Shown here: in pieces, positions 1 through 62,109 of the stretch
Numbering within the stretch: the stretch's first letter is position 1
Layout of the letters: the number at the start of each line of letters is the position of its first letter
The notes under the pieces: model-generated
The model's database searches: none
What the model was told of the DNA's origin: nothing
Seen by the model: only the letters and a program-made list of their open reading frames with translations
NCBI GenBank assembly: GCA_004551905.1
Contig: SFPL01000028.1
Coordinates: 1 to 62,109, forward strand
Reading direction: 5' to 3'
Length of the DNA stretch: 62,109 bases
Source: Lentisphaeraceae bacterium
Lineage (GTDB): Bacteria > Verrucomicrobiota > Kiritimatiellia > RFP12 > UBA1067
Translations under genes and position numbers: made by a program

Positions 1-152
1 ACAGCCCCAAAGCGGAATCTCCCGCTGAAGCCCGCTTTACAAACCCAATCCGAAACTGCTATACTACCAACATCAAGCAAGAAAGCATCGTCGGCACAGG
101 GCTACGCAACGAGTGTTGCACTGGCTACTGGCTGGCGGGACCAAATTTGCCA

Positions 153-563
153 TCACAAAAAAGGGGTAATCGTTAGTTTTTTAATTATCTTTACGTGTCC
201 ATTGACGTACTCATGCCTGAACGCGATGTTCTGGCAAGCGTTCCACGTCGCGCCGCCGACATCGAACGACTCCCCGCCCTTCGACGAAAGGTAGCCGTCC
301 ATAAACCATTTCACGAATGTGTCGCCGATGTCCTTCACGTCGTAGCCGCCCTTGCGGACGTAGGAGTCCATGATGCACATGGCCATCGATCCGTCGTCCG
401 TCCAGTAGCCTGCCGGAAGGTTGAACACCGGGCACTTCACCATCTCCGTGATTCACGGGTGGCTGTCCTTGCCGCTGAACTGTATGGGGCTTCCGAAGGC
501 GTCGCCCACGATCAGTCCCCACGCACCTTGATTACCGTTTGAAATTGGTCGTGTTGATGACAA
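153..563 (-). pseudogene. ADP-ribosylglycohydrolase (ARH/DraG family) remnant
   Basis: Minus-strand frame reads (TTG)SSTRPISNGNQGAWGLIVGDAFGSPIQFSGKDSHP-TGA-ITEMVKCPVFNLPAGYWTDDGSMAMC...FDVGGATWNA. The TGA at 453-455 is in frame. Family-like sequence stops near 215, although such enzymes are about 300 aa. Confidence 0.6.
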
Positions 564-905
564 GATAACAAAAAGATTCTAACTTTCGTTTTTCTTGCCG
601 TCGCACGCCGATGTGTATCATACCAAAAAACTTTCTTTCGGTTTAGCCGTCACCGCCACCTCGGCTCGAAAACATAAACGATGTTATTTGGCGGGCGCGG
701 AATGTCATGACATCCCCCAAGGTGGATTTACTCAAAACCACCTCTCCACATAAATGTTCCGTTTTTCTTCCGTCAGGCATCACTTGCCCCCCGTCTGCTT
801 CGAGGAGTCTCCAACTGCGGTCCGCTCTTGGGTATTCCAACTGTTTGTCAGCGAGTTGAACACATCATTGTCAACGTGATATTGAAAAAGCACGTAGGAC
901 GGGAG

Positions 906-3047
906 TTACGAACCGATCATGTCCGACGGCCAGTCAAGCTTCCATCTACCGCCCGACAAGGCGACGATCTCCTGCTCGGACTTGACGTTGCACAACTTCG
1001 CACCATACTTGCTGAAGTAGCTGACATTAAGATCAATGTCGGTTTTATGTACTGTCGGGTTTGTATACGCGACCTCAAAACTACGATCCTTTCTAATAGA
1101 AACGGAGGCAAGAAAATTCGTGCGGTACGAGGTTGTGCCGAATTGGAATGGCATGACAAAATGAGAATGCTTCTTCAGCCCGCTCTTAAGAATCGTGTCC
1201 TTCACGTTCTGCGGGGGAGCGATGAGATCCTCCTTCTCCTTCATGAAAGTGATCTCGACGGGCGTGTACTCAGTGTCCGATTCGTCACCCTTGCCAGTCT
1301 GGACGTCAAACGCGAGGGACGGCTTGTATGTGATCTCAACCGGCCACGACTGATGATCGAACACGAGCTTCACGGAATCGACTCCGGGCAGTTTCTTCCT
1401 ACGGCAGAAGAAAGTCAGCGTCACCACATCCGAACCAATACCCGCATCGCTCTTTCTGATCTTTCTCTCTTCGATGCCCTCGCTGATCGTCTCTACTGCA
1501 TTGGTGCCTTTGTACAGAATGACCTTGGATTCAACCTCGCCAAGGAGGAACCAGGACACTGGAATCTCGACAAGAAATTTATTGCTACGGAAGGTCGGCC
1601 GGACATACCGCATCTTGATCGCAAGCACGTCCTTTTTCGCTTCCTGCCACAAGTCCTTCACGCGGACACGACCAATGTAAAAGAGCTTCTCAAGCGAAGA
1701 CGCTGTCTGATTCGCGCAGATGTCAAACACGTTCTGACTCAAGCCTTCGCTTTTCTTTTCGGCAAGAATGTCGTTGTAGAGTGTGCGAATGCGAATGAGG
1801 TCGATGTCGGTAGGCAGGTCGTTCTTTCCGATTGACATCTCCTCTTTGGAATACTTGTTTCTGTACGAGAGAAGCTTCGCCTCAAAACAACCTTCAATGT
1901 ACGCATTCGATTGGTTTAAGACCTTCAGCGCGGCTTTAGGATCGTTCAAGACATGGTACAGGACATCCGCGCAGAAATAGGAATAGTCCGGATTGACGTT
2001 GTTGTAGTTAACATCGCATATCTTCTTGAGCCATTTGCGCATCTTGTCGTGATTGTCGCTATTCGTGGCGATCAAGGCGGTCACGCCAGCGATGGCCGTC
2101 TGTGCCACCATCGGATCGACCTTCAGAAGATCGCGGTGGACCTCGAAGAACTCATCCGCAGCCTCCAACGCAACGGAGTAGTCCTTGCATTGCACGGCAA
2201 ACGAGGCGAGGTAGTACCAATATGCCGCGAACCGCTGGAAATGAACGCGCATATCGTGCGTGTTGAGAAGCGTGTACACGCGCTCCGACTTGCCGATCTT
2301 GAGAGCATTAACGAGGGATTGAAGTTCGGCCGGAGTTACGATGTCCTCACGCTGTAGGTTTTTGTCCCTAACGAACGCGAACTCGGCATCGATCAAGGTC
2401 TTGTTCGCCTCGTGGACTTCCTTCTCCTTGCTTCTGTTGTAGCTGAACAGACGCTCCTTGTTGTTCGCCCGTAGCTCATCGAGCGTCTTATTGTAGTCCA
2501 TCACGGTTGCGAGGGGGCCTCCTATCAAGTCTCCGGCGAGAACAAGCAGGGCCTGAAAGCTGACCGTATAGGAGTCCCCCTTGCCGGATTGCTTCACAAT
2601 GACATTGCCAGCATCCTTGAGCGCAAGCGGAACAGATGCGACGAGCTTCAGCCACATATTCTTCTTTTCGCGGCGACGCCTGTCCTCCATTTCCTCTTGA
2701 TAGTACTTGTAGTCCTCGTCCGCCATCTTGAGTGCCTTCAAGGAGTCGAGCATCGACTGGATGAGCGTAAGCATCGCCTTATCGTTGTACGAAAACGCGG
2801 GGATGCGCGTCACGTCGATGCGGTCGATGGAAATCTTCTCGTATTCCTCCTGCACGGCAAGCACATTGTGATACGTGTTCATCACCGTGTAGGCGTAGTT
2901 CATCTGGTTGATGTACGCCACAGCATCGAGGGCCGACTCGCGATCTGCGTCTATCTTGGACTGACGCAAATTGCCCGAGACCTCGTCTTCACCGATTGCC
3001 GAGAGAAAAGCAAGCGACGCGAATGCTATTGCCGTCATGAATTTCAT
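906..3047 (-). CDS. secreted orphan protein, 713 aa
   Basis: Longest ORF in a visibly lower-GC stretch. N-terminus MKFMTAIAFASLAFLSAIG looks like a signal peptide. No motif I recognise. Overlapping opposite-strand ORFs are shorter and compositionally odd. Confidence 0.7.
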   Translation of the reverse strand: MKFMTAIAFASLAFLSAIGEDEVSGNLRQSKIDADRESALDAVAYINQMNYAYTVMNTYHNVLAVQEEYEKISIDRIDVTRIPAFSYNDKAMLTLIQSMLDSLKALKMADEDYKYYQEEMEDRRRREKKNMWLKLVASVPLALKDAGNVIVKQSGKGDSYTVSFQALLVLAGDLIGGPLATVMDYNKTLDELRANNKERLFSYNRSKEKEVHEANKTLIDAEFAFVRDKNLQREDIVTPAELQSLVNALKIGKSERVYTLLNTHDMRVHFQRFAAYWYYLASFAVQCKDYSVALEAADEFFEVHRDLLKVDPMVAQTAIAGVTALIATNSDNHDKMRKWLKKICDVNYNNVNPDYSYFCADVLYHVLNDPKAALKVLNQSNAYIEGCFEAKLLSYRNKYSKEEMSIGKNDLPTDIDLIRIRTLYNDILAEKKSEGLSQNVFDICANQTASSLEKLFYIGRVRVKDLWQEAKKDVLAIKMRYVRPTFRSNKFLVEIPVSWFLLGEVESKVILYKGTNAVETISEGIEERKIRKSDAGIGSDVVTLTFFCRRKKLPGVDSVKLVFDHQSWPVEITYKPSLAFDVQTGKGDESDTEYTPVEITFMKEKEDLIAPPQNVKDTILKSGLKKHSHFVMPFQFGTTSYRTNFLASVSIRKDRSFEVAYTNPTVHKTDIDLNVSYFSKYGAKLCNVKSEQEIVALSGGRWKLDWPSDMIGS

Positions 3048-3071
3048 GGTGATTACTCCATCATACGTTTC

Positions 3072-3707
3072 TTAAATCGAATTGAAAACCCTGTCAACCT
3101 CTTCGAGTTCCGGAACGACCTTTTTCCAGATCTCATTCTCGATGTACTCGTGTTTTACTCGCCACATAAATCTAATCACGCGGCGAAGCGTGGCGGACAG
3201 CCGCTCGAAGATCTGCTCGTTCTCGACCGTGACCTTGCATTTCTCGAACGCATCCTTCGCCGTGATGTACGCGGAATGCCAGTCCTCCATCTGGGCGTAA
3301 CATTGCGCCAGCATGACATAGGCGGACGCATGATCCGCCTTGATGTCGACGGCGCGGCGGAGATGACCGACCGCCTTGAGACAATCGCCCCGCTTGGCCA
3401 AAAGCGTCCCGAGGTTGCATTGCGCGTCGGGGGACATCGGATCGACCTCGACCGCCTTCTCGTAATAGCGGAGCGCGGCCTCGTCATCCTTCTTGTAGTT
3501 CGTGAAGATGTTTCCCAAGATGATGAGCGCGTTGACGTTCTTCGGGTCGAGCCGCAGGCTCTCTATGCAATCGTCAATCGCGCCGTCGAAGTCGCCGCCC
3601 ATCATCTTGGCCTGGGCGAGATCGCGCCATGCCTCGGCGATGTCGGGGTGTTCCTCGACCCGCTTCGCCATCGCGGCAAGCATCTCTCTGTACTGTTCTT
3701 CTGTCAT
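3072..3707 (-). CDS. tetratricopeptide-repeat protein, 211 aa
   Basis: Start moved to MTEEQY (ATG 3705-3707). TPR-like 34-aa periodicity (AEAWRDLAQAKMMGGDFDGAIDDCIESLRLDP; ALRYYEKAVEVDP; AVGHLRRAVDIKADH). Ends 24 nt upstream of 906-3047 on the same strand. Confidence 0.75.
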   Translation of the reverse strand: MTEEQYREMLAAMAKRVEEHPDIAEAWRDLAQAKMMGGDFDGAIDDCIESLRLDPKNVNALIILGNIFTNYKKDDEAALRYYEKAVEVDPMSPDAQCNLGTLLAKRGDCLKAVGHLRRAVDIKADHASAYVMLAQCYAQMEDWHSAYITAKDAFEKCKVTVENEQIFERLSATLRRVIRFMWRVKHEYIENEIWKKVVPELEEVDRVFNSI

Positions 3708-3811
3708 CGGTTTCCTTATACGGCATAAAAAGTCATTAAATAGTATATCAAATTTGCCGTTTTCCGATAGTGAACTTTCGCGAATCCGCAATTTTTGATA
3801 AAATATGCGGC

Positions 3812-4303
3812 ATGGTAGCGAAGGTGGTTTCTGGAGCGCAGACGGGCGTTGACCGTGGTGCGCTCGATGCGGCGATTGATGCGTCCTGCCCCTATGGCGG
3901 CTGGGTTCCGAAGGGTCGGCGCAGCGAGGACGGGTGTGTGCCCGCCCGCTACTCCGCCATGTCCGAAACCGCCTCCTCGAACTACCTCAAGCGCACAGAG
4001 CAGAACGTGGTCGACTCGACCGCCACCGTGATCCTCTGCCACGGTGCGCCCACCGGCGGGACGCTGCGCACCGTCGAGTTCTGCAGGAAGCACAGCCGAC
4101 CCTGCTGGATCGACGATCCCGATTCGCCCAACGAGACGGATCGCGGAATGGAGATCCGCTACTGGATTGAGGCGGAGTTCGGCGACGCGCCAATCGTGCT
4201 GAACTTCGCCGGCCCGAGGGAATCGAAATGCCCCGGCATACAGGAGTCGGCGCGTCGGTACGTCGCCCGCCTCCTCTCCGAGGAGCCACACGCCACCGTC
4301 TGA
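3812..4303 (+). CDS. stand-alone SLOG-fold protein (YpsA / putative molybdenum-carrier family), 163 aa
   Basis: MVAKVVSGAQTGVDRGALDAAIDASCPYGGWVPKGRRSEDG...LNFAGPRESKCPGI fits the SGGQTGVDR...GGWxPKGR...AGPRES signature of this family as I remember it. Start chosen at ATG 3812. Confidence 0.75.
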   Translation: MVAKVVSGAQTGVDRGALDAAIDASCPYGGWVPKGRRSEDGCVPARYSAMSETASSNYLKRTEQNVVDSTATVILCHGAPTGGTLRTVEFCRKHSRPCWIDDPDSPNETDRGMEIRYWIEAEFGDAPIVLNFAGPRESKCPGIQESARRYVARLLSEEPHATV

Positions 4304-4540
4304 CCGCCCAGGGCGGCGCAGGACGCGTTCCACGCCCCAGTGCGGGCGACGAGCCGCTTCCGCGGCGGAAGCCGCCACGGGGCGTTCCTGCGCGGCTGCG
4401 GAAGCCGTCGCGGCCATGTGCGGCGAACTTCCATCAGACGGACGGTTTTACTATACTTGATTCGTCCCGCTCGCGTGAAAGACCTGGGGATACATCCTCC
4501 GCAGAGAACTACCATTGCGCGGGCTGGACTCCGAACGCGG

Positions 4541-4939
4541 CTACGCAAGCAGCCGCGTCAGCGTGACGATGTTCTTCACGCCGTTCAGTTCGCAGAGCGC
4601 ACGGTTGACGAGGAACTCGAGCTGGTCGAAGTCCTCGCGCTCGGCGGAGTCGGCCATCGCGATGTGGTCGAGTTCCGCCAGCCGCCGCCACGCGCCGTAG
4701 GTGGTCGAGGCGATCCCCTCGACGAGGTTCCGAACCTCGTCGAAGTCCACGGCGAGTCCCTCTTCGGGTATGTGCTTCCGATAGAGTTCCCGCAGCCGGT
4801 CGCGGCGGCCCTTGCGCTTCTCCTCGTCGTCCCGCGCCCGCTTCGCCGCGTCCTCGGCCTGGCGGCGTACCTCGGCGGCGACGAGCTGGACCTTCTGCCG
4901 AGCCGAGAGGAAGTTCGATGGATCGTGGACCTTCCTCAT
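4541..4939 (-). CDS. hypothetical phage protein, 132 aa
   Basis: Start moved to MRKVHDPSNF (ATG 4937-4939). The upstream part of the 203-aa track ORF is Arg/Gly-rich junk. Charged coiled-coil-like centre. Lies downstream of promoter cassette A. Confidence 0.55.
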   Translation of the reverse strand: MRKVHDPSNFLSARQKVQLVAAEVRRQAEDAAKRARDDEEKRKGRRDRLRELYRKHIPEEGLAVDFDEVRNLVEGIASTTYGAWRRLAELDHIAMADSAEREDFDQLEFLVNRALCELNGVKNIVTLTRLLA

Positions 4940-5122
4940 GGCGCGACCCTCCCAGCCCCGCGCAGGGACGCGCACAGCCGCCCCGTGGCGCGTCCGCGCC
5001 GTGCGGACGGATAGTCGAACGCCCGAAGGCTCGGAACGCCTGCGGGCGCGTCCTTGCGCGTCCTGCGGGCATGGTTGAATCTCTCTTTCATCGGCATCTC
5101 CATGTTTGTTTCCATGCCCCAT

Positions 5123-5151
5123 ATAATGCCGTAAACCCGCGATGGAATCCA
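5123..5151 (-). promoter_or_regulatory. cassette A leftward promoter
   Basis: Minus strand TGGATT-N17-CATTAT, with TTACGG abutting the -10. Weak -35. Confidence 0.4.
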
Positions 5152-5177
5152 CTCGGAGATTTCCCGAAAACGACCGC

Positions 5178-5206
5178 TTGCTATTACTGCCGCCTTACGG
5201 CATAAT
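5178..5206 (+). promoter_or_regulatory. cassette A rightward promoter
   Basis: TTGCTA-N17-CATAAT, with TTACGG abutting the -10. Fires toward the 3' end of minus-strand gene 5377-5532. Confidence 0.45.
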
Positions 5207-5376
5207 AGGCGTGGTGCTCATTTGCCAAGGGGGCTGTTCGCAAAGACAAAAAGAGCGGACGGCCCTCGGTGGAAAAACGCCCGCGCCAAAGAAAGGTAGG
5301 CGCAAACGCAAAACACCTCGAGCCGCCCGCAGAGCGGAGGTCAGGTTATCCCCCGCCCCAAGAGGGTGTGCGGACT

Positions 5377-5532
5377 TCAGTCCAGCAGGATCGTCATCTT
5401 CTCGCCGATTGCCGCGAGGCGGCTGATCGTGAAGTCGAAGTCCGCGCCGTCCTCGTAGGCAGCGATTGCCTCACGCGCCTCGGCGCGGAGGGCCTTGAAC
5501 TCCGGGGTCTTTCTGATGATGTTCTTGTTCAT
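5377..5532 (-). CDS. small hypothetical protein, 51 aa (below ORF-track cutoff)
   Basis: Hand translation: MNKNIIRKTPEFKALRAEAREAIAAYEDGADFDFTISRLAAIGEKMTILLD. ATG at 5530-5532, TGA at 5377-5379. GC-rich third positions like neighbouring genes. Confidence 0.5.
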   Translation of the reverse strand: MNKNIIRKTPEFKALRAEAREAIAAYEDGADFDFTISRLAAIGEKMTILLD

Positions 5533-5608
5533 GGTCTGATCTCCTTTCGGATGCTGTCGTTGGTAATGATGCCATAATCGGTGCTGAAAAGCAACTGGGT
5601 ATTTTGGA

Positions 5609-5812
5609 CTATTTCCGCATCTCCCATCTTGCGATTTCGTCGCCGTTCTTGCGGGACACGACGATCTCGTCTCCGTACCCCCGCACCTCGCCGCCGTGTT
5701 CGTCGGCCACCTCTCTCGCGTCCGCCAGCATCGCCGCCCGCGCCGATTCCTCGTTGGCGTACTCGTAGATCGTGCAACTGAATCCCGATGCGCTGAATCT
5801 AACCTTGACCAT
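5609..5812 (-). CDS. small hypothetical protein, 67 aa
   Basis: ATG 5810-5812. MVKVRFSASGFSCTIYEYANEESARAAM... Fits the same-strand string of small genes separated by GC hairpins. Confidence 0.55.
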   Translation of the reverse strand: MVKVRFSASGFSCTIYEYANEESARAAMLADAREVADEHGGEVRGYGDEIVVSRKNGDEIARWEMRK

Positions 5813-5840
5813 TTTTGTTTCCCCTTTCCGCTTGCGGCGG

Positions 5841-5869
5841 GAGGGGCGAGAACGCCCCGTCTCGCCCTC
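5841..5869. repeat. intergenic GC hairpin
   Basis: GAGGGGCGAG...CTCGCCCTC between 5876-6085 and 5609-5812. Confidence 0.5.
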
Positions 5870-5875
5870 GGTGCT

Positions 5876-6085
5876 TCACAGCCCCACTCCCTTGAAGTTC
5901 CAGTCGCCGCGCCTGACGGCGGCGACCTCGGCGGCGTGTGCCGCCCCGTAGTCGGGACGCTTGCGCTCCGCCTCCGCGCACTCCATGCAGATCGTGTCGG
6001 TATTGAAGAAGCTCATCGTCCGCCCGCCCGCCAGCGGCTTGCCGCATCGGTCGCAGACCGTCTTCGTGAAAAACTCGTCCTTCAT
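5876..6085 (-). CDS. small zinc-ribbon protein, 69 aa
   Basis: Start moved to MKDEFFTKTVCDRCGKPL...TICMECAE (two CxxC pairs). ATG 6083-6085, preceded by a GGAAAGA-type RBS. Confidence 0.6.
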   Translation of the reverse strand: MKDEFFTKTVCDRCGKPLAGGRTMSFFNTDTICMECAEAERKRPDYGAAHAAEVAAVRRGDWNFKGVGL

Positions 6086-6110
6086 CTTTCCGTTCCTTTC
6101 TCGTTGTGCC

Positions 6111-6137
6111 GCCCGCACCGACCCTCTCGGTGCGGGC
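6111..6137. repeat. intergenic GC hairpin
   Basis: GCCCGCACCG-ACCCTCT-CGGTGCGGGC. Confidence 0.6.
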
Positions 6138-6152
6138 TGTCTTTCCATTTTT

Positions 6153-6413
6153 TCAGTTGCGCACCGCGAACCCGTAGGAGGCGGGGCCGAGGTTGACGAT
6201 CACGATTCCATGCGCGAAAAGCGCGCTCTCCACCTTGTGGTACTGTTCCCTCGCTATCACCGCCCGAGCGATAAGCCCGCCCTGCGGATTCGGCGCGATG
6301 TCCATGATCGCGATCCCCGCGCCCTTAAACTCGCTTTCGATGATCGGCGTGATCCGTTCGATCTGCTCCGCCGTCGGCAATGCTATTCCGTCTGCAATTC
6401 TCATTTCGGTCAT
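6153..6413 (-). CDS. small hypothetical protein, 86 aa
   Basis: MTEMRIADGIALPTAEQIERITPIIESEFKGAGIAIMDIAP... ATG 6411-6413 after GAAAGGA. An alternative ATG lies at 6404. Confidence 0.6.
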   Translation of the reverse strand: MTEMRIADGIALPTAEQIERITPIIESEFKGAGIAIMDIAPNPQGGLIARAVIAREQYHKVESALFAHGIVIVNLGPASYGFAVRN

Positions 6414-6432
6414 TCCTTTCTCGTTCGGTTTT

Positions 6433-6459
6433 GCCCCGTCCCCCTCGCGGGGGCGGGGC
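6433..6459. repeat. intergenic GC hairpin (GCCCCG...CGGGGC family)
   Basis: GCCCCGTCCCCC-TCGC-GGGGGCGGGGC. Confidence 0.6.
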
Positions 6460-6467
6460 GTTTCGTT

Positions 6468-6704
6468 TTACGCCTCCTCGGTCGCGACCTTGGCTTGTTG
6501 CAGGGCGCGGATCTGGAAGGCGAGGTGCCGAAGCTCGAGGGCCGCCGCGTCGAGGTCGGCGGGCCTCCAAATCACCGCCTTGTTGTCGGCGTTGAGCTTG
6601 TTGATCAGCGACCCCGCCCGCGCTCCCTTGCGGGCGAGCTGCTCCTTGATCGCCTCGCGGAGCTTCGCCTGCCCCGCCTTGACCTTGACCACTTTGATCT
6701 GCAT
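6468..6704 (-). CDS. small conserved phage protein, 78 aa (paralogue of 10299-10544)
   Basis: Start moved to MQIKVVKVKAGQAKLREAIKEQLARKGARAG. Aligns along its whole length with the 81-aa product of 10299-10544. First gene behind promoter cassette B. Confidence 0.65.
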   Translation of the reverse strand: MQIKVVKVKAGQAKLREAIKEQLARKGARAGSLINKLNADNKAVIWRPADLDAAALELRHLAFQIRALQQAKVATEEA

Positions 6705-6761
6705 TTTCGTTTCCTTTCTTTTTGTGCCTCGCGGAGGCCTGCCCCCCGCTTTTCGAGTCAC

Positions 6762-6790
6762 AGTATGCCGTAATCCGTGGGTAATAGCAA
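6762..6790 (-). promoter_or_regulatory. cassette B leftward promoter
   Basis: Minus strand TTGCTA-N17-CATACT. About 60 nt upstream of ATG 6704. Confidence 0.55.
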
Positions 6791-6845
6791 CGGGGTATTT
6801 TTTTATTTTTAATAATTTTTATTTGCGAATTATCAATTATCCTGC

Positions 6846-6874
6846 TTGCTATGATTCGCCGCTTACGGTATCAT
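6846..6874 (+). promoter_or_regulatory. cassette B rightward promoter
   Basis: TTGCTA-N17-TATCAT (TTACGG abutting the -10). Convergent with 6974-7002. Confidence 0.45.
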
Positions 6875-6985
6875 AGGCGTGGTGCCTACTGCCCGAGTGG
6901 GCGATTGCCGTGCGGTCGATTTTGAAGCCGCCCCACGGGGGCCGTGAACCGAGGCCCTATCCCATCGTCCGACAGTATGCCGTAA
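6863..6985. repeat. 123-bp element bounded by TTACGGTATC...TATGCCGTAA inverted termini
   Basis: Reverse complement of 11648-11771 by hand alignment (most positions identical). Confidence 0.8.
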
Positions 6986-7002
6986 TAAAGCCAGCATTGC
7001 AA
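6974..7002 (-). promoter_or_regulatory. cassette B distal leftward promoter
   Basis: Minus strand TTGCAA-N17-CATACT. Faces 6846-6874 across about 100 bp. Confidence 0.45.
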
Positions 7003-7072
7003 CGGCCTATTTCATAAATCGTCGGCGCGGAATCCGCTGGACTTCGCGCCGAGTTTATGATTGGTTTCGCAC

Positions 7073-7615
7073 TCACTTCTTCGCCGCACCGCCACCGAGG
7101 TTGGGCAACGGCGACCACCGCTCGTCACGCTTCGCCGTTGGCTTGCGCGGAGGCGTGAGCCAGCTGTAGCCGCCGCCGACTTGAAAGCCGAACGGCGGAT
7201 CGTCCTTGCGGCGGAACTCGTTTTTCACGCCGTGCCAATGCGCCCCCGCCGAGCAGATGAGGCGGTAGGCCCTCGGGTACTCCTTGCCCTCGCGCTCCTT
7301 CCTCGCCGCCTCCGTCATCACGTAAGTGAAGGCGTAGACCTTGTGCTTCGCGTCAAGCCATGCGTTGACCTGGACGCATCCGTACACGGACGGGTAGCCC
7401 TCGTAGGCGTCGAGGCGGTGAACCTCCGAGTCGGTGACGAGGTAGAGGACGCCCTCGACCTGCCCGCCCCGCGCCCGCTCGATGTCGGCGTAGAGCCGTT
7501 CGCGCAAACGCCACCCCTTGATTGTCGCCTTGCCGACGAGGCGGGCCTGCGGAATCCTCTCGCGGATTCGGTCGGGATTCATGTTCGATCCGTAGGCGAA
7601 GTAAAAGCTGTTCAT
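7073..7615 (-). CDS. gamma-glutamylcyclotransferase (GGCT/AIG2-like) family protein, 180 aa
   Basis: Start moved to MNSFYFAYGSNMNPDRIRERIP...EGVLYLVTDSEVHRLDAYEGYP. The YGSNxN opening and xLDxxEG motif are the AIG2/GGCT hallmarks. Has a Pro/Gly-rich C-terminal extension. Confidence 0.75.
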   Translation of the reverse strand: MNSFYFAYGSNMNPDRIRERIPQARLVGKATIKGWRLRERLYADIERARGGQVEGVLYLVTDSEVHRLDAYEGYPSVYGCVQVNAWLDAKHKVYAFTYVMTEAARKEREGKEYPRAYRLICSAGAHWHGVKNEFRRKDDPPFGFQVGGGYSWLTPPRKPTAKRDERWSPLPNLGGGAAKK

Positions 7616-7641
7616 CGTCGCGTTCCTTTCCCTTGGGGGTC

Positions 7642-7666
7642 GCCCCGCCCCTCGCGGGGGCGGGGC
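7642..7666. repeat. intergenic GC hairpin (same family)
   Basis: GCCCCGCCCC-TCGCG-GGGGCGGGGC between the amidoligase and GGCT genes. Confidence 0.65.
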
Positions 7667-7673
7667 TTCCGAT

Positions 7674-8561
7674 TCAGTCGTGCCGTCCGTCCTTCCAAGC
7701 CGCCGAGCCGGGCATCCGCTTGAGGAGGTGCTGGCGCGGTGCCTTGAACATCGCCCCGTTCCAACCGAGGCGAAGGAGGAAAACGCGGAGGTCGTACTTC
7801 GCGCTTGCCTCGCTGTAGGGGCGGGGGTTCTTCGCGCTTGCCGCCTTCGCCGCCATCGCCTTGTGGACAATCGTGAGGGCGAGGAGGACGTTGGCGCGAA
7901 TTTCGCCCGCGTGGGTCGTCGCCTCGAAGAGGCGGAACTCGACCGTGTGCTTGCCGCCGTTCCAAAGGTTGTGGAGGTTGAGGGTGCGGTAGCGGGCCGA
8001 GCAGTAATGGTTGTAGCGGTCGCGCACCCCGTGGTAGTAGGCGTCCGCCAGGTTCTCCATCGTCGGGGTCGGGAGCTTCAGCATCTTCTCGACGAACTCG
8101 CGGTCGGTCTTGCGCGTGTACCAACCGAGGCGGTTCGCCGCCGTGCCGCACCCGCGCACGATCAGCTCCTCCTGCTTGTAGAAAATCTTGACGAGGTTCT
8201 GGATTTGCCTCGGGGTCATCCGCGCCGCGCCCACGTGGATGTGGAGGCCCGCACCGCCGCCCGTCCTTGCGCCCGCCCTCTTGAGGGCGCGGACAACCTC
8301 CTGCAGGGTGGCGATGTCCCCGATCTTGAGGATCGGGCTCACCGTCTCGCTCCCGCCCGAAACCGAGCCGTCGGTCTCGCAGTTCCACCTGCGCCCGTCG
8401 GGCATCTCGACCACCCAGTTGGAAAGGTGGCGGCCTTCGTAAAAGGCGCGTCCGCCCGTCACCTCCGCGACCACCTTCGCCGCCTTTGCGGTGCTGATCT
8501 TGTCGTACTCGAGCTCGACCCCGAAGGTCATCTCGCTGAGTTCCGCTTCCGTTATCGTCAT
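7674..8561 (-). CDS. amidoligase (Pfam Amidoligase_2-type, glutamine-synthetase-like fold), 295 aa
   Basis: FGVELEY...NCETDGSV...SPIL...GLHIHVG...ARYRTLNLHNL...HTVEFRLFEAT is the motif order I associate with the phage/ICE amidoligase family. First gene behind cassette C. Confidence 0.8.
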   Translation of the reverse strand: MTITEAELSEMTFGVELEYDKISTAKAAKVVAEVTGGRAFYEGRHLSNWVVEMPDGRRWNCETDGSVSGGSETVSPILKIGDIATLQEVVRALKRAGARTGGGAGLHIHVGAARMTPRQIQNLVKIFYKQEELIVRGCGTAANRLGWYTRKTDREFVEKMLKLPTPTMENLADAYYHGVRDRYNHYCSARYRTLNLHNLWNGGKHTVEFRLFEATTHAGEIRANVLLALTIVHKAMAAKAASAKNPRPYSEASAKYDLRVFLLRLGWNGAMFKAPRQHLLKRMPGSAAWKDGRHD

Positions 8562-8620
8562 CTTCTTGTTCCTTTCTTTTGTTTTTCTCGCGGAGGCCTG
8601 TCCCCCGCTTTTCGAGTCAC

Positions 8621-8649
8621 AGTATGCCGTAAGCTGCGGGTAATAGCAA
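8621..8649 (-). promoter_or_regulatory. cassette C leftward promoter (amidoligase operon)
   Basis: Minus strand TTGCTA-N17-CATACT. 60 nt upstream of ATG 8561. Confidence 0.55.
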
Positions 8650-8705
8650 CGGGGTATTTTGATATATTTTCATTATTTTTAATGCGGAATTATCACTTAT
8701 AGCCC

Positions 8706-8735
8706 TTGCAATCCGTTGAACTATTACGGCATAAT
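8706..8735 (+). promoter_or_regulatory. cassette C rightward promoter
   Basis: TTGCAA-N18-CATAAT. Fires toward the terminator at 8789-8841. Confidence 0.4.
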
Positions 8736-8788
8736 ACGGACGCTGGGATAGGGCCTCAGTTCGTTGCCCCCGAGGGGTGCGGAGAACG

Positions 8789-8841
8789 TAAAAACCGAAG
8801 AGCGGCATCAGCCCCGTTTCGTCGGGGTGATGTCGCTCTTC
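8789..8841 (-). terminator. intrinsic terminator after GGCT gene 8874-9335
   Basis: Minus strand GAAGAGCGACATCACCCCG-ACGAAA-CGGGGCTGATGCCGCTCTTC, then GGTTTTTAC. Confidence 0.65.
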
Positions 8842-8873
8842 GCCCATTAGGCGTTCGCGCTACGCCTTGTCGA

Positions 8874-9335
8874 TCAGCGGCGGTTGCGCCAGTCGCCGCC
8901 CTCGATCACCTTCGCGTCCTTCGGGAGCGAGTTCATGATGTAGACCCATGCGCGGATGCGTCCGCCATCGGGCGTAAACGCCTCGATCTCCTCGCGGCGG
9001 TAGAGTCGCGGGTAGCCCTCGAGCCGATCCATCGATGCGAAGCCCTCATCATCGACGGTCAGCAGCTCGCCGACGATCTTCGTCTCTCCCGCCTTGACGA
9101 AGGCGGGGAACCCGAAGCCCGTGTCGTAGATCGTGCCGTGCGTCCATGCGGGGTGTCGCCTCGCGCCTTTCGCCCAGTGGGCGTTGCCCTCGCCGGTGAG
9201 GAGCGTCCCGTAGACGAACACCTTGTGTTCGGCGCGGGGCGAGGTCGGCAGTCCGAGTTCGCGCTCCGCCCGCTCCCTCGCGAGGGGCGGGAGGTGCTTG
9301 ATCTCCCTCTTGAGCGTTTCGATGTCCTTGGTCAT
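8874..9335 (-). CDS. second gamma-glutamylcyclotransferase-like (AIG2/GGACT-type) protein, 153 aa
   Basis: KVFVYGTLLTGEGNAHW...GELLTVDDEGFASMDRLEGYPRLYRRE carries the YGTL opening and LDxxEGYP motif of the AIG2 branch. Followed by a terminator at 8789-8841. Confidence 0.75.
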   Translation of the reverse strand: MTKDIETLKREIKHLPPLARERAERELGLPTSPRAEHKVFVYGTLLTGEGNAHWAKGARRHPAWTHGTIYDTGFGFPAFVKAGETKIVGELLTVDDEGFASMDRLEGYPRLYRREEIEAFTPDGGRIRAWVYIMNSLPKDAKVIEGGDWRNRR

Positions 9336-9377
9336 CTTCTGTTCCTTTCTCGGCCGCTTCGGCGACCGTTCATTTTA

Positions 9378-9965
9378 TCATTTCCCCTCGGCGCGTCCCG
9401 CCGAAAGCCCCTGGTAGAATTCGCAGTTCGCCTTCTCATCCCACGAGCATTCCTCGTCGCAGGGCTGTTGGGAGAGCGGGCAGAAGTGCTTCGGCGGATC
9501 GTCCTCAACCTCGCCGACGCAGTCGATCCTCGTCTCGTCCGCCTCCTCGAATTCGGACACCTTGAGTTCGCCCGCGCCGAACTTTGCGCCGACGATCTCC
9601 TCGGCCTGCCGCTCGTCCTTCGCCTCGACCGTGAAGGTTCCGTGCATCCGCACCGAGACCGTCACCTCGTACTTCTTCGTCGCATCCATTTCCGTTTTTC
9701 TTTCCGTTCGTCTTGCCGCGACTTCGTTTCGGGGTGGTGGTGTATTCGCCTCCAATCGCACAAGGTTCACGTAGCGTTTCGACACTTGGATGAGGTGTCT
9801 GTGGTCGCCGTAGGAAATGAACCTCTCGTACTCCTCGATCTTGTCCTCGCGTCCGCTGTCCTTGAGGGCTTGGATCGTCATTTCGTAAATGTGCCTCACG
9901 TCGCAATTGTGGGCCTTGGGATTGTAGGTCACCGTCTTGTCGGTGAACGGTTTTCTTTTCGCCAT
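9378..9965 (-). CDS. hypothetical protein, 195 aa (start uncertain)
   Basis: Start set at MAKRKPFTDK (ATG 9963-9965, after AAAGAAAGGAATG). An internal MDATKKYEVTV with its own RBS-like GGAAAGAAAAACGGAA could be a second start. Cys-rich acidic C-terminus. Confidence 0.5.
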   Translation of the reverse strand: MAKRKPFTDKTVTYNPKAHNCDVRHIYEMTIQALKDSGREDKIEEYERFISYGDHRHLIQVSKRYVNLVRLEANTPPPRNEVAARRTERKTEMDATKKYEVTVSVRMHGTFTVEAKDERQAEEIVGAKFGAGELKVSEFEEADETRIDCVGEVEDDPPKHFCPLSQQPCDEECSWDEKANCEFYQGLSAGRAEGK

Positions 9966-9991
9966 CTTCGCATTCCTTTCTTTCGGGTGTT

Positions 9992-10020
9992 GCCCCGCCC
10001 CCGTTTCGGGGAGGCGGGGC
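9992..10020. repeat. intergenic GC hairpin (same family)
   Basis: GCCCCGCCCC...GAGGCGGGGC. Confidence 0.55.
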
Positions 10021-10030
10021 GGTGGGGTTT

Positions 10031-10237
10031 TTACTCGCAGTCGAAGTACCTCGCGCAGGTCGCGAGGAGGTTGTCGTAGTTCCCGCTCGTGCATTCCTTC
10101 GTGAACTGCTCGATGAGGTCGGCGCGTCCGTTCCGGCGGAGGAGTTGCCGCGCCCGCGCCATGATCGAGAATGCGTTTCCGTCTTCGCCGACGAGTTTCA
10201 GCTTGAGGTTGGTGATCGGTTCTTGTTGCGTTGCCAT
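10031..10237 (-). CDS. small phage protein, 68 aa
   Basis: MATQQEPITNLKLKLVGEDGNAFSIMARARQLLRRNGRADLIEQF. The GNAFxIM...LRRxG pattern recurs in small phage proteins in my memory, but I cannot name a family. Confidence 0.6.
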   Translation of the reverse strand: MATQQEPITNLKLKLVGEDGNAFSIMARARQLLRRNGRADLIEQFTKECTSGNYDNLLATCARYFDCE

Positions 10238-10263
10238 TTTCGTTTTCCTTTCTTTCGGGTGTT

Positions 10264-10290
10264 GCCCGCCCCCCGCGTGGAGGGGCGGGC
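10264..10290. repeat. intergenic GC hairpin (same family)
   Basis: GCCCGCCCC-CCGCGTGGA-GGGGCGGGC. Confidence 0.6.
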
Positions 10291-10298
10291 GGTTTTCG

Positions 10299-10544
10299 TC
10301 AGGCCTCTTCGGTTGCCTTCTTGGCGTTCTTCAAGGCGCGGATCTGGAAGGCAAGGTAGCGAAGCTCAAGCGCAATCGCGTCAAGCTCGTTGGGAATCCA
10401 AACCACCGCCTTCTGGTCGGCGGTCAGCTTGTTGATCAGGATTCCCGCCCGCGCTCCCTTTTTCGCGAGGGCGTCCTTGATCGCCTCGTGGAGCTTCATC
10501 TGCCCCGCCTTGACCCGCACCATCTTCATCTTCCGTTGTTGCAT
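10299..10544 (-). CDS. small conserved phage protein, 81 aa (paralogue of 6468-6704)
   Basis: MQQRKMKMVRVKAGQMKLHEAIKDALAKKGARAG... The ATG at 10542-10544 sits at the same position in the repeated leader as the amidoligase ATG in cassette C. Confidence 0.65.
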   Translation of the reverse strand: MQQRKMKMVRVKAGQMKLHEAIKDALAKKGARAGILINKLTADQKAVVWIPNELDAIALELRYLAFQIRALKNAKKATEEA

Positions 10545-10602
10545 CTTCTTGACCTTTCTTTTGTTTTTCTCGCGGAGGCCTGTCCCCCGCTTTTCGAGTC
10601 AC

Positions 10603-10631
10603 AGTATGCCGTAAGCTGCGGGTAATAGCAA
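10603..10631 (-). promoter_or_regulatory. cassette D leftward promoter
   Basis: Identical to 8621-8649 (inside the 187-bp direct repeat). Confidence 0.55.
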
Positions 10632-10687
10632 CGGGGTATTTTGATATATTTTCATTATTTTTAATACGGAATTATCACTTATAGCCC

Positions 10688-10717
10688 TTGCAATCCGTTG
10701 AACTATTACGGCATAAT
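10688..10717 (+). promoter_or_regulatory. cassette D rightward promoter
   Basis: Identical to 8706-8735. Confidence 0.4.
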
Positions 10718-10770
10718 ACGGACGCTGGGATAGGGCCTCCGTTGGCGGCCCCACGGGGGCGCGGAAGAAC

Positions 10771-10798
10771 GGAAAACGCCTCGGCCGAAACCGAGGCG
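10771..10798 (-). terminator. intrinsic terminator after 10823-11095
   Basis: Minus strand CGCCTCGG-TTTCGG-CCGAGGCG, then TTTTCC. Confidence 0.6.
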
Positions 10799-10822
10799 CG
10801 AAGGCGGACGCTGTCCGTCAAG

Positions 10823-11095
10823 TCATGCGTCTTGGATTCCCTCAAGCCGCTCGACGAGCGCGTCGAAGATCGGCTTGCCGTCGGCGATCACCTTGTTCAC
10901 CGCTTCGATGCTTTCGCGCAGGCCCGTCGGTGCGTCGGGCGGCAGATCGCCCAGGAGCAGGTCGCCGTTCCAGTTCGCGAAGGTGTCCATCGCCGTGGCC
11001 ATCTCCGTGCTTTGCAAAACCCCGTCGCAGAATTCGTGCAGCTCCTTGCTGACGCTCTTCGCCTTGCCGTCCTTGCAGTTCGTTTCCATTTTCAT
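10823..11095 (-). CDS. hypothetical protein, 90 aa
   Basis: MKMETNCKDGKAKSVSKELHEFCDGVLQS... Same-strand ORF bracketed by a GC hairpin (11115-11138) and a terminator (10771-10798). Confidence 0.55.
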   Translation of the reverse strand: MKMETNCKDGKAKSVSKELHEFCDGVLQSTEMATAMDTFANWNGDLLLGDLPPDAPTGLRESIEAVNKVIADGKPIFDALVERLEGIQDA

Positions 11096-11114
11096 TTCCT
11101 TTCGTTTGAGGTTT

Positions 11115-11138
11115 GCCCGCCCCCTCGCGGAGGCGGGC
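11115..11138. repeat. intergenic GC hairpin (same family)
   Basis: GCCCGCC-CCCTCGCGGA-GGCGGGC. Confidence 0.55.
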
Positions 11139-11147
11139 GGTGAATCG

Positions 11148-11507
11148 TCAGCCCATCTTCTCCTCTTCGCGGCGGCGGTTGTTCGCCACGATATCGTCGA
11201 ACCAGCGTCCGCCGACTTGGAAGCGCGGAATCACAATCGCGTCCACGTTCTCGATGTCGGAAAGCTTGACGCTCACGATGTGGAGGTCGTCCCGATAGGC
11301 GTTGTCGCCCGTCAGCCCGTAGGCGAGGTTCATCGTCGCGCCCGTGATGACGTAGGCGACCTCCTGCTTCATCGGCGTGTAGCCCTTGATCCAGTCGAAG
11401 AGCTGCGTGAGCGATTCTTCGTCGGTCGTGAGGCCCTCCCAGGTGAGTGCCGATTCCTTTTCCAGCGCGTCGAGCTGCGCCTTGGTTTGCACCGTGATCT
11501 TCTTCAT
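11148..11507 (-). CDS. hypothetical protein, 119 aa
   Basis: Start moved to MKKITVQTKAQLDALEKESALTWEG (ATG 11505-11507). First gene behind cassette E. The upstream part of the 217-aa track ORF runs through the AT-rich promoter region. Confidence 0.6.
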   Translation of the reverse strand: MKKITVQTKAQLDALEKESALTWEGLTTDEESLTQLFDWIKGYTPMKQEVAYVITGATMNLAYGLTGDNAYRDDLHIVSVKLSDIENVDAIVIPRFQVGGRWFDDIVANNRRREEEKMG

Positions 11508-11566
11508 CTTCCTGTCCTTTCTTTTGAGTTTTTCCGCGAAGGCCTGCCCCTCGCTTTTCGAGACAC

Positions 11567-11595
11567 ATGATGCCGTAATTCCGTGGTAATAGCAA
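11567..11595 (-). promoter_or_regulatory. cassette E leftward promoter
   Basis: Minus strand TTGCTA-N17-CATCAT. 60 nt upstream of ATG 11507. Confidence 0.55.
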
Positions 11596-11647
11596 CGGCC
11601 TATTTGAAAATAAATTATTATTTTTCTACTGGATTTATGAACTATGA

Positions 11648-11771
11648 TTACGGCATACTGTCGGACGATGGGATAGGGACCCGATTCGCGGCCCCCGTGG
11701 GGCGGCTTCAAAGAATCGACCGCGAGGCAATCGCCCCTCGGGCTGTAGGCACCACGCCTATTATGCCGTAA
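11648..11771. repeat. 124-bp element, inverted copy
   Basis: TTACGGCATACTGTCGGACGATGGGATAGGG...GGCACCACGCCTATTATGCCGTAA. Opposite orientation relative to the flanking genes compared with 6863-6985. Confidence 0.8.
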
Positions 11772-11788
11772 ACGGCGAATCATATCCA
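11760..11788 (-). promoter_or_regulatory. cassette E distal leftward promoter
   Basis: Minus strand TGGATA-N17-CATAAT. Faces a TTACGGCATACT -10 at 11648-11659 (+). Confidence 0.4.
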
Positions 11789-11849
11789 GCGGAATAATCA
11801 TGAAAAAAGCGGGCGCACCGATCCCGCAGACCGATGCGCCCGCCGTGGG

Positions 11850-12335
11850 TCACTTGACCGTGCAGTCGGTGCATTGCCCCGTCGAGCATTGCCCGTCCGC
11901 GCACTCGCCGCCCTTGGGGTTGCAGTTCCCGTCGGGGCAGTCGCTGTCCGTACAACCGCCGTCGGGACACTCGCCGTCCTTCTTCTCGGCGGGCGGAGGC
12001 GGAACGATCTCCTTGCCCGTGGAGAGAGTGTCGCTCGTCCCGTCGAGCTTGTCGACGAGGCGGTCGAACACCTCCTGCGAGATCACGTGGAGCTGCGCGG
12101 CCCGCTCCGGCGTGAGCTTGCCGTCGGCGACCATGCGCTCGACGTAGTTGCTGTAGGCGGCGCGACCGCCCACCTCGTAGGCGAAGCGCATCACGTCCGC
12201 CACCTCCGAGCGGATCTCCGCCCGCTTCTCCGGAGTGACTGCCGTGGTGCAGCCCGTGCCGAGACCGGCGCACAGCGCAACCATCGTGACCAACGCGGCG
12301 ACGAGCCGCACCTTCATCTTCTTCTGGGAATCCAT
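11850..12335 (-). CDS. lipoprotein with Cys-rich C-terminal tail, 161 aa
   Basis: KVRLVAALVTMVALCAGLGTGC resembles a signal peptide plus lipobox. The C-terminus has repeated CxDGxC units (CPDGGCTDSDCPDGNCNPKGGECADGQCSTGQCTDC). Confidence 0.65.
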   Translation of the reverse strand: MDSQKKMKVRLVAALVTMVALCAGLGTGCTTAVTPEKRAEIRSEVADVMRFAYEVGGRAAYSNYVERMVADGKLTPERAAQLHVISQEVFDRLVDKLDGTSDTLSTGKEIVPPPPAEKKDGECPDGGCTDSDCPDGNCNPKGGECADGQCSTGQCTDCTVK

Positions 12336-12380
12336 AGCTGGATCGTCCTTTCGCTTTTGTGTTTTCCAAGACCGCGACGG

Positions 12381-12608
12381 TCACCTGCCGACGCTGATCA
12401 AGCTGAGTGATTTGGAGTCGCTCCAGTCGGGCGATCCCGACTTGATGATCTCCGTCTTGAGCGCACCGACCGTCATGCCGTCCTCGCGCTTGAGGGCGGT
12501 CTTGTCGGTCGGCTCGTAGTAGTGCCTCTCGGTGATGCACTGGCTGGCGCAGCCCCCGATCATGTCGAGGGCCGCGCCGAGCGCGAGGACGGCGAGTGTC
12601 CGCCTCAC
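12381..12608 (-). CDS. small lipoprotein, 75 aa (GTG start)
   Basis: GTG at 12606-12608 overlaps the stop of 12605-13081 (GTGA). (V)RRTLAVLALGAALDMIGGCAS looks like a signal peptide plus lipobox Cys. Confidence 0.5.
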   Translation of the reverse strand: MRRTLAVLALGAALDMIGGCASQCITERHYYEPTDKTALKREDGMTVGALKTEIIKSGSPDWSDSKSLSLISVGR

Positions 12609-13081
12609 GGCTTCACCTCCTTCGCCGCGTTGGAGAGGATTGCCGCCGCGCTCATCCGCCGGTCGTCGCGGTCGCGCTCCTCGAACGGGGCCATCCACGC
12701 CGCCCAACCGAACTTCTGGCAGATGTTGCCGAAGCGGCGGGCGGAGTTCATGACGGCGTAGCGGCGCGGGTTGTACCAGGCGTACTCAGCCTTGGCGACC
12801 CTTGAGCCGTTGCGCTTGAACCGCTTGTTGCTGGCGGTGAACGATTCCCTCGTCCCGTCCGAGAGCGACCACTCGATGTCGTGGATGAACGCGACTGGTT
12901 CGAGCGACGGGTGCAGGAAGTCGATGACGGCGCGAAGCCATCCGGGGAACTTCTCCGGCCCGATGCCGTTGTACATCGAACCGAGCTGCGTGTTCGAGAA
13001 TCCGTGGATAACCTCGCGCCCCTCAAGCTCGTACTTCTCGCACAGCTCGGACAGGCGTTTCACCTCTTTCAGACTTGCCAT
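12605..13081 (-). CDS. hypothetical protein with phospholipase-A2-like YxGxG...HD motif pair, 158 aa
   Basis: SMYNGIGPEKFP, then 20 aa later AFIHDIEWSL. This resembles the Ca-loop (YxGxG) and catalytic HDxxY of small PLA2 domains. The function call is weak; the coding call is firmer. Confidence 0.55.
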   Translation of the reverse strand: MASLKEVKRLSELCEKYELEGREVIHGFSNTQLGSMYNGIGPEKFPGWLRAVIDFLHPSLEPVAFIHDIEWSLSDGTRESFTASNKRFKRNGSRVAKAEYAWYNPRRYAVMNSARRFGNICQKFGWAAWMAPFEERDRDDRRMSAAAILSNAAKEVKP

Positions 13082-13082
13082 G

Positions 13083-13562
13083 TCAGTTGTCCTCCTTGAT
13101 TAGGACGAGGGGTCTCACCTCGACGATGTAGTCCCCGTTGCTGATTTCGATGAACGAGAACACGTTAAGTCCCGGCTCGACCGAGAGCGTTTCCTCGCCG
13201 TCGCTGCGGTAGAGCGAGTTGGCTCCGGTGAAGCGGACGACGGCGTTCGTCGATGCCGTCGCGCTCACGATCAGCCCCCTCGCGAATCCTGCGACCGTGC
13301 GGCGGGACGGGAGCGCAAACTCCGCCTCCGTCCCATCGATGGTCGCAACGTTGACCGCCCGATCGTGCAGTCGCCCGTCGCGCACTTCGCGGATCGCATA
13401 GGCCGAGACGCACGGCGCGACGTTCGTCGCCACGTAGTCGTTCGCCCCGAGCGAACCGCGCCGTGCGTAGATGGCGTTCGGCTTCACGAGCACATCGGGT
13501 CTCGATGCCGCGAACACGACACCGAATGCTGCAAGAGCGGCGATGAGGGCGGCTCTACGCAT
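13083..13562 (-). CDS. membrane-anchored or secreted tail-region protein, 159 aa (shares domain with 15134-16159 and 16424-16840)
   Basis: Start moved to MRRAALIAALAAFGVVFAAS (ATG 13560-13562). ...AGFARGLIVSATAS...GLNVFSFIEISNG parallels RDFFVRLVITAD...GVNVFAFTET in 15134-16159. Confidence 0.6.
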   Translation of the reverse strand: MRRAALIAALAAFGVVFAASRPDVLVKPNAIYARRGSLGANDYVATNVAPCVSAYAIREVRDGRLHDRAVNVATIDGTEAEFALPSRRTVAGFARGLIVSATASTNAVVRFTGANSLYRSDGEETLSVEPGLNVFSFIEISNGDYIVEVRPLVLIKEDN

Positions 13563-13731
13563 TGACCACCTCCGCTCCGAGAAGCCGAGCAACCGCCGCC
13601 GTCGCTGCGCGAACACCGTCATCGGTCGCGAAGTCGAACCGCTGGCCCTTGAGCCCGTCGCGGAATCCGCCCTGCGCCTCCATTGCAGCCGCAATGCGGG
13701 CCAGCACTTCAAAGTAGGAATTGCCTTGCAT
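13555..13731 (-). CDS. small hypothetical protein, 58 aa (below ORF-track cutoff)
   Basis: Hand translation: MQGNSYFEVLARIAAAMEAQGGFRDGLKGQRFDFATDDGVRAATAAVARLLGAEVVNA. Its stop overlaps the next start (ATGCGTAG). Confidence 0.45.
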   Translation of the reverse strand: MQGNSYFEVLARIAAAMEAQGGFRDGLKGQRFDFATDDGVRAATAAVARLLGAEVVNA

Positions 13732-13747
13732 TGTGTTTTCCCTCCAT

Positions 13748-14305
13748 TCAGTCCGCGACGCACTTGGACAGGATCGACTCGACGTACTCGTCGCTCACGC
13801 CGAGGTAGCCCTGGATGGCATTCCGACCCTCGATGAAGAGGTCGTTGTCCTCGGCGAAATCCTGCGCGGCAAGGTAGTAGTCGTAGTACGCCTTCTCCTC
13901 GAGCCACGTCTTCACCAGCACCCACTTGTCGGTGGCCTTCAAGGCGGCGACGAGCTTCAACTTGGAGAAGATGCGCTTGCCGACGGGCGGCGGCGCGGGG
14001 GGTGTGTCGCCGCCTCCGGGACCGCCGGATGGATTGTCGCCACCGCCGTCTCCGGATGGCGTGTCGGGCGCGGGCATCGTGATCTGCTTGTACACCCGCG
14101 TAAGCGCGGTGTCCGTTTCCGTCCAGCCGGACGGCTCGACCGTACAGCCCTCGTCAGGGGCGGGCGGAACGTCCTCCACCTTCTTCCAGCCGGCAGCCAG
14201 GTAGCTCGCCTCGGTGGGGTTCATCTTTACGCCGTCCCCCGTGCCGAGGGAATTGGGCGCGTATTCGATCTGACCATTGGTCAGCTTGCCGAACTTCGTG
14301 TTCAT
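13748..14305 (-). CDS. tail-region protein with Gly/Pro linker, 185 aa
   Basis: MNTKFGKLTNGQIEYAPNSLG...PSGDGGGDNPSGGPGGGDTPPAPPP...; same-strand ORF between receptor-binding candidates. No assignable domain. Confidence 0.6.
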   Translation of the reverse strand: MNTKFGKLTNGQIEYAPNSLGTGDGVKMNPTEASYLAAGWKKVEDVPPAPDEGCTVEPSGWTETDTALTRVYKQITMPAPDTPSGDGGGDNPSGGPGGGDTPPAPPPVGKRIFSKLKLVAALKATDKWVLVKTWLEEKAYYDYYLAAQDFAEDNDLFIEGRNAIQGYLGVSDEYVESILSKCVAD

Positions 14306-14320
14306 GCGTTGTCCTTTCGC

Positions 14321-15130
14321 TTACTCGTGAATGATCGTCCCGTTGCCGAGGACGATGCCGTTGGTGCCGTGGAAGCGGCAGTTGGGATTTGCGTTCCAGG
14401 GGAACCTCGCGCCGTAGCCAGCGACGATGTTGCCCTCGGATGCGACCTGCTTGATCTGCTCGACGGTCTTGTTGTCGATCCAGATGTCCATGAGGTTCGG
14501 ACACTGGTCGAAGTCCTGCGTCGCGAACTGCGTCACCGCGCCGAGCCGAAGCTCGCGCAGTTTCGTGCAGCCCTGCCAGACGTAGCTCCAGCAGGTGTTC
14601 GTGCGCAGCGTCGTGTACTTCTCGAGCGACGAGCAATACTGGTACGTGCCGTCGTAGCAAATGCCGTTCATGCCAATGACGACCTCCTTCAGCTTCGAGC
14701 AGTACGCGAAGTCGCGCTGCCCCTGCCAGGTGCAGTTCGGGCAGATGTACCTTTCGAGGTTCACCGCCTTCTTGAAGGCCGCCGACTGGCTGCCAGTGAT
14801 CTGACCGCAGTAATCAACGACTGAGATAACCGCAGCATCATAAGAATACTGCGCCTGTCCGTCGAGGAAGCGAAGCCCGATGCTTCTGACACCCTCAACC
14901 GTCACCTTGTACTTGCCGTAGAGCAAGTAGGTGTGCGCGGTGAGGATATCGCCGCCTCTATACGGATGCTCGGTTTTGTTGCCGTCGCCCCAGTTGATCA
15001 CGACCGGCAATCCGTTCGTCGCATGGTAGGCGAGCTGGAACTTGAGCCCGGTGGTCGGGGTCATGTTGACCTCGACCACCGTGCCGCGACCGCCCTCATT
15101 CCACATCGGCTGTCTTGATGCGATCTGCAT
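14321..15130 (-). CDS. PKD-like plus BspA-type leucine-rich-repeat protein (receptor-binding candidate), 269 aa
   Basis: VINWGDGNKTEHPY...HTYLLYGKYKVTV is a PKD-like WGDG...HxY...GxY motif. It is followed by Cys-containing LRR units (FAYCSKLKEVVIG, YQYCSSLEKYT, WQGCTKLRELRLG, FDQCPNLMDIWI). Confidence 0.7.
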   Translation of the reverse strand: MQIASRQPMWNEGGRGTVVEVNMTPTTGLKFQLAYHATNGLPVVINWGDGNKTEHPYRGGDILTAHTYLLYGKYKVTVEGVRSIGLRFLDGQAQYSYDAAVISVVDYCGQITGSQSAAFKKAVNLERYICPNCTWQGQRDFAYCSKLKEVVIGMNGICYDGTYQYCSSLEKYTTLRTNTCWSYVWQGCTKLRELRLGAVTQFATQDFDQCPNLMDIWIDNKTVEQIKQVASEGNIVAGYGARFPWNANPNCRFHGTNGIVLGNGTIIHE

Positions 15131-15133
15131 GGG

Positions 15134-16159
15134 TTAGCCCCCCGTCGGCGTCCAGACCACATCGTCGATCCAGCCGCAGTCACTGCCTTTCGATACGATG
15201 TCGTCCTTGTCGTACTTCCACTCGATAGTGTGGGAGCCGTCGGTCGTGAACGTGCGCGTGTAGGTCGCCCAGCTGCGTTCGCCGCTGATGTTCGTAACCT
15301 CAGTGCCGTCAACGATGAAGTGGAGCTTGTCGTAGTTCGACTCGCTCGACGTCCGCCACTTGAAGGTGAGCGTACCCTTCCCTTGCACCGTCGTCGTGAG
15401 CGAGGTGCGCCCGTTGTCCGAGATGCGGCCCGAACGAGCCGAACCCGGCGAGCTGGCGTAGGTGACCGTGTCGACGAACCACGGGATCACGTTCTCGGAG
15501 AAGAACGTGAGGTTCTTCGTCGGGCAGATCGCGTCCACGAAGGGGTCGACGTAGACCTCCCACTGGGCGTAGAGCTTCGTCACGCCAGTCTTGCAGCGGT
15601 CGCTCGCCTCGACCTTCACGCCACCCTCGGCCTCGGTGAACCAGCCCTGGAACGACATTCCGGCCATCGTCGGACGGGGGAGCGTCCCGTAGGTCGCACC
15701 GAGCTTGAAGGTGTACTTCGTCTTGTCGAGGTCGCCGCCGCAGGGATCGAACTCGACCTCATGGTCGATGTCGATCCGCTTGCGGTTCACGATGAAGATG
15801 CCCTGGTCGGTCTCGGTGAACGCAAACACGTTCACGCCGACCTCGCACTTGAACACGTCCTCGTCCACGTCCTCGAACGAGATCGTCTCGCCCGTCGGGG
15901 CGGCGAACGTCACCTCCGGGATTTCGTCGGCGGTGATGACGAGCCGCACGAAGAAGTCGCGCACCGCACCCTTGACGAGCGGCGGCACGACGAGCCGCAG
16001 CGGATCGGTCTCGGCGAGTTCCACGCGGGTCACGGCTCGGTCGGTGAGGTTCACCGTGCCGTCCTCCGGCATACGCTTCAGAAGTCGGTAGCGGCCCGCC
16101 GTGCCGTCGGTGCCGCCGCCTTCGCCCTCATCGAGCTGGGGAATGTACAATACGTCCAT
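15134..16159 (-). CDS. tail fibre/adhesin-like protein with Listeria-Bacteroides repeat, 341 aa
   Basis: YGTLPRPTMAGMSFQGWFTEAEGG...KLYAQWE matches the Flg_new-type repeat. N-terminal RDFFVRL domain is shared with two paralogues. C-terminal beta-sandwich-like TFKWRTSSESNYDKLHFIVDG. Confidence 0.7.
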   Translation of the reverse strand: MDVLYIPQLDEGEGGGTDGTAGRYRLLKRMPEDGTVNLTDRAVTRVELAETDPLRLVVPPLVKGAVRDFFVRLVITADEIPEVTFAAPTGETISFEDVDEDVFKCEVGVNVFAFTETDQGIFIVNRKRIDIDHEVEFDPCGGDLDKTKYTFKLGATYGTLPRPTMAGMSFQGWFTEAEGGVKVEASDRCKTGVTKLYAQWEVYVDPFVDAICPTKNLTFFSENVIPWFVDTVTYASSPGSARSGRISDNGRTSLTTTVQGKGTLTFKWRTSSESNYDKLHFIVDGTEVTNISGERSWATYTRTFTTDGSHTIEWKYDKDDIVSKGSDCGWIDDVVWTPTGG

Positions 16160-16423
16160 TTACTTGTCCTCCGGGTTTTCTATTTCCATCGTCTGGTTGA
16201 TCGGGATGTAATGCAGGGCCTCCGCATCCTCCCACTTGCCGTAGGCCCACATGAGCCGAACGCTTCCGTGTTCGTCCTTGTCGAGCCGGTGAATCGGGCG
16301 GTTCTCGTCGTTGCCGAAGCAGACGTAGAGGATGCCGTCCACACGCTTCATGAGGTGTGCGTCGAGTTCCTTTCGCTTGAAGAACTCGCTCGTCGCCTCG
16401 AATCCATAGCAGTCAATCTGCAT
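16160..16423 (-). CDS. small tail-region protein, 87 aa (paralogue of 16837-17097)
   Basis: MQIDCYGFE...PIHRLDKDEHGSVRLMWAYGKWEDAEALHYIP aligns with MEMRINCYGE...PIHRLTVGEDGIVRREWAYGKWGEAENLDYIP. Confidence 0.6.
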   Translation of the reverse strand: MQIDCYGFEATSEFFKRKELDAHLMKRVDGILYVCFGNDENRPIHRLDKDEHGSVRLMWAYGKWEDAEALHYIPINQTMEIENPEDK

Positions 16424-16840
16424 TTAGCTTTCTCCTTCCGTTTTGATTCTCGCCAGGACCTTGCGGGCGACGAGTAGCACGTCCGCCGCCGTCTCGGTGA
16501 AGAAGTACACGACCGTCTCGCCGTCGCCCGGCGGCTCGAGCGCATCGCTCTCGCCCTCGAACGCCTCCGCGCCCTCGAACTTCAGCGCGTTCTCGCCCGT
16601 CGCCGTGACGCGCAGCATGAAGTCACGCGCCTTGCCCGGTTCGATGTCCGGCATCACGACCGTTGTCGTGCCGCCCTCGACAGCGAGGACGTTCGCGCTG
16701 CGGTCGTCGAGGTGCGCCCGTCCGTCCTTGGGCTGCACACGCTTGACGGCGTACTGTGATTTCTCGCTTGCCGAATCGGCGGCGATCCGCCGCATCAGCG
16801 CGGTCAGCTTGTCCCATTGCTCAAAGACAATGACCTTCAT
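16424..16840 (-). CDS. tail-region protein, 138 aa (RDF-domain paralogue)
   Basis: Start moved to MKVIVFEQWDK (ATG 16838-16840, ATGA overlap with the upstream stop). GKARDFMLRVTATGENALKF...VVYFFTET parallels 15134-16159. Confidence 0.6.
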   Translation of the reverse strand: MKVIVFEQWDKLTALMRRIAADSASEKSQYAVKRVQPKDGRAHLDDRSANVLAVEGGTTTVVMPDIEPGKARDFMLRVTATGENALKFEGAEAFEGESDALEPPGDGETVVYFFTETAADVLLVARKVLARIKTEGES

Positions 16841-17097
16841 TCCTCGATCTCCGTTGTTTCGGTTGTCGGGATGTAGTCGAGGTTCTCCGCCTCGCCCCAT
16901 TTCCCGTAGGCCCACTCGCGCCGCACGATGCCGTCCTCACCAACCGTGAGGCGGTGGATCGGCACTTTGTCGCCTTCGCCGAAGCGAAGGTAGGTCGAAC
17001 CGCCGGAGGCCTTCGACTCCAAAGGCTCAATCGGCGGGTTCTTGTCGTATGTCGCACTCTCGGTGCGTTCGCCATAGCAGTTGATTCGCATTTCCAT
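16837..17097 (-). CDS. small tail-region protein, 86 aa (paralogue of 16160-16423)
   Basis: See 16160-16423. Translationally coupled (ATGA) to its downstream partner. Confidence 0.6.
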   Translation of the reverse strand: MEMRINCYGERTESATYDKNPPIEPLESKASGGSTYLRFGEGDKVPIHRLTVGEDGIVRREWAYGKWGEAENLDYIPTTETTEIEE

Positions 17098-17107
17098 GTC
17101 CTTTCCG

Positions 17108-18142
17108 TCAGGGTCCAGTCGGCGCGGGCGTCGGGCGAGGAATCGTCCCGCCCCACGGTTTGTCCCAGAAGAGTGAGCGCACCGCGTCCGAACATCCCGT
17201 TACCACGTCATAGCACCGGTAGTAGTCCGAGTCCGGCGAGTAGCGCACTTTCTCCTCCGGCATGAGGAGCGCGGGATCGCCCGTCCACGCGCCCGTGAGG
17301 TTCGGGCAGTCCCAGTAGCACCCGCTCACCATCTTCACGTTCTCTGGCCACTTCGGGATGATTCCGACCGCGCCCGTGCAGCCCTTGAACACGCTGTCGA
17401 GTTCCTCGCCGCATTCGGGCCAGGTCGGGATCTCGCCATGCAGACCCGTGCAGCCGTTGTAGCAGGAGTTGAACTCAACGCAGTTCCTCGGCCATGCGGG
17501 GAAGCGTCCCGTCACGGTCTTGCAGTCGTTGTAGCAGAAGCCGCAGCGGACTATGTTCTTCCCCCACTTCGGAATCTTCCCCGTGAGATTGACGTGCTGG
17601 TAAGTGCCGCAGGCATCGGTGATCGCGTCCGTCCATTCGGGGAACGGTCCCTCGACGTCCCTGCAATACTCGAAGCAGCAGTAGGTCGTGGTGATCGACC
17701 GCCCCCACGGAGGGAGCCGTCCCTTGAGCCCGCCGTGCGTCGGGTCGCTCCATCCGCAGAAGCTGCCCTCGGCGGAGTCGAGCCAGTCGCTCCAGTGGTG
17801 AAGCCACATCTGCGGACGCGAGACGAGGGGACGCCCCTCCTTCGTCACGGTATAGCAGTCCCACACGCGGAACCACCGCGCCTCGCGACCGATGCGGATC
17901 GTGTACCGCCCGACCGCCGTGTAGTTGTGCCACGCGAGATAGGTGGTCTGACGGTCAATCGTTCCGTCGCCCCAGTCGATGGTGATCAAGTCGTACTGGT
18001 CGACGAAACGACCGACTTGGATCTGAAGCTGACAGTAGTTGTCGCGGATTTCGTAATCGACGAACTCCACGTCGAACGCCGTCTCGTCATGCCACGGCCA
18101 CCGCTTCCGGCAGCCGTGGAGGTTGAATCTTCCGCACCGCAT
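17108..18142 (-). CDS. PKD-like plus Cys-rich repeat protein (receptor-binding candidate), 344 aa
   Basis: ITIDWGDGTIDRQTTYLAWHNYTAVGRYTI (PKD-like motif), then about 23-aa repeats of type CxxCxxLxGxIPxWP (CYNDCKTVTGRFPAWP, CYNGCTGLHGEIPTWP, FKGCTGAVGIIPKWP). Confidence 0.65.
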   Translation of the reverse strand: MRCGRFNLHGCRKRWPWHDETAFDVEFVDYEIRDNYCQLQIQVGRFVDQYDLITIDWGDGTIDRQTTYLAWHNYTAVGRYTIRIGREARWFRVWDCYTVTKEGRPLVSRPQMWLHHWSDWLDSAEGSFCGWSDPTHGGLKGRLPPWGRSITTTYCCFEYCRDVEGPFPEWTDAITDACGTYQHVNLTGKIPKWGKNIVRCGFCYNDCKTVTGRFPAWPRNCVEFNSCYNGCTGLHGEIPTWPECGEELDSVFKGCTGAVGIIPKWPENVKMVSGCYWDCPNLTGAWTGDPALLMPEEKVRYSPDSDYYRCYDVVTGCSDAVRSLFWDKPWGGTIPRPTPAPTGP

Positions 18143-18143
18143 C

Positions 18144-20213
18144 TTACGCCCCCATGAGCTTGATGTCCGGGTCGAGGTAGACGAATCCGCCCGCCGCGTA
18201 CCACGAGAAGTACACCCTCACGTCGACGGGCTTCACCTCCGGGATGTCAATCGGAAGCTCGAGCACCATCTGCGTGAGGTCTGTGTCGTTCACCCAAACG
18301 CTCGTCGGGTCGTTCGACCACCGCCCGTGGAGGGTCGAGTAGTACGTCCGGCCGCTGACCTGCACCGAGAGGAAGAACTGGCGGTACATCTCGGCGGGCT
18401 TCGCGTAGCCCTTGAAGGCGATGTACGCCTTCACGATGTGCCGCCCCGTCGTGGTCGGGAGGAGCTGCATACCGTTGAACGGCCGCCGCCCCAGCACCAT
18501 CGTCTCTGCGCTTGTGCAGACGTTGTTGTAGATCTTCAAGGCCGACGCGCCGCCGCCCTGCCTGTTGACGCTCCACGTGTCCGCGAGACCATTTGCACAA
18601 CGGAATGCGAAGTGTCCATCCGCGCCCTCGTTGTTGCAGCCGAACCCCTGGTAGATGTGGTTCGCCCGCGAGGACTGCGCCGTCATCGGATAGAGCGCGG
18701 TGTTCGACTCGTCGACGAAGATGCTCCCGTTGTCGCTGTAGGTCGAGGCGATGGCGGGGTCCTCGTTGTACGGGTAGGTTGGGTTCTCCGTGTTGCACGT
18801 GAGCTTGCGGACGCGCATATGCGTCCCGTAGCCCGCGAACAGGGCCTTGCCCGGAAACCACGTCTTCACCGACTTGATGTCTGCGACCGAATACTGAAGC
18901 CAGACCCCGCCCTCGAACTCCGCCTCCGTGATGCGGAGGTTGTTGCCGTAGAACGCCTTGCCCCGGTAGCACTTCACGAGGAGGTTGTCGACACAGGGGA
19001 CCTTCGCGAACACGTCGCAGTCGCTTGAGCTAAAGTCCATCACGACCGCCGCGTAGCTTTCTCCGCTCTGCGTCGCGTTCGCGTAGGTGATCGGGGAGCC
19101 GATGCCCGCCGCGTCCGCGAGTTTCACGGTCACGTTCTTGATCGGCTTCGCCACACCCGGCACGTAGGACGCGGCATAGCACCGGCTCATCGAGAGAACC
19201 GCCGCCTTGCAGTTCCAGCATTCCGTGAGATTCACGTCCACGCCGTCGAGGTTCATCTCGTAGCAGCTCCCGAAGTAGATCATCGGGTAGTCGATCTGAT
19301 AGGAACTCGGCTTGGTGGCGGAGAGCGGATTGCCCGTCGCCACCTTGATGTCGCGGACGACCGTCGAGATGTATCCCTGCACGGAGAGGAGGAGCGGCAC
19401 GTGGCTCGCCGAGCCGTTCCGGCGGACGGTCTGCGTGACGTTCACGATGTTGCACTCGACGCCCTTGGCAGAGTTGTTCGACAGGTAGAGCGGGTAATAC
19501 TGCCCGTAGTCCGTCCACGCCGCCGAGTAGACGCGCACGTCCTGGACGTTCAGCACGTCCGAGAAGTACACGTAGATGCCGTGGGCGTTGCTCGAGCCGC
19601 CCGTGACGGCATGGTTGATCGTGCAGTCGGAGATGTTCACCATCCTCGCGTAGTAGACGTACACGTAGGACTTGCACCGGCTGGCGGTGAGTTCCCCCGC
19701 GTAGGACGATACGTCGAGGTTGATTCCCTTCGAGCCGAACTTGCAGTGCTCGAACGAGTAGCAGCCGATGTAGTCCGACGAGTTGTAGAACTTGAAGATG
19801 TAGTTGTCGGCGTTGATCGCGTCACGGAAGAGGTACACGCGGTGCAGCAGGAAGTGCTGGACGTAGGGAAGCTGGAACGAGCCGCTGGCGACAGTGGACT
19901 GCACGTTCGCATACTGCGCCGCGTCCGAACCCCACGCCGTCCGAGCCTCTGCGGGGACGAGTTCCCACATCGCGTCGGAGGCCATCGGCATTCCCATGAT
20001 GAGGAGGTTCGTGATGTCGTAGTTCGTCCCGTTCGGAACGACGCAGGCCGAGGTCTCGGCGGTGCGCCGGATGAGGTAGCAGGTGTTGTTCTGGAAGTCC
20101 GCCGCCGTCGCTGGCAGCGACTTCAACGCCTTCGCCGGGGTCGTGCCGTCGCCCGCCGTACCCCGCGAGGGGTCGACGTAGACCACGTTGAAGTCGACGT
20201 TGGAATATCGCAT
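18144..20213 (-). CDS. tailspike-like right-handed beta-helix protein, 689 aa
   Basis: N-terminus VVYVDPSRGTAGDGTTPAKALKSLP resembles the opening of pectate-lyase-fold/DUF1565-type proteins. A long repetitive Asn/Gly/Val-rich body fits a beta-helix. Confidence 0.7.
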   Translation of the reverse strand: MRYSNVDFNVVYVDPSRGTAGDGTTPAKALKSLPATAADFQNNTCYLIRRTAETSACVVPNGTNYDITNLLIMGMPMASDAMWELVPAEARTAWGSDAAQYANVQSTVASGSFQLPYVQHFLLHRVYLFRDAINADNYIFKFYNSSDYIGCYSFEHCKFGSKGINLDVSSYAGELTASRCKSYVYVYYARMVNISDCTINHAVTGGSSNAHGIYVYFSDVLNVQDVRVYSAAWTDYGQYYPLYLSNNSAKGVECNIVNVTQTVRRNGSASHVPLLLSVQGYISTVVRDIKVATGNPLSATKPSSYQIDYPMIYFGSCYEMNLDGVDVNLTECWNCKAAVLSMSRCYAASYVPGVAKPIKNVTVKLADAAGIGSPITYANATQSGESYAAVVMDFSSSDCDVFAKVPCVDNLLVKCYRGKAFYGNNLRITEAEFEGGVWLQYSVADIKSVKTWFPGKALFAGYGTHMRVRKLTCNTENPTYPYNEDPAIASTYSDNGSIFVDESNTALYPMTAQSSRANHIYQGFGCNNEGADGHFAFRCANGLADTWSVNRQGGGASALKIYNNVCTSAETMVLGRRPFNGMQLLPTTTGRHIVKAYIAFKGYAKPAEMYRQFFLSVQVSGRTYYSTLHGRWSNDPTSVWVNDTDLTQMVLELPIDIPEVKPVDVRVYFSWYAAGGFVYLDPDIKLMGA

Positions 20214-20223
20214 TTTCTCTCCT

Positions 20224-21627
20224 TTAGCCGTAGAAGGTGCTGTAGATGTTTATTGCCGCGAGTTTGGGAATTTCCGGCGGAATCTCGACTTCAAGGCCGG
20301 GCATCACGGACTGTCCGCCGCCGCCGTTCGTCCACGGCGATAGGCGGGTGCGTCCGTTGATGACCGCATAGCGGTCGAACTCCTCGTCCGTGACCCCGGC
20401 GTCCTTAAAATTTACGATGACCTCCCCCTCGATTCCCTTGCGGATGTGCGCGTTCTCGAACACGATCCGCGAGACCTTCGCGACGGAGGTGTCCGCGTCC
20501 GCGACGAGGACGTCGCCGTACACGGTCGAATCGTCGCCGAGGTACTTCTGCCACCTCGCGCCGATGAAGTCCGCGAGGGTCGGGTTGTCGATTGGGGTCG
20601 CGCTCTGGATCTCCGCCCGATACTTGAGTCCCGACGCGGCGACGAGCGAGAAGCCCGTCCCGTCCGACTTCGAGGCGTAGGCCACGTAGAGGTAGGACTC
20701 GTGTCCCGTCTCGCCCTGCGGCCCCCTCGGAATCTTGAAGTCGAGAACTGCCGCCGCCGTCGTGCCGGAGTTATGTACTTCGGCGGGCTGGTCGGTCGGG
20801 ACCATCTCGACCGATCCGACCTCGATGGTCGCCGCCGTGCCGGTACGTCCCTGCGGGATCTTGAAGCGGAACGCGGCGTCGTGTTCGTCGCCCTCGTTCG
20901 TGACCTCGGCGGGCGTTCCGGCGGGCAGAGTGTCCGTCCCCGCCACGCGCACCGTCGAGCGGTCGCCCTTGCGCCCCGGTATGAGGGGGATCGGGTCGCT
21001 CCACTCGTAGCCGACCAATGTGTTTCGGAATCGGTACCACTTCGCCGTCTCGGGCGGCTCGACCGAGGGGTCTGCGTCGTACCACGTCTCGCCGTCATCC
21101 GAGAGCTGCACCGCCATCTTCGCGGCGAACAGGGCGCGGATCTGCGCGGCCGTGTAGCTCCCGTCGCCGACCGGCTCGGGCCGCCCCGTCCCCGCGTCGG
21201 CGCGGCGGTTGCGGACGATGATGTCGAACTGGATCAGGAACTCCGGGTTGGTCTCGCCGGTCGTGAAGCCGGCGAGTTCGCAGCCGAACTGCGCCTGCTC
21301 GTTCTTGCCCAAGGCTGCGATCAGCTCCTCCGTGTTCGTCTCGGTGAGCGGCACGTGGACTTCGTTCCCCGTGACCGTGATTCCCTCGGTCACGCGGAGC
21401 TGCGGCTTGGTCGTGGCGTCCCAGTCGTTCGCTACCGCGAAGTCCCACGTCGCGTAGGCGAGGTCTTCGGGCCTAAGTGCAGCCCCGTTCTCGTCGAGCA
21501 GCTTCAACACCAGTTCGGCGCGAAGCCCCCTCGTCAGCGCGGGCAAGACGTTGACCGTCTGGTTCCACTCGTCGACGAGCGTCGCCTTGACGCTCGTCGC
21601 CCGCAGGTACATTGTGATGATTTGCAT
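20224..21627 (-). CDS. tail fibre protein, 467 aa
   Basis: Tandem units LPAGTPAEVTNEGDEHDAAFRFKIPQGRTG and VPTDQPAEVHNSGTTAAAVLDFKIPRGPQGETG are the repeated A-x-V-x-N-x-G...F-x-IP-x-G motif common in phage fibres. Confidence 0.7.
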   Translation of the reverse strand: MQIITMYLRATSVKATLVDEWNQTVNVLPALTRGLRAELVLKLLDENGAALRPEDLAYATWDFAVANDWDATTKPQLRVTEGITVTGNEVHVPLTETNTEELIAALGKNEQAQFGCELAGFTTGETNPEFLIQFDIIVRNRRADAGTGRPEPVGDGSYTAAQIRALFAAKMAVQLSDDGETWYDADPSVEPPETAKWYRFRNTLVGYEWSDPIPLIPGRKGDRSTVRVAGTDTLPAGTPAEVTNEGDEHDAAFRFKIPQGRTGTAATIEVGSVEMVPTDQPAEVHNSGTTAAAVLDFKIPRGPQGETGHESYLYVAYASKSDGTGFSLVAASGLKYRAEIQSATPIDNPTLADFIGARWQKYLGDDSTVYGDVLVADADTSVAKVSRIVFENAHIRKGIEGEVIVNFKDAGVTDEEFDRYAVINGRTRLSPWTNGGGGQSVMPGLEVEIPPEIPKLAAINIYSTFYG

Positions 21628-22686
21628 TTAGCTCTCCTTCGATTGGAATTTGAAACCGCCCTCGACACCGTAGTCGAGGAAGCCCCAGCACTTGCCGTCC
21701 CAGCCGCGCTTCGCGCTGTGACGCTTTACCGCCACGCCCTCGCCGTCGAACTCGCTCGTCGGCACGACCTCGTTCTTTGGGATCGACTCCGTGTCGCCGA
21801 GCTTAAACTCGAAGTCATACGGGTCCTTCACGTGAACCCTCTCGGTCCAGTTGAGGCCCTTGTTGAACTTCGACTCGCCGCCGTCGAACACCGAGGTGTC
21901 GAGCTGCTGCGAATAGGGGACGGGACCTGTCGGCTGGGTCACGTAGACCGCCGCAAAGAGGTCGAACTGCGCGTTGAGAAGCCAGCTCCGCGCCCCCTTG
22001 AACCTGTACGACTGGCTCTGCGCGTAGCCGCAGTATCCGTCCTTGTTGTACTCCGGGTCGCCCTCGTAGTCGGGGATCGGGCATTTCCAGTGCGTGTTCC
22101 CGCTCCATGCACAGATCGTCGACGGGAAGCCGCTGTTGTGTACGGACTCGTTCATCGTGTCGAACGCCATCTTCATCGCGTCGCCAATTGACTCGTCGAA
22201 CGGCGGGTCGTGTCTTGAGCCGGAGCGCGAGAGCGACCGTCCGAACATCTGCCCGGCGCGGATCACGGTCAGCTTGTCGATGGCGTTCCGGATCTGCTTG
22301 AGCCACTCGCCGCCGTTCTCGACGAGCGATCCGTACTTCGCGTACTCGTAGAGGCGGCATCCCCGCTCCTGAATGAGGTCGCCGTAGGTCCACATCTTCG
22401 GGAAGTCCGAGTAGTCCTCCTCGAACTCCTCCCAGTCCAGGTTGACGAAGTTCCGTGCGAGGCTGCTGATCGTCCGCACGATGCCCTTAATGACCTCCCG
22501 CGAGACCGTCTTCCACGGCGATATCTTGTAGATTCGGCTGTCCGCGCTCGTGTGCAGGGCGGCGCACCGCTCCAGCAGGGCCTCGCGGATCGCCACCACG
22601 TAGTCGGCGTTGGTCGGATCGGGCGTGTTCCAGTTCATGCCCTTGTCCTCCCAGTGCGTCGGAATCTCGTATTCGATCACCTCCAT
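21628..22686 (-). CDS. tail-tip/baseplate-region protein, 352 aa
   Basis: Start moved to MEVIEYEIPTHWEDKG (ATG 22684-22686). The upstream part of the 591-aa track ORF is Arg/Gly-rich and overlaps the better ORF 22677-23525. Confidence 0.6.
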   Translation of the reverse strand: MEVIEYEIPTHWEDKGMNWNTPDPTNADYVVAIREALLERCAALHTSADSRIYKISPWKTVSREVIKGIVRTISSLARNFVNLDWEEFEEDYSDFPKMWTYGDLIQERGCRLYEYAKYGSLVENGGEWLKQIRNAIDKLTVIRAGQMFGRSLSRSGSRHDPPFDESIGDAMKMAFDTMNESVHNSGFPSTICAWSGNTHWKCPIPDYEGDPEYNKDGYCGYAQSQSYRFKGARSWLLNAQFDLFAAVYVTQPTGPVPYSQQLDTSVFDGGESKFNKGLNWTERVHVKDPYDFEFKLGDTESIPKNEVVPTSEFDGEGVAVKRHSAKRGWDGKCWGFLDYGVEGGFKFQSKES

Positions 22687-23525
22687 ATCGCCGCGCTCCC
22701 CAAGTAGGCGGCTTCGGTTTCGTCGCCGCAGATGTACGTGTCGAGAGACACGGAGATGTCGCTCCCCTCGGCCTCCGAGCCCTCGGGCTTGCAGAACTTG
22801 AAGTTCACGCTCCCCTCGGCCTTCGGTTCCGAGCCCTCGTGCCAGCCGGCGGCCGAGCCGACCTCGCCGATCACCCACTTGCCGGATGCGTAGTGGATGC
22901 GCCCGTAGGTGTAGTAGCCCTTCTCCTTGTTGAGGGAGCGGACGAAGTATTCGCCGTTGCCCTTGAAGCGGGGAAGCCCCTTGATCCTCTGCCCGCTCTC
23001 GCCGTCCTTGCCCTCGTACACGCCGAACTCGCCGTTCTTGGCGACCCAGCGCGGCCACACCGCCTTGAGCTGCTTCGTCTCGCCGGACTCGTAGATCGAC
23101 CCTCGCGGGCGCATCTCGACCTCGGTGTCGGGGCTGTAGGGCGGACTCGAGAAAGTGTAGAACCTGTCGCCCGTCCACTCGTACTCCCGCTCCTCCTCCT
23201 TCCACTTGTAGTTCTCGAGCGGCTCGTAGCCGGGGAACTTGTCGCACCACACCCAGCCGTAAGTCTGCGTGTAGTACACGTACCCGCTTCCCTCCCAGTA
23301 GACGTAGCCGTTGATGTCGCTGAACACGGGCGTGAGAAGCGAGCCGTCGATCTGGAGCTTGTAGCAGAAGTTCGGATCGCGGACGATGACGTTGTAGCCC
23401 CACGACCCCGCGTTGAACGCGAAGTAGCCCTCGTCGCCTCCCTTGCCGCGCCAGATGCCGGTCGGCGGCGTGAGGTTCGGGACCTCCGGGATGCGGAAGA
23501 GGGACGGAACGTACTGGTAGCTCAT
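22677..23525 (-). CDS. tail-tip/baseplate-region protein, 282 aa
   Basis: Start moved to MSYQYVPSLFRIPEVPNL (ATG 23523-23525, overlapping the upstream stop). Aromatic/Gly-rich beta-type composition. Confidence 0.6.
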   Translation of the reverse strand: MSYQYVPSLFRIPEVPNLTPPTGIWRGKGGDEGYFAFNAGSWGYNVIVRDPNFCYKLQIDGSLLTPVFSDINGYVYWEGSGYVYYTQTYGWVWCDKFPGYEPLENYKWKEEEREYEWTGDRFYTFSSPPYSPDTEVEMRPRGSIYESGETKQLKAVWPRWVAKNGEFGVYEGKDGESGQRIKGLPRFKGNGEYFVRSLNKEKGYYTYGRIHYASGKWVIGEVGSAAGWHEGSEPKAEGSVNFKFCKPEGSEAEGSDISVSLDTYICGDETEAAYLGSAAIWR

Positions 23526-24277
23526 TTGTCCTCTCCTCCCGTCGCCTTGAGGGCGCACTTGTGTCCGATCAGCCACGCGCCCGACGGCAGATCCGCATCC
23601 AATGCGAGGTCGGGGAGATAGAGGACGCCGCCGTAGGTGACGGACGAGTCCTCGCGCCCGTTGGGGTAGACCGTGACCTGGTATCCCTCCTTGACCGAGC
23701 CGCCGTTGACCTTGCACATGAACGCCTTTTCCCCGCCCGCGCCCGACCCCGCGCCGCCGAGCTGAAGGAGGCACCATTGCGACCCCGACCCGCCGGCCTT
23801 CCAGAGAATCCGCGCAACGCCCGTCGCGTCCGACTGCAACGCGCCCGTGGACGATCCGGGAGTCGGGACGGCGTACTGGTCGTCCGTGTCCTGAATCGTC
23901 ACCTTTGCGGGCGTGATCCCGAGAACCATCGCCCGCCCGATCTCGTCGTGTGCAAGCGGCTGCAGGAGGATCGCGTAGGGCTTGCCCTCGCGCTCCTCCG
24001 TCATCTTCTGCCCGACGAACACGGGCGGGCAGCTCACGAACTCGTCCTCGTTCACGTTCGGCGGGACCGCGACGTCCGAGAGGACGAGCGCGGAGAAGCG
24101 GTCGCGCTGCTCCGACTCGGCGTTCTTGACGAGGACGATCCCCGCCGCCACGCCCGACTTGAGTCCCTTGCCGAGCTGGTTCTGCCTCTGCTCCTTGGCG
24201 AAGTTGGCCGCGTCGATAAAGGCGTTCCACGTGGCCGCCTTGATCACGACCTTGTCGCCGCTCCTGACCTTTTCCAT
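23522..24277 (-). CDS. tail-tip protein, 251 aa
   Basis: MEKVRSGDKVVIKAATWNAFIDAANFAKEQ... Uninterrupted same-strand ORF, second gene after the tape measure. Confidence 0.6.
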   Translation of the reverse strand: MEKVRSGDKVVIKAATWNAFIDAANFAKEQRQNQLGKGLKSGVAAGIVLVKNAESEQRDRFSALVLSDVAVPPNVNEDEFVSCPPVFVGQKMTEEREGKPYAILLQPLAHDEIGRAMVLGITPAKVTIQDTDDQYAVPTPGSSTGALQSDATGVARILWKAGGSGSQWCLLQLGGAGSGAGGEKAFMCKVNGGSVKEGYQVTVYPNGREDSSVTYGGVLYLPDLALDADLPSGAWLIGHKCALKATGGEDK

Positions 24278-24281
24278 GATT

Positions 24282-25118
24282 TCACATCCCCAGTCCGAGG
24301 TTTCCGAAGTCGCCCGTCGGATAGACCTGCTCGACGTAGGCGGCGACCGGCTCCTTGATGACGTTCTTCCTGTTCTCGGCCACCTTGTCGGCGTACCGCA
24401 CCCAGAGGTAGTCCCATCCTTTCTTGTTCGAGACCTTGAGCTTCCCGACCTGCAGGGAGGACTGGTTGGGCGAGACGGCGAAGCGGAACGTGATCTCCCA
24501 CGGGGCGTTCGGCTTCTTCGACCGCTTGGTTCCCGACGCGCCGAGAAACAGCACCTCGCCCGCCGAGAACCCCCGGAAGCTTGAGGAGTTCACCGTTCCC
24601 GTGAGCGCGGCGACCGTCTTCTTGTACGAGGTCGTGACCCGCGATCCGTTCATCGTGTGCGTCTCGGTGAAGTTCAGGACGGGCATCGTCACGTCCACGC
24701 CGTTCACGTTGCCCTCGTTGTCCACCTCGATTGCGCCGTTGAAGTCGGGCGCGTCGTTCGGGACCTTCGAGACGGTTTTCAGGGACTGGTTGCGGTGCAT
24801 CGTCCCGCCGCCGGTATCGAACGCGAACGAGGTCGTTTCCTCGTCCTCGTCGGGATCGTCGGGATCGTCCGAGTCCTCGTCCTTCCAGATCGCCTTGACC
24901 TTCCACGTGTCCCTGTTGACGCGCTCCGTAACCTCCACCTCGTCCAGGACCATGCCCGACACGGTGTGCGACGCCGCCTTCGACCGCGCCGCAGCCAACG
25001 CCGCGTCCTCGTTCTCCGCCTCGAACACGAGGTACGGGATCTCGATCTCCGTCACCTCGCCCTTGGCGTTGACCGTCTGGTCGCGCTCCGAATACGCCTC
25101 TTCGACTCTCGTTGCCAT
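24282..25118 (-). CDS. distal-tail-protein-position gene, 278 aa
   Basis: Immediately downstream of the tape measure, where siphoviruses place Dit. Has an acidic DSDDPDDPDEDEE insert. Assignment is by position only. Confidence 0.6.
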   Translation of the reverse strand: MATRVEEAYSERDQTVNAKGEVTEIEIPYLVFEAENEDAALAAARSKAASHTVSGMVLDEVEVTERVNRDTWKVKAIWKDEDSDDPDDPDEDEETTSFAFDTGGGTMHRNQSLKTVSKVPNDAPDFNGAIEVDNEGNVNGVDVTMPVLNFTETHTMNGSRVTTSYKKTVAALTGTVNSSSFRGFSAGEVLFLGASGTKRSKKPNAPWEITFRFAVSPNQSSLQVGKLKVSNKKGWDYLWVRYADKVAENRKNVIKEPVAAYVEQVYPTGDFGNLGLGM

Positions 25119-25128
25119 AGATTCTCCC

Positions 25129-28100
25129 TTACTGGAATGTCTGCGTGTTGCCGCCGCCCATGTCCTTGAGAAGCTCGGCGGCCTTCTTGGTGTGCTTCTC
25201 GATCTCCTGCGTCGCCATGAACATCCGCTGCTCCATCATGTTGCCCCGCAGCGCGGACGCGGCCCTCGCGTAGAACGCGCCCTGCGGCTTGACCGCGCCG
25301 GCCCGCTTCTGCGTCTCGTCCTGCGCGGAGCGGAGCTTGGCGGCGTACTTGTCCACCAGCCCCTCGGCAAGCGAGTACGCGTCCTGCGCCTTCTTGATGC
25401 GATCCTTCTCCTCGTCGGAGATATCGCCGTCGGCGGTCGCGTCCTTCATCGCCCGGTCGAACTCCGCCTTGGCCTGCGCCGCCGCGATCTTCGACTGGTT
25501 TATGAGGTCGGCGAGGAGCTTCATGCCGGCCGCCGCGTCGTTCTTGAGTGTCGCCTCGACCTTGCGGTCGGTCTCGCCCTCGGTGCGGTTGCGGGCGATG
25601 TCCTCGGCGGTCTCGTCGAATCCCTCCTGCAAGTCCTTGACCTCATCGTCGAACTTCTTCCGCGCCTTCGCCTCGGCGACGGCGATCCGCTTCTCGGCGG
25701 TCGCGTCGGCTTCGGCGAGTCGGCCCTCCAAGTCGGCGATCTTCTCGTTGTCCTTCTGCTTCTTCGATTTCTCGAAGGAGAGGATGGTCTGGAGGAGTTG
25801 CTTGTACTCGTCGCGGAGTTCCCGGATGTCGCTGATCTCGTTCTGAAGTTCCGTCCGCTGTTCGCGGGTGAGCTTCTTCTCGATCTCGGCGACCTTCTTG
25901 GCTGCTTTCTCCGCCTCCTCCTGCGACGCGCCTTTCTGCTCGCGTCCCTCCGTCACCTTGGCCTCGAGCTGTTCCTTCTCCGACTTGCCCCCGGTGAGGG
26001 AACCCTCGTCGCCGTTCAGGATGGCCTGCTGACGCTTGCGGGCATCGGCGAGTTTCGACATCGCCTCGTCGATCTTCTCGCCGTTCGCCTCGATTTCACG
26101 CGCCGCCTTGCCCATGCGGAAGGTGATGGTGTTCCATGCGTTCACCCAGAAGCCGCAGAGGGATTCGTTCTCCTCGCCGAGTTCGCGGATGTTCTTCTGG
26201 AGTTCCAGCATCTCCTGCTCGATCTGGTGCAACGCCTGCTGCTTCATCGCCTCGTTGAACCTGTCCTGCGCATCAGCCGCGAGGTTGATGCACCCCGCCG
26301 CCTTGTCCACGGCGATGCCGAGGCTGCCGTACCGGCTCTTGAGCTGGTTCGACAGCTTCTCGGCCTCCGCCATCTCGGCGTTCGAGAGCTTCTCCTTCTC
26401 CGCGAGTTGCTGGAGCCGATCCATGCGGAGCTGATCCGTCGCCCGAAGCTGGTCGCCCTTGTCCCGCAGCTTCGACATCTCGTCCGAGAGCTGCGCCGTG
26501 TGCTTCGTCGCCGAGGCCATGTAGGCGCAGAGTCCCGCGAGAGACCCCACGATGGCGACCAGAATCCACGTGATCGGGATCGCGCAGAACGCCGTCGCCG
26601 CAGCCGAGGCGGCGAGGTAGCCCGCAGCCACGACCTTGGTGGTCGCCGCGAGGGCGATGTTCGCCGCGCCCGCCACGCCCGCCGTCAGCGCGGCTTTCGC
26701 GTGGCTGGCGGTCACCATGCCCGCGACCGCGACGAACGCCGTGTGCGCCGCCGTAGCCGCCTTCGCGGCGATTCCGGCGAGGGTCTCCGCCGCCGCGTGG
26801 GCCTTTGCGCTCACGGTTGCCGCGATTGTGGCCGAATTGAGGCCCTTGAGGGCGGAGCTGACCGCCGAGAACTTGGCCGCAATCGCGGATTTCGCGACGG
26901 CGGCCGCCTCGGCGTTCGACATCAGCACGAGTCCGGCCGCGATCTGCTTCGAGCGCACGTCAATCGGGAGATTGAGTGCCGCCAGAAGCTTCGACGTCCC
27001 CACCATAGCGGGCATCGCGGCGTTCCGGTAGTTGGAGAACGCCTGCGCCATGAGGGAAAACGAGTTCGAGACGAGGATTCCCCTGGAACAGAGCGTCCCG
27101 AACACGCCCGACATGGCCGAAATCGCGCCGGACACGACCCCTACGCCCGTTGAAAGCACACGCGAGGCAGTCCCGACGGTGAAGAGTGCCGCCCCGAACG
27201 CCGCCACGCTTGCGACGGTCGCCGCGATGGACGTGACGAGGCCCCGGTTCGCCTCGACCCATTTCGTGAATGTGTTTATGACGGCGGTGATCCTGCCGAC
27301 CATCGGCTGCAACGTGCCGTTCAACGCCTCGCCGATGGCGTTCATCGACCCCTCGACCGCGCTCTGGAAGAGTCGGAACGAGCCGCCGATGCCGCGATCC
27401 ATCGCCCGCGAGGTCTCGTCTGCCTGGCCGGACACGTCGCGGAGCTTGGCGAGGAACCCGTCGAGTTCCTCGATGTTGCCAGCAAGCGACAGCCCGGACA
27501 TCATGCCCCGCACGTCGAACACGTCCTTCATGAACGAGAGCCGTTCGGCGGTCGGCATCTTCGAGGTGGCGACCGCCACGTCCCGCATCACCGCCGCCAT
27601 CTTGCGGAGGTTGCCGTTCGCGTACGTCGCCTCGACCCCCACGTCGCGGAGGATCGCCTGTATCTTCGTGTCGGCGAACTGGATGTACGCCTTGCGGAGC
27701 GCGGTGCCGGCAAGCGACCCCTTGATGCCCATGTTGGCCATCACGCCGAGGGAGGCGCACAGCTCGTTGAGGTTCTCTCCGGCGGCGGCGGCCTGCGGCC
27801 CCGCCATCTTGAGTCCCTCGAAGAGGTCGGTGAGGGTCTGCGCCGATCCGTTCGCCGTCGCCGTGAGTATGTCGGCGACCTGCGACATCCTGCCCGCCTC
27901 CATCCCGAAGATGCGCAGCGAGTTCGCCGCGATGTCGGCGGACTCCGCGAGGTCGGTTCCCGTGGCGCGGGAGAGGTTGAGGACGTGTTCAATCGCCGAG
28001 GTGATCTCGGAGGGGTCGAACCCCATCCGCCCGAGGCCGATCATCGCGTCCGCCACCTGCTGGGCGGTGAACGAGGTCTCGCGCCCGAGACGCTGCGCCG

Positions 28101-28377
28101 TCTTGGTGAGCGCGTCGAACTGCTCCCCCGTGGAGGACGTGACGGCCTGGACGAGCCGCATCCTGTCATCGAAGCCCGCAAAGGACTTCTCGGCGAGGGC
28201 GAACGGCAGGGAGAGCGCACCGCCCAACGCCATCATGTCCCGCCCGAGTCCCTGGCAGGTCTTGCCGAAGTGCTGGAGCTGCGCCTGCGCGGCGTTGAGG
28301 TTCTGCTTCAACTTCGACGTCTCTGCAGTCACCTCAACGTATGCGCGTCCGGCGCGGATGTTGGCGTTTGCTGACAT
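25129..28377 (-). CDS. tail tape measure protein, 1082 aa
   Basis: N-terminal FDDRMRLVQAVTSSTGEQFDALTKTAQRLGRETSFTAQQVADAMIGLGRMGF is the TP901-type tape-measure core. Also has long Ala-rich TM-like stretches and coiled coils. Sits after the chaperone pair. Confidence 0.9.
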   Translation of the reverse strand: MSANANIRAGRAYVEVTAETSKLKQNLNAAQAQLQHFGKTCQGLGRDMMALGGALSLPFALAEKSFAGFDDRMRLVQAVTSSTGEQFDALTKTAQRLGRETSFTAQQVADAMIGLGRMGFDPSEITSAIEHVLNLSRATGTDLAESADIAANSLRIFGMEAGRMSQVADILTATANGSAQTLTDLFEGLKMAGPQAAAAGENLNELCASLGVMANMGIKGSLAGTALRKAYIQFADTKIQAILRDVGVEATYANGNLRKMAAVMRDVAVATSKMPTAERLSFMKDVFDVRGMMSGLSLAGNIEELDGFLAKLRDVSGQADETSRAMDRGIGGSFRLFQSAVEGSMNAIGEALNGTLQPMVGRITAVINTFTKWVEANRGLVTSIAATVASVAAFGAALFTVGTASRVLSTGVGVVSGAISAMSGVFGTLCSRGILVSNSFSLMAQAFSNYRNAAMPAMVGTSKLLAALNLPIDVRSKQIAAGLVLMSNAEAAAVAKSAIAAKFSAVSSALKGLNSATIAATVSAKAHAAAETLAGIAAKAATAAHTAFVAVAGMVTASHAKAALTAGVAGAANIALAATTKVVAAGYLAASAAATAFCAIPITWILVAIVGSLAGLCAYMASATKHTAQLSDEMSKLRDKGDQLRATDQLRMDRLQQLAEKEKLSNAEMAEAEKLSNQLKSRYGSLGIAVDKAAGCINLAADAQDRFNEAMKQQALHQIEQEMLELQKNIRELGEENESLCGFWVNAWNTITFRMGKAAREIEANGEKIDEAMSKLADARKRQQAILNGDEGSLTGGKSEKEQLEAKVTEGREQKGASQEEAEKAAKKVAEIEKKLTREQRTELQNEISDIRELRDEYKQLLQTILSFEKSKKQKDNEKIADLEGRLAEADATAEKRIAVAEAKARKKFDDEVKDLQEGFDETAEDIARNRTEGETDRKVEATLKNDAAAGMKLLADLINQSKIAAAQAKAEFDRAMKDATADGDISDEEKDRIKKAQDAYSLAEGLVDKYAAKLRSAQDETQKRAGAVKPQGAFYARAASALRGNMMEQRMFMATQEIEKHTKKAAELLKDMGGGNTQTFQ

Positions 28378-28380
28378 TGT

Positions 28381-29099
28381 CTACTTCTCCTTGATGAACG
28401 CGGCCTTGAGGGCCGACAGCATTTCCTTCCCCTTGAGAATGGGCATCGGCGGCTTCGGGGCGAACGGGTTGAAGTCGGACGGGCTCGCGGACTTGCCTTT
28501 CCTCGGGTCCCGCATGAGGTTGACCGCCAAGGCCATCAGCGAGGCGGTCTGCGACCACTCGAACTTGCCCCGTCCCTCCACCATCCACACGAGTTCGCGC
28601 AGGGTGAACGGGTCGGGGTTCAGTCCGAGGATGCCGGCGAACTCGCTGACGAGCGCATCGACTCCTCGATCCTCTTTTCGAGTTCGGGATCGTCCAACGC
28701 CTTTTCGAGCACCCGCGTCCAGTCCCCGGTGTACTTCCTCGACAGTTCGATTGCCTTCTTGAGGAAGAGGCGTTTCGCTCCGGGGAAAAAATCCACGAGC
28801 TCGTCGAGGAACGCCCTGGTGGCGTTCTCGATTGAATCGCCCGCGAGTGCCGCGCCGAACTGCTCGTCGGTGACGCTGATCGCCTTGGCCTGCTCCTCGA
28901 CCAGTACCCAGAGGATGTCCACGAGGAGACACGGGTCGTTGGCGATGCGGTCGATCATGTCTACCTTCACCACGCCGTCCTTGTCGAGCGTGATCACGTT
29001 CACGAGGTCGATTCCGAGGGCTGCGCGGACGCGCTTCATCTGATTGACGTTCAGGACGATCTGCCAGTCCTGCCCGTTCCTGTCCTTGAAGATTCTCAT
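28381..29099 (-). CDS. tail assembly chaperone, -1 frameshift extension (GT-like fusion)
   Basis: Frame 0 reads ...LEKRIEES. The -1 frame reads ...TRKEDRGVDALVSEFAGILGLNPDPF...FIKEK, ending 3 nt before the tape-measure start. Slip candidate is GAA-AAG read as G-AAA-AG. Confidence 0.55.
28620..29099 (-). CDS. tail assembly chaperone (G-like), 159 aa
   Basis: Located between the tail tube and tape measure. Overlapped in the -1 frame by an ORF that runs on to 28381. Confidence 0.7.
   Translation of the reverse strand: MRIFKDRNGQDWQIVLNVNQMKRVRAALGIDLVNVITLDKDGVVKVDMIDRIANDPCLLVDILWVLVEEQAKAISVTDEQFGAALAGDSIENATRAFLDELVDFFPGAKRLFLKKAIELSRKYTGDWTRVLEKALDDPELEKRIEESMRSSASSPASSD
28674..28680 (-). 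promoter_or_regulatory. candidate -1 ribosomal slippery site (CGAAAAG)
   Basis: The AAG Lys codon (28676-28674) can re-pair with AAA (28677-28675). Both frames are open across this point. The heptamer is not canonical. Confidence 0.4.
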
Positions 29100-29168
29100 C
29101 TTGTGTGTTCCTTCATGTGCCGTGCGCCGCGCCGACGGGGCGGGCGCACGGCGGGTTGTGGTTTACCG

Positions 29169-29588
29169 TCAGCTCCCGCTCACCCATTGCGGGGCGCGGC
29201 TGACGAGGGTCGGCTTGCAGGTCACCGATACCTTGAGCGCCTCCTCCAGCGGTTCGGAGCGCGAGAACGACGTAACGACGAAGTCCGCGTCCAGGCCGTT
29301 GCCCTCGCCGTCCGAGACGAAGAGCGACAACGCCGAGTTGCCGAAGTAGGCCTGCTGGATCGCGTTGAATCCGCTGTCGGCCGTGTCCCAGATCATCTCG
29401 AACTCGACGGAGGCCTCCTTGAGGGTCGCGGCGGTGATTCGCCAGCCCTCTGCGGCGCGGGTCGTGATGTCCGCCTCGCCCGTTTCGAGGTTCAGCGTCA
29501 CGTCCGTCACGTTCGACATCTCCGAGGTGGCCTTCGCTCCGGCCGCCCCGTGGAAGATCTTTGCATCCAAACCAAGCTTGTATGCCAT
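29169..29588 (-). CDS. major tail (tube) protein, 139 aa
   Basis: MAYKLGLDAKIFHGAAGAKATSEMSNVTDVTLNLETGEADITTRAAEGW... resembles phi13-type major tail proteins. Lies just upstream of the chaperone pair. Confidence 0.7.
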   Translation of the reverse strand: MAYKLGLDAKIFHGAAGAKATSEMSNVTDVTLNLETGEADITTRAAEGWRITAATLKEASVEFEMIWDTADSGFNAIQQAYFGNSALSLFVSDGEGNGLDADFVVTSFSRSEPLEEALKVSVTCKPTLVSRAPQWVSGS

Positions 29589-29604
29589 AGTCCTTTGATT
29601 CCTT

Positions 29605-30000
29605 TCACTTGACCGCGTCCTGCCACATCCGGGCGAGGTGCGGTACCGATTCCTTGAGAGACGGCCCCATGAGGGGCCGCTTGGGATACCTTTCCCTGCA
29701 GTACTTGCCGCCGAACTCGTGCGCCGCCGCCGAGCTTCCGACGAACTGCGCTGACGGGCCGATCACGACAGACCGCTCCTTCCTTTCGAGGCCGAACAGG
29801 ATGCCCCGCTTGAGCGCGCCCGTGCGGCTGTGGGGCGGCGTTCCGGGCGTCGACGGGCGGTCGCCCGCGTGTACCTTGCGCCGCGCCACCGTGCGCACGT
29901 ACGCGCCCATGCGCTTGAGGACTTCCACGGAGGCCTTCGCGACCCTCGCGGCGAGTCCCTCCGCGTCGAACTCGACCTCACTCGCCATTGCGGTGGACAT
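29605..30000 (-). CDS. HK97 gp10-like tail/neck component, 131 aa
   Basis: Position and pattern (VEVLKRMGAYVRTVARRKV...PGTPPHSRTGALKRGI) resemble the HK97 gp10 family. Confidence 0.6.
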   Translation of the reverse strand: MSTAMASEVEFDAEGLAARVAKASVEVLKRMGAYVRTVARRKVHAGDRPSTPGTPPHSRTGALKRGILFGLERKERSVVIGPSAQFVGSSAAAHEFGGKYCRERYPKRPLMGPSLKESVPHLARMWQDAVK

Positions 30001-30379
30001 GGAGGAAGGTCAGCTCCACGACCCCGGTGAACTGCCTCCGTTCGCGGAGGTGTTCGGGGAGGTAGAGCGGGACGTACTCGGCCTTCATGCACCTGACTCC
30101 GGCCACCCACTTCTGCAGGAAGCCCTGCCCGATGCGCACGACCTCGCGGACGAGCCCAGGAACGTCGTCCTCGGTGCATTTCTTGAGAAGCCCCACCTGC
30201 ACCTTGAGCCTGTCCTCGAGGTATTCGCGGGCGTTCGGCTTCGACTCGATGCCGGCGGGGACAACGACGATCCGCTTCTCCTTGAGGCCCTTGAGGTCGA
30301 ACTCCGGCGCGAAGGAGACCTCCGCGCCTTCGCCGATCTCGGCGGCCACGCCTGCGGCAAGATCGATGATGTCAACCAT
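29978..30379 (-). CDS. head-tail joining-region protein, 133 aa
   Basis: Same-strand ORF in the connector gene block. No specific motif. Confidence 0.55.
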   Translation of the reverse strand: MVDIIDLAAGVAAEIGEGAEVSFAPEFDLKGLKEKRIVVVPAGIESKPNAREYLEDRLKVQVGLLKKCTEDDVPGLVREVVRIGQGFLQKWVAGVRCMKAEYVPLYLPEHLRERRQFTGVVELTFLHVHRNGE

Positions 30380-30632
30380 GAGAGTACCTCACGACCTCGA
30401 AGATCAGGCATCCGACGGCGGAGAGGAGCGAGATGATCGCCGCCCCCATCGCCGCGTGGAGCGTCTTCTGCAGGCCCTCGGCGGTCGCGCACGGGGGCGT
30501 GTGGTGGACTCCGTCGCGGAAGTGCATCTTGATCATGCCCTTGAGTTCGGCGATGTCCATACGCGCCCGCGACATTCCCTCCCAGAGTTCGGGGAAGCCC
30601 GGAGGCATCTCCTGCGTCTGCTCGTCCTTCAT
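30372..30632 (-). CDS. small protein with C-terminal transmembrane helix, 86 aa
   Basis: C-terminus LHAAMGAAIISLLSAVGCLIFEVV is hydrophobic. Overlaps both neighbours by a few nt. Confidence 0.5.
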   Translation of the reverse strand: MKDEQTQEMPPGFPELWEGMSRARMDIAELKGMIKMHFRDGVHHTPPCATAEGLQKTLHAAMGAAIISLLSAVGCLIFEVVRYSHG

Positions 30633-30973
30633 GCTTCACCTCCCGTGAGCTTGGTGTGTATGCGCCTCGCCGTGCGGTATGGATCGCTCCACCGCCACAC
30701 GGGCTCTCCGTAGGGCGCGAGGACTTCGTACTCGCAGCCGTCGAAGTCGATCACGTCCCCCTGCCGGGGTTCGAGACCGAGCTGGTCGGCCCGCACGATG
30801 AAGTCCCGCGTCTCGGTGCGCACCCACACGCCGTAGTCGTTGGTCGAGCGGAAGACCGTCCGCCCCACGACGGCCTTGACGCTCGTCTCCATGCCGCCGC
30901 GACGGTAGGTCACGTCGGTGGAGAAGACGTCCAGCTGCGCGGAGCGGAGCGCGTCTATCCCGCTTCTGATCAT
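30629..30973 (-). CDS. head-tail connector/adaptor-like protein, 114 aa
   Basis: Start moved to MIRSGIDALRS (ATG 30971-30973, ATGA overlap). Size and position follow the decoration/capsid genes. Confidence 0.55.
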   Translation of the reverse strand: MIRSGIDALRSAQLDVFSTDVTYRRGGMETSVKAVVGRTVFRSTNDYGVWVRTETRDFIVRADQLGLEPRQGDVIDFDGCEYEVLAPYGEPVWRWSDPYRTARRIHTKLTGGEA

Positions 30974-31308
30974 CCGTTGAGTCCCTGTTCGAGGCGGACG
31001 TGGACGGTCGCGTCGGCCGCCTCGGCCTTGGTGACCGCGTGGCCGAACTTGACCGCGCCCGATGCCGTCGGGGCGCACACCTTGCCGGTCGCGGGGTCGA
31101 CGGAGACGAGGTCGCCGACCGCGACTGCGGTGCCGCCGGTGGCGAGTTCGTACACGCCCACGACCGCGAGTGCGCCGAGTTCCCCGGCCCTGATGTCGAG
31201 CTTGGCGACTCCGACGAGGCCTCCGAGCTTCACGATGTCGCCGGCGGCGACGTCCTCCTCGGGCGTGTGGTCGATGGACTCGCCGCGCTGAATGTAACGT
31301 GCTTTCAT
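30970..31308 (-). CDS. DUF2190-type head decoration protein, 112 aa
   Basis: Start moved to MKARYIQRGESIDHTPEEDVAAGDIVKLGGLVGVAKLDI... This pattern and the position right after the capsid gene are typical of DUF2190. Confidence 0.65.
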   Translation of the reverse strand: MKARYIQRGESIDHTPEEDVAAGDIVKLGGLVGVAKLDIRAGELGALAVVGVYELATGGTAVAVGDLVSVDPATGKVCAPTASGAVKFGHAVTKAEAADATVHVRLEQGLNG

Positions 31309-31398
31309 TTCATGAACCTTTCTGTGTTTCGGATGTGAGGTGGCGGGCGGACGGGGGAAGGAAAACCGAAAAATCACCCCCGTCCGCGCCGCCGAAGA

Positions 31399-33369
31399 TT
31401 AGGCCGCGGTCCCGGTCGCCTTGACCATGCCACGGTGATCCTGCTCGCGGATGCCGATGTCGAAGTAGACGCGGAACCACACGCCGAGGACGTTGAAGTC
31501 GAGGTCGCCGCGTTCCACGGTGGGAGTGCGCTTCCCCTTGAGGTAGCCGATCTCGAAGGTGTCGACCGTGCCGGGCTTGCCGAAGAGATACCACGACGCT
31601 TCGGAGAAGTTCGGGTAGTTCTTGTTGCCGAGGTACGGCGAGGACACGATGGAGAGGTTCTCGTCGGCGAGGACGTTGATCGCCGGGCGGATCGTGTTCT
31701 CCGCGCCGCCCGACATCATCAGCGTCGCGCCACGGGTAAGCTCGATGGCGAGATGCTTGAGGGCCGTCGGAACGAGGAGGATCGAAGGCTCCACCGAGAT
31801 CGGCTGGCCGTCCGCGTCCGTCTGGTCGATGAACATCTGAATCGCCTTCTTGAGGGAGTCCGCAGAGAGAGCGGAAGCCGCACCCGAGAGGAGGTTCTTG
31901 TGGTCGCGGCTGAAGAGCTGCTTGCCGTCCACGCAGGTCGGGTTCGCCATCAGACGCTTGAAGAACAGCTGGTCCACGAGGCGGGCGGCGCGGTTGCCCA
32001 TCGCCGTCGGCACCTTGAGGAACGCGCCGAGATCGTCGTTGATGATCATCTTGCGCGTCAGGCAGAACTTCTTGGCGTATGTGTCGAGCTGGTTCTTCGC
32101 CGACTCCTCGGTGAGCGCGGAATCCTTGATCTCGCCGTCCGCGCCGACGGGCTGGAGATCGCCGACGTCCGTGAGGCGGAACCGCTGGTTCTCCTTGAAG
32201 TCGGTGAGGTCGCCCGTCGTGCAGAGCTTCGTGGCGATGATCGGCTGGGCGTTGTACGCCTGCAGGAGCTTCTTGTTCGCCACGTTCGAGAGGATGCCGG
32301 GGAGCGAGACGGTCGAGAACGCCGCCTTGATCGCGTCGTTGTCGAACGAGCGCGGGACGCTCATGCCCTCGATCCTCATGCACTCGGCGAGGACGGAGCG
32401 GAGCGGCATATCCATATCCTTCATCGCGGCCTCGACGGTCTCGTCGCCCATCGCCTTGGCGAGGGTGTCGCCGTCGATGCCGGCGCGGAGCGAGAGCGCG
32501 GCCTCAAGGTGCTTCGCGGTCACGTTGTTCTCCTTTCGGATGGTGATGTTCACGTCGGTCGTGGGCTGCTTCTGGCGGTACGCGGCGAGGACGGCCTCGT
32601 TTACCTGGTCCTTGTTCCAGCCCTCGGAGATGGCCTTCGCCTCGATCTCCGAGAACTCGCCGTTGCACACCGCCTTGATCATGCCGACGCGGTCGCGCTC
32701 CGCCTTGACGGCGGCCTGGGCGACGGCCTCGACGTTGACCGGCTCTGCGGCGGGCTGTGCGACCGTCGCGGCGGCTTCGATGTTCTTGGGGGCTTCGGCG
32801 GGCTTCGCCGGAGTCGCGGGGGCGGCTGCCGCCGCCTCGACTTTCTTTTCAGGTTCCATAATGGAGTTGCCTTTCAGTTGGAGTGATGCCGTGACCTTCA
32901 TGTGAGTTGCCTTGTCGGCTCCCACCGCGACCACGGACACCTCGCGGAGGGTAGATTTCGTAACGTGGTAGAACGGGGCCTCGTGTTCGGCACCGTTAAT
33001 CGTGCGCTTCCCGCTCTGGACGAGTTCGGCGGCTTCGACCTCGGCTCCGATGGAGAGCTGCCAGTCCGCGCCGGACTTGCCCTGGGCGACGATGTTCGCC
33101 GCCTCCGCTCCCTCGGCGACGATCTCGCCGCTGATCTCGAGGCCCGTATCGCCGACCGCCGCCTTCACCACGCCCACGCGGCAGAGCGTGTGGTTCTCGT
33201 GGTTGGCGAGGAGCGGGACGCTCTCCGGAACCGTCATCCCCGCCATGTCCACCACGACGGGGCGCGACCATCCGAAGAGGCGCATCTTGCCGCCGGAGTA
33301 GGCGAGGCCCTTTACCGTGGGCTTCCTGCCTTCGGCGGCGGCGGTGATTTCGAGAAATTCAGTCTTCAT
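31399..33369 (-). CDS. fused prohead protease - linker - major capsid protein (HK97 fold), 656 aa
   Basis: N-terminal about 170 aa resemble an HK97-type prohead protease (VPLLANHENHTLCRVGVV). Then an Ala/Pro-rich linker. The C-terminal about 400 aa are capsid-like (ends GVWFRVYFDIGIREQDHRGMV). One uninterrupted ORF. Confidence 0.85.
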   Translation of the reverse strand: MKTEFLEITAAAEGRKPTVKGLAYSGGKMRLFGWSRPVVVDMAGMTVPESVPLLANHENHTLCRVGVVKAAVGDTGLEISGEIVAEGAEAANIVAQGKSGADWQLSIGAEVEAAELVQSGKRTINGAEHEAPFYHVTKSTLREVSVVAVGADKATHMKVTASLQLKGNSIMEPEKKVEAAAAAPATPAKPAEAPKNIEAAATVAQPAAEPVNVEAVAQAAVKAERDRVGMIKAVCNGEFSEIEAKAISEGWNKDQVNEAVLAAYRQKQPTTDVNITIRKENNVTAKHLEAALSLRAGIDGDTLAKAMGDETVEAAMKDMDMPLRSVLAECMRIEGMSVPRSFDNDAIKAAFSTVSLPGILSNVANKKLLQAYNAQPIIATKLCTTGDLTDFKENQRFRLTDVGDLQPVGADGEIKDSALTEESAKNQLDTYAKKFCLTRKMIINDDLGAFLKVPTAMGNRAARLVDQLFFKRLMANPTCVDGKQLFSRDHKNLLSGAASALSADSLKKAIQMFIDQTDADGQPISVEPSILLVPTALKHLAIELTRGATLMMSGGAENTIRPAINVLADENLSIVSSPYLGNKNYPNFSEASWYLFGKPGTVDTFEIGYLKGKRTPTVERGDLDFNVLGVWFRVYFDIGIREQDHRGMVKATGTAA

Positions 33370-34762
33370 CTTCCTTCTGTTCCTTTCCGTTGTCCGGCTG
33401 CGCCTCTTCGGGCGCGATGCCGAGTTCCTTCATCTTCTTCTGCTCCTTGGCGATCTGCTCAAGCTCCGTCTCCCAGTCCTTTCCCTGCCGTGCGTACTCG
33501 GCGGCGAGGGAAGTCGTGCGGCTCTGGAGCCGGACGGCCTGGGCGTTCGCCTCCTTCTGCGGATCGACGTGCTCCTGCCCGTCCCAGAACCACACGTGGC
33601 GGCAGTCGCAGTCCTCTATCGTCCGCTTACGGACGAGCCGCCACTCGTTGAGCCACGCCTCGAGGATGCGGTCGAGGATCACCTCCTCGATGTGCGAGCG
33701 GTCGACCTTGAGCGACTTGTAGTAGGTCTGGTGGTCGAGCCGCCCGCTGGCGTAGTTGTAGCCCGACGAGTTGCCCGCCGCGATGTTGTACGGGATGTTC
33801 AGGCAGCGGGAGATCTCGTTCAAGATCTCATGCTTGAACTCCCCATAGGTCGTGACGGGCTGCTTCGGGTCGACCTGCGCCATCTTCCAGCCGCCCGGCA
33901 TGGTGAGGAGCATATTGCGCTCGAGCTGGATGGAGTCCATCGCCTCGACCGCGTCCGCCTCGCCGTTCGCCGGCGCGTCCGTGTAGAGTACACCAGCGAA
34001 GTCCGCCGCTGCCTCCGCCGCGCTCACGACCGCGAGGGTGAACCTCCGGAGGTGCGCGAAGAGCGGGAGCGCGGAGGTTATCTCCGGGATGCCACGGTGC
34101 TGCTCGGGCCGATCCTGCCGGAAGTAGTGGATCATGTTCTCGGCCTTGACGGTCATCGCGTCCGTGCCGAAGCTGTCCGTCCCGCCGGGGTGGCTCTTCA
34201 GCACTTTGTAGCTCCTTGGGTTGCCGAACTGGTCGAACGTGATGCCGTCCACCGACCTGTCGTCCTTCTGAAGCTCGTCATCCGTAACCCGGTCGGCTTC
34301 GACAAGTTGGAGGTCGAGCTTCACGTCCGACCTTAAATTGGGGTTCTGTCCGAGCAGCACGAACGCCTCGCCGTCCTGGCACCGCGCCATGCGGATGGTG
34401 CGGAGCTTCGCCGCGAGGTGGACGCGCTTCGCCCAGACGGCGAAGTCGTGCTCGATTGCGTGGTTCAAGTCCTCGCCGTCGAACAGCATCTGGAGGCGGG
34501 GTCCCGTGCCAATCGTGTCGTTCGCCAAGGTCGAGACGATCCCACGGGCGTAGGAGTTGTTCTGCACCTCGTAGCGGGCGCGTGTGCGGAGCGTCTTGCG
34601 CACCGCAGGATCGGCCTCCGCGTCCGCCGAGAGGAACTCCGCCGCCGCCCAGTGGCGGGCGTTGTCCTTGGTGGTCTGCGCCGCGTCGAAGCGGGCCTTG
34701 ACCCATCGGGGAACGCCGAGGACGGCGCGTACCACGGGCGATTTCCTTCCAAACCACTTCAT
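33359..34762 (-). CDS. portal protein, lambda family, 467 aa
   Basis: Start moved to MKWFGRKSP. FDAAQTTKDNARHWAAA...RTRARYEVQNNSYARGIVSTLANDTIGTGPRLQ matches the lambda gpB-type portal N-terminal region. Confidence 0.85.
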   Translation of the reverse strand: MKWFGRKSPVVRAVLGVPRWVKARFDAAQTTKDNARHWAAAEFLSADAEADPAVRKTLRTRARYEVQNNSYARGIVSTLANDTIGTGPRLQMLFDGEDLNHAIEHDFAVWAKRVHLAAKLRTIRMARCQDGEAFVLLGQNPNLRSDVKLDLQLVEADRVTDDELQKDDRSVDGITFDQFGNPRSYKVLKSHPGGTDSFGTDAMTVKAENMIHYFRQDRPEQHRGIPEITSALPLFAHLRRFTLAVVSAAEAAADFAGVLYTDAPANGEADAVEAMDSIQLERNMLLTMPGGWKMAQVDPKQPVTTYGEFKHEILNEISRCLNIPYNIAAGNSSGYNYASGRLDHQTYYKSLKVDRSHIEEVILDRILEAWLNEWRLVRKRTIEDCDCRHVWFWDGQEHVDPQKEANAQAVRLQSRTTSLAAEYARQGKDWETELEQIAKEQKKMKELGIAPEEAQPDNGKEQKEDED

Positions 34763-34962
34763 AGGATCGCGCCTCCCGACTTCATCCTCGTGATGCGGAG
34801 CGGGCATCTGCGCCCGCTCGTCGCCTGTTTGCTGGCGAAGTAGCTCGCCACCTTGAGAAGATCGCCGACGGACTGGTTCTCGACGCGCTGGCCGTCGACC
34901 TCCACGACCTTCGGCTGTGCAAGCATCTTCTCGGTCAGCTCCTCCAGCTTCTTGTCATCCAT
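34759..34962 (-). CDS. gpW-position small head-tail joining protein, 67 aa
   Basis: Start at MDDKKLEEL (ATG 34960-34962, 7 nt after AAGGAG). Lies directly upstream of the portal, as lambda W does. Assignment is by position. Confidence 0.5.
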   Translation of the reverse strand: MDDKKLEELTEKMLAQPKVVEVDGQRVENQSVGDLLKVASYFASKQATSGRRCPLRITRMKSGGAIL

Positions 34963-36604
34963 TGGCATTCTCCTTTTCGACGGCATCGATCCTTTCGCCG
35001 ATCCACGCCATCACGTTCGTACACATCGAATTGCCGAGGGCCTTGTACCTCGGCCCGTCGGGGCATTGGTCGGCGGGCTTGCCCCGCCACGGGATCTTCG
35101 TCCAGAAGTCCGGGAAGCCCATCAGCCGTTCGCATTCGACGGGGACGAGCTTGCGGATGATGCCGGGGATGCACACCCCCGACGGCCGGCGGTTCGTGAG
35201 CGAGTACGCGCTTTCGCCGTCCTCGTCGTAGCACTTCGCCTTGAGGTCGCGCCCGTCGATGTTCATCACGTCGATGGGGTAGCAGACCCCGTGGACTCCG
35301 GCCGTGTCGAGCGTGTAGCACACGCCCGTCTTCGCGCCGACCCCGTTGCCGCCCGCCTTGTCGCTCCGCCCGATCACGTTCTCGGCAATCGAGACCGCCT
35401 CCACGACCGCCATGCCGCCCTGGTACTTCGAGGGCGAGGGGTCCGTCGTGTCGAGGGTCTGCGCCACGTCCGTCTCGCGGATGCCGCTCTTCGGGTTCGC
35501 CGACTTCATCGCGTTCGACCCCATCGAGTCCATCACGAACACGCGCTGGACGAGCGGGAGGTTGTTGCCGCCCGTCCCCGCCTGCGCGGGGATCGAGGGG
35601 GCGACGTCGCCGCAGTCCCTGATCCTCGAGTCCTGTCCGTGGTTCTCGTAGCACACGAGCTTGTCGATGTCCTGGTTGTTCATCTTCCCCGGATAGCTCG
35701 CGTCGAGCGTCGGGCAGCACGCGCCCACGACCGCCTTCGGCTCCTTGTAGTCGGAGGCGAGGAGCGACGGCGCGACGTTCGGCTCGTATGCGTCCTGAAA
35801 GCGCGTGTCGACGATGCACGGGAGCTGCTGCTTGTCGGGCATCAGCTGCCCGATGGAGCGGGTGGTGAGGGTGTCCGCCTTCTGGCTTCCGTCCCACCAG
35901 CACAGCCGAGCATCAGATCCAGCGCGGCCTTCAAGACCGGCGGGAGAACCTTGCCGCGCTTCTCGGCGCGGCGGTAGATCCCCACCGCACATCTCTCCGT
36001 CAAAAAGTACCTTTTCGCAATCGGCCCACGAACCAAGACTTCCGACAAGGAGGACACGCTTCCTTCGCTGCGGGATCGCCCTCGGAAATTGGGAAACTCT
36101 GGTATATTGAGCGTCAAGCACTCGCCAGCCCATGCTGAAGCATCCGGGTGCGCCGGTGACGAGTCCGGCCTTGCGCCACTTTCCGTCGGGGACGGTGACC
36201 TCCCATCCGACGAGCAGCGATAGGAAGGAGGCAAAATCCTCCCCGCGCTTGCTCGATAGTACGCCGGGGACATTTTCCCAGACCAGCCACCTGGCGTGTG
36301 TGCGAAAAGCCAGCTTTGCAAACTCAAGCGCGAGGTTTCCTCTTGCATCTTCAAGTCCTTTCCTCAAGCCCGCGATGCTGAACGCCTGGCATGGCGTCCC
36401 GCCCACGAGGAGGTCGATGCCCCCCTCGTAGTCGCCGGTCTGAATCTTCGTGAAATCGCCGAGGTTCGGCACGTCCGGGAACCTCTCCGCGAGGACTGCC
36501 GAGGGGAACTTCTCGATCTCCGAGACGAACGCACACTCCCAGCCGAGCGGCCTCCACGCCACGGAAGCCGCCTCGATCCCGCTGCACACGCTTCCGTATC
36601 TCAT
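34955..36604 (-). CDS. DNA (cytosine-5)-methyltransferase with enlarged target-recognition region, 549 aa
   Basis: Motifs in order: VCSGIEA (I), GGTPCQAFS (IV), WENVPG (VI), QRRKRV (VIII), ECERLMGFP, ALGNSM (X). About 290 aa separate VIII from the C-terminal motifs. Confidence 0.9.
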   Translation of the reverse strand: MRYGSVCSGIEAASVAWRPLGWECAFVSEIEKFPSAVLAERFPDVPNLGDFTKIQTGDYEGGIDLLVGGTPCQAFSIAGLRKGLEDARGNLALEFAKLAFRTHARWLVWENVPGVLSSKRGEDFASFLSLLVGWEVTVPDGKWRKAGLVTGAPGCFSMGWRVLDAQYTRVSQFPRAIPQRRKRVLLVGSLGSWADCEKVLFDGEMCGGDLPPRREARQGSPAGLEGRAGSDARLCWWDGSQKADTLTTRSIGQLMPDKQQLPCIVDTRFQDAYEPNVAPSLLASDYKEPKAVVGACCPTLDASYPGKMNNQDIDKLVCYENHGQDSRIRDCGDVAPSIPAQAGTGGNNLPLVQRVFVMDSMGSNAMKSANPKSGIRETDVAQTLDTTDPSPSKYQGGMAVVEAVSIAENVIGRSDKAGGNGVGAKTGVCYTLDTAGVHGVCYPIDVMNIDGRDLKAKCYDEDGESAYSLTNRRPSGVCIPGIIRKLVPVECERLMGFPDFWTKIPWRGKPADQCPDGPRYKALGNSMCTNVMAWIGERIDAVEKENANG

Positions 36605-36812
36605 GATGCCTCCTTCGGGTCAAAGTCGTAGAGTCCGTGCGGCCTCGCGAGACCGCTTGAGGGGTCGGACAGAACCCTTGCGGCGGGTAAGAAACAGCAA
36701 GAACCCCGCCGCCCGCTTTTGGGACACCCGTCCCGACTCGCGGAGAATCCTTTTCGGCGGTTTCCCGCCGGGCGAAAAGAGGCCGCTCCACGCGACACTT
36801 CTCTCGCACTAC

Positions 36813-36847
36813 GGATGTTTATTGCCAGCCCACGCGAATCTTCAGTT
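36813..36847 (+). repeat. GGATGTTTATTGCC-N11-ATCTTCAGTT motif, copy 1
   Basis: Copy 2 lies 104 bp downstream. Copy 1 lacks the TATAAT found after copies 2 and 3. Confidence 0.7.
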
Positions 36848-36916
36848 GGGAAAATCCGAGAGTGTGCAGCTGTCCGCACCCGCCCCCGGATGGCGCGGTG
36901 CGCTATTCGGGGACAC

Positions 36917-36984
36917 GGATGTTTATTGCCACATCGAAAAAATCTTCAGTTTTCTCGAGAAACTTTCTCGCAGATTCGTATAAT
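36917..36984 (+). promoter_or_regulatory. same motif, copy 2, with TTCTCGAGAA palindrome and TATAAT (36979-36984)
   Basis: GGATGTTTATTGCC-N11-ATCTTCAGTT...TTCTCGAGAA...TCGTATAATTT. Drives toward the mini-ORF at 37025. Confidence 0.5.
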
Positions 36985-37024
36985 TTAAGTATGAGAAAAT
37001 TAAATTTGAGAGGAGGTGGTTAAA

Positions 37025-37084
37025 ATGTTATTCACTTTTTAGGCGATTATCATCGCGATTGTGATTATCATCGTGTTTTGCTGA
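37025..37084 (+). other. mini-ORF behind a strong Shine-Dalgarno: MLFTF-TAG-AIIIAIVIIIVFC-TGA
   Basis: GAGAGGAGGTGG (37008-37019) lies 5 nt before ATG 37025. In-frame TAG at 37040-37042. The rest of the frame is purely hydrophobic. AT-rich context. Terminator hairpin follows. Confidence 0.3.
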
Positions 37085-37092
37085 TTGAAATG

Positions 37093-37118
37093 GCATCTTC
37101 CCCGTTTGGGGAAGATGC
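37093..37118. terminator. bidirectional hairpin between terL stop and the mini-ORF
   Basis: GCATCTTCCCC-GTTT-GGGGAAGATGC, an 11-bp perfect stem. T-rich on the minus-strand side (CCATTTCAATC). Confidence 0.6.
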
Positions 37119-37124
37119 GCACTT

Positions 37125-39401
37125 TCACCGTTCACGTGCCTTGCGGAGTTCGGAGAGCTTCACCTTGACCCTCGGCTTCTTCTGGACCTGCTGATCCGTT
37201 CCCTCGAGGACGCATCCGCACATCGAAGCGGCGACCGCGTTGCCGACGATTCCGTCGAACCAGTGGTTGTCCTTCGCCTCCGGGCGCATCTTCCACTCCT
37301 CGACCTTTCGCCCGCGCCCCTCGGTCTTGACGCGGTATTCGGCGGTGAGGTGTTCGGCGAAGAGCAGGTGCGCCTCCGGGCTTCTCCCCCAGAGGGAGAG
37401 CGACCCCTTGTCGCCGAGCGAGGTGAGGATGCGGCTTGCCACAAAGCTCTTCCAGTAGTTCGTGTCGAAGATGACGTGCCGCACGGCCCGCCGGCCCCGG
37501 ATGTTCGGGATGCGCCAGTTGTGGCCGACGCGGTCGCCCGCCGTCTTCTTGTACTCGCTCATCGGCTTCGAGGACGCGCCGATGTACTTGCCGTGGCTCG
37601 GAAGGATGATGTTCGCGAACGCCGACTCGCGGCAGAACTGGTACACGATCTCGGTCGACTGGCCCCAGTTCGCGTCGACGAGGCAACGCTCGATCCGCAT
37701 GGACGCGCCGTCGTCCCGTGTGTATTCATGCGAGAGATAGCGTTCCGTCAGCTCCTTGAGGCCCGCGTAGAGGCATCCTTCGAGGCCCGTCCTCGGGTGC
37801 TTCGACTGCAGCGTCGGGTTCGCGTCGGCGAGGGTGAAGTACCGCCGCCGCTGGTCGGGCCACGCCCCGTAGTCAACGACGGTCCCGGAGAAATCGTCGC
37901 TCCACGCGCACACGACGAAGAAGAGGAGCGTCTTCTGCACGTCGATGAACATCGTGACGTGCGTCGCCGAGACGGGGATCGCGCTCTGGGAGAGTCCGTT
38001 GAGCTTGTTGACGATCCCGTCCACGGTGAGCTGTTCTTCCGTCCCCAAGTCCTCCGGCAGCGGGTCGTTCTGGTACTCCGCCCAGAACGCCGCCTCGTCG
38101 GTGAGCTTGAGGTTCATCGCGTGCTGGATCGCGCTGATCTCGTCGTAGTTGTGGCGGGCGGGCCACGACACCTTCGCCCCCGCATCCATCTCCTCGCGGT
38201 GCTGGCGGTAGAACTCGGTCGCCGCCGCGAACGTGCCTTTCTCCCGCAGCTCGTCGGCGCGGAGGTCGGCGTAGCAGTTCCACAGATCCTCGTTCGTCGG
38301 CATCTGGTAGAGCATCTTGCACCGTTCCCCGTTCCATTCGGGATGCTTCGACTTGTCGAGGATCTGCTCGGCCATGTCGCCGGGGCGGATGACCGTGCAG
38401 GGCATGATGCCCGATATCTTCTTCCCCGGACCCGCAAGGCCGAGGATGTCGCCCGCGAGGACGCGGACGCGCTTGCGGGTCTGCTCCAGCGACCCCGCCG
38501 ACTCGCTCGTCTGCGGATCGTCGATCACGACGAACTCCGGGCGGATCGTCCGCCCGTCCGGCTTCTTGTACTTCATGCCTCGGATGCGGCCCGTGATGCC
38601 GGCGACGCGGACGAGGACTCCCGACGAGGCGGCCCCGCGTATCGTCGGGAGGACGATCTCGTTCGCCGTCCACGTGATGCGTGTGCGTTCGCCCTTGTAG
38701 AGCTGTCCCGCGCACCGGTTGGCGATGCCTTCGAGGCAGGAGATCGGGTAGCACACCTCCGGAAAGTCGGCGGCGAGATGCTCGTTCACCTCCAGCTCGG
38801 TCTTGATCGAGTCGAGAATCTCCAGCGCGGCGGACTCGGACGCGCCCACGACCACGACGAACTCGCGGTGCCCGTAGAGCATTGCCCAGATCGCGGCGGT
38901 CTCGGTGAGCGAGGACTTGCCCGAGCCACGGGACATCGCCAGCGCGAAGAGGCCGCCCTTGAGGACGGACTTCTGTATCTTCTCGATGGCGCGGAGGTGG
39001 TCTTCCGACCATTCGAGGACGTACACCTCCGGGAAGTACGTCTCGCAGAATTTCCGGAAGTCGAGACGGCACGACTCCTTGCGCTCCTCGTTTTCGACTG
39101 CGGGCAGCTCTCCGATGTCGCGTCCTTCGAGCGACCGCTCCGACGAGCGTCGGGCCGCGTCCGCCCGCACCGCGTCGTAGCCCTGCGGCTCGTCCTCGTC
39201 GGGCGTGTTGTGTCGGTCGACGAGCCACGCGACGTAGCTGTAGAAGTTCATGCACCGGCTGTCATCGCGGCTTGCGACGCGGTAGCCGCCCTGGTCGAAG
39301 TGCCGGTAGATCTGCGTCGAACTCACGACCGTGCCGAGTTCGGTCGAGTTCATGAGCCGCACCATCTCGGTGGGCTTCACCTTGGAGAGGTTAAGAGGCA
39401 T
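37125..39401 (-). CDS. terL: terminase large subunit, 758 aa
   Basis: Walker A-like ALAMSRGSGKSS and Walker B-like EFVVIDDPQT. Large size. Sits just upstream of the portal block. N-terminal about 100 aa extension. Confidence 0.85.
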   Translation of the reverse strand: MPLNLSKVKPTEMVRLMNSTELGTVVSSTQIYRHFDQGGYRVASRDDSRCMNFYSYVAWLVDRHNTPDEDEPQGYDAVRADAARRSSERSLEGRDIGELPAVENEERKESCRLDFRKFCETYFPEVYVLEWSEDHLRAIEKIQKSVLKGGLFALAMSRGSGKSSLTETAAIWAMLYGHREFVVVVGASESAALEILDSIKTELEVNEHLAADFPEVCYPISCLEGIANRCAGQLYKGERTRITWTANEIVLPTIRGAASSGVLVRVAGITGRIRGMKYKKPDGRTIRPEFVVIDDPQTSESAGSLEQTRKRVRVLAGDILGLAGPGKKISGIMPCTVIRPGDMAEQILDKSKHPEWNGERCKMLYQMPTNEDLWNCYADLRADELREKGTFAAATEFYRQHREEMDAGAKVSWPARHNYDEISAIQHAMNLKLTDEAAFWAEYQNDPLPEDLGTEEQLTVDGIVNKLNGLSQSAIPVSATHVTMFIDVQKTLLFFVVCAWSDDFSGTVVDYGAWPDQRRRYFTLADANPTLQSKHPRTGLEGCLYAGLKELTERYLSHEYTRDDGASMRIERCLVDANWGQSTEIVYQFCRESAFANIILPSHGKYIGASSKPMSEYKKTAGDRVGHNWRIPNIRGRRAVRHVIFDTNYWKSFVASRILTSLGDKGSLSLWGRSPEAHLLFAEHLTAEYRVKTEGRGRKVEEWKMRPEAKDNHWFDGIVGNAVAASMCGCVLEGTDQQVQKKPRVKVKLSELRKARER

Positions 39402-39591
39402 GGCGGCTGTTCTCCTTTGAAAGCACCCATGCGGCGTAGAGGAAGATGTCCACCGTGCCGTCGGCGTTCGCGGGTGCGCCGGCGGCGATGTCGGCGGCGA
39501 CGGTCTCCTCCGAAATGGTGCGCGAACCCGCCGCCTTCAGGGCACGGACGAGTTCCTCCGGCTTGAGCGCATGGGCGTTGTATTCAGACAT
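39391..39591 (-). CDS. possible small terminase / DNA-binding protein, 66 aa
   Basis: Overlaps the terL start by 11 nt. Assignment is by position only. Shares an FxYxAWV motif with the terL N-terminal extension. Confidence 0.4.
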   Translation of the reverse strand: MSEYNAHALKPEELVRALKAAGSRTISEETVAADIAAGAPANADGTVDIFLYAAWVLSKENSRHAS

Positions 39592-39625
39592 TCTCTCTCC
39601 CTTGAAGATTTATTCGCATGGGGGG

Positions 39626-39654
39626 TTGATAACCTCCGTCGTTTACGGCATCAT
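39626..39654 (+). promoter_or_regulatory. phage consensus promoter for the HARE-HTH gene
   Basis: TTGATA-N17-CATCAT, with TTACGG abutting the -10. ATG of 39691-40053 lies 37 nt downstream. Confidence 0.55.
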
Positions 39655-39690
39655 GTCGGCAGTCAAACCCAAACGGAAAGGACATGACGA

Positions 39691-40053
39691 ATGAGTGCCA
39701 AGAAGAAGAACACGACCGCAGCCAAGACAACGGCGAAGGCGAAGCCCGCCGCCCCCAAGGCAACCGCGAAGGAGCGGAAGCCCGGAGGCGGCAAGGAGGC
39801 CCCGACGGAGAGGAAGCTCTCGCTCCTCTCGGCGGCGGCCGCCGTCCTCGCCGAAAGCGACGAGCCCCTCAACTGCAAGCGCATGATCGAGCTTGCCAAG
39901 TCCAAGGGGCTGTGGTCGCCGCGCGCGGGCAAGACCCCGGAGCAGACGCTGTACTCCGCAATCGTTCGCGAGATCAAGGACAAGGGCGAGTCCTCCCGCT
40001 TCCGCCGGTCGCCTCTGCGGGGACACTACCTCCCGCCCGCCGCCGCCAACTGA
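39691..40053 (+). CDS. HARE-HTH DNA-binding protein with Lys/Ala/Pro-rich N-terminal tail, 120 aa
   Basis: LSLLSAAAAVLAESDEPLNCKRMIELAKSKGLWSPRAGKTPEQTLYSAIVREIKDKGESSRFRR is the bacterial HARE-HTH pattern (GKTPExTLxxxIxxxIxxxGxxSRF). N-terminus AKKKNTTAAKTTAKAKPAAPKATAK is histone-H1-like. Confidence 0.75.
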   Translation: MSAKKKNTTAAKTTAKAKPAAPKATAKERKPGGGKEAPTERKLSLLSAAAAVLAESDEPLNCKRMIELAKSKGLWSPRAGKTPEQTLYSAIVREIKDKGESSRFRRSPLRGHYLPPAAAN

Positions 40054-40261
40054 ATATGCCCCACACGGCGAACACGAGGTGGACTGCGTCCAGCACCATC
40101 CTCGCCCAGAGGTGCTGGTACGCGTCCACCCCGATCCACGCCGCGTTGACGGCGGTCCAGATGTAGAAGCACGAGACGCGCTTCTTCACGTTCAGCGCGG
40201 TTCCGAGGAGGGACAGCGCGGTGAGCGACCACAGGAAGGTCTGGGCGGCGGCCTCATTCAT
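39974..40261 (-). CDS. three-TM PnuC-like (NMN-transporter family) half-size membrane protein, 95 aa
   Basis: LLGTALNVKKRVSCFYIWTAVNAAWIGVDAYQHLWARMVLDAVHLVFAVWGIFSW follows the L..K...W..W...N......Y......L.....G...W pattern of PnuC repeats. Start overlaps the metK stop (ATGAATGA). Confidence 0.5.
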   Translation of the reverse strand: MNEAAAQTFLWSLTALSLLGTALNVKKRVSCFYIWTAVNAAWIGVDAYQHLWARMVLDAVHLVFAVWGIFSWRRRAGGSVPAEATGGSGRTRPCP

Positions 40262-41276
40262 GGCCGAAGAGTCCTTCCATGCAGCGGGCGGCGTAGCCGG
40301 GGAGCCGGAGTCCGAGCGTCTCGATGACGTGCGATGGCGGGTCGCTCTCCGTGTGCGTCTCGAGGAGGTTGTCCGCCGCGTCGAAGTAGCTGACGCGGAT
40401 CTCGCTCCTGCCGATGCAGCAGCTGATGCCGCAGCGCACCTCGTCGAGTCCGTGGGCCTTGAGGTATTCCAACGCCTTCATGCGGGCGAGGACATTCAGG
40501 GTCACGTCCGCCTTGCTCGGGTCCTTGCCCCACGGAGAGCCGCCCCCGATCTTGGAGTTCCCGCCGTAGAAGTCGGCGACGAGCTTTCGGCCGGTCGTGC
40601 CGCAGTCGCCTATCGGCCCGTGCTTCACATACCGCCCCGTCCCGTTCACGATCACCCTGCAGTCCGACCCGACCGCCGATTTCACGTAATCGGCGATCAC
40701 GCGCTTCGTGTCCTCCTCGGTCGCGGGATCGAGCGGGATCGCGACCACGCACTCGATGGCGCGTCCGTCCTCGGTCGTGACCTGCGTCTTCACGTCGAGG
40801 CCGCCGAAGCCGCTCCGGTAGAGCGCGTTCGCCGTCCCCCGCGCAAGCCAGTAGTCAAGCGGCATGAACCCGCGCCGCACGTCGTTGACGGCAAGCCCCC
40901 AGAAGATCCCCTGGTCGCCCCAGCCCTCGCGGTTCACTCCCTGCGTGATGTCCTCCGACTGCTGCGAGATGTGGATCGTCACCTCCACGCCGCTCCCGCT
41001 GATTACGTTGCCCTCGCCCCACTTGGCGAGGTAATCGTCCGTGTAGCCAACCTTGCAGATCGCCTCGCGGCAGAACTCGGCGAGTTCGGCGTTCGTGAAG
41101 CGGTAGGCCGATGTGACCTCGCCGGACAGGGTGCAGAAGCAGTCCTTCAGCTGCACTTCGAGGGCGACGCGGGCGTTCGGGTCGCGTTCGAGGTAGCGGT
41201 CGAGGATGTAGGATGCGATGTAGTCGCAGGTGCGGTCGGGATGGCCGACGGCGCAGTATTCTGATGTTCGGATCAT
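40254..41276 (-). CDS. metK: S-adenosylmethionine synthetase (divergent MetK), 340 aa
   Basis: Start moved to MIRTSEYCAVGHPDRTCDYIASYILD. Motifs GHPD, GWGDQGIFWG (GAGDQG), GPIGDCGTTGRKLVADFYGG, GGGSPWGKDPSKAD all appear in canonical MetK order. Confidence 0.9.
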   Translation of the reverse strand: MIRTSEYCAVGHPDRTCDYIASYILDRYLERDPNARVALEVQLKDCFCTLSGEVTSAYRFTNAELAEFCREAICKVGYTDDYLAKWGEGNVISGSGVEVTIHISQQSEDITQGVNREGWGDQGIFWGLAVNDVRRGFMPLDYWLARGTANALYRSGFGGLDVKTQVTTEDGRAIECVVAIPLDPATEEDTKRVIADYVKSAVGSDCRVIVNGTGRYVKHGPIGDCGTTGRKLVADFYGGNSKIGGGSPWGKDPSKADVTLNVLARMKALEYLKAHGLDEVRCGISCCIGRSEIRVSYFDAADNLLETHTESDPPSHVIETLGLRLPGYAARCMEGLFGHE

Positions 41277-41451
41277 TGTCTTTTCCTTTCGTTTATGGCC
41301 ATGATAGAATGTCGTGTGGATCTCCATGTCTCCGGTATATCTCGGGGTGCTCTCACACTGTCTCTCACTCCCAATCGGGCGACAAGTGCCGTAAATGCGC
41401 GGTATATCGGGCTTTTACGGCAGATGTCGCCGCGTCGGGCGTGTGTTTCCG

Positions 41452-42699
41452 TCAAATGTCGGATACTGTGTCCTCCACCTGGTCTGCCGCGTTTGCACAC
41501 TCCTTCGACGGAGTGAGCTTCTGCCAGTCGCAGCCCTCGCCGTGGACGTGCTCTGCCCAGCGGCGGCGGATCACGTCGCAGTACTTCGGGTCGAGTTCGA
41601 CGCACCTGCACACGCGGCCGGTCTGCTGGCAGGCGATGATCGTCGAGCCGCTCCCGCCGAAGGTATCGAGAACGACGTCGCCCCGCTTGGTGGAGTTCTT
41701 GAGGAGGTACACGAGCATCTCCGTCGGCTTCATCGTCGGGTGGACGTCGTTCTTCTTCGGCTTGTTGAACTCCATGACCGTGGTCTGGGCGCGGTCGCCG
41801 TACCAGCTGTGCGACGCGCCTTCCTTCCAGCCGTACAGGCACGGCTCGTGAATCCACTGGTAGTCCTGACGTCCGAGGACGAGGGCGTTCTTCTTCCACA
41901 CGAGGCACTCGCGCACCCGCAGCCCCACGTCGAAACACGCGCCACGGAAGTTGTAGCCCTCCGAGTCGGCGTGGAACACGTAGAACGCCGCGCCGGGCTT
42001 CATCGCCTTTTCGGCGCACCCGAAGGCGGTGCGCAGGAACTCGCGGAACTTCGAGTCCTCCATCGAGTCGTTCTGGATCGTGAGACCGTTCGACCCCTCG
42101 TAGGCCACGTTGTAGGGCGGGTCGGTGAGCCAGCAGTCGACCGTTCCGTCGCCCGCTATCTTCGACACGTCCTCGCGCCTCGTCGAGTCGCCGCAGAGGA
42201 GGAGGTGCTGCCCGAGGACGTACACCTCGCCCGGCTTCGACACTGCGACTTCCGGGGCTTCGGGCGCATCGTCGGGATTGGTCTGCCCCATCTCGTCCGC
42301 CGTGCCGCCGAGGAGTTCGTCGAGTTCGGACGTGTCGAACCCGAGCGCACCCATGTCGAAGCCGGCCTCCTGCAGGGCCTTCATCTCGGCCTTCAGCAGA
42401 TCCATGTCCCACTTGGCGACCTCGCCGGTCTTGTTGTCGGCGATCCGCAGGGCCTTCTCCTGCTCCGGGGTGAGGTGGTCGACCACGATGGCGGGGATCG
42501 ACTCCGCGCCGATCTCCTTCATGGCCTTCACGCGGGTGTGGCCGTTGATGATCACGAGGTCGCGGTTTACGATGATCGCGCCGATGAAACCGTACTCGCG
42601 GATGGACGCGACCACGCCCGCGACCGCCTCGTCGTTCACACGGGGGTTGTTCGGATAGGGCTTCAAGTCCGCTATCTTCAAGTTCTGAACCGTTGGCAT
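41452..42699 (-). CDS. ParB-like nuclease domain fused to N6/N4 DNA methyltransferase (DPPY), 415 aa
   Basis: Start moved to MPTVQNLKIADLKPYPNNPR (ParB-N opening)...GHTRVKA. Then CWLTDPPYNV (motif IV) and VLDTFGGSGST (motif I). This is the usual phage ParB-MTase architecture. Confidence 0.9.
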   Translation of the reverse strand: MPTVQNLKIADLKPYPNNPRVNDEAVAGVVASIREYGFIGAIIVNRDLVIINGHTRVKAMKEIGAESIPAIVVDHLTPEQEKALRIADNKTGEVAKWDMDLLKAEMKALQEAGFDMGALGFDTSELDELLGGTADEMGQTNPDDAPEAPEVAVSKPGEVYVLGQHLLLCGDSTRREDVSKIAGDGTVDCWLTDPPYNVAYEGSNGLTIQNDSMEDSKFREFLRTAFGCAEKAMKPGAAFYVFHADSEGYNFRGACFDVGLRVRECLVWKKNALVLGRQDYQWIHEPCLYGWKEGASHSWYGDRAQTTVMEFNKPKKNDVHPTMKPTEMLVYLLKNSTKRGDVVLDTFGGSGSTIIACQQTGRVCRCVELDPKYCDVIRRRWAEHVHGEGCDWQKLTPSKECANAADQVEDTVSDI

Positions 42700-43020
42700 C
42701 TTCCTTCTCCTTGCGCGGCCCGCCTCGCGGCGCAACCGCCTGTTTTCAGTCCCTTTCGGGGTTTCGCCCGGTAAAACAAACTCTCGTCAGTAGTCCGGCT
42801 CCTTCCCGCGCCCTCTTCTCCAGAGGCCCCAGGGGAGGAACCAAGGCCGATTTTCGAGGATCGCGCCAGTTCGCCCCACACGGGCTTCCTTTCGGGGGGA
42901 GCGGGGTGGTGCGGCGGGCTTCGCACGGCGCGAACACGGGGCAACCTGGGCGGCATCCGGCGCATTCTGGTCGGGCGCGGAGGTTGCTTCGGGTGTCCGC
43001 AAGGTGCTGACCCGCCGCAA

Positions 43021-43055
43021 GGATGGTTATTGCCGAGCGCGGGGAATTTTCAGTT
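43021..43055 (+). repeat. same motif, copy 3 (GGATGGTTATTGCC-N11-ATTTTCAGTT)
   Basis: 6 kb away, again in an intergenic gap and again about 63 nt upstream of a GTATAATTT box. Confidence 0.65.
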
Positions 43056-43083
43056 GGTGCGTGCGCCCAGAATCGCTATTTGG

Positions 43084-43089
43084 TATAAT
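43084..43089 (+). promoter_or_regulatory. extended -10 (TGGTATAAT) of an AT-rich plus-strand promoter
   Basis: TTTGGTATAATTTC lies 63 nt downstream of the third copy of the GGATGnTTATTGCC motif. The homologous copy at 36979-36984 has the same spacing. Confidence 0.4.
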
Positions 43090-43348
43090 TTCATTGTTTC
43101 TGTTCTCTTCAACATTTCCAATGCTTTGGTATCTGCTGTCAATGAGTCGGTTCAACGGGTGACTGTCGGCTTCAATGCTGCACCACCCACCAAAAAATAC
43201 CGGCAATGACGCCGCTATCAAGTAAAGGAAAACAAAAATGAAGAAGACATAGAAACTGTTTCATAGACTGAGCTTCTGGCTCCTTGTCGTGTTGGCTGCA
43301 CTCGCGGCAGACTTCGCGCTCGTTGCATTCGCATTGCCGTGAAACACG

Positions 43349-43385
43349 GGCGGGAAGGACAAACCTTCCCGCCTCTTCATTTTGT
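43349..43385 (+). terminator. intrinsic terminator
   Basis: GGCGGGAAGG-ACAAA-CCTTCCCGCC followed by TCTTCATTTTGT. Confidence 0.65.
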
Positions 43386-43452
43386 CGGTGTCCTCGCGCG
43401 CGAGCGTACGCACACAAAATCGGGCGAAAATGCGTTGCGCGAGTGAAGCCCA

Positions 43453-43650
43453 CCGACATACCGACAGATGGGTAGGAGAGTGGATAAATATAGATAAACT
43501 ACACTTAAAACCACACTCAAACGTCGTTTATCCGCTTTTTCATCCGTCGGTTCATCTGTCGGTCATCTGTCGGTGAGTTCCGACAGATAGCCCCGTTTTC
43601 GGCCCTCCATCTGTCGGGAAAGCCGACGTTGACCGACAGATGACCGACAT
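43453..43650. repeat. iteron-like array of CCGACAGATG / CATCTGTCGG
   Basis: Full copies at 43461, 43553, 43564, 43580 (ends A), 43608, 43633. Degenerate copies at 43453, 43541, 43623, 43644. Three tandem copies are spaced 11-12 bp apart. Confidence 0.8.
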
Positions 43651-43728
43651 TAAATACGACACATGGCGGCCGAAATCGGAGGCCGTTTCGGCTTTGGTTC
43701 AAGGGTGCGTTTTGGTATAATATTGGGC

Positions 43729-44778
43729 ATGGGTCTACATGGAAAGAACAGAATCGCGATGGGGCTGGCGACACTCTCGCTGGCCTTTTCCTTGCACACC
43801 CTCGCGCAGAGCGACAACCTCGAACTCGGCGCACCGGGGACGGCGGACAAGGTGATCGACCGCGAGGGCTATGCGCTCGGGTACAAGACCGCGTGGAAGA
43901 CTGCCCGATGGGTCACGTACCGTCTCACGGACGATGAGGTGCTGAACCAGGTGGCGAGGCGGTCGGAGGAGTTCGCGCCCGACCCGCAGATCGCCGGCGG
44001 CCCGCAGCTCGAGGACTACCGGGGGAGCGGCTACGACCGTGGGCATCTCGCGCCGGCGGCGGACATGAAGTGGTCGCAGCGGGCGATGACCGAGTGCTTC
44101 TACCTCTCCAACATGGTTCCGCAGGATCGGGAGAACAACGGCGGCATCTGGAACGAGATCGAGAACACGGTGCGCGGCTTCGCCTGCGCCGAGGGCTCGG
44201 TGTTCGTCGCGACGGGACCGATCACACCCGAACGGCCCGTGCTGTCGGTGGGCAAGGGGCGCGTCGCCGTGCCGACGGAGCTGTGGAAGGTCGTGTACGA
44301 CGAGACCCCGCCGCAGAAGATGATCGGCTTCATCGTCCCGAACAGGAACGTCAAGGGCAAGCCGAAGGACTACGCGTGTTCCGTCGCCGAGGTCGAGAGG
44401 AAAACGGGGCTTCGCTTCTTCCCGAAGCTCACGGGCGGGGACTCGCTCAAGCGGTCGTTCGACGCATCGGCATGGGACTGGTCGAAGAGCCAGCGGCGGC
44501 GCGTCGCCGCCGCGCCCAGGGCGGCGCAGACGGCGACTGCATCGAAGGTCTCGGATTCGTACTTCGCGGGCATCCGCGAGGAGTACAGGGCGGGCGGGGC
44601 GATGCCCGTCGGAAGACGCAAGGCCGCGCCCGTGTGCGACAAGTGGCCCGATACCGGATGGTGGCTGTCGACCAACTCCATGAAGCGGCACAACCGCAAG
44701 TGCGAGAACTACAGAAAGACACGCGGCTATCCCTGCCGGAAGGACGAGGGCAGCCCGTGCGGGAAATGCGGAGGTTGA
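43729..44778 (+). CDS. secreted DNA/RNA non-specific endonuclease (NucA/EndoG family) with C-terminal Cys-rich tail, 349 aa
   Basis: Start at MGLHGKNRIAMGLATLSLAFSLHTLAQS (signal peptide). Catalytic YDRGHLAPAADM and SNMVPQ. C-terminus KRHNRKCENYRKTRGYPCRKDEGSPCGKCGG. TATAAT at 43716-43721 ends 7 nt before the ATG. Confidence 0.85.
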   Translation: MGLHGKNRIAMGLATLSLAFSLHTLAQSDNLELGAPGTADKVIDREGYALGYKTAWKTARWVTYRLTDDEVLNQVARRSEEFAPDPQIAGGPQLEDYRGSGYDRGHLAPAADMKWSQRAMTECFYLSNMVPQDRENNGGIWNEIENTVRGFACAEGSVFVATGPITPERPVLSVGKGRVAVPTELWKVVYDETPPQKMIGFIVPNRNVKGKPKDYACSVAEVERKTGLRFFPKLTGGDSLKRSFDASAWDWSKSQRRRVAAAPRAAQTATASKVSDSYFAGIREEYRAGGAMPVGRRKAAPVCDKWPDTGWWLSTNSMKRHNRKCENYRKTRGYPCRKDEGSPCGKCGG

Positions 44779-44783
44779 GCATC

Positions 44784-45560
44784 ATGGAATATCTCAAAGA
44801 CCGTCCAGACTGCATCCTCGATTTCAGGTGGACAAAGCTCATCAAATGCGAACAACCCGCCAGACCGAGGGATGCGACACCGGACTGGGATTTTCCCGGC
44901 CATGTCTTTCCGTTCATGCTCGGAAGGAAATGGGGAGATGACTCAAAATGCTCAACCGACGCGGACAACACGAGGCCGGCCGAACGGCTGACCCCTGTCA
45001 CCATCTCCGGCAAAAAGGCAAAGAACTCCGACCAAAGTCATCTTGTGCTGTCCTACGCCTCGGTGGTGATCGACCGCGAGTCCGACACGCGGGAGTTCCA
45101 TCGAATTCTGTTCTCCAAAGACCAATGGGATGAATTGGCCCATTCTGTCGGTGCAAACGAGAAGGTCATCCTCGAGTGTTGCACCATCGGCTTCGATCCG
45201 AAGGATGAAGAGGCGGTCATCGACACGATAGAACACTATGACTTCGGCGACGGATGCGGATTTGAAACGGGAACGTACAAGAGGTACATTCCCGGCGTTG
45301 TCACCAATGTTGTTTCCGTCTCGATTGCGCGGGATCTGCAAATGCCGGTTGAGCGCAGCGAGAATGAGTCGCAACGCCAATCGCCGTATGCCCGCCATAG
45401 CCCTGTGCCGACATACGATGATTTGTATGACGAATGCTATCCTCTGCCGCCTACGGAAGAGGATTCAGAGGAATATGACGATTACGAGCCGAAGTTAAGC
45501 GATTACTACGACGATCTGGAAGAGCTGGAGCTGAACACACGCGGCGACGGCTACGATTGA
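44784..45560 (+). CDS. hypothetical protein with extremely acidic C-terminus, 258 aa
   Basis: Start at MEYLKDRPDC (ATG 44784), 5 nt after the nuclease stop. Tail YDDLYDECYPLPPTEEDSEEYDDYEPKLSDYYDDLEELE. Visibly lower GC than the phage core. Confidence 0.6.
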   Translation: MEYLKDRPDCILDFRWTKLIKCEQPARPRDATPDWDFPGHVFPFMLGRKWGDDSKCSTDADNTRPAERLTPVTISGKKAKNSDQSHLVLSYASVVIDRESDTREFHRILFSKDQWDELAHSVGANEKVILECCTIGFDPKDEEAVIDTIEHYDFGDGCGFETGTYKRYIPGVVTNVVSVSIARDLQMPVERSENESQRQSPYARHSPVPTYDDLYDECYPLPPTEEDSEEYDDYEPKLSDYYDDLEELELNTRGDGYD

Positions 45561-45578
45561 TGCAGGAGTGAATGAATC

Positions 45579-45782
45579 ATGAGCCTATTCGCAAAGATCG
45601 ACGCGGGGTCGAAGTTCTACGTCGACATGGTACACGGGGACGTGTTCGAGGAAGGCGCGGACGGCGTGTTCGTCCTGAAGCGCATCGACGGAAGAAAGGA
45701 GCGGATCGCCATCGACGCGATCCCCGACGGGGCGCAGCTTCTCTTCGGCGACCCACACCGCATCTGGGACTACGTGCGATGA
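45579..45782 (+). CDS. small hypothetical protein, 67 aa
   Basis: MSLFAKIDAGSKFYVDMVHGDVFEEG... Stop overlaps the next ATG (ATGA). Confidence 0.5.
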   Translation: MSLFAKIDAGSKFYVDMVHGDVFEEGADGVFVLKRIDGRKERIAIDAIPDGAQLLFGDPHRIWDYVR

Positions 45783-45925
45783 ACGAGACCGGCACACAGA
45801 GGGACAAGCTCATCGAGGAGCTGAAGCGTACGGACGCGCTGCTTGAGTACGCCGTCCAGCACGGCGAGAATGCGGAGGCGGAGCGACTTCGCGGGAAGAT
45901 GCGCAGACTGACGGAGGCGTTGTGA
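45779..45925 (+). CDS. small helical protein, 48 aa (below ORF-track cutoff as a separate gene)
   Basis: MNETGTQRDKLIEELKRTDALLEYAVQHGENAEAERLRGKMRRLTEAL. ATGA and TGATG overlaps on both sides. Confidence 0.45.
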   Translation: MNETGTQRDKLIEELKRTDALLEYAVQHGENAEAERLRGKMRRLTEAL

Positions 45926-46455
45926 TGTTCAAGTTCATGCTGAAGAAGAAGCCCCAGCCGGCCTCCGCTCCGCAGGTGTACACCCCGCCAGCGGAAGAGC
46001 CGCCGCTCATCGAAATCCCGATGCCGCCTCAGGTGACGATCCCCGAGCGGAAGCGAATCGAGAGGATGAACGCGGTCATCCCCAATCTGCGGAAGCGGCA
46101 CATCGACGGACTCTCGGACGTCGGATTCGCGGTGTTCCCCGGCATGGAGCTTCTCCGTGTGCGTCTCGGCATCGAGGACGGCATCGACTGGCAGAAGCGG
46201 TGGACGGATGCCGGCGGGAAACTGTACGACGGAAGGATGATCGCGCTAAAAACCGACCCCATCTGGGTGAAGATATCCGACTACGGCGTTCCGTACCCGC
46301 CGTTCGAGTTCCACGACGTAATGGGCACACAGGAGATCGGGCGCAAGGAGTGCATCGCGCTCGGATTCGATCTGCCGCGCACCAAGACGCAGATCGCGAT
46401 GCACAAGGCGGGCGGTGCGCCGAAGATCAAGATCGTGCGCATCTCGAAGGGATGA
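45925..46455 (+). CDS. hypothetical protein, 176 aa
   Basis: MFKFMLKKKPQPASAPQVYTPPAEEPP... Pro-rich N-terminus, then a globular part. Last gene of the plus-strand operon. Confidence 0.55.
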   Translation: MFKFMLKKKPQPASAPQVYTPPAEEPPLIEIPMPPQVTIPERKRIERMNAVIPNLRKRHIDGLSDVGFAVFPGMELLRVRLGIEDGIDWQKRWTDAGGKLYDGRMIALKTDPIWVKISDYGVPYPPFEFHDVMGTQEIGRKECIALGFDLPRTKTQIAMHKAGGAPKIKIVRISKG

Positions 46456-46509
46456 AAAAGACGGAGGGCCGGAGCCCTCCGTCCGTTGTGTGGATCGGTC
46501 GTGCGACCG

Positions 46510-47436
46510 TTAGAACGACGCTGGGATCGGCAGCCAGAGATCAATGTCCTTGATCACGACGTAACCGTCGCGGATCTCGAATTTGTGAAGTCTGGGATAG
46601 CCGTCCTCCGCCCCACGGAACACCCATTCGTACCTCATGTCGAACTCGTCAAAGGAATCGCGAGACAGGACATGGTTGCCGTTGCGGTCGGCCCAGCCAA
46701 GGAGGATGTCATCCCCCGAAATGCCGTTCGGGGCGATGACCGCGCTCTTGCCGTATTCCGTTACGTTCATTCGACTCATGGCATAGTCGTATGCATCGTG
46801 AAGGCCGGCCTTCTTGAGCCAGCCGGGGGTGGAATAGTCGAAGTACACGAACGCCTTGATGCCGTTGTCCTCGAGACCGTCGAGCAGTCCCTTGAACGCG
46901 AGTCCTTCAGTTTCGATGACCGACTGGTCGCCGAAGAAGTTCCCTGCATCGATTGCGCAACCCGCGAGTTGCATCTGCCAGAGCAGCTCGTCGGTGTCGC
47001 TGACCTTCTTGTACTTCGCGGGCAAGGGTTCGACGCTCCAGCCGAGATCAGCAAGCTGGTCGAGACGGAGCGACGTGTCCTTGAGAAACGTGCGCTTGCC
47101 AGTCAGCAGACGATCAATGCCATTGGCATCCACGCCGTGCTGGCGGACGTGCTTCACCGTGAGGTTGAGCAGCGCACCCGCATTGGCCGGGGTGCGATAG
47201 TGGTAGGCCGTGTGCATCTGCTTCGCCGACATATAGCCGTTTCCGCAGGGGATCGCGACCTTGGCCACCGCATTCCCGTGGTAGGTGTCCTCGCGGTAGA
47301 AGAAGCGGGGCATGGGCTTTTCGCCTTGCGCCGTGTCTTTCTTGGCGGGGGTTGTCTTGATGGGCTGTCCACACGGGCGGCCCGTGACCGGATTGATTAG
47401 ACGAAGCCCGGTCGACTTCGCATCAGAAGTACGCAT
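46510..47436 (-). CDS. NYN / Zc3h12a-like PIN-fold RNase candidate, 308 aa
   Basis: Start moved to MRTSDAKST (RBS AAAGGAAAAG). C-terminal half CAIDAGNFFGD...AFVYFDYS...VIAPNGISGDDILLGWADRNGNHVLSRDSFDEF follows the IDGxN...D.D...SxDxF order of NYN nucleases. Confidence 0.6.
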   Translation of the reverse strand: MRTSDAKSTGLRLINPVTGRPCGQPIKTTPAKKDTAQGEKPMPRFFYREDTYHGNAVAKVAIPCGNGYMSAKQMHTAYHYRTPANAGALLNLTVKHVRQHGVDANGIDRLLTGKRTFLKDTSLRLDQLADLGWSVEPLPAKYKKVSDTDELLWQMQLAGCAIDAGNFFGDQSVIETEGLAFKGLLDGLEDNGIKAFVYFDYSTPGWLKKAGLHDAYDYAMSRMNVTEYGKSAVIAPNGISGDDILLGWADRNGNHVLSRDSFDEFDMRYEWVFRGAEDGYPRLHKFEIRDGYVVIKDIDLWLPIPASF

Positions 47437-47541
47437 TTGTACTTTTCCTTTGCTGATAATGCCGATACGATTGTGTCGGCAATTAAGACCCAAGGCCCGC
47501 CTCACATGAAGCAGATCCGCCTTTAGGTCGAAATGGGGAAT

Positions 47542-48555
47542 TTACTTTTCGGATGCGTTGAGCAAACGCTCCGCGATTGCCGCGATGCGATTTGCCGCCG
47601 AAGCAAGCTCGCGGGAGACATCGAGGAGCTGCTTAACCGCTTCGTCTGTTTCGGCGGAGCGTTTCTTCACGTTGCCGCCCGAAACCTTGAGCTGAAGAGC
47701 CTTCTTGAGGGCATGGAGATAGCACACCATCACTTCCTCTTCAGTAAGTCCGGGGAAGCGGCCAGCGAGGCGGAAGAAGTCCGCTCCCTCCGGATGCGTC
47801 TTCTGTGCGAACGGAAGGAGGGCATCCACAACTTCGGGCGGCGGTACGAATTTGACTGCCCTCGGAGGAGGCGAGAAATGACGCTTGACTTCGCAGTTAA
47901 GGCAAGGCGGCGTGGCCGTGGTCCACGACCAGTTGAAATGCATCCTTCCCTCTTCGGAATTCATGAATTCGGACGGACGAACGCCGTCGAAGAATGCAGA
48001 GAACGAAACCCCGGACGTCTTCTTGAATTCAAGGCAGATCGCCGACATCCCCTTGATCACGCCTTGCCCGTACTTCGTCTCGACGAACGCGGCGAATATC
48101 CGTGCGCGGTTCATGAAGAAGCGGTTAAACGGCTTCTCGTCAGTTTTGAACTGCGTTTCAACGACAATGCCGAGGGTGTCCCACGGGCTTTCGTCGACAA
48201 CCTCGGCCGTCTCGTCCAGGCCTTTCCGACGGAACTTCAGCCAGTAGCGATCCTCGGACGCCCGCTCGGTAAGTGCCAATGCGGGGCAACCGGTCGGACT
48301 GTTCTTCGCGGAATAAAAAGAAACGTTGTTGCCGCAGAGTTCGCGCACAACGGAGGAAACCGGCTTCGGAATGCCGAAACGTTCGCCAAGCTCACCGAGA
48401 CAAGCGGTGTGAATTGGTGCTTGAGAAACTATGCGAAGAATCTCGTTGCGAACCTCGTTCGCGTTGGGAGATTGAGAAACCCAGACACGAGCCTGGTGCT
48501 GCTTCTGCTCGACGGTAAGATAGCCCTCGCCGAAGGGGCTGTTCATGTTAGCCAT
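47542..48555 (-). CDS. orphan protein, 337 aa
   Basis: Start moved to MANMNSPFGEGY (AAGGAG 6 nt upstream). No recognisable motif. Visibly lower GC. Lies directly downstream of the primase. Confidence 0.6.
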   Translation of the reverse strand: MANMNSPFGEGYLTVEQKQHQARVWVSQSPNANEVRNEILRIVSQAPIHTACLGELGERFGIPKPVSSVVRELCGNNVSFYSAKNSPTGCPALALTERASEDRYWLKFRRKGLDETAEVVDESPWDTLGIVVETQFKTDEKPFNRFFMNRARIFAAFVETKYGQGVIKGMSAICLEFKKTSGVSFSAFFDGVRPSEFMNSEEGRMHFNWSWTTATPPCLNCEVKRHFSPPPRAVKFVPPPEVVDALLPFAQKTHPEGADFFRLAGRFPGLTEEEVMVCYLHALKKALQLKVSGGNVKKRSAETDEAVKQLLDVSRELASAANRIAAIAERLLNASEK

Positions 48556-48705
48556 TGTTGACTCCTTGATTTGACGTTCACGCTTCATTCCCCGTCTTTG
48601 ATGATCCCCTAAACCTTTAAGGGCCTCACTCATCGACTTCTCGTGAAGAGAACGCCGTGTATTGTATCACATTTCTTCGCTCCGAACAATTGGCAAATTC
48701 TAAAT

Positions 48706-50976
48706 TTATTTCAGCGCGAACACGTCTCCCCCCTTGGGGCCTTTCTCCACGGTCACGTCGCCACGGGCGATCATCGTCTCAAGCACGACCTTGAGATCGT
48801 CCTTCTTGATGCTCGAGAACCGCAGCAGATTGCGGTACGAGAGCCGGCCGCCGCGTGAAGAGATGTGTCGGACGATCCGCTTCATCTGCCGGTCGAACTC
48901 GCCGTCGTACACGTACTGCCCCGACTGGTAGAGCATCCGCCGCGTCGCGTGGAACACTATGCGGTGCGCCCACTCCACGTCCTCGCGGACGATGACGGGT
49001 GCGGACACGTTGCGAGAGATCGCCCGCACGAGCGCGAACTTCGACGCCTTCTCGGCGGCGCGAGCCCAGAGCGCGAGTGCACACTCGTTGCCCGTCTGCT
49101 CGAACATGGCGTACTGATCGTCAGCCTCCTTGCGCACGTCCTTCACGAGCAGCTTCGCCGCCGCCTCCATCGGAACCGTCCTCGGCTGCGGGAACTCGGA
49201 GAAGAGCGCGTTCTCGTGGCCGATCTTGATCAGCTCGGTGATGTCGCCCAAGACCCGCTCCGGGAAGTCCTCGGCGACCGCGTTGTTGTTCGCCTCGCTC
49301 CGCTTGCCCGCCTCGAGGACGAGGCAGCGGGCGAGGAGTCCGTTCGCCATGACGCGCTCGGAAAGTGCCGAATAGAAAAATTTTGGCACGGCAGTTCCAA
49401 GAAACGTGAGGTGCGGCTGGATGATGCACGACGAGGTGGCGGGCTGTCCTCGCTGCAACGCCTTCTTGCGCATGATGTGTACGCTCGACGATTCCGAGTA
49501 CATCCGCAGGAGCATCGAGTTGATCATCTCGGCGCGGGTGTCCTTCATCTTCACGGTGTTGAAGAGCGTATCGGCTTCATCGATCTGGAACAGCATACAC
49601 GGACTCTGCAGAAACGAGTCCTCCAAGCCCTCGCCAGATGCAAAGTAATCGCCCACCTCGCTTGCGAAGCCCTTGAGCGCGGCAAGCGAGACGTTCACGC
49701 CTCTGGGAAACGACTTGCCAGTACCCGACGCGGCGAGGGAGAGGAGGTACACGTTCGGGCGGGTCCCGAACTCGTCCATGTACTTGCGGCCCGAGAGGTG
49801 CGCGAGAAGCGCGAACGCGCCGGCGAACGCCAGCGGCTTCGACGGGTAGACGGAGGTGCGGAGCGTGTAGCCCGTCAGCTCGGACACGAAGCCAGGCACC
49901 TCGTAGAGTTCGTCTGGGATCATGCCCGGATCGGCGAACGTTTCCCGCTTCTCATCCGGCTCCTCGTCGCCGGATGTCGTAGCCGGTGTGCTTCCGTCGC
50001 TGCTACAGTCCGAAATCAGGGCCGAGAGATCCACATCGTCCCCGATGCTGTCCCGTGCGCCGTAGCCCATTTCGAGAAGCGCGGCGGTCGCGGCCGAGAA
50101 GTCGTTGCCATGTTCGAGGAGCGCGTACAGCTGAAAGGCGTTGTAGCCCCGGTTCGGCTCGAACGGGGCGGCGTTCGACGAGAACACGAAGAACACCCCG
50201 TCCTTCAAGGTCGCGGAGTGTCCGAGGCGGGGGTCTTTTCCGGGGCGCGTCCAGAGTTCGTTTCCGTCGCTCTTCGTACCCGAGTGCTGCCAGCCCCTGG
50301 CCGTCAGATACGGTCGCGGATCGCCCCGACTGGCGAAATCGTCGCCCGGTCGCGTGAGGAATCCGCCCTGCGTCGCCGCAGGGGCGGCCACGGCGGGCGC
50401 AGGTGCGCTTTCTCGCGGCGGGGCGGCCGGATGCTCGTCCAAGCCACGCGCCGCCGACAGGAGGGCTTCACGCGTCTCCGTGGCGAGGGTCGGGATGTGT
50501 GCAAAGTCGCCCTGTTCCAGCTGGTATCCCGGAGTTGGGGCGCAGAGGAAGAGTCCGCCCTCGCCACGGGTCTCGATCAAGGTCGCGATCTTGCCGTCGC
50601 GAAGCCCCTGGGCGAGCTTCTGATTGCCCTCGACCGCCGCCTCGGAGCGGAAGAGGACGTGCTTGCCGCCGGACGGTGTGCTTTCGACCACGAGCAGCGG
50701 CAGCACTTCGGGATCGACCTTCGCCGCCCACGCGGGGTAGGCCTCGCCCCTGCAGTCGAAGTCGATGCACTCGAGGTTCCCTGAAACGGCCCCCGCGATT
50801 ACACACAAGCCCTCGTGGCCGTTCGAGAACCACGCTTCGACCTCGATCTCGGTCGGGCGGCGCGTCTGCCACGTGCGCCACGATCCGACCGCCGGCCGCT
50901 TCTTCGCCTTGACGGCGGGGAGGACGGACAGCCCGGCCTTGAGGTAGCCGGCCGCCGTTTCGACGCTGATCCCCAT
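48706..50976 (-). CDS. bifunctional primase-polymerase (AEP Prim-Pol) with C-terminal P-loop (DUF3987-like) domain, 756 aa
   Basis: Start moved to MGISVETAAGYLKAGLSVLP. AEP motifs ECIDFD and TPSGGKHVLF. C-terminal Walker A LSLAASGTGKSF. Confidence 0.8.
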   Translation of the reverse strand: MGISVETAAGYLKAGLSVLPAVKAKKRPAVGSWRTWQTRRPTEIEVEAWFSNGHEGLCVIAGAVSGNLECIDFDCRGEAYPAWAAKVDPEVLPLLVVESTPSGGKHVLFRSEAAVEGNQKLAQGLRDGKIATLIETRGEGGLFLCAPTPGYQLEQGDFAHIPTLATETREALLSAARGLDEHPAAPPRESAPAPAVAAPAATQGGFLTRPGDDFASRGDPRPYLTARGWQHSGTKSDGNELWTRPGKDPRLGHSATLKDGVFFVFSSNAAPFEPNRGYNAFQLYALLEHGNDFSAATAALLEMGYGARDSIGDDVDLSALISDCSSDGSTPATTSGDEEPDEKRETFADPGMIPDELYEVPGFVSELTGYTLRTSVYPSKPLAFAGAFALLAHLSGRKYMDEFGTRPNVYLLSLAASGTGKSFPRGVNVSLAALKGFASEVGDYFASGEGLEDSFLQSPCMLFQIDEADTLFNTVKMKDTRAEMINSMLLRMYSESSSVHIMRKKALQRGQPATSSCIIQPHLTFLGTAVPKFFYSALSERVMANGLLARCLVLEAGKRSEANNNAVAEDFPERVLGDITELIKIGHENALFSEFPQPRTVPMEAAAKLLVKDVRKEADDQYAMFEQTGNECALALWARAAEKASKFALVRAISRNVSAPVIVREDVEWAHRIVFHATRRMLYQSGQYVYDGEFDRQMKRIVRHISSRGGRLSYRNLLRFSSIKKDDLKVVLETMIARGDVTVEKGPKGGDVFALK

Positions 50977-51089
50977 CAGACACCTCCACGGCGAAGGATG
51001 TCGCGGATGTCCCGAAGAGCGTCGGCCGCCTCGGTGAGCGGAATGGCGAGGATGATTGCTGCGATTACTATCGAAAGACACAAGAACAT
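50976..51089 (-). CDS. tiny membrane peptide, 37 aa (tentative)
   Basis: Hand translation: MFLCLSIVIAAIILAIPLTEAADALRDIRDILRRGGV. Its TGA shares one base with the primase ATG. Confidence 0.35.
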   Translation of the reverse strand: MFLCLSIVIAAIILAIPLTEAADALRDIRDILRRGGV

Positions 51090-51104
51090 GATATGGGTTC
51101 TCCT

Positions 51105-51341
51105 TTACCAGACGATTGTGTAGCGGATCTGCGCGAGTTCCTCGGCGACCTCAAGCTCCTCGCGGAGCCGGACGATCCCGTCCGCGTCGGACTTCGGTGA
51201 CCAGTGCTTCGGAAGGAACGTGCGCCCGCACACGCGGGAGAGCGGAACGGACTCCCGACGCTCCCTGCCGCCGAACACGTAGGGGCGGCACTTCAGCACG
51301 GGGAGCCGGCGTTTGCGGTAGAGCTTCCACACGCCTCTCAT
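51105..51341 (-). CDS. small basic protein, 78 aa
   Basis: Start moved to MRGVWKLYRKRRLPVLKC (AAAGGAG 7 nt upstream; ATGA overlap with the upstream stop). Confidence 0.5.
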   Translation of the reverse strand: MRGVWKLYRKRRLPVLKCRPYVFGGRERRESVPLSRVCGRTFLPKHWSPKSDADGIVRLREELEVAEELAQIRYTIVW

Positions 51342-51532
51342 CTGCCCGCTCCTTTCGGGCGCGGGCGGCACACGCCGATCTCGTCCTGCCGGATGGGATG
51401 GAATCCGGCGGGGATGAACCCGCCGTCATCGCCCCCGAAGGAGGCGTTCGGATGCCATTCGCCCTTGATGATTCGTGTCGGCCGGTTTCCGTAGAAGCCC
51501 GAGCCACGGTACTCTATCTTCGTCACGGTCAT
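51338..51532 (-). CDS. small protein, 64 aa
   Basis: Start moved to MTVTKIEYRGSGFYGNRPTR (ATG 51530-51532). Confidence 0.5.
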   Translation of the reverse strand: MTVTKIEYRGSGFYGNRPTRIIKGEWHPNASFGGDDGGFIPAGFHPIRQDEIGVCRPRPKGAGR

Positions 51533-51543
51533 GATGGTTATGT

Positions 51544-51768
51544 TTATTGCCCGTCCGGGCGGTTCTTCAGCCCGCGTCTCACCGCTTCGAGGGTGCAGCT
51601 CCACTGGGAGCTTGCGCCGGGATTGTCGATCCTCGCCGCGAAGCTGCACACGATCCAGAGAAAGATGCAGAGGACGAGGATCGCCAGCGCGTAGGGGATC
51701 GCCCTGTGCGCCAGCTCCGTCGCCCGCTCCCGCCAGTCCGGCGGCGTTTCGTATTCGTCGTATTCCAT
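51544..51768 (-). CDS. small membrane protein, 74 aa
   Basis: Start moved to MEYDEYETPPDW. Central helix AIPYALAILVLCIFLWIVCSFAA. Confidence 0.5.
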   Translation of the reverse strand: MEYDEYETPPDWRERATELAHRAIPYALAILVLCIFLWIVCSFAARIDNPGASSQWSCTLEAVRRGLKNRPDGQ

Positions 51769-51779
51769 GCGATTCCTCC

Positions 51780-53507
51780 TCAAAACGGCAGATCCGCGTA
51801 GTCCTCCGGATCGATGTCCTCGGTGTGCAACCAGGGGGAGCTTTCCGGCAGATCGCCGGGCGTAGACTTGATGATGTCGGGGAACCTCTCTCCAGCTACC
51901 CTGCGGATCGTGATGTCCTTCGTGCGCCTCACGCAGCCGCTGAACTCCGCTTCGAGGAACTCGTCCACGCTGCTGGGGACGGGAACCTCGTCGCCGGCCC
52001 TGCGGGCGAGGAACCATTGCTCGAACTTCCTGCGGGCGTAGCCCGTATGTTCGGGGCAAAGCCACTCGCTGTGCCGCTCGTTCAGTCCGCACCAGTAGGT
52101 GACGCGGACGGTACGCGGCGCACCGGGCGGCGCACCCCGCTTCGTCCACGGCTCGTAGTCAACGTCCGTGACCTCCAGCGTCTCGGTCGTGACCTCGCCG
52201 GAGATCACGCCGAGGGTCGATGCCTCGGCCTCGATGCGGATCTTCTTCTCCGGGGCGGGGAACTGGTAGCCGCACACGGGACACGTCATCACGGGGAGCG
52301 GCATCATCGTCTGGCACTCCGGGCAGGCCTTCGCCAGCGGGCCGCGCTTCTCCCCGGTGTGCTCCGAGGGCGGACGCAGCTGGTCGAGGCACCCGTGGCG
52401 GCTGATGTTGTTCGCGAAATCGAGTATGAGGCAGTCCTGCTTCCCCGTGTCCGGCGAGAGCCGCGTCCCGCGCCCGCACATCTGCAGGAGAAGCCCCGGA
52501 CTCATCGTCGGGCGCAGGAGCGCGACGCAGTCGATGTTCGGCGCGTCGAAGCCGGTCGTGAGGCACTCGACGTTCGCGACATACTTGAGCGGACCCTTGG
52601 TCGCGCCGAAGAGGTCGGTCTGTATCGAGCCGCCTTTGAAGCGGTGGAGGATCTCGGCCCGCTCGGGCGCGGGCGTGTCGCCCGTCACGACGGCGCACTC
52701 TTCGCCCGAATACTGGGCGATGAGCTGCGCGACCGTGCGGCTGTGCGCCACGGACGAGCAGAACACGATGACGCTCTTCCTGTCCCTCGTGAGTTCCACG
52801 ATCTCGCGGCAGGCACTCGCGACGATCCGCTGCTCCATCATCGCCGCCTCGACCTCCTCCGCGACGAACTCGCCGGCGCGGACGTGGATGTTGTCGAGGT
52901 TGGCGAGGGTCTTTCCGGACTTCGCCACGAGCTTCGAGAGGAAGCCCTTGTCGATCAGCTCCTTGAGGCCAATCGAATAGCAGATTTCGTTAAAGAGGTT
53001 CTGCGGCTGGCAGATGAGTCCGCCCTTGAGACGGTAAGGCGTGGCCGTCATGCCGACGAAACGGATCTTCGGGTTGATCTCGCGGAGACCGTCCACGAAC
53101 CGCCCGTACATACCCTCGTCGTTCGGCTGGATCATGTGCGCCTCGTCGACGATGCAGATGTCGCGATGTCCGAAGAGCTTCGCCTTGTTGTACACGCTCT
53201 GGATGCCCGCGACGATGGCGGGCTGGTCGGTGTCGTACCGCCCGAAGCCCGCCGAGTACATCCCCGACTTCACATCGGGCGAGAGGATGTTCAGCTTCTC
53301 CAAGTCCTGCTCGAGAAGCTCCTTCACGTGGCAGAGGAGGATGACGCGCCCGCCCCATGCCTTCACCACGTCGGACATGATCTGCGCGGCGATCCACGAC
53401 TTCCCGCCGCCGACGGACACGTCGATGCAGGGGTTCGTGTTCTTCTCGCGGAGGTGGCGGTACGTCGCCACGACCGCGTCGTGCTGGTAGTATCTTAATT
53501 CGGCCAT
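51780..53507 (-). CDS. SF2 DEAD/DEAH-box DNA helicase with zinc ribbon, 575 aa
   Basis: Walker A VSVGGGKSW, DEAH box CIVDEAHM, MTATP, helicase-C motif QMCGRGTR, CPECQ...CPVCG ribbon. Confidence 0.85.
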   Translation of the reverse strand: MAELRYYQHDAVVATYRHLREKNTNPCIDVSVGGGKSWIAAQIMSDVVKAWGGRVILLCHVKELLEQDLEKLNILSPDVKSGMYSAGFGRYDTDQPAIVAGIQSVYNKAKLFGHRDICIVDEAHMIQPNDEGMYGRFVDGLREINPKIRFVGMTATPYRLKGGLICQPQNLFNEICYSIGLKELIDKGFLSKLVAKSGKTLANLDNIHVRAGEFVAEEVEAAMMEQRIVASACREIVELTRDRKSVIVFCSSVAHSRTVAQLIAQYSGEECAVVTGDTPAPERAEILHRFKGGSIQTDLFGATKGPLKYVANVECLTTGFDAPNIDCVALLRPTMSPGLLLQMCGRGTRLSPDTGKQDCLILDFANNISRHGCLDQLRPPSEHTGEKRGPLAKACPECQTMMPLPVMTCPVCGYQFPAPEKKIRIEAEASTLGVISGEVTTETLEVTDVDYEPWTKRGAPPGAPRTVRVTYWCGLNERHSEWLCPEHTGYARRKFEQWFLARRAGDEVPVPSSVDEFLEAEFSGCVRRTKDITIRRVAGERFPDIIKSTPGDLPESSPWLHTEDIDPEDYADLPF

Positions 53508-53509
53508 GT

Positions 53510-53755
53510 TCAGTCCCTGACCGCGATGCCCGCGAAGAGCAGGCCGAACGCGAGGCGATCCTTCGTGATCGCGTATTCCTCATCGTCCATCTTGAGCGTT
53601 TCCATTATGTGCTTCCTGTCGAGTCCCCGCATCATGAGGAAGGCCATCAGAAGCATCCGACGGTCGTCGAGCGAGGACACGTAGCTGTTCACGAGATCGA
53701 TGCGGTGCCAGCGGTCAATCCGCCACTGGGGGCAGTCCCTGCTTCCTGCGGTCAT
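53510..53755 (-). CDS. small sigma-region-4-like / HTH regulator, 81 aa
   Basis: LDDRRMLLMAFLMMRGLDRKHIMETLKMDDEEYAITKDRL resembles a sigma70 region 4 or ArpU/RinA-type helix-turn-helix. Confidence 0.5.
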   Translation of the reverse strand: MTAGSRDCPQWRIDRWHRIDLVNSYVSSLDDRRMLLMAFLMMRGLDRKHIMETLKMDDEEYAITKDRLAFGLLFAGIAVRD

Positions 53756-54107
53756 ACTCTTCTTTCCTTTCGAGGAGGATGTAGGCCCTGCCGTCCGGCA
53801 CGGGCTCGAGCATCTCGACGTGGAGAACCTTGATCTGCGAATCGTCCCTCAACGCGCCCGCGTGGACGAGGGAGTCCTGCAGGCACTTGAGGCAGTTGTC
53901 CGCGTCCCGCCGGCGGCGGTCGGGCGGATAGAGGTGAACCGTGAGGGCGAGGTCGCCCTCAAGCGGCTCGATCCCGCCGAGCCGCGACACCGTCATCATC
54001 CGGTACCGTCTGCCCTCGCGGCTGATAAGCACACGCGGGCCGACGTGCCGGTAGTAGGTGTTCACGCTCGGCGGGAACCCCAGCACGATCTCGTGCCTCG
54101 TCACCAC
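53715..54107 (-). CDS. rusA: RusA-type Holliday junction resolvase, 130 aa
   Basis: GTG start overlapping the upstream stop. GFPPSVNTYYRH...RRRDADNCLKCLQDSLVHAGALRDDSQI is the RusA PPSxNxYY...DxDN...KxxxD signature. Confidence 0.75.
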   Translation of the reverse strand: MVTRHEIVLGFPPSVNTYYRHVGPRVLISREGRRYRMMTVSRLGGIEPLEGDLALTVHLYPPDRRRRDADNCLKCLQDSLVHAGALRDDSQIKVLHVEMLEPVPDGRAYILLERKEEYDRRKQGLPPVAD

Positions 54108-54577
54108 GGGCGGCCGCCGGCGGAGGTGGGCTGTGCGGGGGAGGACGGCGTGGGGGCGGCGGGCTGCGCCGCAGGGGCGGCCGCACCTTCCTTTGCCTTC
54201 CAGCCCTTGATCTCGTTCTGCATCCCGTTGCGGCCCTCGACCTGGACGACATGGACGATCATCGGGATGTTGTGCAGCTCCTCCTTGCACTTCGGGCGCA
54301 GAACGCCCGTCGCATGACATATGCTCGAGAGCTCTCTTTTGGCCATTTCGACCGCAGCCGAACTCGGGTTCTTGAGGTTGAGACGCGCCCAGAGGACGCG
54401 CTTGGCGTATTCGCCCGCCACGACCTGGCATTGCAGTTCGAGGTACGAGCCGTTGCCCGTCTTCGTCGGCTTGTTCGTCGACTTGACGATCACGACCTCG
54501 TAGTCGCCCTCCGGGATCGGGGTGAAGCCGCTGTCCAGCGGATCGACCGTGGTCGCGTCAAAGAAACATTCTTCCAT
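54101..54577 (-). CDS. DUF669-family protein (SSB-position partner of Sak4-type ATPase), 158 aa
   Basis: FDATTVDPLDSGFTPIPEGDYEVVIV...GNGSYLELQCQVVAGEYAKRVLWARLNLKNP matches my memory of DUF669. Adjacent to the AAA_24 gene, as usual. Confidence 0.65.
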   Translation of the reverse strand: MEECFFDATTVDPLDSGFTPIPEGDYEVVIVKSTNKPTKTGNGSYLELQCQVVAGEYAKRVLWARLNLKNPSSAAVEMAKRELSSICHATGVLRPKCKEELHNIPMIVHVVQVEGRNGMQNEIKGWKAKEGAAAPAAQPAAPTPSSPAQPTSAGGRPW

Positions 54578-54581
54578 TTGA

Positions 54582-54779
54582 TTACTCCTGTGTTTTCTTG
54601 TTGTCGTGGCTGTTGTTGAATTTCCCGCCGTGCCAGCGTCCCCGACCGGGGCAGACGATGTGCGTCACATACGTCTTGTGCGGATAGGTTCGCTGGACGG
54701 CGGTTTCCCCGATGCGGAGCGTCCGGCCACAGCGGTCGCAGGGCATGGGAAATTCGACGGTGAACTTACGACCCACCAT
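54582..54779 (-). CDS. small zinc-ribbon-like protein, 65 aa
   Basis: MVGRKFTVEFPMPCDRCGRTL...HIVCPGRG. ATG 54777-54779. Confidence 0.5.
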   Translation of the reverse strand: MVGRKFTVEFPMPCDRCGRTLRIGETAVQRTYPHKTYVTHIVCPGRGRWHGGKFNNSHDNKKTQE

Positions 54780-55527
54780 TCGCTCCGCTCCCCGACTTCA
54801 TGGCGGTCACGAACGCGTCCCATGTGAACGGGAGCGGGCCTGCGGGAATGCCGTAGCGGTTCTTCGCGAGGAGGCGCGTGTCGCCCACGCAGTACATCTC
54901 GCGGTCGCCGCCGTTCTTGCCGATGACGATCTTGCCGCCGGACGCATCCTCCATCGTGCGGATCTTCGCGTAGGCGACGATGTCGTTCCACTCGACCACC
55001 CAGTCGCGGATCGCGGCGATGAGACGCGGCGCGGTGCGGCGGTCGGTCGTGCCGTCCGTGTACTTCACCGTCTCGTCGTGCGAGTGCGCGATCTGGATGA
55101 TGCACATATTGCGCTTCTGGCGGATCTCGTCGAGGAGCGAGTACACGTCCTTGCGGAACTGCACGAGCGCGGCATCCGGGCCACGGTTATATCCCCCATA
55201 CGCTGCGGTCAGGAACTTCGCGCCCGCCGCCGCGCACACGCCGTCTGACACGACGTTCTGCAGGGCGGAGAGCGAGTCGATGACGAGCGTCTGGAAATCG
55301 TGTTCCTCATTCAAAACCGCCTTCAAATCTGCGATGAGCGTCGCGAAGTCCTTGACGTGCGGGAACTTGGTGCAACTGATCTGGTCGAGGCCGTCCTCGA
55401 GCGGAATGAAAACCGGCTTCGGCGCGGTCGCAGCGAACGAGCTCTTGCCCACTCCGGGGTCGGAATAGATGAGAACCCTTGGAGGCGCGGGCGTCTTGCC
55501 GGTGGTGAGTTTCTGCAACAGAGACAT
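54766..55527 (-). CDS. Sak4-like RecA-fold ATPase (AAA_24), 253 aa
   Basis: RVLIYSDPGVGKSSFA (Walker A) and TLVIDSLS (Walker B). Size and neighbourhood (exonuclease, DUF669) are typical. Confidence 0.75.
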   Translation of the reverse strand: MSLLQKLTTGKTPAPPRVLIYSDPGVGKSSFAATAPKPVFIPLEDGLDQISCTKFPHVKDFATLIADLKAVLNEEHDFQTLVIDSLSALQNVVSDGVCAAAGAKFLTAAYGGYNRGPDAALVQFRKDVYSLLDEIRQKRNMCIIQIAHSHDETVKYTDGTTDRRTAPRLIAAIRDWVVEWNDIVAYAKIRTMEDASGGKIVIGKNGGDREMYCVGDTRLLAKNRYGIPAGPLPFTWDAFVTAMKSGSGANGGS

Positions 55528-55557
55528 GATGTGTCCTTTCTTTTTTCGAGTTGGTGA

Positions 55558-56472
55558 TCAGAGCTTGTCGATGAGCTGCGTTTCCTCGAAGCGCGTCGGG
55601 AACACCCCCGAATCGCGGCAGTTCGCGAACTCGCACAGCGTCTCGCGGTTGATGGCCTCGGCCTGGTCGAGAACCTCCTCCGAGAACTTGAACACGCCCA
55701 CGGTGAACGGGGCTTTTTTCTCGACTGCGACCAGATAGACCGGGTACTTCTTTCCGCTCTTGATTTCGAGAAGCTTCCGATACCAGGCCATCTGATAGGC
55801 GTAGCCGAAATCGTGTGCCGCCTTGGAGAACCACTTGAGATCGTCACCATGCGTCTTGAGGTCGACGATGCCGTAGTCGGGATTGAACCAGTCGAGACGC
55901 GCCTGCGAGGGAACGTCGACTTCGCCTTCTTCGAGACGAATGGTGTTCTCGGGCGACCCGTTTGCGAGAAGCTCGTGCGCTTCGCCGTGACTCCAGACGC
56001 TCTCCGCCATGCCCTCGATGAGGCCGAAGTCGTGCGTCGAGACAATCTCCTTCGTCTGCTCGGAGAGGAACTGCTGGTACTTGGCGGTTGCCTTCCCATA
56101 GGGTGCGCCGGTCTTGTCGTTGATCGGGCCGTCGCTCACGAGGTAGCGATTCTGCCACATCTCCGTCGGCTCGAGCGTGAAGCAATGCACAGCTCGGCCG
56201 AACGCCAATGCGGGCGACTCCGTGCGTGGGAGCTTGCCTTTCATCATCAGCTCGAACGTGCGGGGGTTGTCCCTGAACACAGCGAGGTTGTGGGAACTCA
56301 TGTAGCCGCCCCCGTTGCCGAGTGCGCCCGCATGGTACGATTTCTCATCGAGGTCGATGAACCAGTTGGTTTTCACTTGTTTTCCTTTCTCGTTCGGGCG
56401 AGGGAGAACCGCCTCTCTCGCCCACGGTGATGTTTGTTGCCAAGCGTTTGGAAAGTTCCGTAAACTTTTCAC
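55558..56472 (-). CDS. PD-(D/E)xK exonuclease (RecB/Cas4-like recombination exonuclease), 304 aa
   Basis: GTG start in GTGA overlap with the upstream stop. ...GRAVHCFTLE...ARLDWFNPDYGIVDLKTHGD...Y..Q gives the D...D/ExK...QxxxY order. Confidence 0.75.
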   Translation of the reverse strand: MKSLRNFPNAWQQTSPWAREAVLPRPNEKGKQVKTNWFIDLDEKSYHAGALGNGGGYMSSHNLAVFRDNPRTFELMMKGKLPRTESPALAFGRAVHCFTLEPTEMWQNRYLVSDGPINDKTGAPYGKATAKYQQFLSEQTKEIVSTHDFGLIEGMAESVWSHGEAHELLANGSPENTIRLEEGEVDVPSQARLDWFNPDYGIVDLKTHGDDLKWFSKAAHDFGYAYQMAWYRKLLEIKSGKKYPVYLVAVEKKAPFTVGVFKFSEEVLDQAEAINRETLCEFANCRDSGVFPTRFEETQLIDKL

Positions 56473-57062
56473 CGCCCGTAGTCGTAGATCTTCTTGACGG
56501 CCTCCTTGGTCGCCGGCCAGATTACGTCGTACAGCTCCCAGTCCGCAACGCCGATCATCGGCGCGATGTCGGAGAGCTTGTAGCCCTGGCGGCGGAGAGA
56601 GAACACGCGGGCGTAGAGGCGGTTCGTGCGGCGGAGGATGCGGATGATGTCGGCGAAATCCATGCGGTCGATGGCCTGCTCGACGGTGTTGCGCGTCTCG
56701 ACCATAGAAGCGACGTGCGACGGAGCATCGTCATCGCCGTTGACGGGGCGGTCGCACGAGACGGTCACGCTCTCGATTTCGATCACGCGGGCGTAGTCGC
56801 GGATGTAGTGCTTGAACTCGCTCACGATGAACATATCCGCGTAGGTCTCGTAGGAGCAGCGGTCGTTGTCCTTGAACTTCGCGTAGGCCTTCATGACCGC
56901 GCCGGCGAGGCGGCTGGTGATGTCGTTCCTGCGGTATTCGCGCTTTTCCTCGTTCGTGAAGTCCTTGAACATCCCCATGAGGGTGTGGGTCTTCGCGTTG
57001 ATGTCCTCGGCCACCTTGACCGTGATCGGGTTTGCGGGGCGGGTGAACTTGTGCTTCTTCAT
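56469..57062 (-). CDS. phage sigma-70-family (ECF-sized) factor candidate, 197 aa
   Basis: Region-2-like SYETYADMFIVSEFKHYIRDYAR. Region-4-like RLYARVFSLRRQGYKLSDIAPMIGVADWELYDVIWPATKEAVKKI. First gene of the leftward early operon. Confidence 0.6.
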   Translation of the reverse strand: MKKHKFTRPANPITVKVAEDINAKTHTLMGMFKDFTNEEKREYRRNDITSRLAGAVMKAYAKFKDNDRCSYETYADMFIVSEFKHYIRDYARVIEIESVTVSCDRPVNGDDDAPSHVASMVETRNTVEQAIDRMDFADIIRILRRTNRLYARVFSLRRQGYKLSDIAPMIGVADWELYDVIWPATKEAVKKIYDYGR

Positions 57063-57139
57063 TTGGCTTGTCCTTTTTTTTCGCCCCGGAGCACCATGCT
57101 CAAGGGCCTAATTACCGCCGAGGCGGTCAAGGACAAGTC

Positions 57140-57156
57140 GGACATTTTCAATGTCC
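57140..57156. promoter_or_regulatory. palindromic operator candidate GGACATT-TTC-AATGTCC
   Basis: Perfect 7-bp inverted repeat. Related half-sites GGACATTT (57255-57262) and AAATGTCC (57287-57294) lie nearby. Confidence 0.45.
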
Positions 57157-57174
57157 AGATGGGGGATACCCATG

Positions 57175-57231
57175 CCGATATAAGACGGTCCACATACCCC
57201 CTACGGGGGTATGTGGACCGTCTTATGTCGG
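57175..57231. repeat. long perfect palindrome (22-bp arms, 3-nt loop)
   Basis: ATAAGACGGTCCACATACCCCC-TAC-GGGGGTATGTGGACCGTCTTAT (57180-57226). Pairing extends to 57175/57231 with one G-T. Confidence 0.85.
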
Positions 57232-57422
57232 TCATGTGTATGGGAGGGGAAAGAGGACATTTAGGACGTGGACAAAATCCGTTTTCAAATGTCCACCGCG
57301 TCCTACCGTGATTTCCACAACGCCAGTTAGTTGTCTAAATCCGATGTTTATAACTTGTCGATATTGGTAGAAACACTTTTTACGGCTTTTCAAAATACCC
57401 CATTGTACTACGCGGATAGTTT

Positions 57423-57431
57423 TGCTATAAT
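57423..57431 (+). promoter_or_regulatory. extended -10 (TGCTATAAT) for the rightward operon
   Basis: TTTTGCTATAATG lies 37 nt upstream of the small ORF at 57468 and 146 nt upstream of 57577. Confidence 0.45.
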
Positions 57432-57467
57432 GTTGCGCATAGGGCAAACCAGGAAAGGAAAATCGCT

Positions 57468-57566
57468 ATGGACTTTGCGGAAAAACTGAAATGGATCAAT
57501 CCGGCCGACTGCATTGCAGTTGGTCTTTCGCGGCATAATCGCCGCTTCGCAAACCCAAAGGCGTAA
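57468..57566 (+). CDS. possible leader peptide or small protein, 32 aa
   Basis: AGGAAAGGAAAATCGCT-ATG. MDFAEKLKWINPADCIAVGLSRHNRRFANPKA. Stop lies 10 nt before the next gene's ATG, overlapping its AAGGAG. Confidence 0.25.
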   Translation: MDFAEKLKWINPADCIAVGLSRHNRRFANPKA

Positions 57567-57576
57567 GGAGCGAATC

Positions 57577-58446
57577 ATGGCATTTGCTGATTCTTTGAAA
57601 AAACTGAACGCGCAACGGCTACAACAGTCCGTCAAGGCGACCGTTCAGTCAAACGGCCGCCTGACCTTCACGGTCGAGGCGACGAAAGTGATGGACCTAT
57701 CGGACGAGAAGAGTCTGATCATCTTCGAGGCCGAAAATGGCGACCTCGGCGCGACGATCAGCCACAAGGGCGATCCCGATGCGTTCGAGCTGAAAAAGTG
57801 CGGACTGTACTTCTACGTCGCCTTCAAAAATTATTTGCAGCAGGCCGGCATCGACTACAAGGGGCAGCGCATCATCTACGACATCACGGAACTGGACGAG
57901 AAACTCGACGAGCGCACCCTGTACAAGTTCGAGCGTCGCGTTCTCCCGAAGTCGCCCGAACAGCTGCCATACACCGATGCGTCGGTCGACAACGGCGCGG
58001 GGAACGGAGACGGAAGCGGCAGCGGAGCGGGTGCGGGGTGCGGAGCCGGCAATGGCGACGGGTCGGGTTCTGGCGAACCGGCGGAGCAGGAGGACGCCGA
58101 CTTGCCGCCAGACGCGCCAGAAGCCGCCGCCACGCCCTCCGAGCCGCCCGTTCGCCCGACGATGCCGCCTCCGCCGCCGACGCGTCCTACGCGCCCCATG
58201 CCGCCTCCGCCGCCGATGCCGACGCGCCCTGCGCGCCCCATGCCGCCGCCCCCGCAGATTCGCCCCGATGCGCCGTCCGCCGAAGAACTCGCCAGACGCG
58301 CAGAGAAGTTCGCCGACAACGCCATGAAAAACCTCTCGCAGGAACAGATCGCCGAACTCGCCAAGGAGGCGTTGGCGGCCGGCATCAAGCCCAGCGCAGC
58401 CAAGCCCGAGGACAAGACACACAAGGACGGAGACTGGTCGTTCTGA
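57577..58446 (+). CDS. orphan protein with Gly/Asp/Ser and poly-Pro low-complexity centre, 289 aa
   Basis: Start at MAFADSLKKL (AAGGAG 6 nt upstream). SNGRLTFTVEATKVMDL is faintly AbrB/SpoVT-like. GAGNGDGSGSG occurs twice, followed by (R)PxMPPPPP repeats. Confidence 0.6.
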   Translation: MAFADSLKKLNAQRLQQSVKATVQSNGRLTFTVEATKVMDLSDEKSLIIFEAENGDLGATISHKGDPDAFELKKCGLYFYVAFKNYLQQAGIDYKGQRIIYDITELDEKLDERTLYKFERRVLPKSPEQLPYTDASVDNGAGNGDGSGSGAGAGCGAGNGDGSGSGEPAEQEDADLPPDAPEAAATPSEPPVRPTMPPPPPTRPTRPMPPPPPMPTRPARPMPPPPQIRPDAPSAEELARRAEKFADNAMKNLSQEQIAELAKEALAAGIKPSAAKPEDKTHKDGDWSF

Positions 58447-58576
58447 TGCCCGGCACACATTTGAAATCAGCGCATCCCCGTTGTTTTAGGGGTGCAGCAG
58501 ACGGAGTTCGCCCCTCCGTCTGCTTCAATTTCCACGGGGAGTACCCGTGGGGAAAGGTAGGAAGCAAGTGAGTACA

Positions 58577-59692
58577 ATGCACGTGTTCAGCGGTCGCAAG
58601 GGAATCCTTACGCCGCTCTCCATGAACGCCATCGCGGATGCCATCCGCAGGGCCTGCGAGAAGATCGAACTCCACTACGCCGAAGAGTTCGGCGGCGAGT
58701 CAAGCGCGGCATTCCGCGAAGGCCTCGTCAAGGAGTACAACGAGAAGCACATGAAGGAGTGTCCCGACTGCGGGATGCCCCTTCATTTTCTGGAACCGAA
58801 CTACGCCGAATGCACCGGATGCGGCAAGCCAATCAACACGTCTTGCTATGACCGCAAGATGTGCCATGTCGATGAAGAGGGAGTTGCCGAATACGTCGGC
58901 AACAAGATAGGAAACGGATACGCGAATCACACGGGCGACTACTTCCACCTCGGCGAGGTGCGGGGACGGACGCTCTATTTCGGAGTCAATCCGAGCAAGC
59001 GGTTCTACACGATGCACAAGGGCGACAACGTCGCCATCGTCCTCGGCCGGAACGACGCGGAGATCCCGGAGGGCTGGACCGGACACGCGGCGTATTTCAG
59101 CGAGCTTTTCTATGTGAACGAGCCGACCGGCGAGATCCGCGTCTCGCACAACATCCTAAACGGACTACTGCCGAGAGCGAAGAAGGTACGGACACAGCCG
59201 GGGAAGCGCAAGATTCACGAACGCCGCTCCGAATGGCTGATGTTCATCGCCGACCTCTTCAGCAGACCGCTGAATCCGTCCGACTTCACCAAGCACGGAC
59301 TGCGCCCCAAGGTGGCGCACGACTGGTTCGTGGAGAACTATTCGTATGCGCCGAAATGCGTCAAGGAGTACCAGCGCGACCTTCGGGCGTTTCGGGAGAT
59401 CAAGCCGGGCGACAAGTGCGAGGACAAGCGCGAGGCGTTCATCATTCTCCTCCTTCGCACGGCGGCGAACAAGAAGCGCACGACGAAGGAGCGCATGGGC
59501 ATAGCGAAGCTGATCCCCGAACTCATCCTCTACCTCCAGAAGGTCGCCGAGAAGAATCCAACGCAGCCCGCCGAGATCACTCGCGGCGCGTGGCAGCACT
59601 GCAAGGACGGCACGAAGGAGTATGTCGCCATCACGGACATCGAGGACTTCTTTGACAAGCTCGCCGAGCGTCTCGGCGAGGACGCAGCGTAA
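58577..59692 (+). CDS. orphan protein with zinc ribbon, 371 aa
   Basis: Start set at MHVFSGRKG (a GTG at 58547 is also possible). CPDCGMPL...CTGCGKP. No other motif recognised. Confidence 0.6.
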   Translation: MHVFSGRKGILTPLSMNAIADAIRRACEKIELHYAEEFGGESSAAFREGLVKEYNEKHMKECPDCGMPLHFLEPNYAECTGCGKPINTSCYDRKMCHVDEEGVAEYVGNKIGNGYANHTGDYFHLGEVRGRTLYFGVNPSKRFYTMHKGDNVAIVLGRNDAEIPEGWTGHAAYFSELFYVNEPTGEIRVSHNILNGLLPRAKKVRTQPGKRKIHERRSEWLMFIADLFSRPLNPSDFTKHGLRPKVAHDWFVENYSYAPKCVKEYQRDLRAFREIKPGDKCEDKREAFIILLLRTAANKKRTTKERMGIAKLIPELILYLQKVAEKNPTQPAEITRGAWQHCKDGTKEYVAITDIEDFFDKLAERLGEDAA

Positions 59693-59709
59693 GAAAGGAA
59701 GCGACAGAC

Positions 59710-60111
59710 ATGGGAAACAGGCAATACTACATCGTAGGGGCGAGCTACGGCGGCTGCGAATCGCAGCTTGAGCGTTTCCTCGCCGACGGGATCTGGGCGT
59801 TGGGCTGGAGCGGCGAGGACGCACCCTCGCAGTATGCGCCGCTCATGAAGATGCGCAAGGGCGACTTCATCGCCGTCAAGCGCATGAACGGTCGCGGCGC
59901 GTCGGACGTTACGATCCTTGCGCGGGGGATCGTCCGTGGGGTTATCACCGAGGCGAAGGAGGAGAAACGCTTTGTCTGCACGGTCGATTGGTTCGAGCCG
60001 ACCGTCAACAAGGTCGTTCCCGCAAAGCATCGCGGCATCTTCCAGTCCGTGGCCGGCCCGTTCAAGCTCGACGATGACCGCGACTGGCTCATCAACGTGT
60101 TCGGTCTCTAA
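59710..60111 (+). CDS. small beta-barrel-like protein (PUA/EVE-like?), 133 aa
   Basis: MGNRQYYIVGASYGG...GIWALGWSGED...MRKGDFIAVKRM...ILARGIVRGVI loosely recalls PUA-superfamily reader domains. Weak. Confidence 0.5.
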   Translation: MGNRQYYIVGASYGGCESQLERFLADGIWALGWSGEDAPSQYAPLMKMRKGDFIAVKRMNGRGASDVTILARGIVRGVITEAKEEKRFVCTVDWFEPTVNKVVPAKHRGIFQSVAGPFKLDDDRDWLINVFGL

Positions 60112-60132
60112 TCAAACACCCGACAAAAGGAC

Positions 60133-60164
60133 AACGGCCGTCGGTACTGAACCGGCGGCCGTTT
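60133..60164 (+). terminator. hairpin after 59710-60111
   Basis: AACGGCCGTCGG-TACTGAA-CCGGCGGCCGTT (one mismatch), ending in TTT. Confidence 0.45.
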
Positions 60165-60176
60165 CCCGTGAAAAAC

Positions 60177-60713
60177 ATGAAACGCAAGAACAGCGCGTAC
60201 ACGAAGAACCTAATCATCCCCATAGTCGAGGCATCGCTTTCGGCAAACTGGGAAGAGGCCGTCCTCGAATGGGACATCTGTGACTGCCAGGAGGACGAAA
60301 CCGCGCAGACGGACTGTATGTGCGGACACGAGGGAATAAGGTATCTCTTCTATATACGGAACAGGCACAACAACAGGACGTTCGGGCCAATCGGCAGCGA
60401 GTGCATCAAGAAGTTCGGCCGCAAAGACCTCTCGTCCGAGGTCGATGTGCAGGAGCGGATGTTCCGTCTCTACGACGCGATTCGCAAGCGCGAATTCATA
60501 GAACTGAACTCCGACTTCTTCTCGCGGAAGCTGCTGCTGTACCTTTTCGAGCAGAACGCCCTGGACGAGGGCGACTACCAGTTCATGCTCGATATGTTCA
60601 ACAAGCGCGACAAGGACAGCATCACCTACGGTCAGCAGAGGAAGATCAACGCCGTTGTCGGATTCACGTTGAAGTCATATCTCCAGCGGAAACTTGCGGG
60701 GAAGTACAGATGA
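60177..60713 (+). CDS. orphan Cys-cluster protein, 178 aa
   Basis: Start at MKRKNSAY (a GTG at 60168 is possible). WDICDCQEDETAQTDCMCGHEGIRY...GSECIKKFG suggests a zinc-binding module. Visibly lower GC. Confidence 0.55.
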   Translation: MKRKNSAYTKNLIIPIVEASLSANWEEAVLEWDICDCQEDETAQTDCMCGHEGIRYLFYIRNRHNNRTFGPIGSECIKKFGRKDLSSEVDVQERMFRLYDAIRKREFIELNSDFFSRKLLLYLFEQNALDEGDYQFMLDMFNKRDKDSITYGQQRKINAVVGFTLKSYLQRKLAGKYR

Positions 60714-61270
60714 CGAAACCTGCGATGCCGCCTTGCGCGTTTCTCGCCAAACGCCCGATAAACGCCCCCGACGATCTCGTCGAAACGGACGAGGGATTCG
60801 CCCGCGCCATGAAGTTCATCGGAACGCATGAGAACCCGTTTGACCGCCTAAACGTCCTCTGCTGGATTGCCGAAAGAATCAAGAACGAGCTGCACAAGCG
60901 AGAGCTGCGCATCCGTCGGCTCACCACACGGATCGAGAACTCTCGTGGCGACCGTAGCGAAATGAACAAGAACGAGGTCGCCAACGCCCGCCGCCTCATC
61001 GCCTCCATCAAGTCCGGGTCAACACCATACAACACGCGCCTCGCCACGGTTCTCGATCTATTCGCGTCAATCAGGAAGGACGTGCTTGACGGACTGCTCT
61101 CCTACACGGAGGATTTCGCATCGTCCATCCCGGATGGATGCCAGGGGACGAGGGACGCCTCCTACAGCCATGACGTCGCCTCCACGCTCGGTCGGCTCGT
61201 GGACATCGACTTCTCCTTCAAGAATCCGCGCAAGCCCCGCCAGCGGCGTTCGGCGCGTAAAAGCGCATAG
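60710..61270 (+). CDS. orphan protein, 186 aa
   Basis: ATGA overlap with the upstream stop. MTKPAMPPCAFLAKRPINAPDD... Basic C-terminus KNPRKPRQRRSARKSA. Confidence 0.55.
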   Translation: MTKPAMPPCAFLAKRPINAPDDLVETDEGFARAMKFIGTHENPFDRLNVLCWIAERIKNELHKRELRIRRLTTRIENSRGDRSEMNKNEVANARRLIASIKSGSTPYNTRLATVLDLFASIRKDVLDGLLSYTEDFASSIPDGCQGTRDASYSHDVASTLGRLVDIDFSFKNPRKPRQRRSARKSA

Positions 61271-61585
61271 GGCCAGCAATCACTCGATGCCAAGCTCCTT
61301 GTGCTGCTCCGCCCAGATCGGGGGCTGAATCTGCTGAAGCCACTGAACCTCCTCCTGCGCCTTCTGGGGCGCTGGGGCCTTGAGACCGCCGCACGACTGG
61401 CAACGGCCTCGGCGACGATGCGGGTGACGTTGATCTTGTTGTCTGGGAATAATGGTGCGTTCCCTTTGTAGCATCCGTTGATTGGCACATTTTTGATTCT
61501 TCTGAAATAATTTTTATACAGTTAATCACCCCATAATCAGTGAATTTTGATATAATATAAGGTTCAAAAACCATGAGGAAGTTTA

Positions 61586-62109
61586 ATGGCAGGACTGAAT
61601 CTATTTCGGGAACCTTTCGACGAAGGTACAATGCGGAAATTGTACCTTTACCGCCATTATGTCGAAGCGTGGCTTCCCGTATTCCTGAACCAGTCGTTGG
61701 ATAGGATTCAGATATTCGACTTCTTCGCAGGACAAGGCAACGACGAAGACGGCAAACCTGGTAGTCCACTTATAGCCTTACAGCAAATTCGATCCGCAAG
61801 AGATTCGTATTACAAGACTGCGCCTCCTCCTCCGGTGCATTTGTACTTGAATGAATACAAAAAATGCAACTTCGACCATCTCTGCGGAGTATGTGATGCT
61901 TGCGAGGACAAGGGCAATGCAACGGTTCATTACTCGAACAAGGATTTTCGTATTGTATTCAATGAATGGTTGCCTCTGATGCGTGAGCGCAATGTGGCCA
62001 ATCTCGTTTTTCTGGATCAGAATGGAGTCAAGTTCATCACGCCGGAGGTGTTCAGATCCATCACATCAATTGCCCGAACAGACTTCCTGTTCTACATTTC
62101 CTCGTCGCA
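61586..62109 (+). CDS. TcmP-like (three-Cys-motif partner protein family) gene, 3'-truncated by window end
   Basis: Not in the ORF track (no stop). Hand translation: MAGLNLFREPFDEGTMRKLYLYRHYVEAWLPVFLNQSLDRIQIFDFFAGQGNDEDGKPGSPLIAL... The T.KL...YL......i.DxFAGxG....G.PGSP pattern matches my memory of TcmP. Low GC. Confidence 0.55.
   Translation, partial: MAGLNLFREPFDEGTMRKLYLYRHYVEAWLPVFLNQSLDRIQIFDFFAGQGNDEDGKPGSPLIALQQIRSARDSYYKTAPPPPVHLYLNEYKKCNFDHLCGVCDACEDKGNATVHYSNKDFRIVFNEWLPLMRERNVANLVFLDQNGVKFITPEVFRSITSIARTDFLFYISSS

Follow-up and report, generated by a model that had tools for sequence, protein, structure and literature searches.

We judge it somewhat more probable than otherwise that the inverted element described here is a composite regulatory cassette, in which two promoters of the host's own type face each other and convergent transcription insulates or tunes the neighbouring accessory operons; the element is neither a single gene nor a mobile unit. 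The window, i.e. the whole stretch of DNA that was analysed (contig SFPL01000028.1, 62,109 nt), is the entire contig, 62 kb long, of a siphovirus-like phage; it was binned with a MAG of the Kiritimatiellia type that is 78% complete. The contig encodes a tape-measure protein and a fused head-protease in a siphovirus-like gene order, no tRNA or tmRNA gene was detected in its 62 kb, and no similar DNA was matched in the deposited phage collection. The cassettes lie in an accessory-gene region downstream of the tail genes, and the family scan left most genes near them without a family assignment. Almost nothing is known about gene control in phages of Kiritimatiellia and their PVC relatives: our literature search for promoters of Kiritimatiellia phages, judged by title and abstract, returned no paper on the subject.

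The first-pass annotation of this DNA had described a 124-bp element with inward-pointing promoter words at its ends, present as an inverted duplicate at 6863-6985 and 11648-11771. Both observations were borne out. The word TTACGGTATCAT lies at 6863-6874 on the plus strand and TTACGGCATACT at 6974-6985 on the minus strand, and the same inward-pointing words are found in the second copy at 11648-11659 (+) and 11760-11771 (-). When 6836-6986 was compared by BLAST with the whole MAG, the segment 11647-11798 was found on the opposite strand with 89% identity (E 1.2e-50), along with three partial copies (8723-8777, 10705-10761 and 5176-5217), all on the same contig; the full copies in the genome are only two, A and B. 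The repeat search resolved two pairs of inverted arms, 6921-6986/11647-11712 (66 nt, 94%) and 6836-6900/11734-11798 (65 nt, 86%). The common unit is thus 151 bp rather than 124 bp, extending 27 bp further on one side, because it takes in the -35 element and the spacer of one of the promoters.

On the plus strand copy A consists, in this order, of the P_L promoter, the P_L leader, a GC hairpin, the reversed P_R leader and the reversed P_R -10 word (Table 1). P_L(A) points to the right, antisense to the genes, and stands back to back with the gene promoter P2(A). P_R(A) points to the left, i.e. in the direction of the genes, and is located directly 3' of the GGACT1 gene of the amidoligase-GGACT operon. 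In copy B the roles are exchanged: here P_L has the direction of the genes, and it is P_R that is paired with P2(B) as its antisense partner.

Table 1. Positions of the cassette components in the window. Promoters, leaders, hairpins and the terminator are predictions.
Feature	Position	Strand	Basis or remark
Copy A, full element	6836..6986	+	Repeat search, BLAST; orthologue 91% in G005, 81% in G003
Copy B, full element, reverse complement of A	11647..11798	-	Repeat search, BLAST
P_L(A) promoter: TTGCTA, 17-nt spacer, TATCAT	6846..6874	+	9/12 consensus
P_R(A) promoter: TTGCAA (6997-7002), 17-nt spacer, CATACT (6974-6979)	6974..7002	-	
P_R leader 'tag' GGACGATGGGATAGGGCCTCGGTTCACG, immediately past the -10 of P_R(A)	6943..6970	-	
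P_R(B) promoter: TGGATT, 18-nt spacer, CATACT; tag at 11663-11690	11630..11659	+	
P_L(B) promoter: TGGATA, 17-nt spacer, CATAAT	11760..11788	-	
GC hairpin GCCGCCCCACGGGGGCCG	6927..6944	.	No T-run on either side
Hairpin downstream of GGACT1, whose stop is at 7073; tails weakly U-rich on both strands	7020..7050	.	Below terminator-scan threshold
Intrinsic terminator of the Cys-rich lipoprotein-like gene (11850-12335): 17-pair stem, then TTTTTT	11808..11844	-	
Copy C, P_R alone: TTGCAA, 18-nt spacer, CATAAT, then tag GGACGCTGGGATAGGGCC...	8706..8765	+	
Copy D, P_R alone	10688..10747	+	Antisense to gene 10823-11095
Copy E, P_L alone: TTGCTA, 17-nt spacer, CATAAT, then AGGCGTGGTGCTC...	5178..5230	+	
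P2(A) gene-promoter cassette (aaataccccgTTGCTAttacccacggaTTACGGCATACT, 5'UTR hairpin, ribosome-binding site)	6696..6820	-	
A/T-rich spacer common to back-to-back P2(A) and P_L(A)	6803..6845	.	81% A+T vs 38% in the whole contig
Tract of 106 bp in the contig vs 14 bp in the closest relative (G005:C45)	11697..11802	.	HSP boundaries 11696, 11803

The view that both ends of the element are promoter-type sites facing each other gained support from two directions, the match to the host consensus and the retention of the -10 where the spacers vary. With at most one mismatch, the word TTACGGYATMMT occurs 14 times in the 62-kb contig, against 0.44 occurrences expected, and none of 100 shuffled sequences reached 14; thirteen promoter words fall within 5123-11771. 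A pattern combining the -35 with the extended -10 found 39 sites in the host contigs and one in the reversed-sequence control, and the extended -10 alone found 152 and 5, respectively. The host sites stand before genes that were read by eye, without a family search, as aldolase, S16, L31 and L34. Judged by sequence, the words TTACGGYATMMT at the ends of the element conform to the extended -10 type of the host's promoters, a type of the sigma-70 kind. Across 72 related P_R copies the -10 retains its A at position 2 in 90% of cases and its T at position 6 in 92%, and the spacer columns are only 35-55% conserved. A recognisable -35 at 16-18 nt is present in 39 of the 42 non-redundant copies with a -10, the spacing being 18 nt in 25, 17 nt in 13 and 16 nt in one of them. 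These features suggest that P_L and P_R are active promoters, and they supply a usable promoter consensus for host and phage.

The cassettes are modular: C and D consist of a P_R without a partner, and E of a P_L without one. Copy C has the antisense direction and leads into the terminator of the GGACT2 gene (8874-9335). Copy D is embedded in a repeat (10553-10765) that is 96% identical to the surroundings of C (8571-8783), and copy E stands back to back with a promoter word at 5123-5134 (-). The P2(A) cassette has sister cassettes at 8555-8679, 10537-10661 and 11501-11625, the four P2 forming one repeat family. Spacers equivalent to the one shared by P2(A) and P_L(A) contain 75% A+T at C, 77% at D and 91% at B, and the A/T-rich segment between P_L and P2 looks like an UP element. 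Terminator-like hairpins precede the cassettes B (11844-11808), C (8815-8799) and D (10799-10776). The earlier notion of a discrete 124-bp unit that works in either orientation has to be replaced by that of two head-to-head promoter-leader modules, each of which is also found alone.

A search of other genomes showed that the modules form a family in siphovirus-like phages of gut Kiritimatiellia. We collected 82 non-redundant P_R modules, using a pattern that fixed 18 leader positions and thus under-samples diverged leaders; 16 of the 82 sit in a full face-to-face element. In 15 of these 16 the element follows an ORF of the GGACT family, in the same direction and in the orientation of copy A, copy B being the only reversed one. 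The claim that the element is found in both orientations is therefore correct for the inverted copies A and B, but it does not hold for the family, in which a single orientation prevails. The -10 words of the full elements are separated by 59-99 bp (96-99 bp in the long form, 59-66 bp in the short form seen in relatives), and the face-to-face layout persists at 47-62% sequence identity and changed length. Fourteen of the 16 have a separate P2, 153-201 bp downstream of their P_R; copy B has none, and the 68-bp hit of locus L131 overlaps the element's own P_L word. Solitary P_R modules that stand back to back with the P2 of the next operon are more numerous (53 of the 82), with 82, 94 or 103-105 bp between the -10 words. 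Among the solitary modules 29 converge on a Cys-rich gene and nine on a GGACT-family gene, for which GGACT2 is the best match in eight cases. Two of the three IMG/VR relatives, estimated to be 91% and 100% complete, carry solitary P_R only, thus the face-to-face form is dispensable. A search of IMG/VR with the P_L pattern returned only G003, and the exact P_L word with its leader was not found in IMG/VR.

P_R carries an almost invariant leader, GGACGATGGGATAGGGACTCGATTCGCG. The 28-31 nt that follow the P_R start are nearly invariant, and the columns left free by the search pattern (-1, +20 to +27 and +30 to +32) are 78-100% conserved. Beyond the leader the sequence varies, the hairpin being the variable part of the module. 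Of the GC hairpins mentioned in the first-pass annotation, GCCGCCCCACGGGGGCCG is present, but the fold is no stronger than that of shuffled sequence (z -0.34 to +1.05). Covariation was equally absent, the term being -0.05 with 10 sequences and +0.05, with 0 compensatory pairs, with 40 sequences, and the leader itself is predicted to be unpaired (consensus fold -1.3 kcal/mol). Rfam gave nothing at the gathering score, and at E up to 5-10 only chance-level matches (TCV_Pr, 6A, SNORD35, naRNA4). On these three grounds, i.e. no Rfam match, no fold beyond shuffled sequence and no covariation, we rejected a structured RNA. A small ORF across the element was also considered, and the coding reading was rejected: the discriminator measures 2 nt in some copies and 3 nt in others, so that the frame is not conserved among them. 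The terminator scan found no terminator-like site after the P_R leaders; the P_L(A) RNA would meet the hairpin at 7020-7050, with its U-rich tail. What the survey adds is a widespread, backward-pointing promoter module whose near-invariant leader lacks an explanation.

In the reading that we prefer, P_L and P_R, each followed by its own conserved leader, have their regular place at copy A, with P_R behind GGACT1 and P_L aimed back at it and standing back to back with P2. Polymerases starting from P_L and P_R would meet head on and yield complementary RNAs; the antisense or interference option named in the first-pass annotation is plausible. Such collisions could keep transcription of the upstream operon from reading through into its neighbour and damp the 3' end of the upstream message, and the solitary P_R modules may act in the same way behind the Cys-rich gene and GGACT2. 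As a model for the expected collision and antisense effects we take the convergent promoters of helD. It must be noted that transcription of the downstream gene has a promoter of its own, P2, located on the near side of the antisense promoter; the pair therefore cannot be the sole control of that gene.

The statement of the first-pass annotation that no phage element of this form has been described needs correction, as similar systems exist: the pR/pL promoters of coliphage 186, the helD dual promoters and the PeSL cassettes. The spacing of pR and pL in coliphage 186 is 62 bp. This face-to-face pair acts by transcriptional interference (PMC6593788), and so does the pair PhelD/Panti-helD of Bacillus subtilis, whose start sites are 39 bp apart and whose sense promoter is the only promoter of the gene (PMC12802891). 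All three systems would have two sigma-70-type promoters converging over a short distance. By analogy with helD and 186 one promoter is expected to be dominant, and here it is P_L that has an A/T-rich upstream region; likewise, the antisense transcript is predicted to be short and to run towards the terminator of the upstream gene. The element differs from helD in the distance between the predicted start sites of P_L and P_R, which is about 87 bp in the long form, and in the third promoter downstream of the pair: in helD the regulated gene is driven by the pair's sense promoter, whereas here the gene has its separate P2. Unlike in 186, no lysis-lysogeny genes flank the pair. Should the pair work by interference, the dual-promoter logic recently shown for helD would have an example in a phage.

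The second copy is a recent product of recombination. The closest relative, G005, has an orthologue of copy A and only a plain, solitary P_R at the site of B, which makes B a lineage-specific ectopic copy. The 106-bp tract that distinguishes the two genomes at this site corresponds to the P_L half of copy B, thus it is this part that was copied in from an A-like element. In our reading, an antisense P_R module stood earlier behind the Cys-rich lipoprotein-like gene; it recombined with copy A through the common P_R sequence, and the conversion tract brought in the rest of A. Formation of B by conversion from A at an antisense P_R is then the reason why the element is seen in both orientations, and it explains the inverted repeat in concrete terms, by ectopic conversion via a shared regulatory module. 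Homology with related phages breaks at the intergenic cassettes. Contigs of relatives assembled from three RNA-library runs and one DNA run, which give joints but no starts, ends or strand, whose gaps in cover carry no meaning and which are no sign of transcription, join 6724 to 11530 (in two runs) and, on opposite strands, 7010 to 11647 and 7002 to 8680. The repeated cassettes may thus serve as patches of homology where related phages swap, delete and invert gene modules.

Interference leaves the near-invariant 28-31 nt after the P_R start unaccounted for, and two of the alternatives address just this point. It is possible, though unlikely, that P_R makes tagged antisense RNAs with a common antidote, the P_L transcript, which includes a sequence exactly complementary to the tag and would bind these RNAs in trans, or that the tag is a 5' seed for a host mRNA. 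The near-invariant leader followed by variable sequence fits RNAs with a fixed 5' end and a free 3' part, folding predicts an unpaired tag, and one genome carries four tags, two of which the P_L transcripts would cross in antisense. On the other hand, complementary targets are at chance level wherever we searched: outside the phage the MAG contains 12 complementary 11-mers where about 20 are expected by chance, the best duplex in the phage outside the copies (-32.3 kcal/mol) falls among the values given by ten shuffled seeds (-29.6 to -34.8), and among 41 genomes (the own and 40 relatives) the tag or its complement was found in only four, and in none of the 15 of high quality. Moreover, the relative estimated to be 100% complete has the tag but no element bearing P_L. 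We are correspondingly doubtful of a wider tag/anti-tag RNA network, in which several unrelated accessory genes would each have an antisense RNA beginning with a shared, single-stranded 5' tag of about 30 nt, and the P_L transcript would be an antidote or sponge for all of these RNAs, or would form a defined double-stranded RNA. If true, it would amount to a modular 'tag and anti-tag' control of moron genes, for which no phage description was found in the literature searched. We regard it as rather improbable that the leaders are DNA sites, either an operator or roadblock just past the start, or an R-loop zone, formed at the G-cluster (GG..GGG..GGG on the non-template strand), that makes recombination hot spots. 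Conservation of primary sequence without covariation, confinement of the motif to phages, and the coincidence of the cassettes with rearrangement joints fit such a role. The motif is, however, not palindromic and has no helical-phase repeats, no candidate DNA-binding protein was identified, and joints also occur at repeats without the tag, namely at the P2 cassettes (6724 to 11530) and at ribosome-binding-site cassettes near 9946 to 10231.

The remaining alternatives concern the layout and its spread. The face-to-face arrangement could be a by-product of shuffling with no function of its own, tolerated as each operon keeps its P2; the pair would then be ordinary, if neat, regulatory-cassette mosaicism. 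Copy B, a one-off among the 16 full elements that arose by ectopic copying, the lack of a full element in two of the three IMG/VR relatives, and the P2 promoters, which make the pair dispensable for expression, agree with this. We nevertheless hold it to be a fairly improbable account, since the A-type layout has been kept after a GGACT-family gene at 15 non-redundant loci with 47-62% identity and differing length, which argues for selective maintenance. The footprint of a site-specific inversion, one of the possibilities named in the first-pass annotation, fared worse. The copies are inverted repeats 4.66 kb apart, and in an RNA-library contig of a relative with 93% identity position 7010 is linked to 11647 on the other strand, as would be expected after an inversion of 4.7 kb, but this is a single contig of a different strain, which may reflect another gene order. 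No recombinase of the tyrosine or serine type (PF00589, PF00239) was found on the phage contig, the MAG having matches elsewhere, and family scans of the neighbouring genes showed none either, thus a switch in which an invertase flips the segment 6987-11646 is very unlikely; in addition, the 16-kb contig on which the closest relative carries its orthologue of A lacks a second full copy. Still less probable is a small MITE-like non-autonomous mobile element, with promoters that lie in its terminal inverted repeats only by chance. An imperfect inverted repeat does extend from the -35 to about +10 at either end, and the element is found in different gene neighbourhoods; yet both halves exist independently, there are just the two full copies, and copy B is a replacement with its boundary inside a pre-existing P_R, not an insertion with target duplication. 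A phage-borne mimic of CRISPR repeats (RNA anti-CRISPR) would be a short hairpin RNA made in the phage from a predicted promoter, and a GC hairpin with a tail presumably resembles some types of CRISPR repeat. We give this idea hardly any credence, as neither Cas1 nor a CRISPR array was found in the 78%-complete MAG (the k-mer scan yielded only a protein-coding tandem repeat on contig C35), no CRISPR-DR family of Rfam matched even at E up to 10, and the hairpin is the part of the module whose sequence varies.

The closest counterparts of the cassettes are the PeSL (promoter-early stem-loop) cassettes, repeated intergenic elements described from T4-type phages (Arbiol et al. 2010, PMC2839356; Comeau et al. 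2014, PMC4122927). Both kinds of cassette have a strong host-type promoter (here assigned by sequence only) with an A/T-rich upstream region, then a GC stem-loop followed by a ribosome-binding site and start codon, both stand in many copies before small accessory genes of a variable region, and in both, recombination between copies leads to the insertions, deletions and replacements that distinguish relatives. PeSLs belong to T4-type myoviruses, whereas the phage studied here is siphovirus-like, with hosts of the Kiritimatiellia type, thus we regard our cassettes as an analogue, not as a member; they would represent PeSL-like cassette shuffling outside T4-type phages. Many of them are bidirectional, with a second promoter that points backwards and has a near-invariant leader, and some are paired face to face, an arrangement that is not known as a PeSL feature.

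The backward-pointing promoters also recall the OOP RNA of phage lambda. OOP is one short terminated RNA with one target. It is an antisense RNA directed against the 3' end of cII (PMC5869508). Similarly, the cassettes place a promoter shortly behind a gene and aim it into the gene's 3' end, P_R doing so at C, D and B and P_L at A and E. Unlike OOP, one promoter-leader module is found behind several unrelated genes, it has no evident terminator, and its conserved 5' tag lies outside the target-complementary region. The pairing of P2 with a backward-pointing promoter at a fixed distance is reminiscent of the bidirectional (divergent) promoters of bacteria, which overlap by virtue of -10 symmetry (bioRxiv 10.1101/2020.01.31.928960; PMC12825309). 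In the cassettes, in contrast, we predict two complete and separate promoters, whose -10 words are 82-105 bp apart and enclose an A/T-rich spacer.

The repeat that the first-pass annotation had described as a 124-bp element at 6863-6985, with an inverted copy at 11648-11771, was confirmed by direct reading, a repeat search and BLAST: the same sequence stands at both places in opposite orientation, and the terminal words are as written there. The common unit is real, but it is 151 bp long and not 124 bp, because the -35 and spacer of one promoter belong to it. The repeat search gave two pairs of inverted arms, 6921-6986/11647-11712 (66 nt, 94%) and 6836-6900/11734-11798 (65 nt, 86%). BLAST of 6836-6986 (copy A) against the whole assembly returned five matches including itself, every one on contig C114: 11647-11798 (copy B; 89%, E 1.2e-50) is on the opposite strand, and those at 8723-8777, 10705-10761 and 5176-5217 are partial. 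With no more than one mismatch allowed, the window contains the word TTACGGYATMMT 14 times where 0.44 would be expected, a number reached in 0 of 100 shuffles, and 13 of the 14 fall within 5123-11771. The sole promoter word outside 5-12 kb (39644-39654, +) lies ahead of a plus-strand gene for a HARE-HTH domain (39691-40053), which adjoins the terminase genes.

C114, which is the full window, is a phage genome, one of the 121 contigs of a 2.0-Mb assembly estimated to be 78% complete. Its products include a tape-measure protein, a fused head protease and major head protein, portal, large terminase, primase-polymerase, helicase and a Sak4-like protein, and a GC3-based ORF filter assigns nearly all genes to the minus strand, where they run from about 57 kb to 0.9 kb. 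Short operons fill the region from 12.6 to 5.3 kb, downstream of the tail genes, and some of their genes are without a family. The window also carries a gene for a circularly permuted YpsA SLOG protein (3770-4303, +) and a fragment-sized ADP-ribosylglycohydrolase ORF (153-443, -); these, the amidoligase and the two GGACT cyclotransferase-like genes are of kinds often tied to nucleotide or peptide modification.

Positions of promoter-leader modules and neighbouring genes in the window
Feature	Positions	Strand	Description
P_L of copy A	6846-6874		TTGCTA, 17 nt, TATCAT; leader AGGCGTGGTGCC...
P_R of copy A	6974-7002		TTGCAA, 17 nt, CATACT; leader GTC GGACGATGGGATAGGGCCTCGGTTCACG, then GC hairpin
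Copy C	8706-8765		solitary P_R
Copy D	10688-10747		solitary P_R
Copy E	5178-5230		solitary P_L
GGACT1	7073-7615	-	GGACT-family gene (family search)
Amidoligase	7674-8561	-	family search
GGACT2	8874-9335	-	GGACT-family gene (family search)
Cys-rich gene	11850-12335		lipoprotein-like signal peptide; without family, translation judged by eye

Each half of the repeat also occurs alone, therefore the element is two promoter-leader modules, P_L and P_R, joined head to head. Their predicted starts, placed from the -10 positions, are about 87 bp apart. Read in the gene direction, copy A consists of GGACT1, a hairpin, P_R forward, P_L backward, an A/T-rich spacer, the gene promoter P2 and the next operon; at copy B the order is the Cys-rich gene, a terminator (11844-11808), P_L forward, P_R backward, an A/T-rich spacer, P2 and the next operon. 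P2 is a minus-strand cassette found before each small operon, aaataccccgTTGCTAtta-N8-TTACGGCATaCT followed by a 5'UTR with a hairpin and a ribosome-binding site, and its four copies form repeat family D1. Where promoters stand back to back, the spacer is 75-91% A+T; the window as a whole is 38% A+T. A P2 cassette also stands directly ahead of each of two small paralogous genes (6468-6761 and 10299-10544), both without a Pfam family, whose DNA is 75% identical over 6427-6700/10258-10531 (family D2).

The same promoter architecture is used by the rest of the assembly. In the other contigs the pattern TTGNNN, 11-13 nt, T[AG][TC]GG[TC]A[TA]NNT was found 39 times and once in the same sequences reversed, and the extended -10 by itself 152 times and 5 times, respectively; some of these host sites precede genes that, on inspection by eye and not by family search, look like those for aldolase and the ribosomal proteins S16, L31 and L34. 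A simple consensus scan of the window finds P_L at copies A, B and E and P_R at copies C and D, with 7 sites against a shuffle mean of 1.6. From sequence and comparison we infer that the terminal words are host-type promoters. The host consensus is sharp, TTG(A/C)NN, about 12 nt, T(A/G)TGGTATAAT (e.g. contigs C86, C97, C104 and C117 of the assembly), and the phage version departs from it systematically, with TACGGCAT in place of TATGGTAT.

Searching other genomes, as the first-pass annotation had suggested, located the element in related phages. When IMG/VR was scanned with a pattern fixing 15 bases of the P_R leader, 23 loci were returned, 4 of them, spread over three contigs, in a promoter context and the remainder chance matches; one contig (G003) has an 81%-identical full element, and the remaining two, estimated to be 91% and 100% complete, carry solitary P_R only. 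A stricter 18-base leader pattern collected 65 loci from metagenomes and 53 from genome contigs, the true matches among the latter being titled Kiritimatiellae/Kiritimatiellia, some Lentisphaerae, Verrucomicrobiota or gut bins. The window, the IMG/VR relatives (L034-L036) and the metagenome loci together gave 71 matches, or 55 after removal of redundancy. Of these 55, 42 carry a -10 in which position 2 is A and position 6 is T (two of the 42 look like chance), and 13 have no promoter. All sources yielded 82 non-redundant promoter-bearing P_R modules, a set in which diverged leaders, such as that of G003 with its one-base deletion, are under-sampled, the collecting pattern having fixed 18 leader positions.

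The geometry of these modules is fixed. At least 16 of the 82 belong to full face-to-face elements with -10 words 59-99 bp apart, a minimum because locus L147, scored as solitary, shows by eye a P_L with a variant word. Among the 66 solitary modules, 53 are back to back with P2 (-10 words 82, 94 or 103-105 bp apart). The modules are associated with particular genes: in 15 of the 16 full elements a GGACT-family ORF, read in the direction of P_R, lies no more than 500 nt upstream of it, as in copy A, the sole exception being copy B. Solitary P_R is aimed at the 3' end of a Cys-rich gene in 29 of 66 cases and at a GGACT-family gene in 9 (8 best matching GGACT2), lies behind GGACT1 in the sense direction in 4, and has no neighbour recognised by the gene test in 24. 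The face-to-face arrangement is kept in elements of just 47-62% identity and in short forms, as well as in the phage of G004:C10, where all promoters have moved to TACGCCATAAT and the leader is unchanged. This relative (large terminase 83% identical) sits within a 159.6-kb contig, with three consecutive tyrosine-recombinase genes at 52311-54779 (about 2300-4800 of locus L157), just before the promoter-cassette region, which hints that some members are integrated or bear a three-recombinase mobile element.

The closest relative found, G005:C45, has an orthologue of copy A at 91%, and at the copy-B site nothing more than one solitary P_R, which follows the Cys-rich gene and points backward. The alignment of this relative with the window stops at 11696 and resumes at 11803; the 106 bp between, against 14 bp in the relative, are the P_L half of the element. 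Given the solitary P_R and the short interval of the relative, the best explanation of copy B is ectopic copying or gene conversion, which would have begun in the common P_R module and continued through the rest of an A-like element. Neither a mobile element nor an invertase would then be needed to account for the two orientations. The footprint of a site-specific inversion, one of the readings offered in the first-pass annotation, is disfavoured by this fit and by C114 having no tyrosine- or serine-type recombinase gene. Joints read from public-run contigs aligned to 4800-12600 include one, 7010/11647 on opposite strands, which is what inversion between copies A and B would yield; however, it occurs in a single contig of another strain, about 93% identical to the window, and may simply represent a different gene order. 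We consider ectopic copying as the origin, and the anatomy of the element, highly probable.

Other joints connect 7002 with 8680 on opposite strands and 6724 with 11530; the latter, seen in one RNA-library run and one DNA run, removes the stretch from one P2 cassette to another. Four related phages lose their homology with the window at intergenic cassettes. In this the region resembles the PeSL cassettes of T4-type phages, described as a sigma-70-like promoter with an A/T-rich upstream region and a stem-loop; they lie in variable regions, and modules are shuffled through them (PMC2839356). Another repeat family, D12/D16 (7622-7651, 9972-10001, 10244-10273, 11095-11124), reads on the gene strand as a GC hairpin, AAAGAAAGGAA and a start codon, i.e. 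an intercistronic hairpin-plus-ribosome-binding-site cassette; joints of relatives (9946->10231, 9946->10248) and homology breaks (10234, 11126) are found there too.

The element is not a structured RNA. The folding and covariation analysis proposed in the first-pass annotation went against it: six folds (both strands of A, B and one relative) had z between -0.34 and +1.05 relative to shuffles, 10 aligned full elements gave a covariation term of -0.05 with compensatory change in 2 of 27 pairs, the first 58 nt of 40 aligned P_R modules folded to a consensus of -1.3 kcal/mol without any compensatory pair, and Rfam gave no match at gathering score and chance-level matches only at E up to 10. The P_R leader is strongly conserved in columns that the pattern left free (72 non-redundant copies): -1 at 100%, +20 to +27 (GATTCGCG) at 78-99% and +30 to +32 at 94-96%, compared with 35-55% in the promoter spacer; the sequence after the leader varies between loci. 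The search for a target of the leader came up empty: leader-complementary 11-mers in the assembly outside the phage numbered 12 (about 20 expected), the best leader duplex in the phage outside the copies (-32.3 kcal/mol) was inside the range of ten shuffled seeds, and the leader motif or its complement (at most two mismatches) was present in 4 of 41 related genomes and 0 of 15 high-quality ones. This invariant leader, which follows several unrelated genes in numerous uncultured phages of a little-studied phylum, is the most interesting residue of the analysis.

P_L and solitary P_R would fire backward into the end of the upstream operon, where the polymerases may collide with those reading through its terminator, and the RNA made would be complementary to the 3' end of that operon. 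Within the full element, the forward-firing P_R would run into P_L, with mutual interference and complementary RNAs, and the net outcome could be that neighbouring accessory operons are insulated and tuned. We put this mechanism forward tentatively, as a proposal that may well prove wrong. The literature searched for such elements provided the PeSL and helD analogues and nothing on these phages. The nearest tested analogue of the face-to-face pair is helD of B. subtilis, where the sense promoter, its start 39 bp from a stronger antisense promoter, is repressed by collision (PMC12802891). The analogy is weakened by the downstream gene having its own P2 here, and by transcription from the pair being a prediction. 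The finding is real, and is best filed with phage gene-shuffling promoter cassettes and convergent-promoter control, not as a new class of element.

Two further repeats are present in the window. A near-perfect palindrome at 57175-57231 (I14; arms 27 nt, 96%, loop 3 nt), at the switch from minus-strand replication genes to plus-strand genes, could be a terminator, operator or origin. The four copies of ATGTTTATTGCC...(A/T)TCTTCAG (family D14; 36815-36845, 36919-36949, 43023-43053 and 51540-51570), all outside the accessory region, may be another class of regulatory site.

Follow-up and report, generated by a model that had tools for sequence, protein, structure and literature searches.

NARP3, a phage operon that joins a PnuC-like NR transporter to a NadR-like enzyme (Escherichia phage TrudiRoth Bas30_86/87; PMC13464706), resembles the operon described here in that a phage Pnu-family membrane protein shares an operon with a cytoplasmic enzyme, one that joins a small metabolite to an adenine-nucleotide moiety, a cofactor pool being rebuilt during infection. 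The NARP3 transporter, however, is of full length (~24 kDa, nine TM helices according to AlphaFold 3) and forms a trimer, whereas ours is a 95-aa bundle of three TM helices; it works with NadR to yield NAD+, whereas the 95-aa protein is paired with MetK, which would yield SAM; and its function has been demonstrated, whereas we infer that of our operon from the genes. With PnuC and PnuT (PDB 4QTN; PMC5749112) the 95-aa protein, hereafter half-PnuC, shares homology to both bundles, the (W/F)xxW(x)3(D/N) motif, the gate Trp and a gene position adjoining a cytoplasmic enzyme able in principle to trap the substrate. It differs in having neither the second bundle nor TM4, and its neighbour is an adenosyltransferase, not a kinase. 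SemiSWEETs are comparable in size (about 80-95 aa), in their three TM helices forming one bundle and in the expected parallel homodimer, so that half-PnuC is to PnuC what SemiSWEET is to SWEET, although they are a separate sequence family and the structural match is weak. The short "PnuC-like nicotinamide riboside transporters" of actinophages (Gordonia phage Fazel gp71, 83 aa; Gordonia phage Avazak, 84 aa; Mycobacterium phage Shrimp, 100 aa) belong to the same half-size family, and their BFVD models superpose at TM 0.68-0.80; their annotations are silent on the half size, and we found no functional study of these short proteins in the literature. Fazel gp71 matches the half-PnuC family HMM over its full length (41 bits) without the FxxWxxxN motif and, in the one context checked, lies among genes of replication and nucleotide metabolism, not beside MetK.

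Annotations of Streptococcus phages already place MetK next to DNA methyltransferases and upstream of the terminase, so that this arrangement is not new. In Streptococcus prophages (phi1207.3, Javan phages, 12/111phiA; PMC8223999) metK lies just upstream of the terminase, near genes for an N6 methylase of ParB type and a C5 methylase, and its product (33% identity) falls in phrog_1569, the short phage clade to which the MetK studied here belongs. The order in phi1207.3 is MetK, HNH, a hypothetical gene, DNA methylase (44% identical to the ParB-methyltransferase studied here), C5 methylase and TerS; in this one genome inspected an HNH endonuclease thus follows MetK and the region holds no Pnu-like gene, and the hosts are Firmicutes. 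Overall, MetK homologues are found in 131 GenBank phage records. Phage T3, too, acts on the SAM pool of its host in relation to restriction-modification and BREX, but in the opposite direction: its SAM lyase (SAMase) destroys SAM and inhibits MetK, leaving T3 unmethylated and the SAM-dependent defence disarmed (bioRxiv 10.1101/2023.02.27.530186; PMC8406200), whereas our phage would seem to produce SAM and to methylate its own DNA.

The window, i.e. the whole stretch of 62,109 nt that was analysed, is contig SFPL01000028.1 of assembly GCA_004551905.1 (Lentisphaeraceae bacterium), with coordinates given on the forward strand (Table 1).

Table 1. Features of the operon and of its surroundings in the window.
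Feature	Coordinates	Strand	Remarks
C5-cytosine DNA methyltransferase, 549 aa	34955..36604	-	PF00145 4.3e-35; TIGR00675 dcm 2.2e-35, above cut-off
TerL, lambda gpA type	37125..39401	-	PF20454 GpA_nuclease 9.9e-22; phrog_38, phrog_15
66-aa ORF	39391..39591	-	directly upstream of TerL, which it overlaps; weak PHROG match only
HARE-HTH promoter	39626..39654	+	TTGATA-17-CATCAT with TTACGG extension; promoter scan
HARE-HTH small protein	39691..40053	+	PF05066 E=3.5e-10, above cut-off; convergent with the operon
Half-size ("semi") PnuC-like membrane protein, 95 aa	39974..40261	-	three TM helices, one triple-helix bundle
S-adenosylmethionine synthetase MetK, 340 aa	40254..41276	-	divergent, phage clade; ORF open to 41327
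Inverted repeat / RNA hairpin	41378..41431	-	between methyltransferase and metK; GCGACAnnTGCCGTAAA-N16-TTTACGGCAnnTGTCGC
ParB_N + N6-adenine (DPPY) DNA methyltransferase	41452..42699	-	first operon gene; probable start ATG 42699
DNA/RNA non-specific endonuclease	43663..44778		moron-like gene nearby

An earlier, sequence-only reading had described a self-contained block of four genes: methyltransferase, MetK, short transporter and HARE-HTH protein. All four, with their overlaps, lie where it had placed them; five details are corrected, among them the self-containment of the block, which does not hold. The methyltransferase, metK and half-PnuC genes share strand and direction, run into the small ORF and then TerL, and sit within a co-directional array leading from the replication genes to the terminase, so that the block belongs to a longer, conserved array reaching the terminase genes. 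TerL opens the packaging and structural genes downstream, and the gpA terminase and lambda-type portal mark the type of phage. The 66-aa ORF is present in nearly all loci of the lineage (38-77% identity), always immediately before TerL, and is possibly a small terminase or a packaging accessory gene. The C5 methyltransferase, the second methyltransferase of the phage and already noticed in that reading, is inserted between TerL and the lambda-type portal gene, at a distance from the block of about 3 kb rather than 4 kb.

The identity of the first gene as a ParB-N6(DPPY) methyltransferase was confirmed by Pfam (N6_N4_Mtase E=1.6e-24, ParB_N E=2.2e-7), by its PHROG match (phrog_498 at 7e-162) and by the motif LTDPPYNV. 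Its ORF is open to TTG 42735 (41452-42735, minus strand), with homology beginning at the internal ATG 42699, the end coordinate given in the sequence-only reading, and orthologues 57-86% identical occupy the same position in most related loci. MetK had been called divergent but motif-complete, and all its catalytic motifs indeed align with those of solved MetKs. The N and C domains of S-AdoMet_synt score above the Pfam cut-off and the M domain below it, and the PHROG match is to phrog_1569 at 5e-74. Against TIGR01034, MetK reaches 162 bits, below the NCBIfam equivalog cut-off of 309, a shortfall that we list against our preferred reading. The true start is most likely ATG 41276, judging by the RBS and AATGATCC context kept in relatives and by a PHROG match beginning at residue 18. 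The phage thus has, as proposed, two DNA methyltransferases and a MetK of its own, whose activity is probable from its sequence.

An 8-nt overlap (ATGAATGA) joins the metK stop to the half-PnuC ATG, and a stop/start overlap of 1-14 nt is found in 33 of the 37 non-redundant metK/half-PnuC junctions. The coupling pointed out in the sequence-only reading is therefore strongly conserved, and its persistence in almost every relative suggests that MetK and half-PnuC are made together. A neighbourhood search recovered the pair in dozens of related prophages, in the order ParB-methyltransferase, MetK, half-PnuC, reversed HARE-HTH, small ORF and gpA-type TerL. Over 40 loci show this synteny; some come from viral contigs, the others from MAGs or genomes of Kiritimatiellia, Verrucomicrobiota and Lentisphaerae/Victivallales, among them a prophage of Victivallis vadensis DSM 14823; the hosts of the lineage are PVC-superphylum bacteria of gut and rumen. 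Identity across the syntenic loci ranges from about 60% to 91% for TerL and from 43% to 80% for MetK. Some members of the lineage keep half-PnuC without MetK (loci L010, L049 and L050).

The 95-aa ORF, proposed as a three-TM PnuC-like protein, proved to be a genuine gene and a conserved one: it has 32 close homologues, and its family comprises ~1,600 clusters at 50% identity, mostly of 65-115 aa. It matches positions 114-175 of the 175 of PF04973 (E=2.8e-8, above cut-off), and the family profile matches both repeats (bundles) of N. mucosa PnuC 4QTN (E=2.4e-6). The (W/F)xxWxxxN motif (FxxWxxxN in our protein) and a C-terminal Trp are invariant or nearly so in the family; in PnuC/PnuT the same motif binds the ligand and the Trp forms the inner gate (PMC5749112). 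The AlphaFold2 model has three helices (pLDDT 77). The predicted topology is positive-inside, N-terminus out and C-terminus in. When the model was searched against PDB structures, SemiSWEET chains came first, weakly (Foldseek TM ~0.47, E ~1), and no MtN3/PQ-loop Pfam match was found; in BFVD the best matches were viral PnuC-like proteins of 75-101 aa (TM 0.68-0.80). Having neither the second bundle nor the linker helix TM4, half-PnuC could not function as a monomer, and its single copy in the window fits a homodimer.

Half-PnuC has no general tie to MetK: the latter was nearby in only ~15 of 90 sampled family clusters, nearly all from one phage lineage, and some lineage members lack it. The 75 clusters without MetK are an argument for a rather unlikely alternative, in which half-PnuC is an independent facilitator of nucleosides or vitamins, such as nicotinamide riboside or deoxynucleosides, that feeds NAD+ or DNA-precursor pools and merely shares a pre-terminase accessory hotspot with MetK and the methyltransferases. 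Its neighbours in other phages (DNA polymerase A, DUF3987 primase-helicases, SSB, ThyX, UDG) are in keeping with this, as are the Fazel member, which lies between SSB and ThyX and near a dCMP deaminase, and the import of NR by full-length phage PnuC-like proteins (PMC13464706). Terminases (TerL) of several types are moreover found within two genes in roughly 14 of 75 representative loci without MetK. The pre-terminase region is a general accessory-gene hotspot, so that the association with methyltransferases may be partly positional. On the other hand, a DNA methyltransferase is immediately adjacent in 11 of 74 MetK-less representative loci, about threefold above the 3.8 expected at random within loci, although in most MetK-less clusters no methyltransferase adjoins half-PnuC either. 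DNA methyltransferases are nonetheless its commonest neighbours there, and N6_N4_Mtase ranks first among the Pfam families of the neighbours. The overlap with metK, kept down to 43% MetK identity, argues for selected co-expression and not for chance adjacency, and no NadR, kinase or NAD-salvage gene was detected among the Pfam-scanned ORFs of the window (a subset of its genes) or among the most frequent neighbour families of related loci.

The partners of half-PnuC across lineages include SAM consumers, i.e. methyltransferases and, in single loci, a radical-SAM enzyme (L034), not solely a SAM producer; in another single locus it adjoins a QueC-like enzyme (L036). Together with the excess of adjacent methyltransferases, these cases favour a link to SAM use beyond the lineage, in line with our preferred reading. 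One might thus speculate that half-PnuC leaks by-products of SAM out of the cell (S-adenosylhomocysteine, methylthioadenosine, 5'-deoxyadenosine), which would free the phage methyltransferases, and in other phages the radical-SAM enzymes, from product inhibition. Pnu transporters are passive, their direction being set by the gradient alone (PMC5749112), and these by-products are nucleosides, near the known Pnu substrates. We nevertheless consider such a role improbable: S-adenosylhomocysteine and methylthioadenosine are already removed enzymatically in most bacteria, and translational coupling to MetK suits supply no less than disposal.

The inverted repeat between the methyltransferase and metK consists of two opposed TTACGGCA words, at 41387(-) and 41415(+), which had been described as degenerate; both copies are exact. 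The window holds 14 copies of the word, where 0.82 would be expected, and the repeat folds at -31.3 kcal/mol (z=-6.7), with no T-run 3' of the hairpin. Alignment of the 14 sites revealed no -35/-10 elements at this pair, nor did the promoter scan find a promoter-like site upstream of metK. Analogous repeats (TGCCG.TAA...TTA.CGGCA) stand in the same place in L044 and L048; the exact TTACGGCA word is not conserved in relatives.

The layout of the array bears on the view that the MetK module serves lysogenic conversion, altering SAM-dependent physiology of the host, and that the membrane protein is a moron without a transport role, acting for example in superinfection exclusion or by interfering with a transporter of the host. 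Exclusion is a frequent role of small phage membrane proteins. Other moron-like genes lie near the block, e.g. the endonuclease, and a prophage metK of Streptococcus agalactiae influenced autoaggregation and glycocalyx (PMC8223999). However, overlapping genes in a replication-to-terminase array, with no promoter of their own, are typical of the lytic cycle, and the Pnu ligand motif and gate Trp, kept across ~1,600 clusters, point to a conserved function of transport type, so that this view in its two parts together has little chance of being correct.

The HARE-HTH gene was confirmed by PF05066 and by its coordinates as convergent with the operon, overlapping the half-PnuC gene by 80 nt (39974-40053), and its position and orientation are conserved across the lineage. 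Its proposed expression from a phage consensus promoter is upheld at the level of the sequence: the 14 aligned TTACGGCA sites yield the consensus TTGCtA-N17-(TTACGG)CATAMT, and the same promoter class recurs in repeated divergent promoter regions by the amidoligase and GGACT genes. By this layout the gene reads as a separate convergent transcription unit. The AKP-rich tail attributed to the protein does exist, as a basic K/A/P/T stretch, but it is N-terminal. Among relatives the HARE domain is constant and the N-terminal region variable, being a basic tail in close relatives and a small beta-domain with an acidic linker in distant ones. The PF05066 domain is common to ASXL, HB1, restriction endonucleases and RNA polymerase delta; the HARE-HTH of ASXL1, a protein that also has a lysine-rich N-terminus adjacent to this domain, bound 6mA DNA in vitro (PMC6591016), which backs the proposal of a reader of modified DNA, and the N6-adenine methyltransferase alongside matches the comparative-genomic proposal for the domain. 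Unlike the known HARE-HTH proteins, the phage one is small and stand-alone, convergent, and has its own promoter. Given the separate unit, the shared promoter class and the unconserved N-terminus, a reader role is only a hypothesis.

For phages the enzymes of the block are ordinary; the uncharacterised part is the half-transporter, together with its tie to SAM. Our preferred reading, held tentatively and at somewhat short of an even chance, is of an operon for self-methylation that brings its own SAM supply and a dimeric facilitator feeding the SAM pool; that estimate applies jointly to this full mechanism and to the block as a conserved accessory operon ahead of the packaging genes in a temperate lambda-like phage lineage. 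By analogy with SemiSWEETs, half-PnuC would form a parallel homodimer and act as a passive facilitator of a small solute of the SAM cycle. The likeliest direction would be uptake of a precursor, e.g. methionine or an adenosyl compound, trapped as SAM by MetK, since the Pnu rule is facilitated diffusion with trapping by a neighbouring cytoplasmic enzyme (PnuC/NadR, PnuT/kinase, phage NARP3). It counts against this reading that the Pnu substrates characterised so far (NR, thiamine) belong to the cationic vitamins and nucleosides and not to the amino acids. The HARE-HTH protein would be a separately regulated small DNA-binding protein, possibly a regulator or a reader of the 6mA mark. During lytic growth, phage MetK would raise SAM synthesis and sustain a burst of methylation, in which the N6-A and C5 methyltransferases would methylate progeny DNA before packaging, and the progeny may thereby be protected from restriction in the next host.

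All the genes named in the sequence-only reading were recovered in a six-frame ORF list and by profile searches (see table). The block genes are co-directional and overlapping. The 8-nt overlap claimed between the stop of metK and the start of the gene for the 95-aa half-PnuC, a three-helix PnuC-like protein, is visible in the junction itself, which reads ATGAATGA, and the convergent HARE-HTH gene does overlap the half-PnuC gene by 80 nt at their 3' ends. Contigs with close and with distant homologues share one gene order, namely ParB-methyltransferase, MetK, half-PnuC, reversed HARE-HTH, a 65-70-aa ORF and gpA-type TerL. Prophages with the block occur in Kiritimatiellia, Verrucomicrobiota and Lentisphaerae/Victivallales MAGs from gut and rumen, hosts being placed by a scan of one genome per species, and also in Victivallis vadensis DSM 14823, on contig NZ_QEKH01000025.1 at about 20.9-33.1 kb. 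Of the 37 non-redundant junctions, 33 have the metK stop overlapping the start of the half-PnuC gene (1-14 nt); the others have gaps of 4-13 nt (3 junctions) or 170 nt (1 junction). As these overlaps are kept while MetK identity to the window protein falls from 80% to 43%, they are strong evidence, at the level of gene arrangement, that the two genes are co-translated. A few members of the lineage (loci L010, L049 and L050) have a half-PnuC without MetK. The remark that such a coupling had not been seen described stands: as far as we found, neither the coupled pair nor so large a half-Pnu family has been reported before, and the enzyme part of the block adds one more case to a known arrangement.

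Features of the phage discussed in the text, with the evidence for each or its setting
Feature	Position	Strand	Evidence or setting
Divergent promoter repeat copies	6696-6820, 8555-8679, 10537-10661, 11501-11625
GGACT/AIG2-like gamma-glutamyl cyclotransferase homologues (two)	8874-9335 and 7073-7870	-	Among divergent promoter repeats
Amidoligase_2 protein	7674-8561	-	Among divergent promoter repeats
C5-cytosine methyltransferase, 549 aa	34955-36604	-	Profile searches; between TerL and lambda-type portal gene
gpA-type large terminase (TerL)	37125-39401		Beside C5 methyltransferase
HARE-HTH promoter	39626-39654		Promoter scan; same class as divergent promoter regions at 5-12 kb
HARE-HTH protein (ORF)	39691-40053	+	PF05066
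Half-PnuC, 95 aa	39974-40261	-	Last 62 positions of PF04973, above curated cut-off
MetK homologue (ORF)	40254-41327	-	Pfam profile search
ParB-fused N6/N4 methyltransferase (ORF)	41452-42735	-	ParB_N + N6_N4_Mtase; phrog_498, 7e-162
DNA/RNA non-specific endonuclease	43663-44778	+	PF01223, 1.2e-49

The phage does bring two methyltransferases, as first proposed. The ParB-fused enzyme has both expected domains, its translation contains LTDPPYNV with the DPPY catalytic motif, and it belongs to phrog_498. The C5 enzyme is unusually long, with its PF00145 match split in two, and is inserted inside the packaging module. Between the replication genes and the ParB-methyltransferase, on the opposite strand, lies the non-specific endonuclease; G+C is slightly lower and the skew reversed in this stretch, which therefore looks like a moron insertion.

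MetK membership was judged on TIGR01034, PF00438, PF02772 and PF02773, and on the motifs of methionine adenosyltransferases (GHPDK, the acidic residue of the ACE motif, the QQSPDI gating loop, GAGDQG, DxKxQV, GDxGLTGRK and the GGGAFSGKDPSKVD P-loop). The N and C domains score 69.7 and 55.4 bits, both above the Pfam cut-offs, and the central domain falls below its own (22.2 bits against 29); positions 2-360 of the 377 in TIGR01034 nevertheless cover residues 3-340, that is, the three-domain architecture over its full length. Alignment with the solved MetKs 5t8s and 7r2w (E ~1e-36) gives GHPDR, ALEV, QQSEDITQGV, GWGDQG, DVKTQVT, GDCGTTGRK and GGGSPWGKDPSKAD, so that all signature motifs are retained, including the metal-binding glutamate, the DxKxQV lysine and the GGGxxxGKDPSK P-loop. 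The TIGR01034 score (162.4 bits) lies below the curated equivalog cut-off of 309.4, and phrog_1569, a phage family without assigned function, fits far better (250.8 bits). The alignment thus shows a predicted catalytic site that is intact in a divergent protein, just as the sequence-only reading had it. Since the ribosome-binding site and start context at ATG 41276 are conserved among relatives, the protein probably has 340 residues.

By tblastn, 131 GenBank phage records contain a MetK homologue; most are Streptococcus prophages, in which the gene is annotated as S-adenosylmethionine synthetase. In Streptococcus phi1207.3 the order is MetK, HNH, a hypothetical gene, DNA methylase, C5 methylase and small terminase, the DNA methylase being 44% identical to the ParB-methyltransferase of the window. 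Annotations, at least, thus already record the combination of a phage MetK and two methyltransferases preceding the packaging genes. One study has linked a prophage metK of this kind to host aggregation phenotypes (PMC8223999). A limited literature search found nothing on phage MetK as a counter-defence or on SAM-depleting defences. Matches to Helicobacter "phage MetK" were set aside as they may be host DNA and not phage cargo, the host metK adjoining the commonest prophage integration site of H. pylori, according to one paper.

The 95-aa ORF, read at first as a three-TM half transporter, is a real gene: PF04973 matches it at 34.4 bits (cut-off 27.3), three helices are predicted, and a word-indexed search returned 32 homologues of 75-95 aa, all with PF04973. 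Residues W11, G20, N24, C31, F32, W35, W42, D46, R54, D58 and G68 are invariant across the homologue alignment. A narrow family profile (A1) had no match among PDB sequences, whereas a broader one built on 81 diverse members (A2) did find the PnuC of N. mucosa (4QTN, E=2.4e-6), over residues 162-238 in the second triple-helix bundle and, weakly, over residues 42-111 in the first. In this comparison F32-x-x-W35-x-x-x-N39 aligns with W182/W185/N189 of 4QTN. In Pnu transporters WxxW(x)3D/N is the ligand-binding motif, and a tryptophan at the C-terminal end of the last helix forms the inner gate (PMC5749112). W35, N39 and F32 are conserved in at least 90% of the 81 members, and the invariant W72 occupies the position of the gate tryptophan. 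The first ligand-motif position is F and not W, a change tolerated in PnuT (PMC5749112). The alignments show, then, that the residues predicted to form the Pnu ligand site and gate are kept, a point to be weighed against the rival possibility that the half-PnuC has a lysogen-directed or non-transport role.

PF04973 is matched only at positions 114-175 of 175, the window holds a single half-PnuC gene, and the seven-helix Pnu core (two triple-helix bundles and TM4 in one chain) is not found in the protein. With its 95 residues and three predicted helices, it is thus best described, from profile and model, as a half-size relative corresponding to one bundle of the Pnu fold, and not as a canonical member. 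AlphaFold2 with a deep alignment predicts three helices (pLDDT 77). The top PDB matches of this model in Foldseek are SemiSWEET chains, at weak scores (E ~1, TM 0.44-0.49), and the MtN3_slv/PQ-loop (SemiSWEET) profile of Pfam does not match the protein at E<=0.1; in the viral structure library BFVD the top matches are PnuC-like proteins, many of 75-101 aa (target-normalised TM 0.68-0.80). The charges read from the sequence, KKR in loop 1 and RRR after helix 3, would fit an N-out, C-in topology. By analogy with SemiSWEETs, which pair with themselves, we infer that a pore would need self-pairing of the half-PnuC. Alignments A2, A3 and A4 separate two subfamilies, in which R54...D58 of helix 3 (RAxLD) is exchanged for Q...F/L (QAxLF); the joint change of the two positions points to a salt bridge within the helix and not to contacts with the ligand. 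In both subfamilies D46 shows little or no variation.

The family is large. When 1.84 billion cluster representatives were scanned in full with HMMER, 1,597 clusters passed E<=1e-3 and 246 passed E<=1e-10; the best 150 fall almost entirely within 65-115 aa. Searching 50,697 GenBank phage records by tblastn with five half-PnuC sequences gave no match even at E<=1. The absence that this implied was overturned by the BFVD matches and by gp71 of Gordonia phage Fazel (83 aa, annotated "PnuC-like nicotinamide riboside transporter"), which the family HMM matches over its whole length; as the family is thus present in cultured phages, tblastn is too insensitive for such short, divergent proteins. Other short PnuC-like BFVD entries come from Gordonia and Mycobacterium phages, an iridovirus and an entomopoxvirus. 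W8W1N3 of Invertebrate iridescent virus 30 (101 aa) and Q9EN45 (AMV001) of Amsacta moorei entomopoxvirus (80 aa) can be superposed on the model of the half-PnuC at a target-normalised TM of 0.56-0.69, with non-significant E values (0.19 and 0.25); one of the two carries the annotation nicotinamide mononucleotide transporter. The family is already in the databases, so far auto-annotated and largely from phages, and a limited literature search found no paper describing a half-size PnuC.

Beyond the lineage, a degenerate DNA pattern of the family motif led to more than 120 further viral contigs, and an HMM filter gave 167 loci in 90 clusters at 80% identity. MetK is nearby in about 15 of these 90 sampled clusters, nearly all from the gpA-TerL lineage. 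Strict co-occurrence is thus rejected, the other 75 lacking MetK; the anticipated pairing of MetK with a short PnuC in phages holds as a conserved trait of the lineage, but not across the family. We then scanned the neighbours in one representative locus for each MetK-less cluster (n=75). Among immediate neighbours N6_N4_Mtase ranks first with 10 members, to which 2 C5 methylases are added, followed by DNA polymerase A, DUF3987 and ParB_N with 3 each; two genes away, methyltransferases, ParB_N and terminases of several types dominate. In a within-locus control on the 74 loci in which five or more genes were called, 29 of them containing a methyltransferase, this gene is adjacent to the half-PnuC in 11 loci (3.8 expected) and no more than two genes away in 14 (7.6 expected).

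These counts bear on a rival explanation, that the half-PnuC is an unrelated nucleoside or vitamin facilitator merely sharing a hotspot. The half-PnuC indeed tends to occupy the accessory region ahead of the terminase, and position and function are therefore not cleanly separated in this association; against the rival may be set the excess of adjacent methyltransferases and, within the lineage, the overlapping junctions with metK. No trapping kinase or NadR was found among the neighbour proteins scanned, the wider sets comprising the most frequent Pfam families only, and the gene coupled to the half-PnuC is metK, so that the kinase co-location of Pnu transporters is not seen. The recurring partners are, by their domains, SAM users, which would suit uptake of a SAM precursor and also a second rival, in which adenosyl by-products that inhibit these enzymes would be exported. 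Two low-G+C phages, unrelated to each other and both with a ParB-like gene upstream, have the half-PnuC closely preceding the terminase genes; in one (locus L034:4961-5983) the gene directly before it encodes a radical-SAM enzyme, and in the other (locus L036:2829-3800) it stands one gene downstream of a QueC-like PP-loop enzyme, which hints at links to other DNA-modification pathways.

The HARE-HTH gene is always convergent with the operon in the lineage, and the promoter of its own that had been proposed was found, in the TTACGGCA-type class. PF05066 matches residues 44-104 (40.6 bits, cut-off 25.9). The domain and the K/A/P-rich segment described as a tail are both present, but the segment is N-terminal. 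Across the lineage the HARE-HTH domain is constant and the N-terminus variable: basic and K/A/P/T-rich in close relatives, and in distant ones made up of a small beta-rich domain and, after it, an acidic linker. The small domain has the consensus IxVGxxxxVKVGRNxVEVxV...WxVKSxxTGREF and the linker is E/P/A/T-rich (loci L007, L011, L049, L050, L057 and others), which brings to mind the acidic region in the delta subunit of RNA polymerase. HARE-HTH has been proposed as a reader of adenine-methylated DNA, and that of ASXL1 bound 6mA DNA in vitro (PMC6591016); a role as reader or regulator is plausible here by analogy.

The window has 14 occurrences of the word TTACGGCA where 0.82 would be expected, and the aligned sites show the word to be the upstream extension of the -10 element in a repeated promoter, TTGCtA-N17-(TTACGG)CATAMT. 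Four divergent promoter regions of 125-213 nt, each with TTACGGCA-type promoters, lie in the window at 4500-12600, and the 1982-nt spacing of the repeats suggests a duplicated cassette. The two copies upstream of metK, first described as degenerate, are in fact exact; they are opposed, stand without -35 and -10 elements, and form an inverted repeat with 17-bp arms (RNA fold -31.3 kcal/mol, z=-6.7) and no T-run after it. A riboswitch or other known RNA at this place was rejected, the hairpin consisting of the phage's own promoter word, and the whole window holding no match at the gathering score of an Rfam family. In 31 relatives the corresponding intergenic region does not contain the exact word, and a conserved role of the word in regulating metK was thus rejected; loci L044 and L048 alone carry an inverted repeat of loose resemblance upstream of metK.

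Overall, what the sequence-only reading observed is confirmed, and its interpretation is supported in part. Pnu transporters work by facilitated diffusion, followed by trapping via a neighbouring cytoplasmic enzyme (PMC5749112), and in NARP3 a full-length phage PnuC-like transporter and a NadR-like enzyme rebuild NAD+ (PMC13464706). By analogy with these systems, in the reading that we prefer, a precursor taken up by the cell would be captured as SAM by the coupled MetK. The phage would methylate its own DNA before packaging with its two methyltransferases, its own MetK would boost SAM synthesis, and a dimeric, passive half-PnuC facilitator would move a solute of the SAM cycle. A bolder proposal is less likely, and we put it forward as a long shot: that "SemiPnuC" is a large, mostly viral, homodimeric half-Pnu family, standing by itself as the unit from which PnuC is built, in the way that SemiSWEET relates to SWEET, and that with MetK it forms in PVC phages a two-gene SAM-reconstitution pathway, by passive precursor uptake and an adenosylation trap, which would fuel self-methylation as a SAM counterpart of NARP3.

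Phages are known to destroy SAM (the T3 SAMase) or to rebuild NAD+ (NARP1-3), and a dedicated, conserved operon that makes SAM, and possibly imports its precursor, would mirror these. The module is experimentally accessible, being present also in a prophage of the cultured V. vadensis DSM 14823. Half-Pnu proteins would constitute a new class of viral auxiliary membrane proteins, and this three-helix family of roughly 1,600 clusters would offer a minimal model of the evolution and working of Pnu- and SWEET-type transporters. A SAM-making operon of this kind would mean that the supply of methyl donor can limit the self-protection of phages against restriction.
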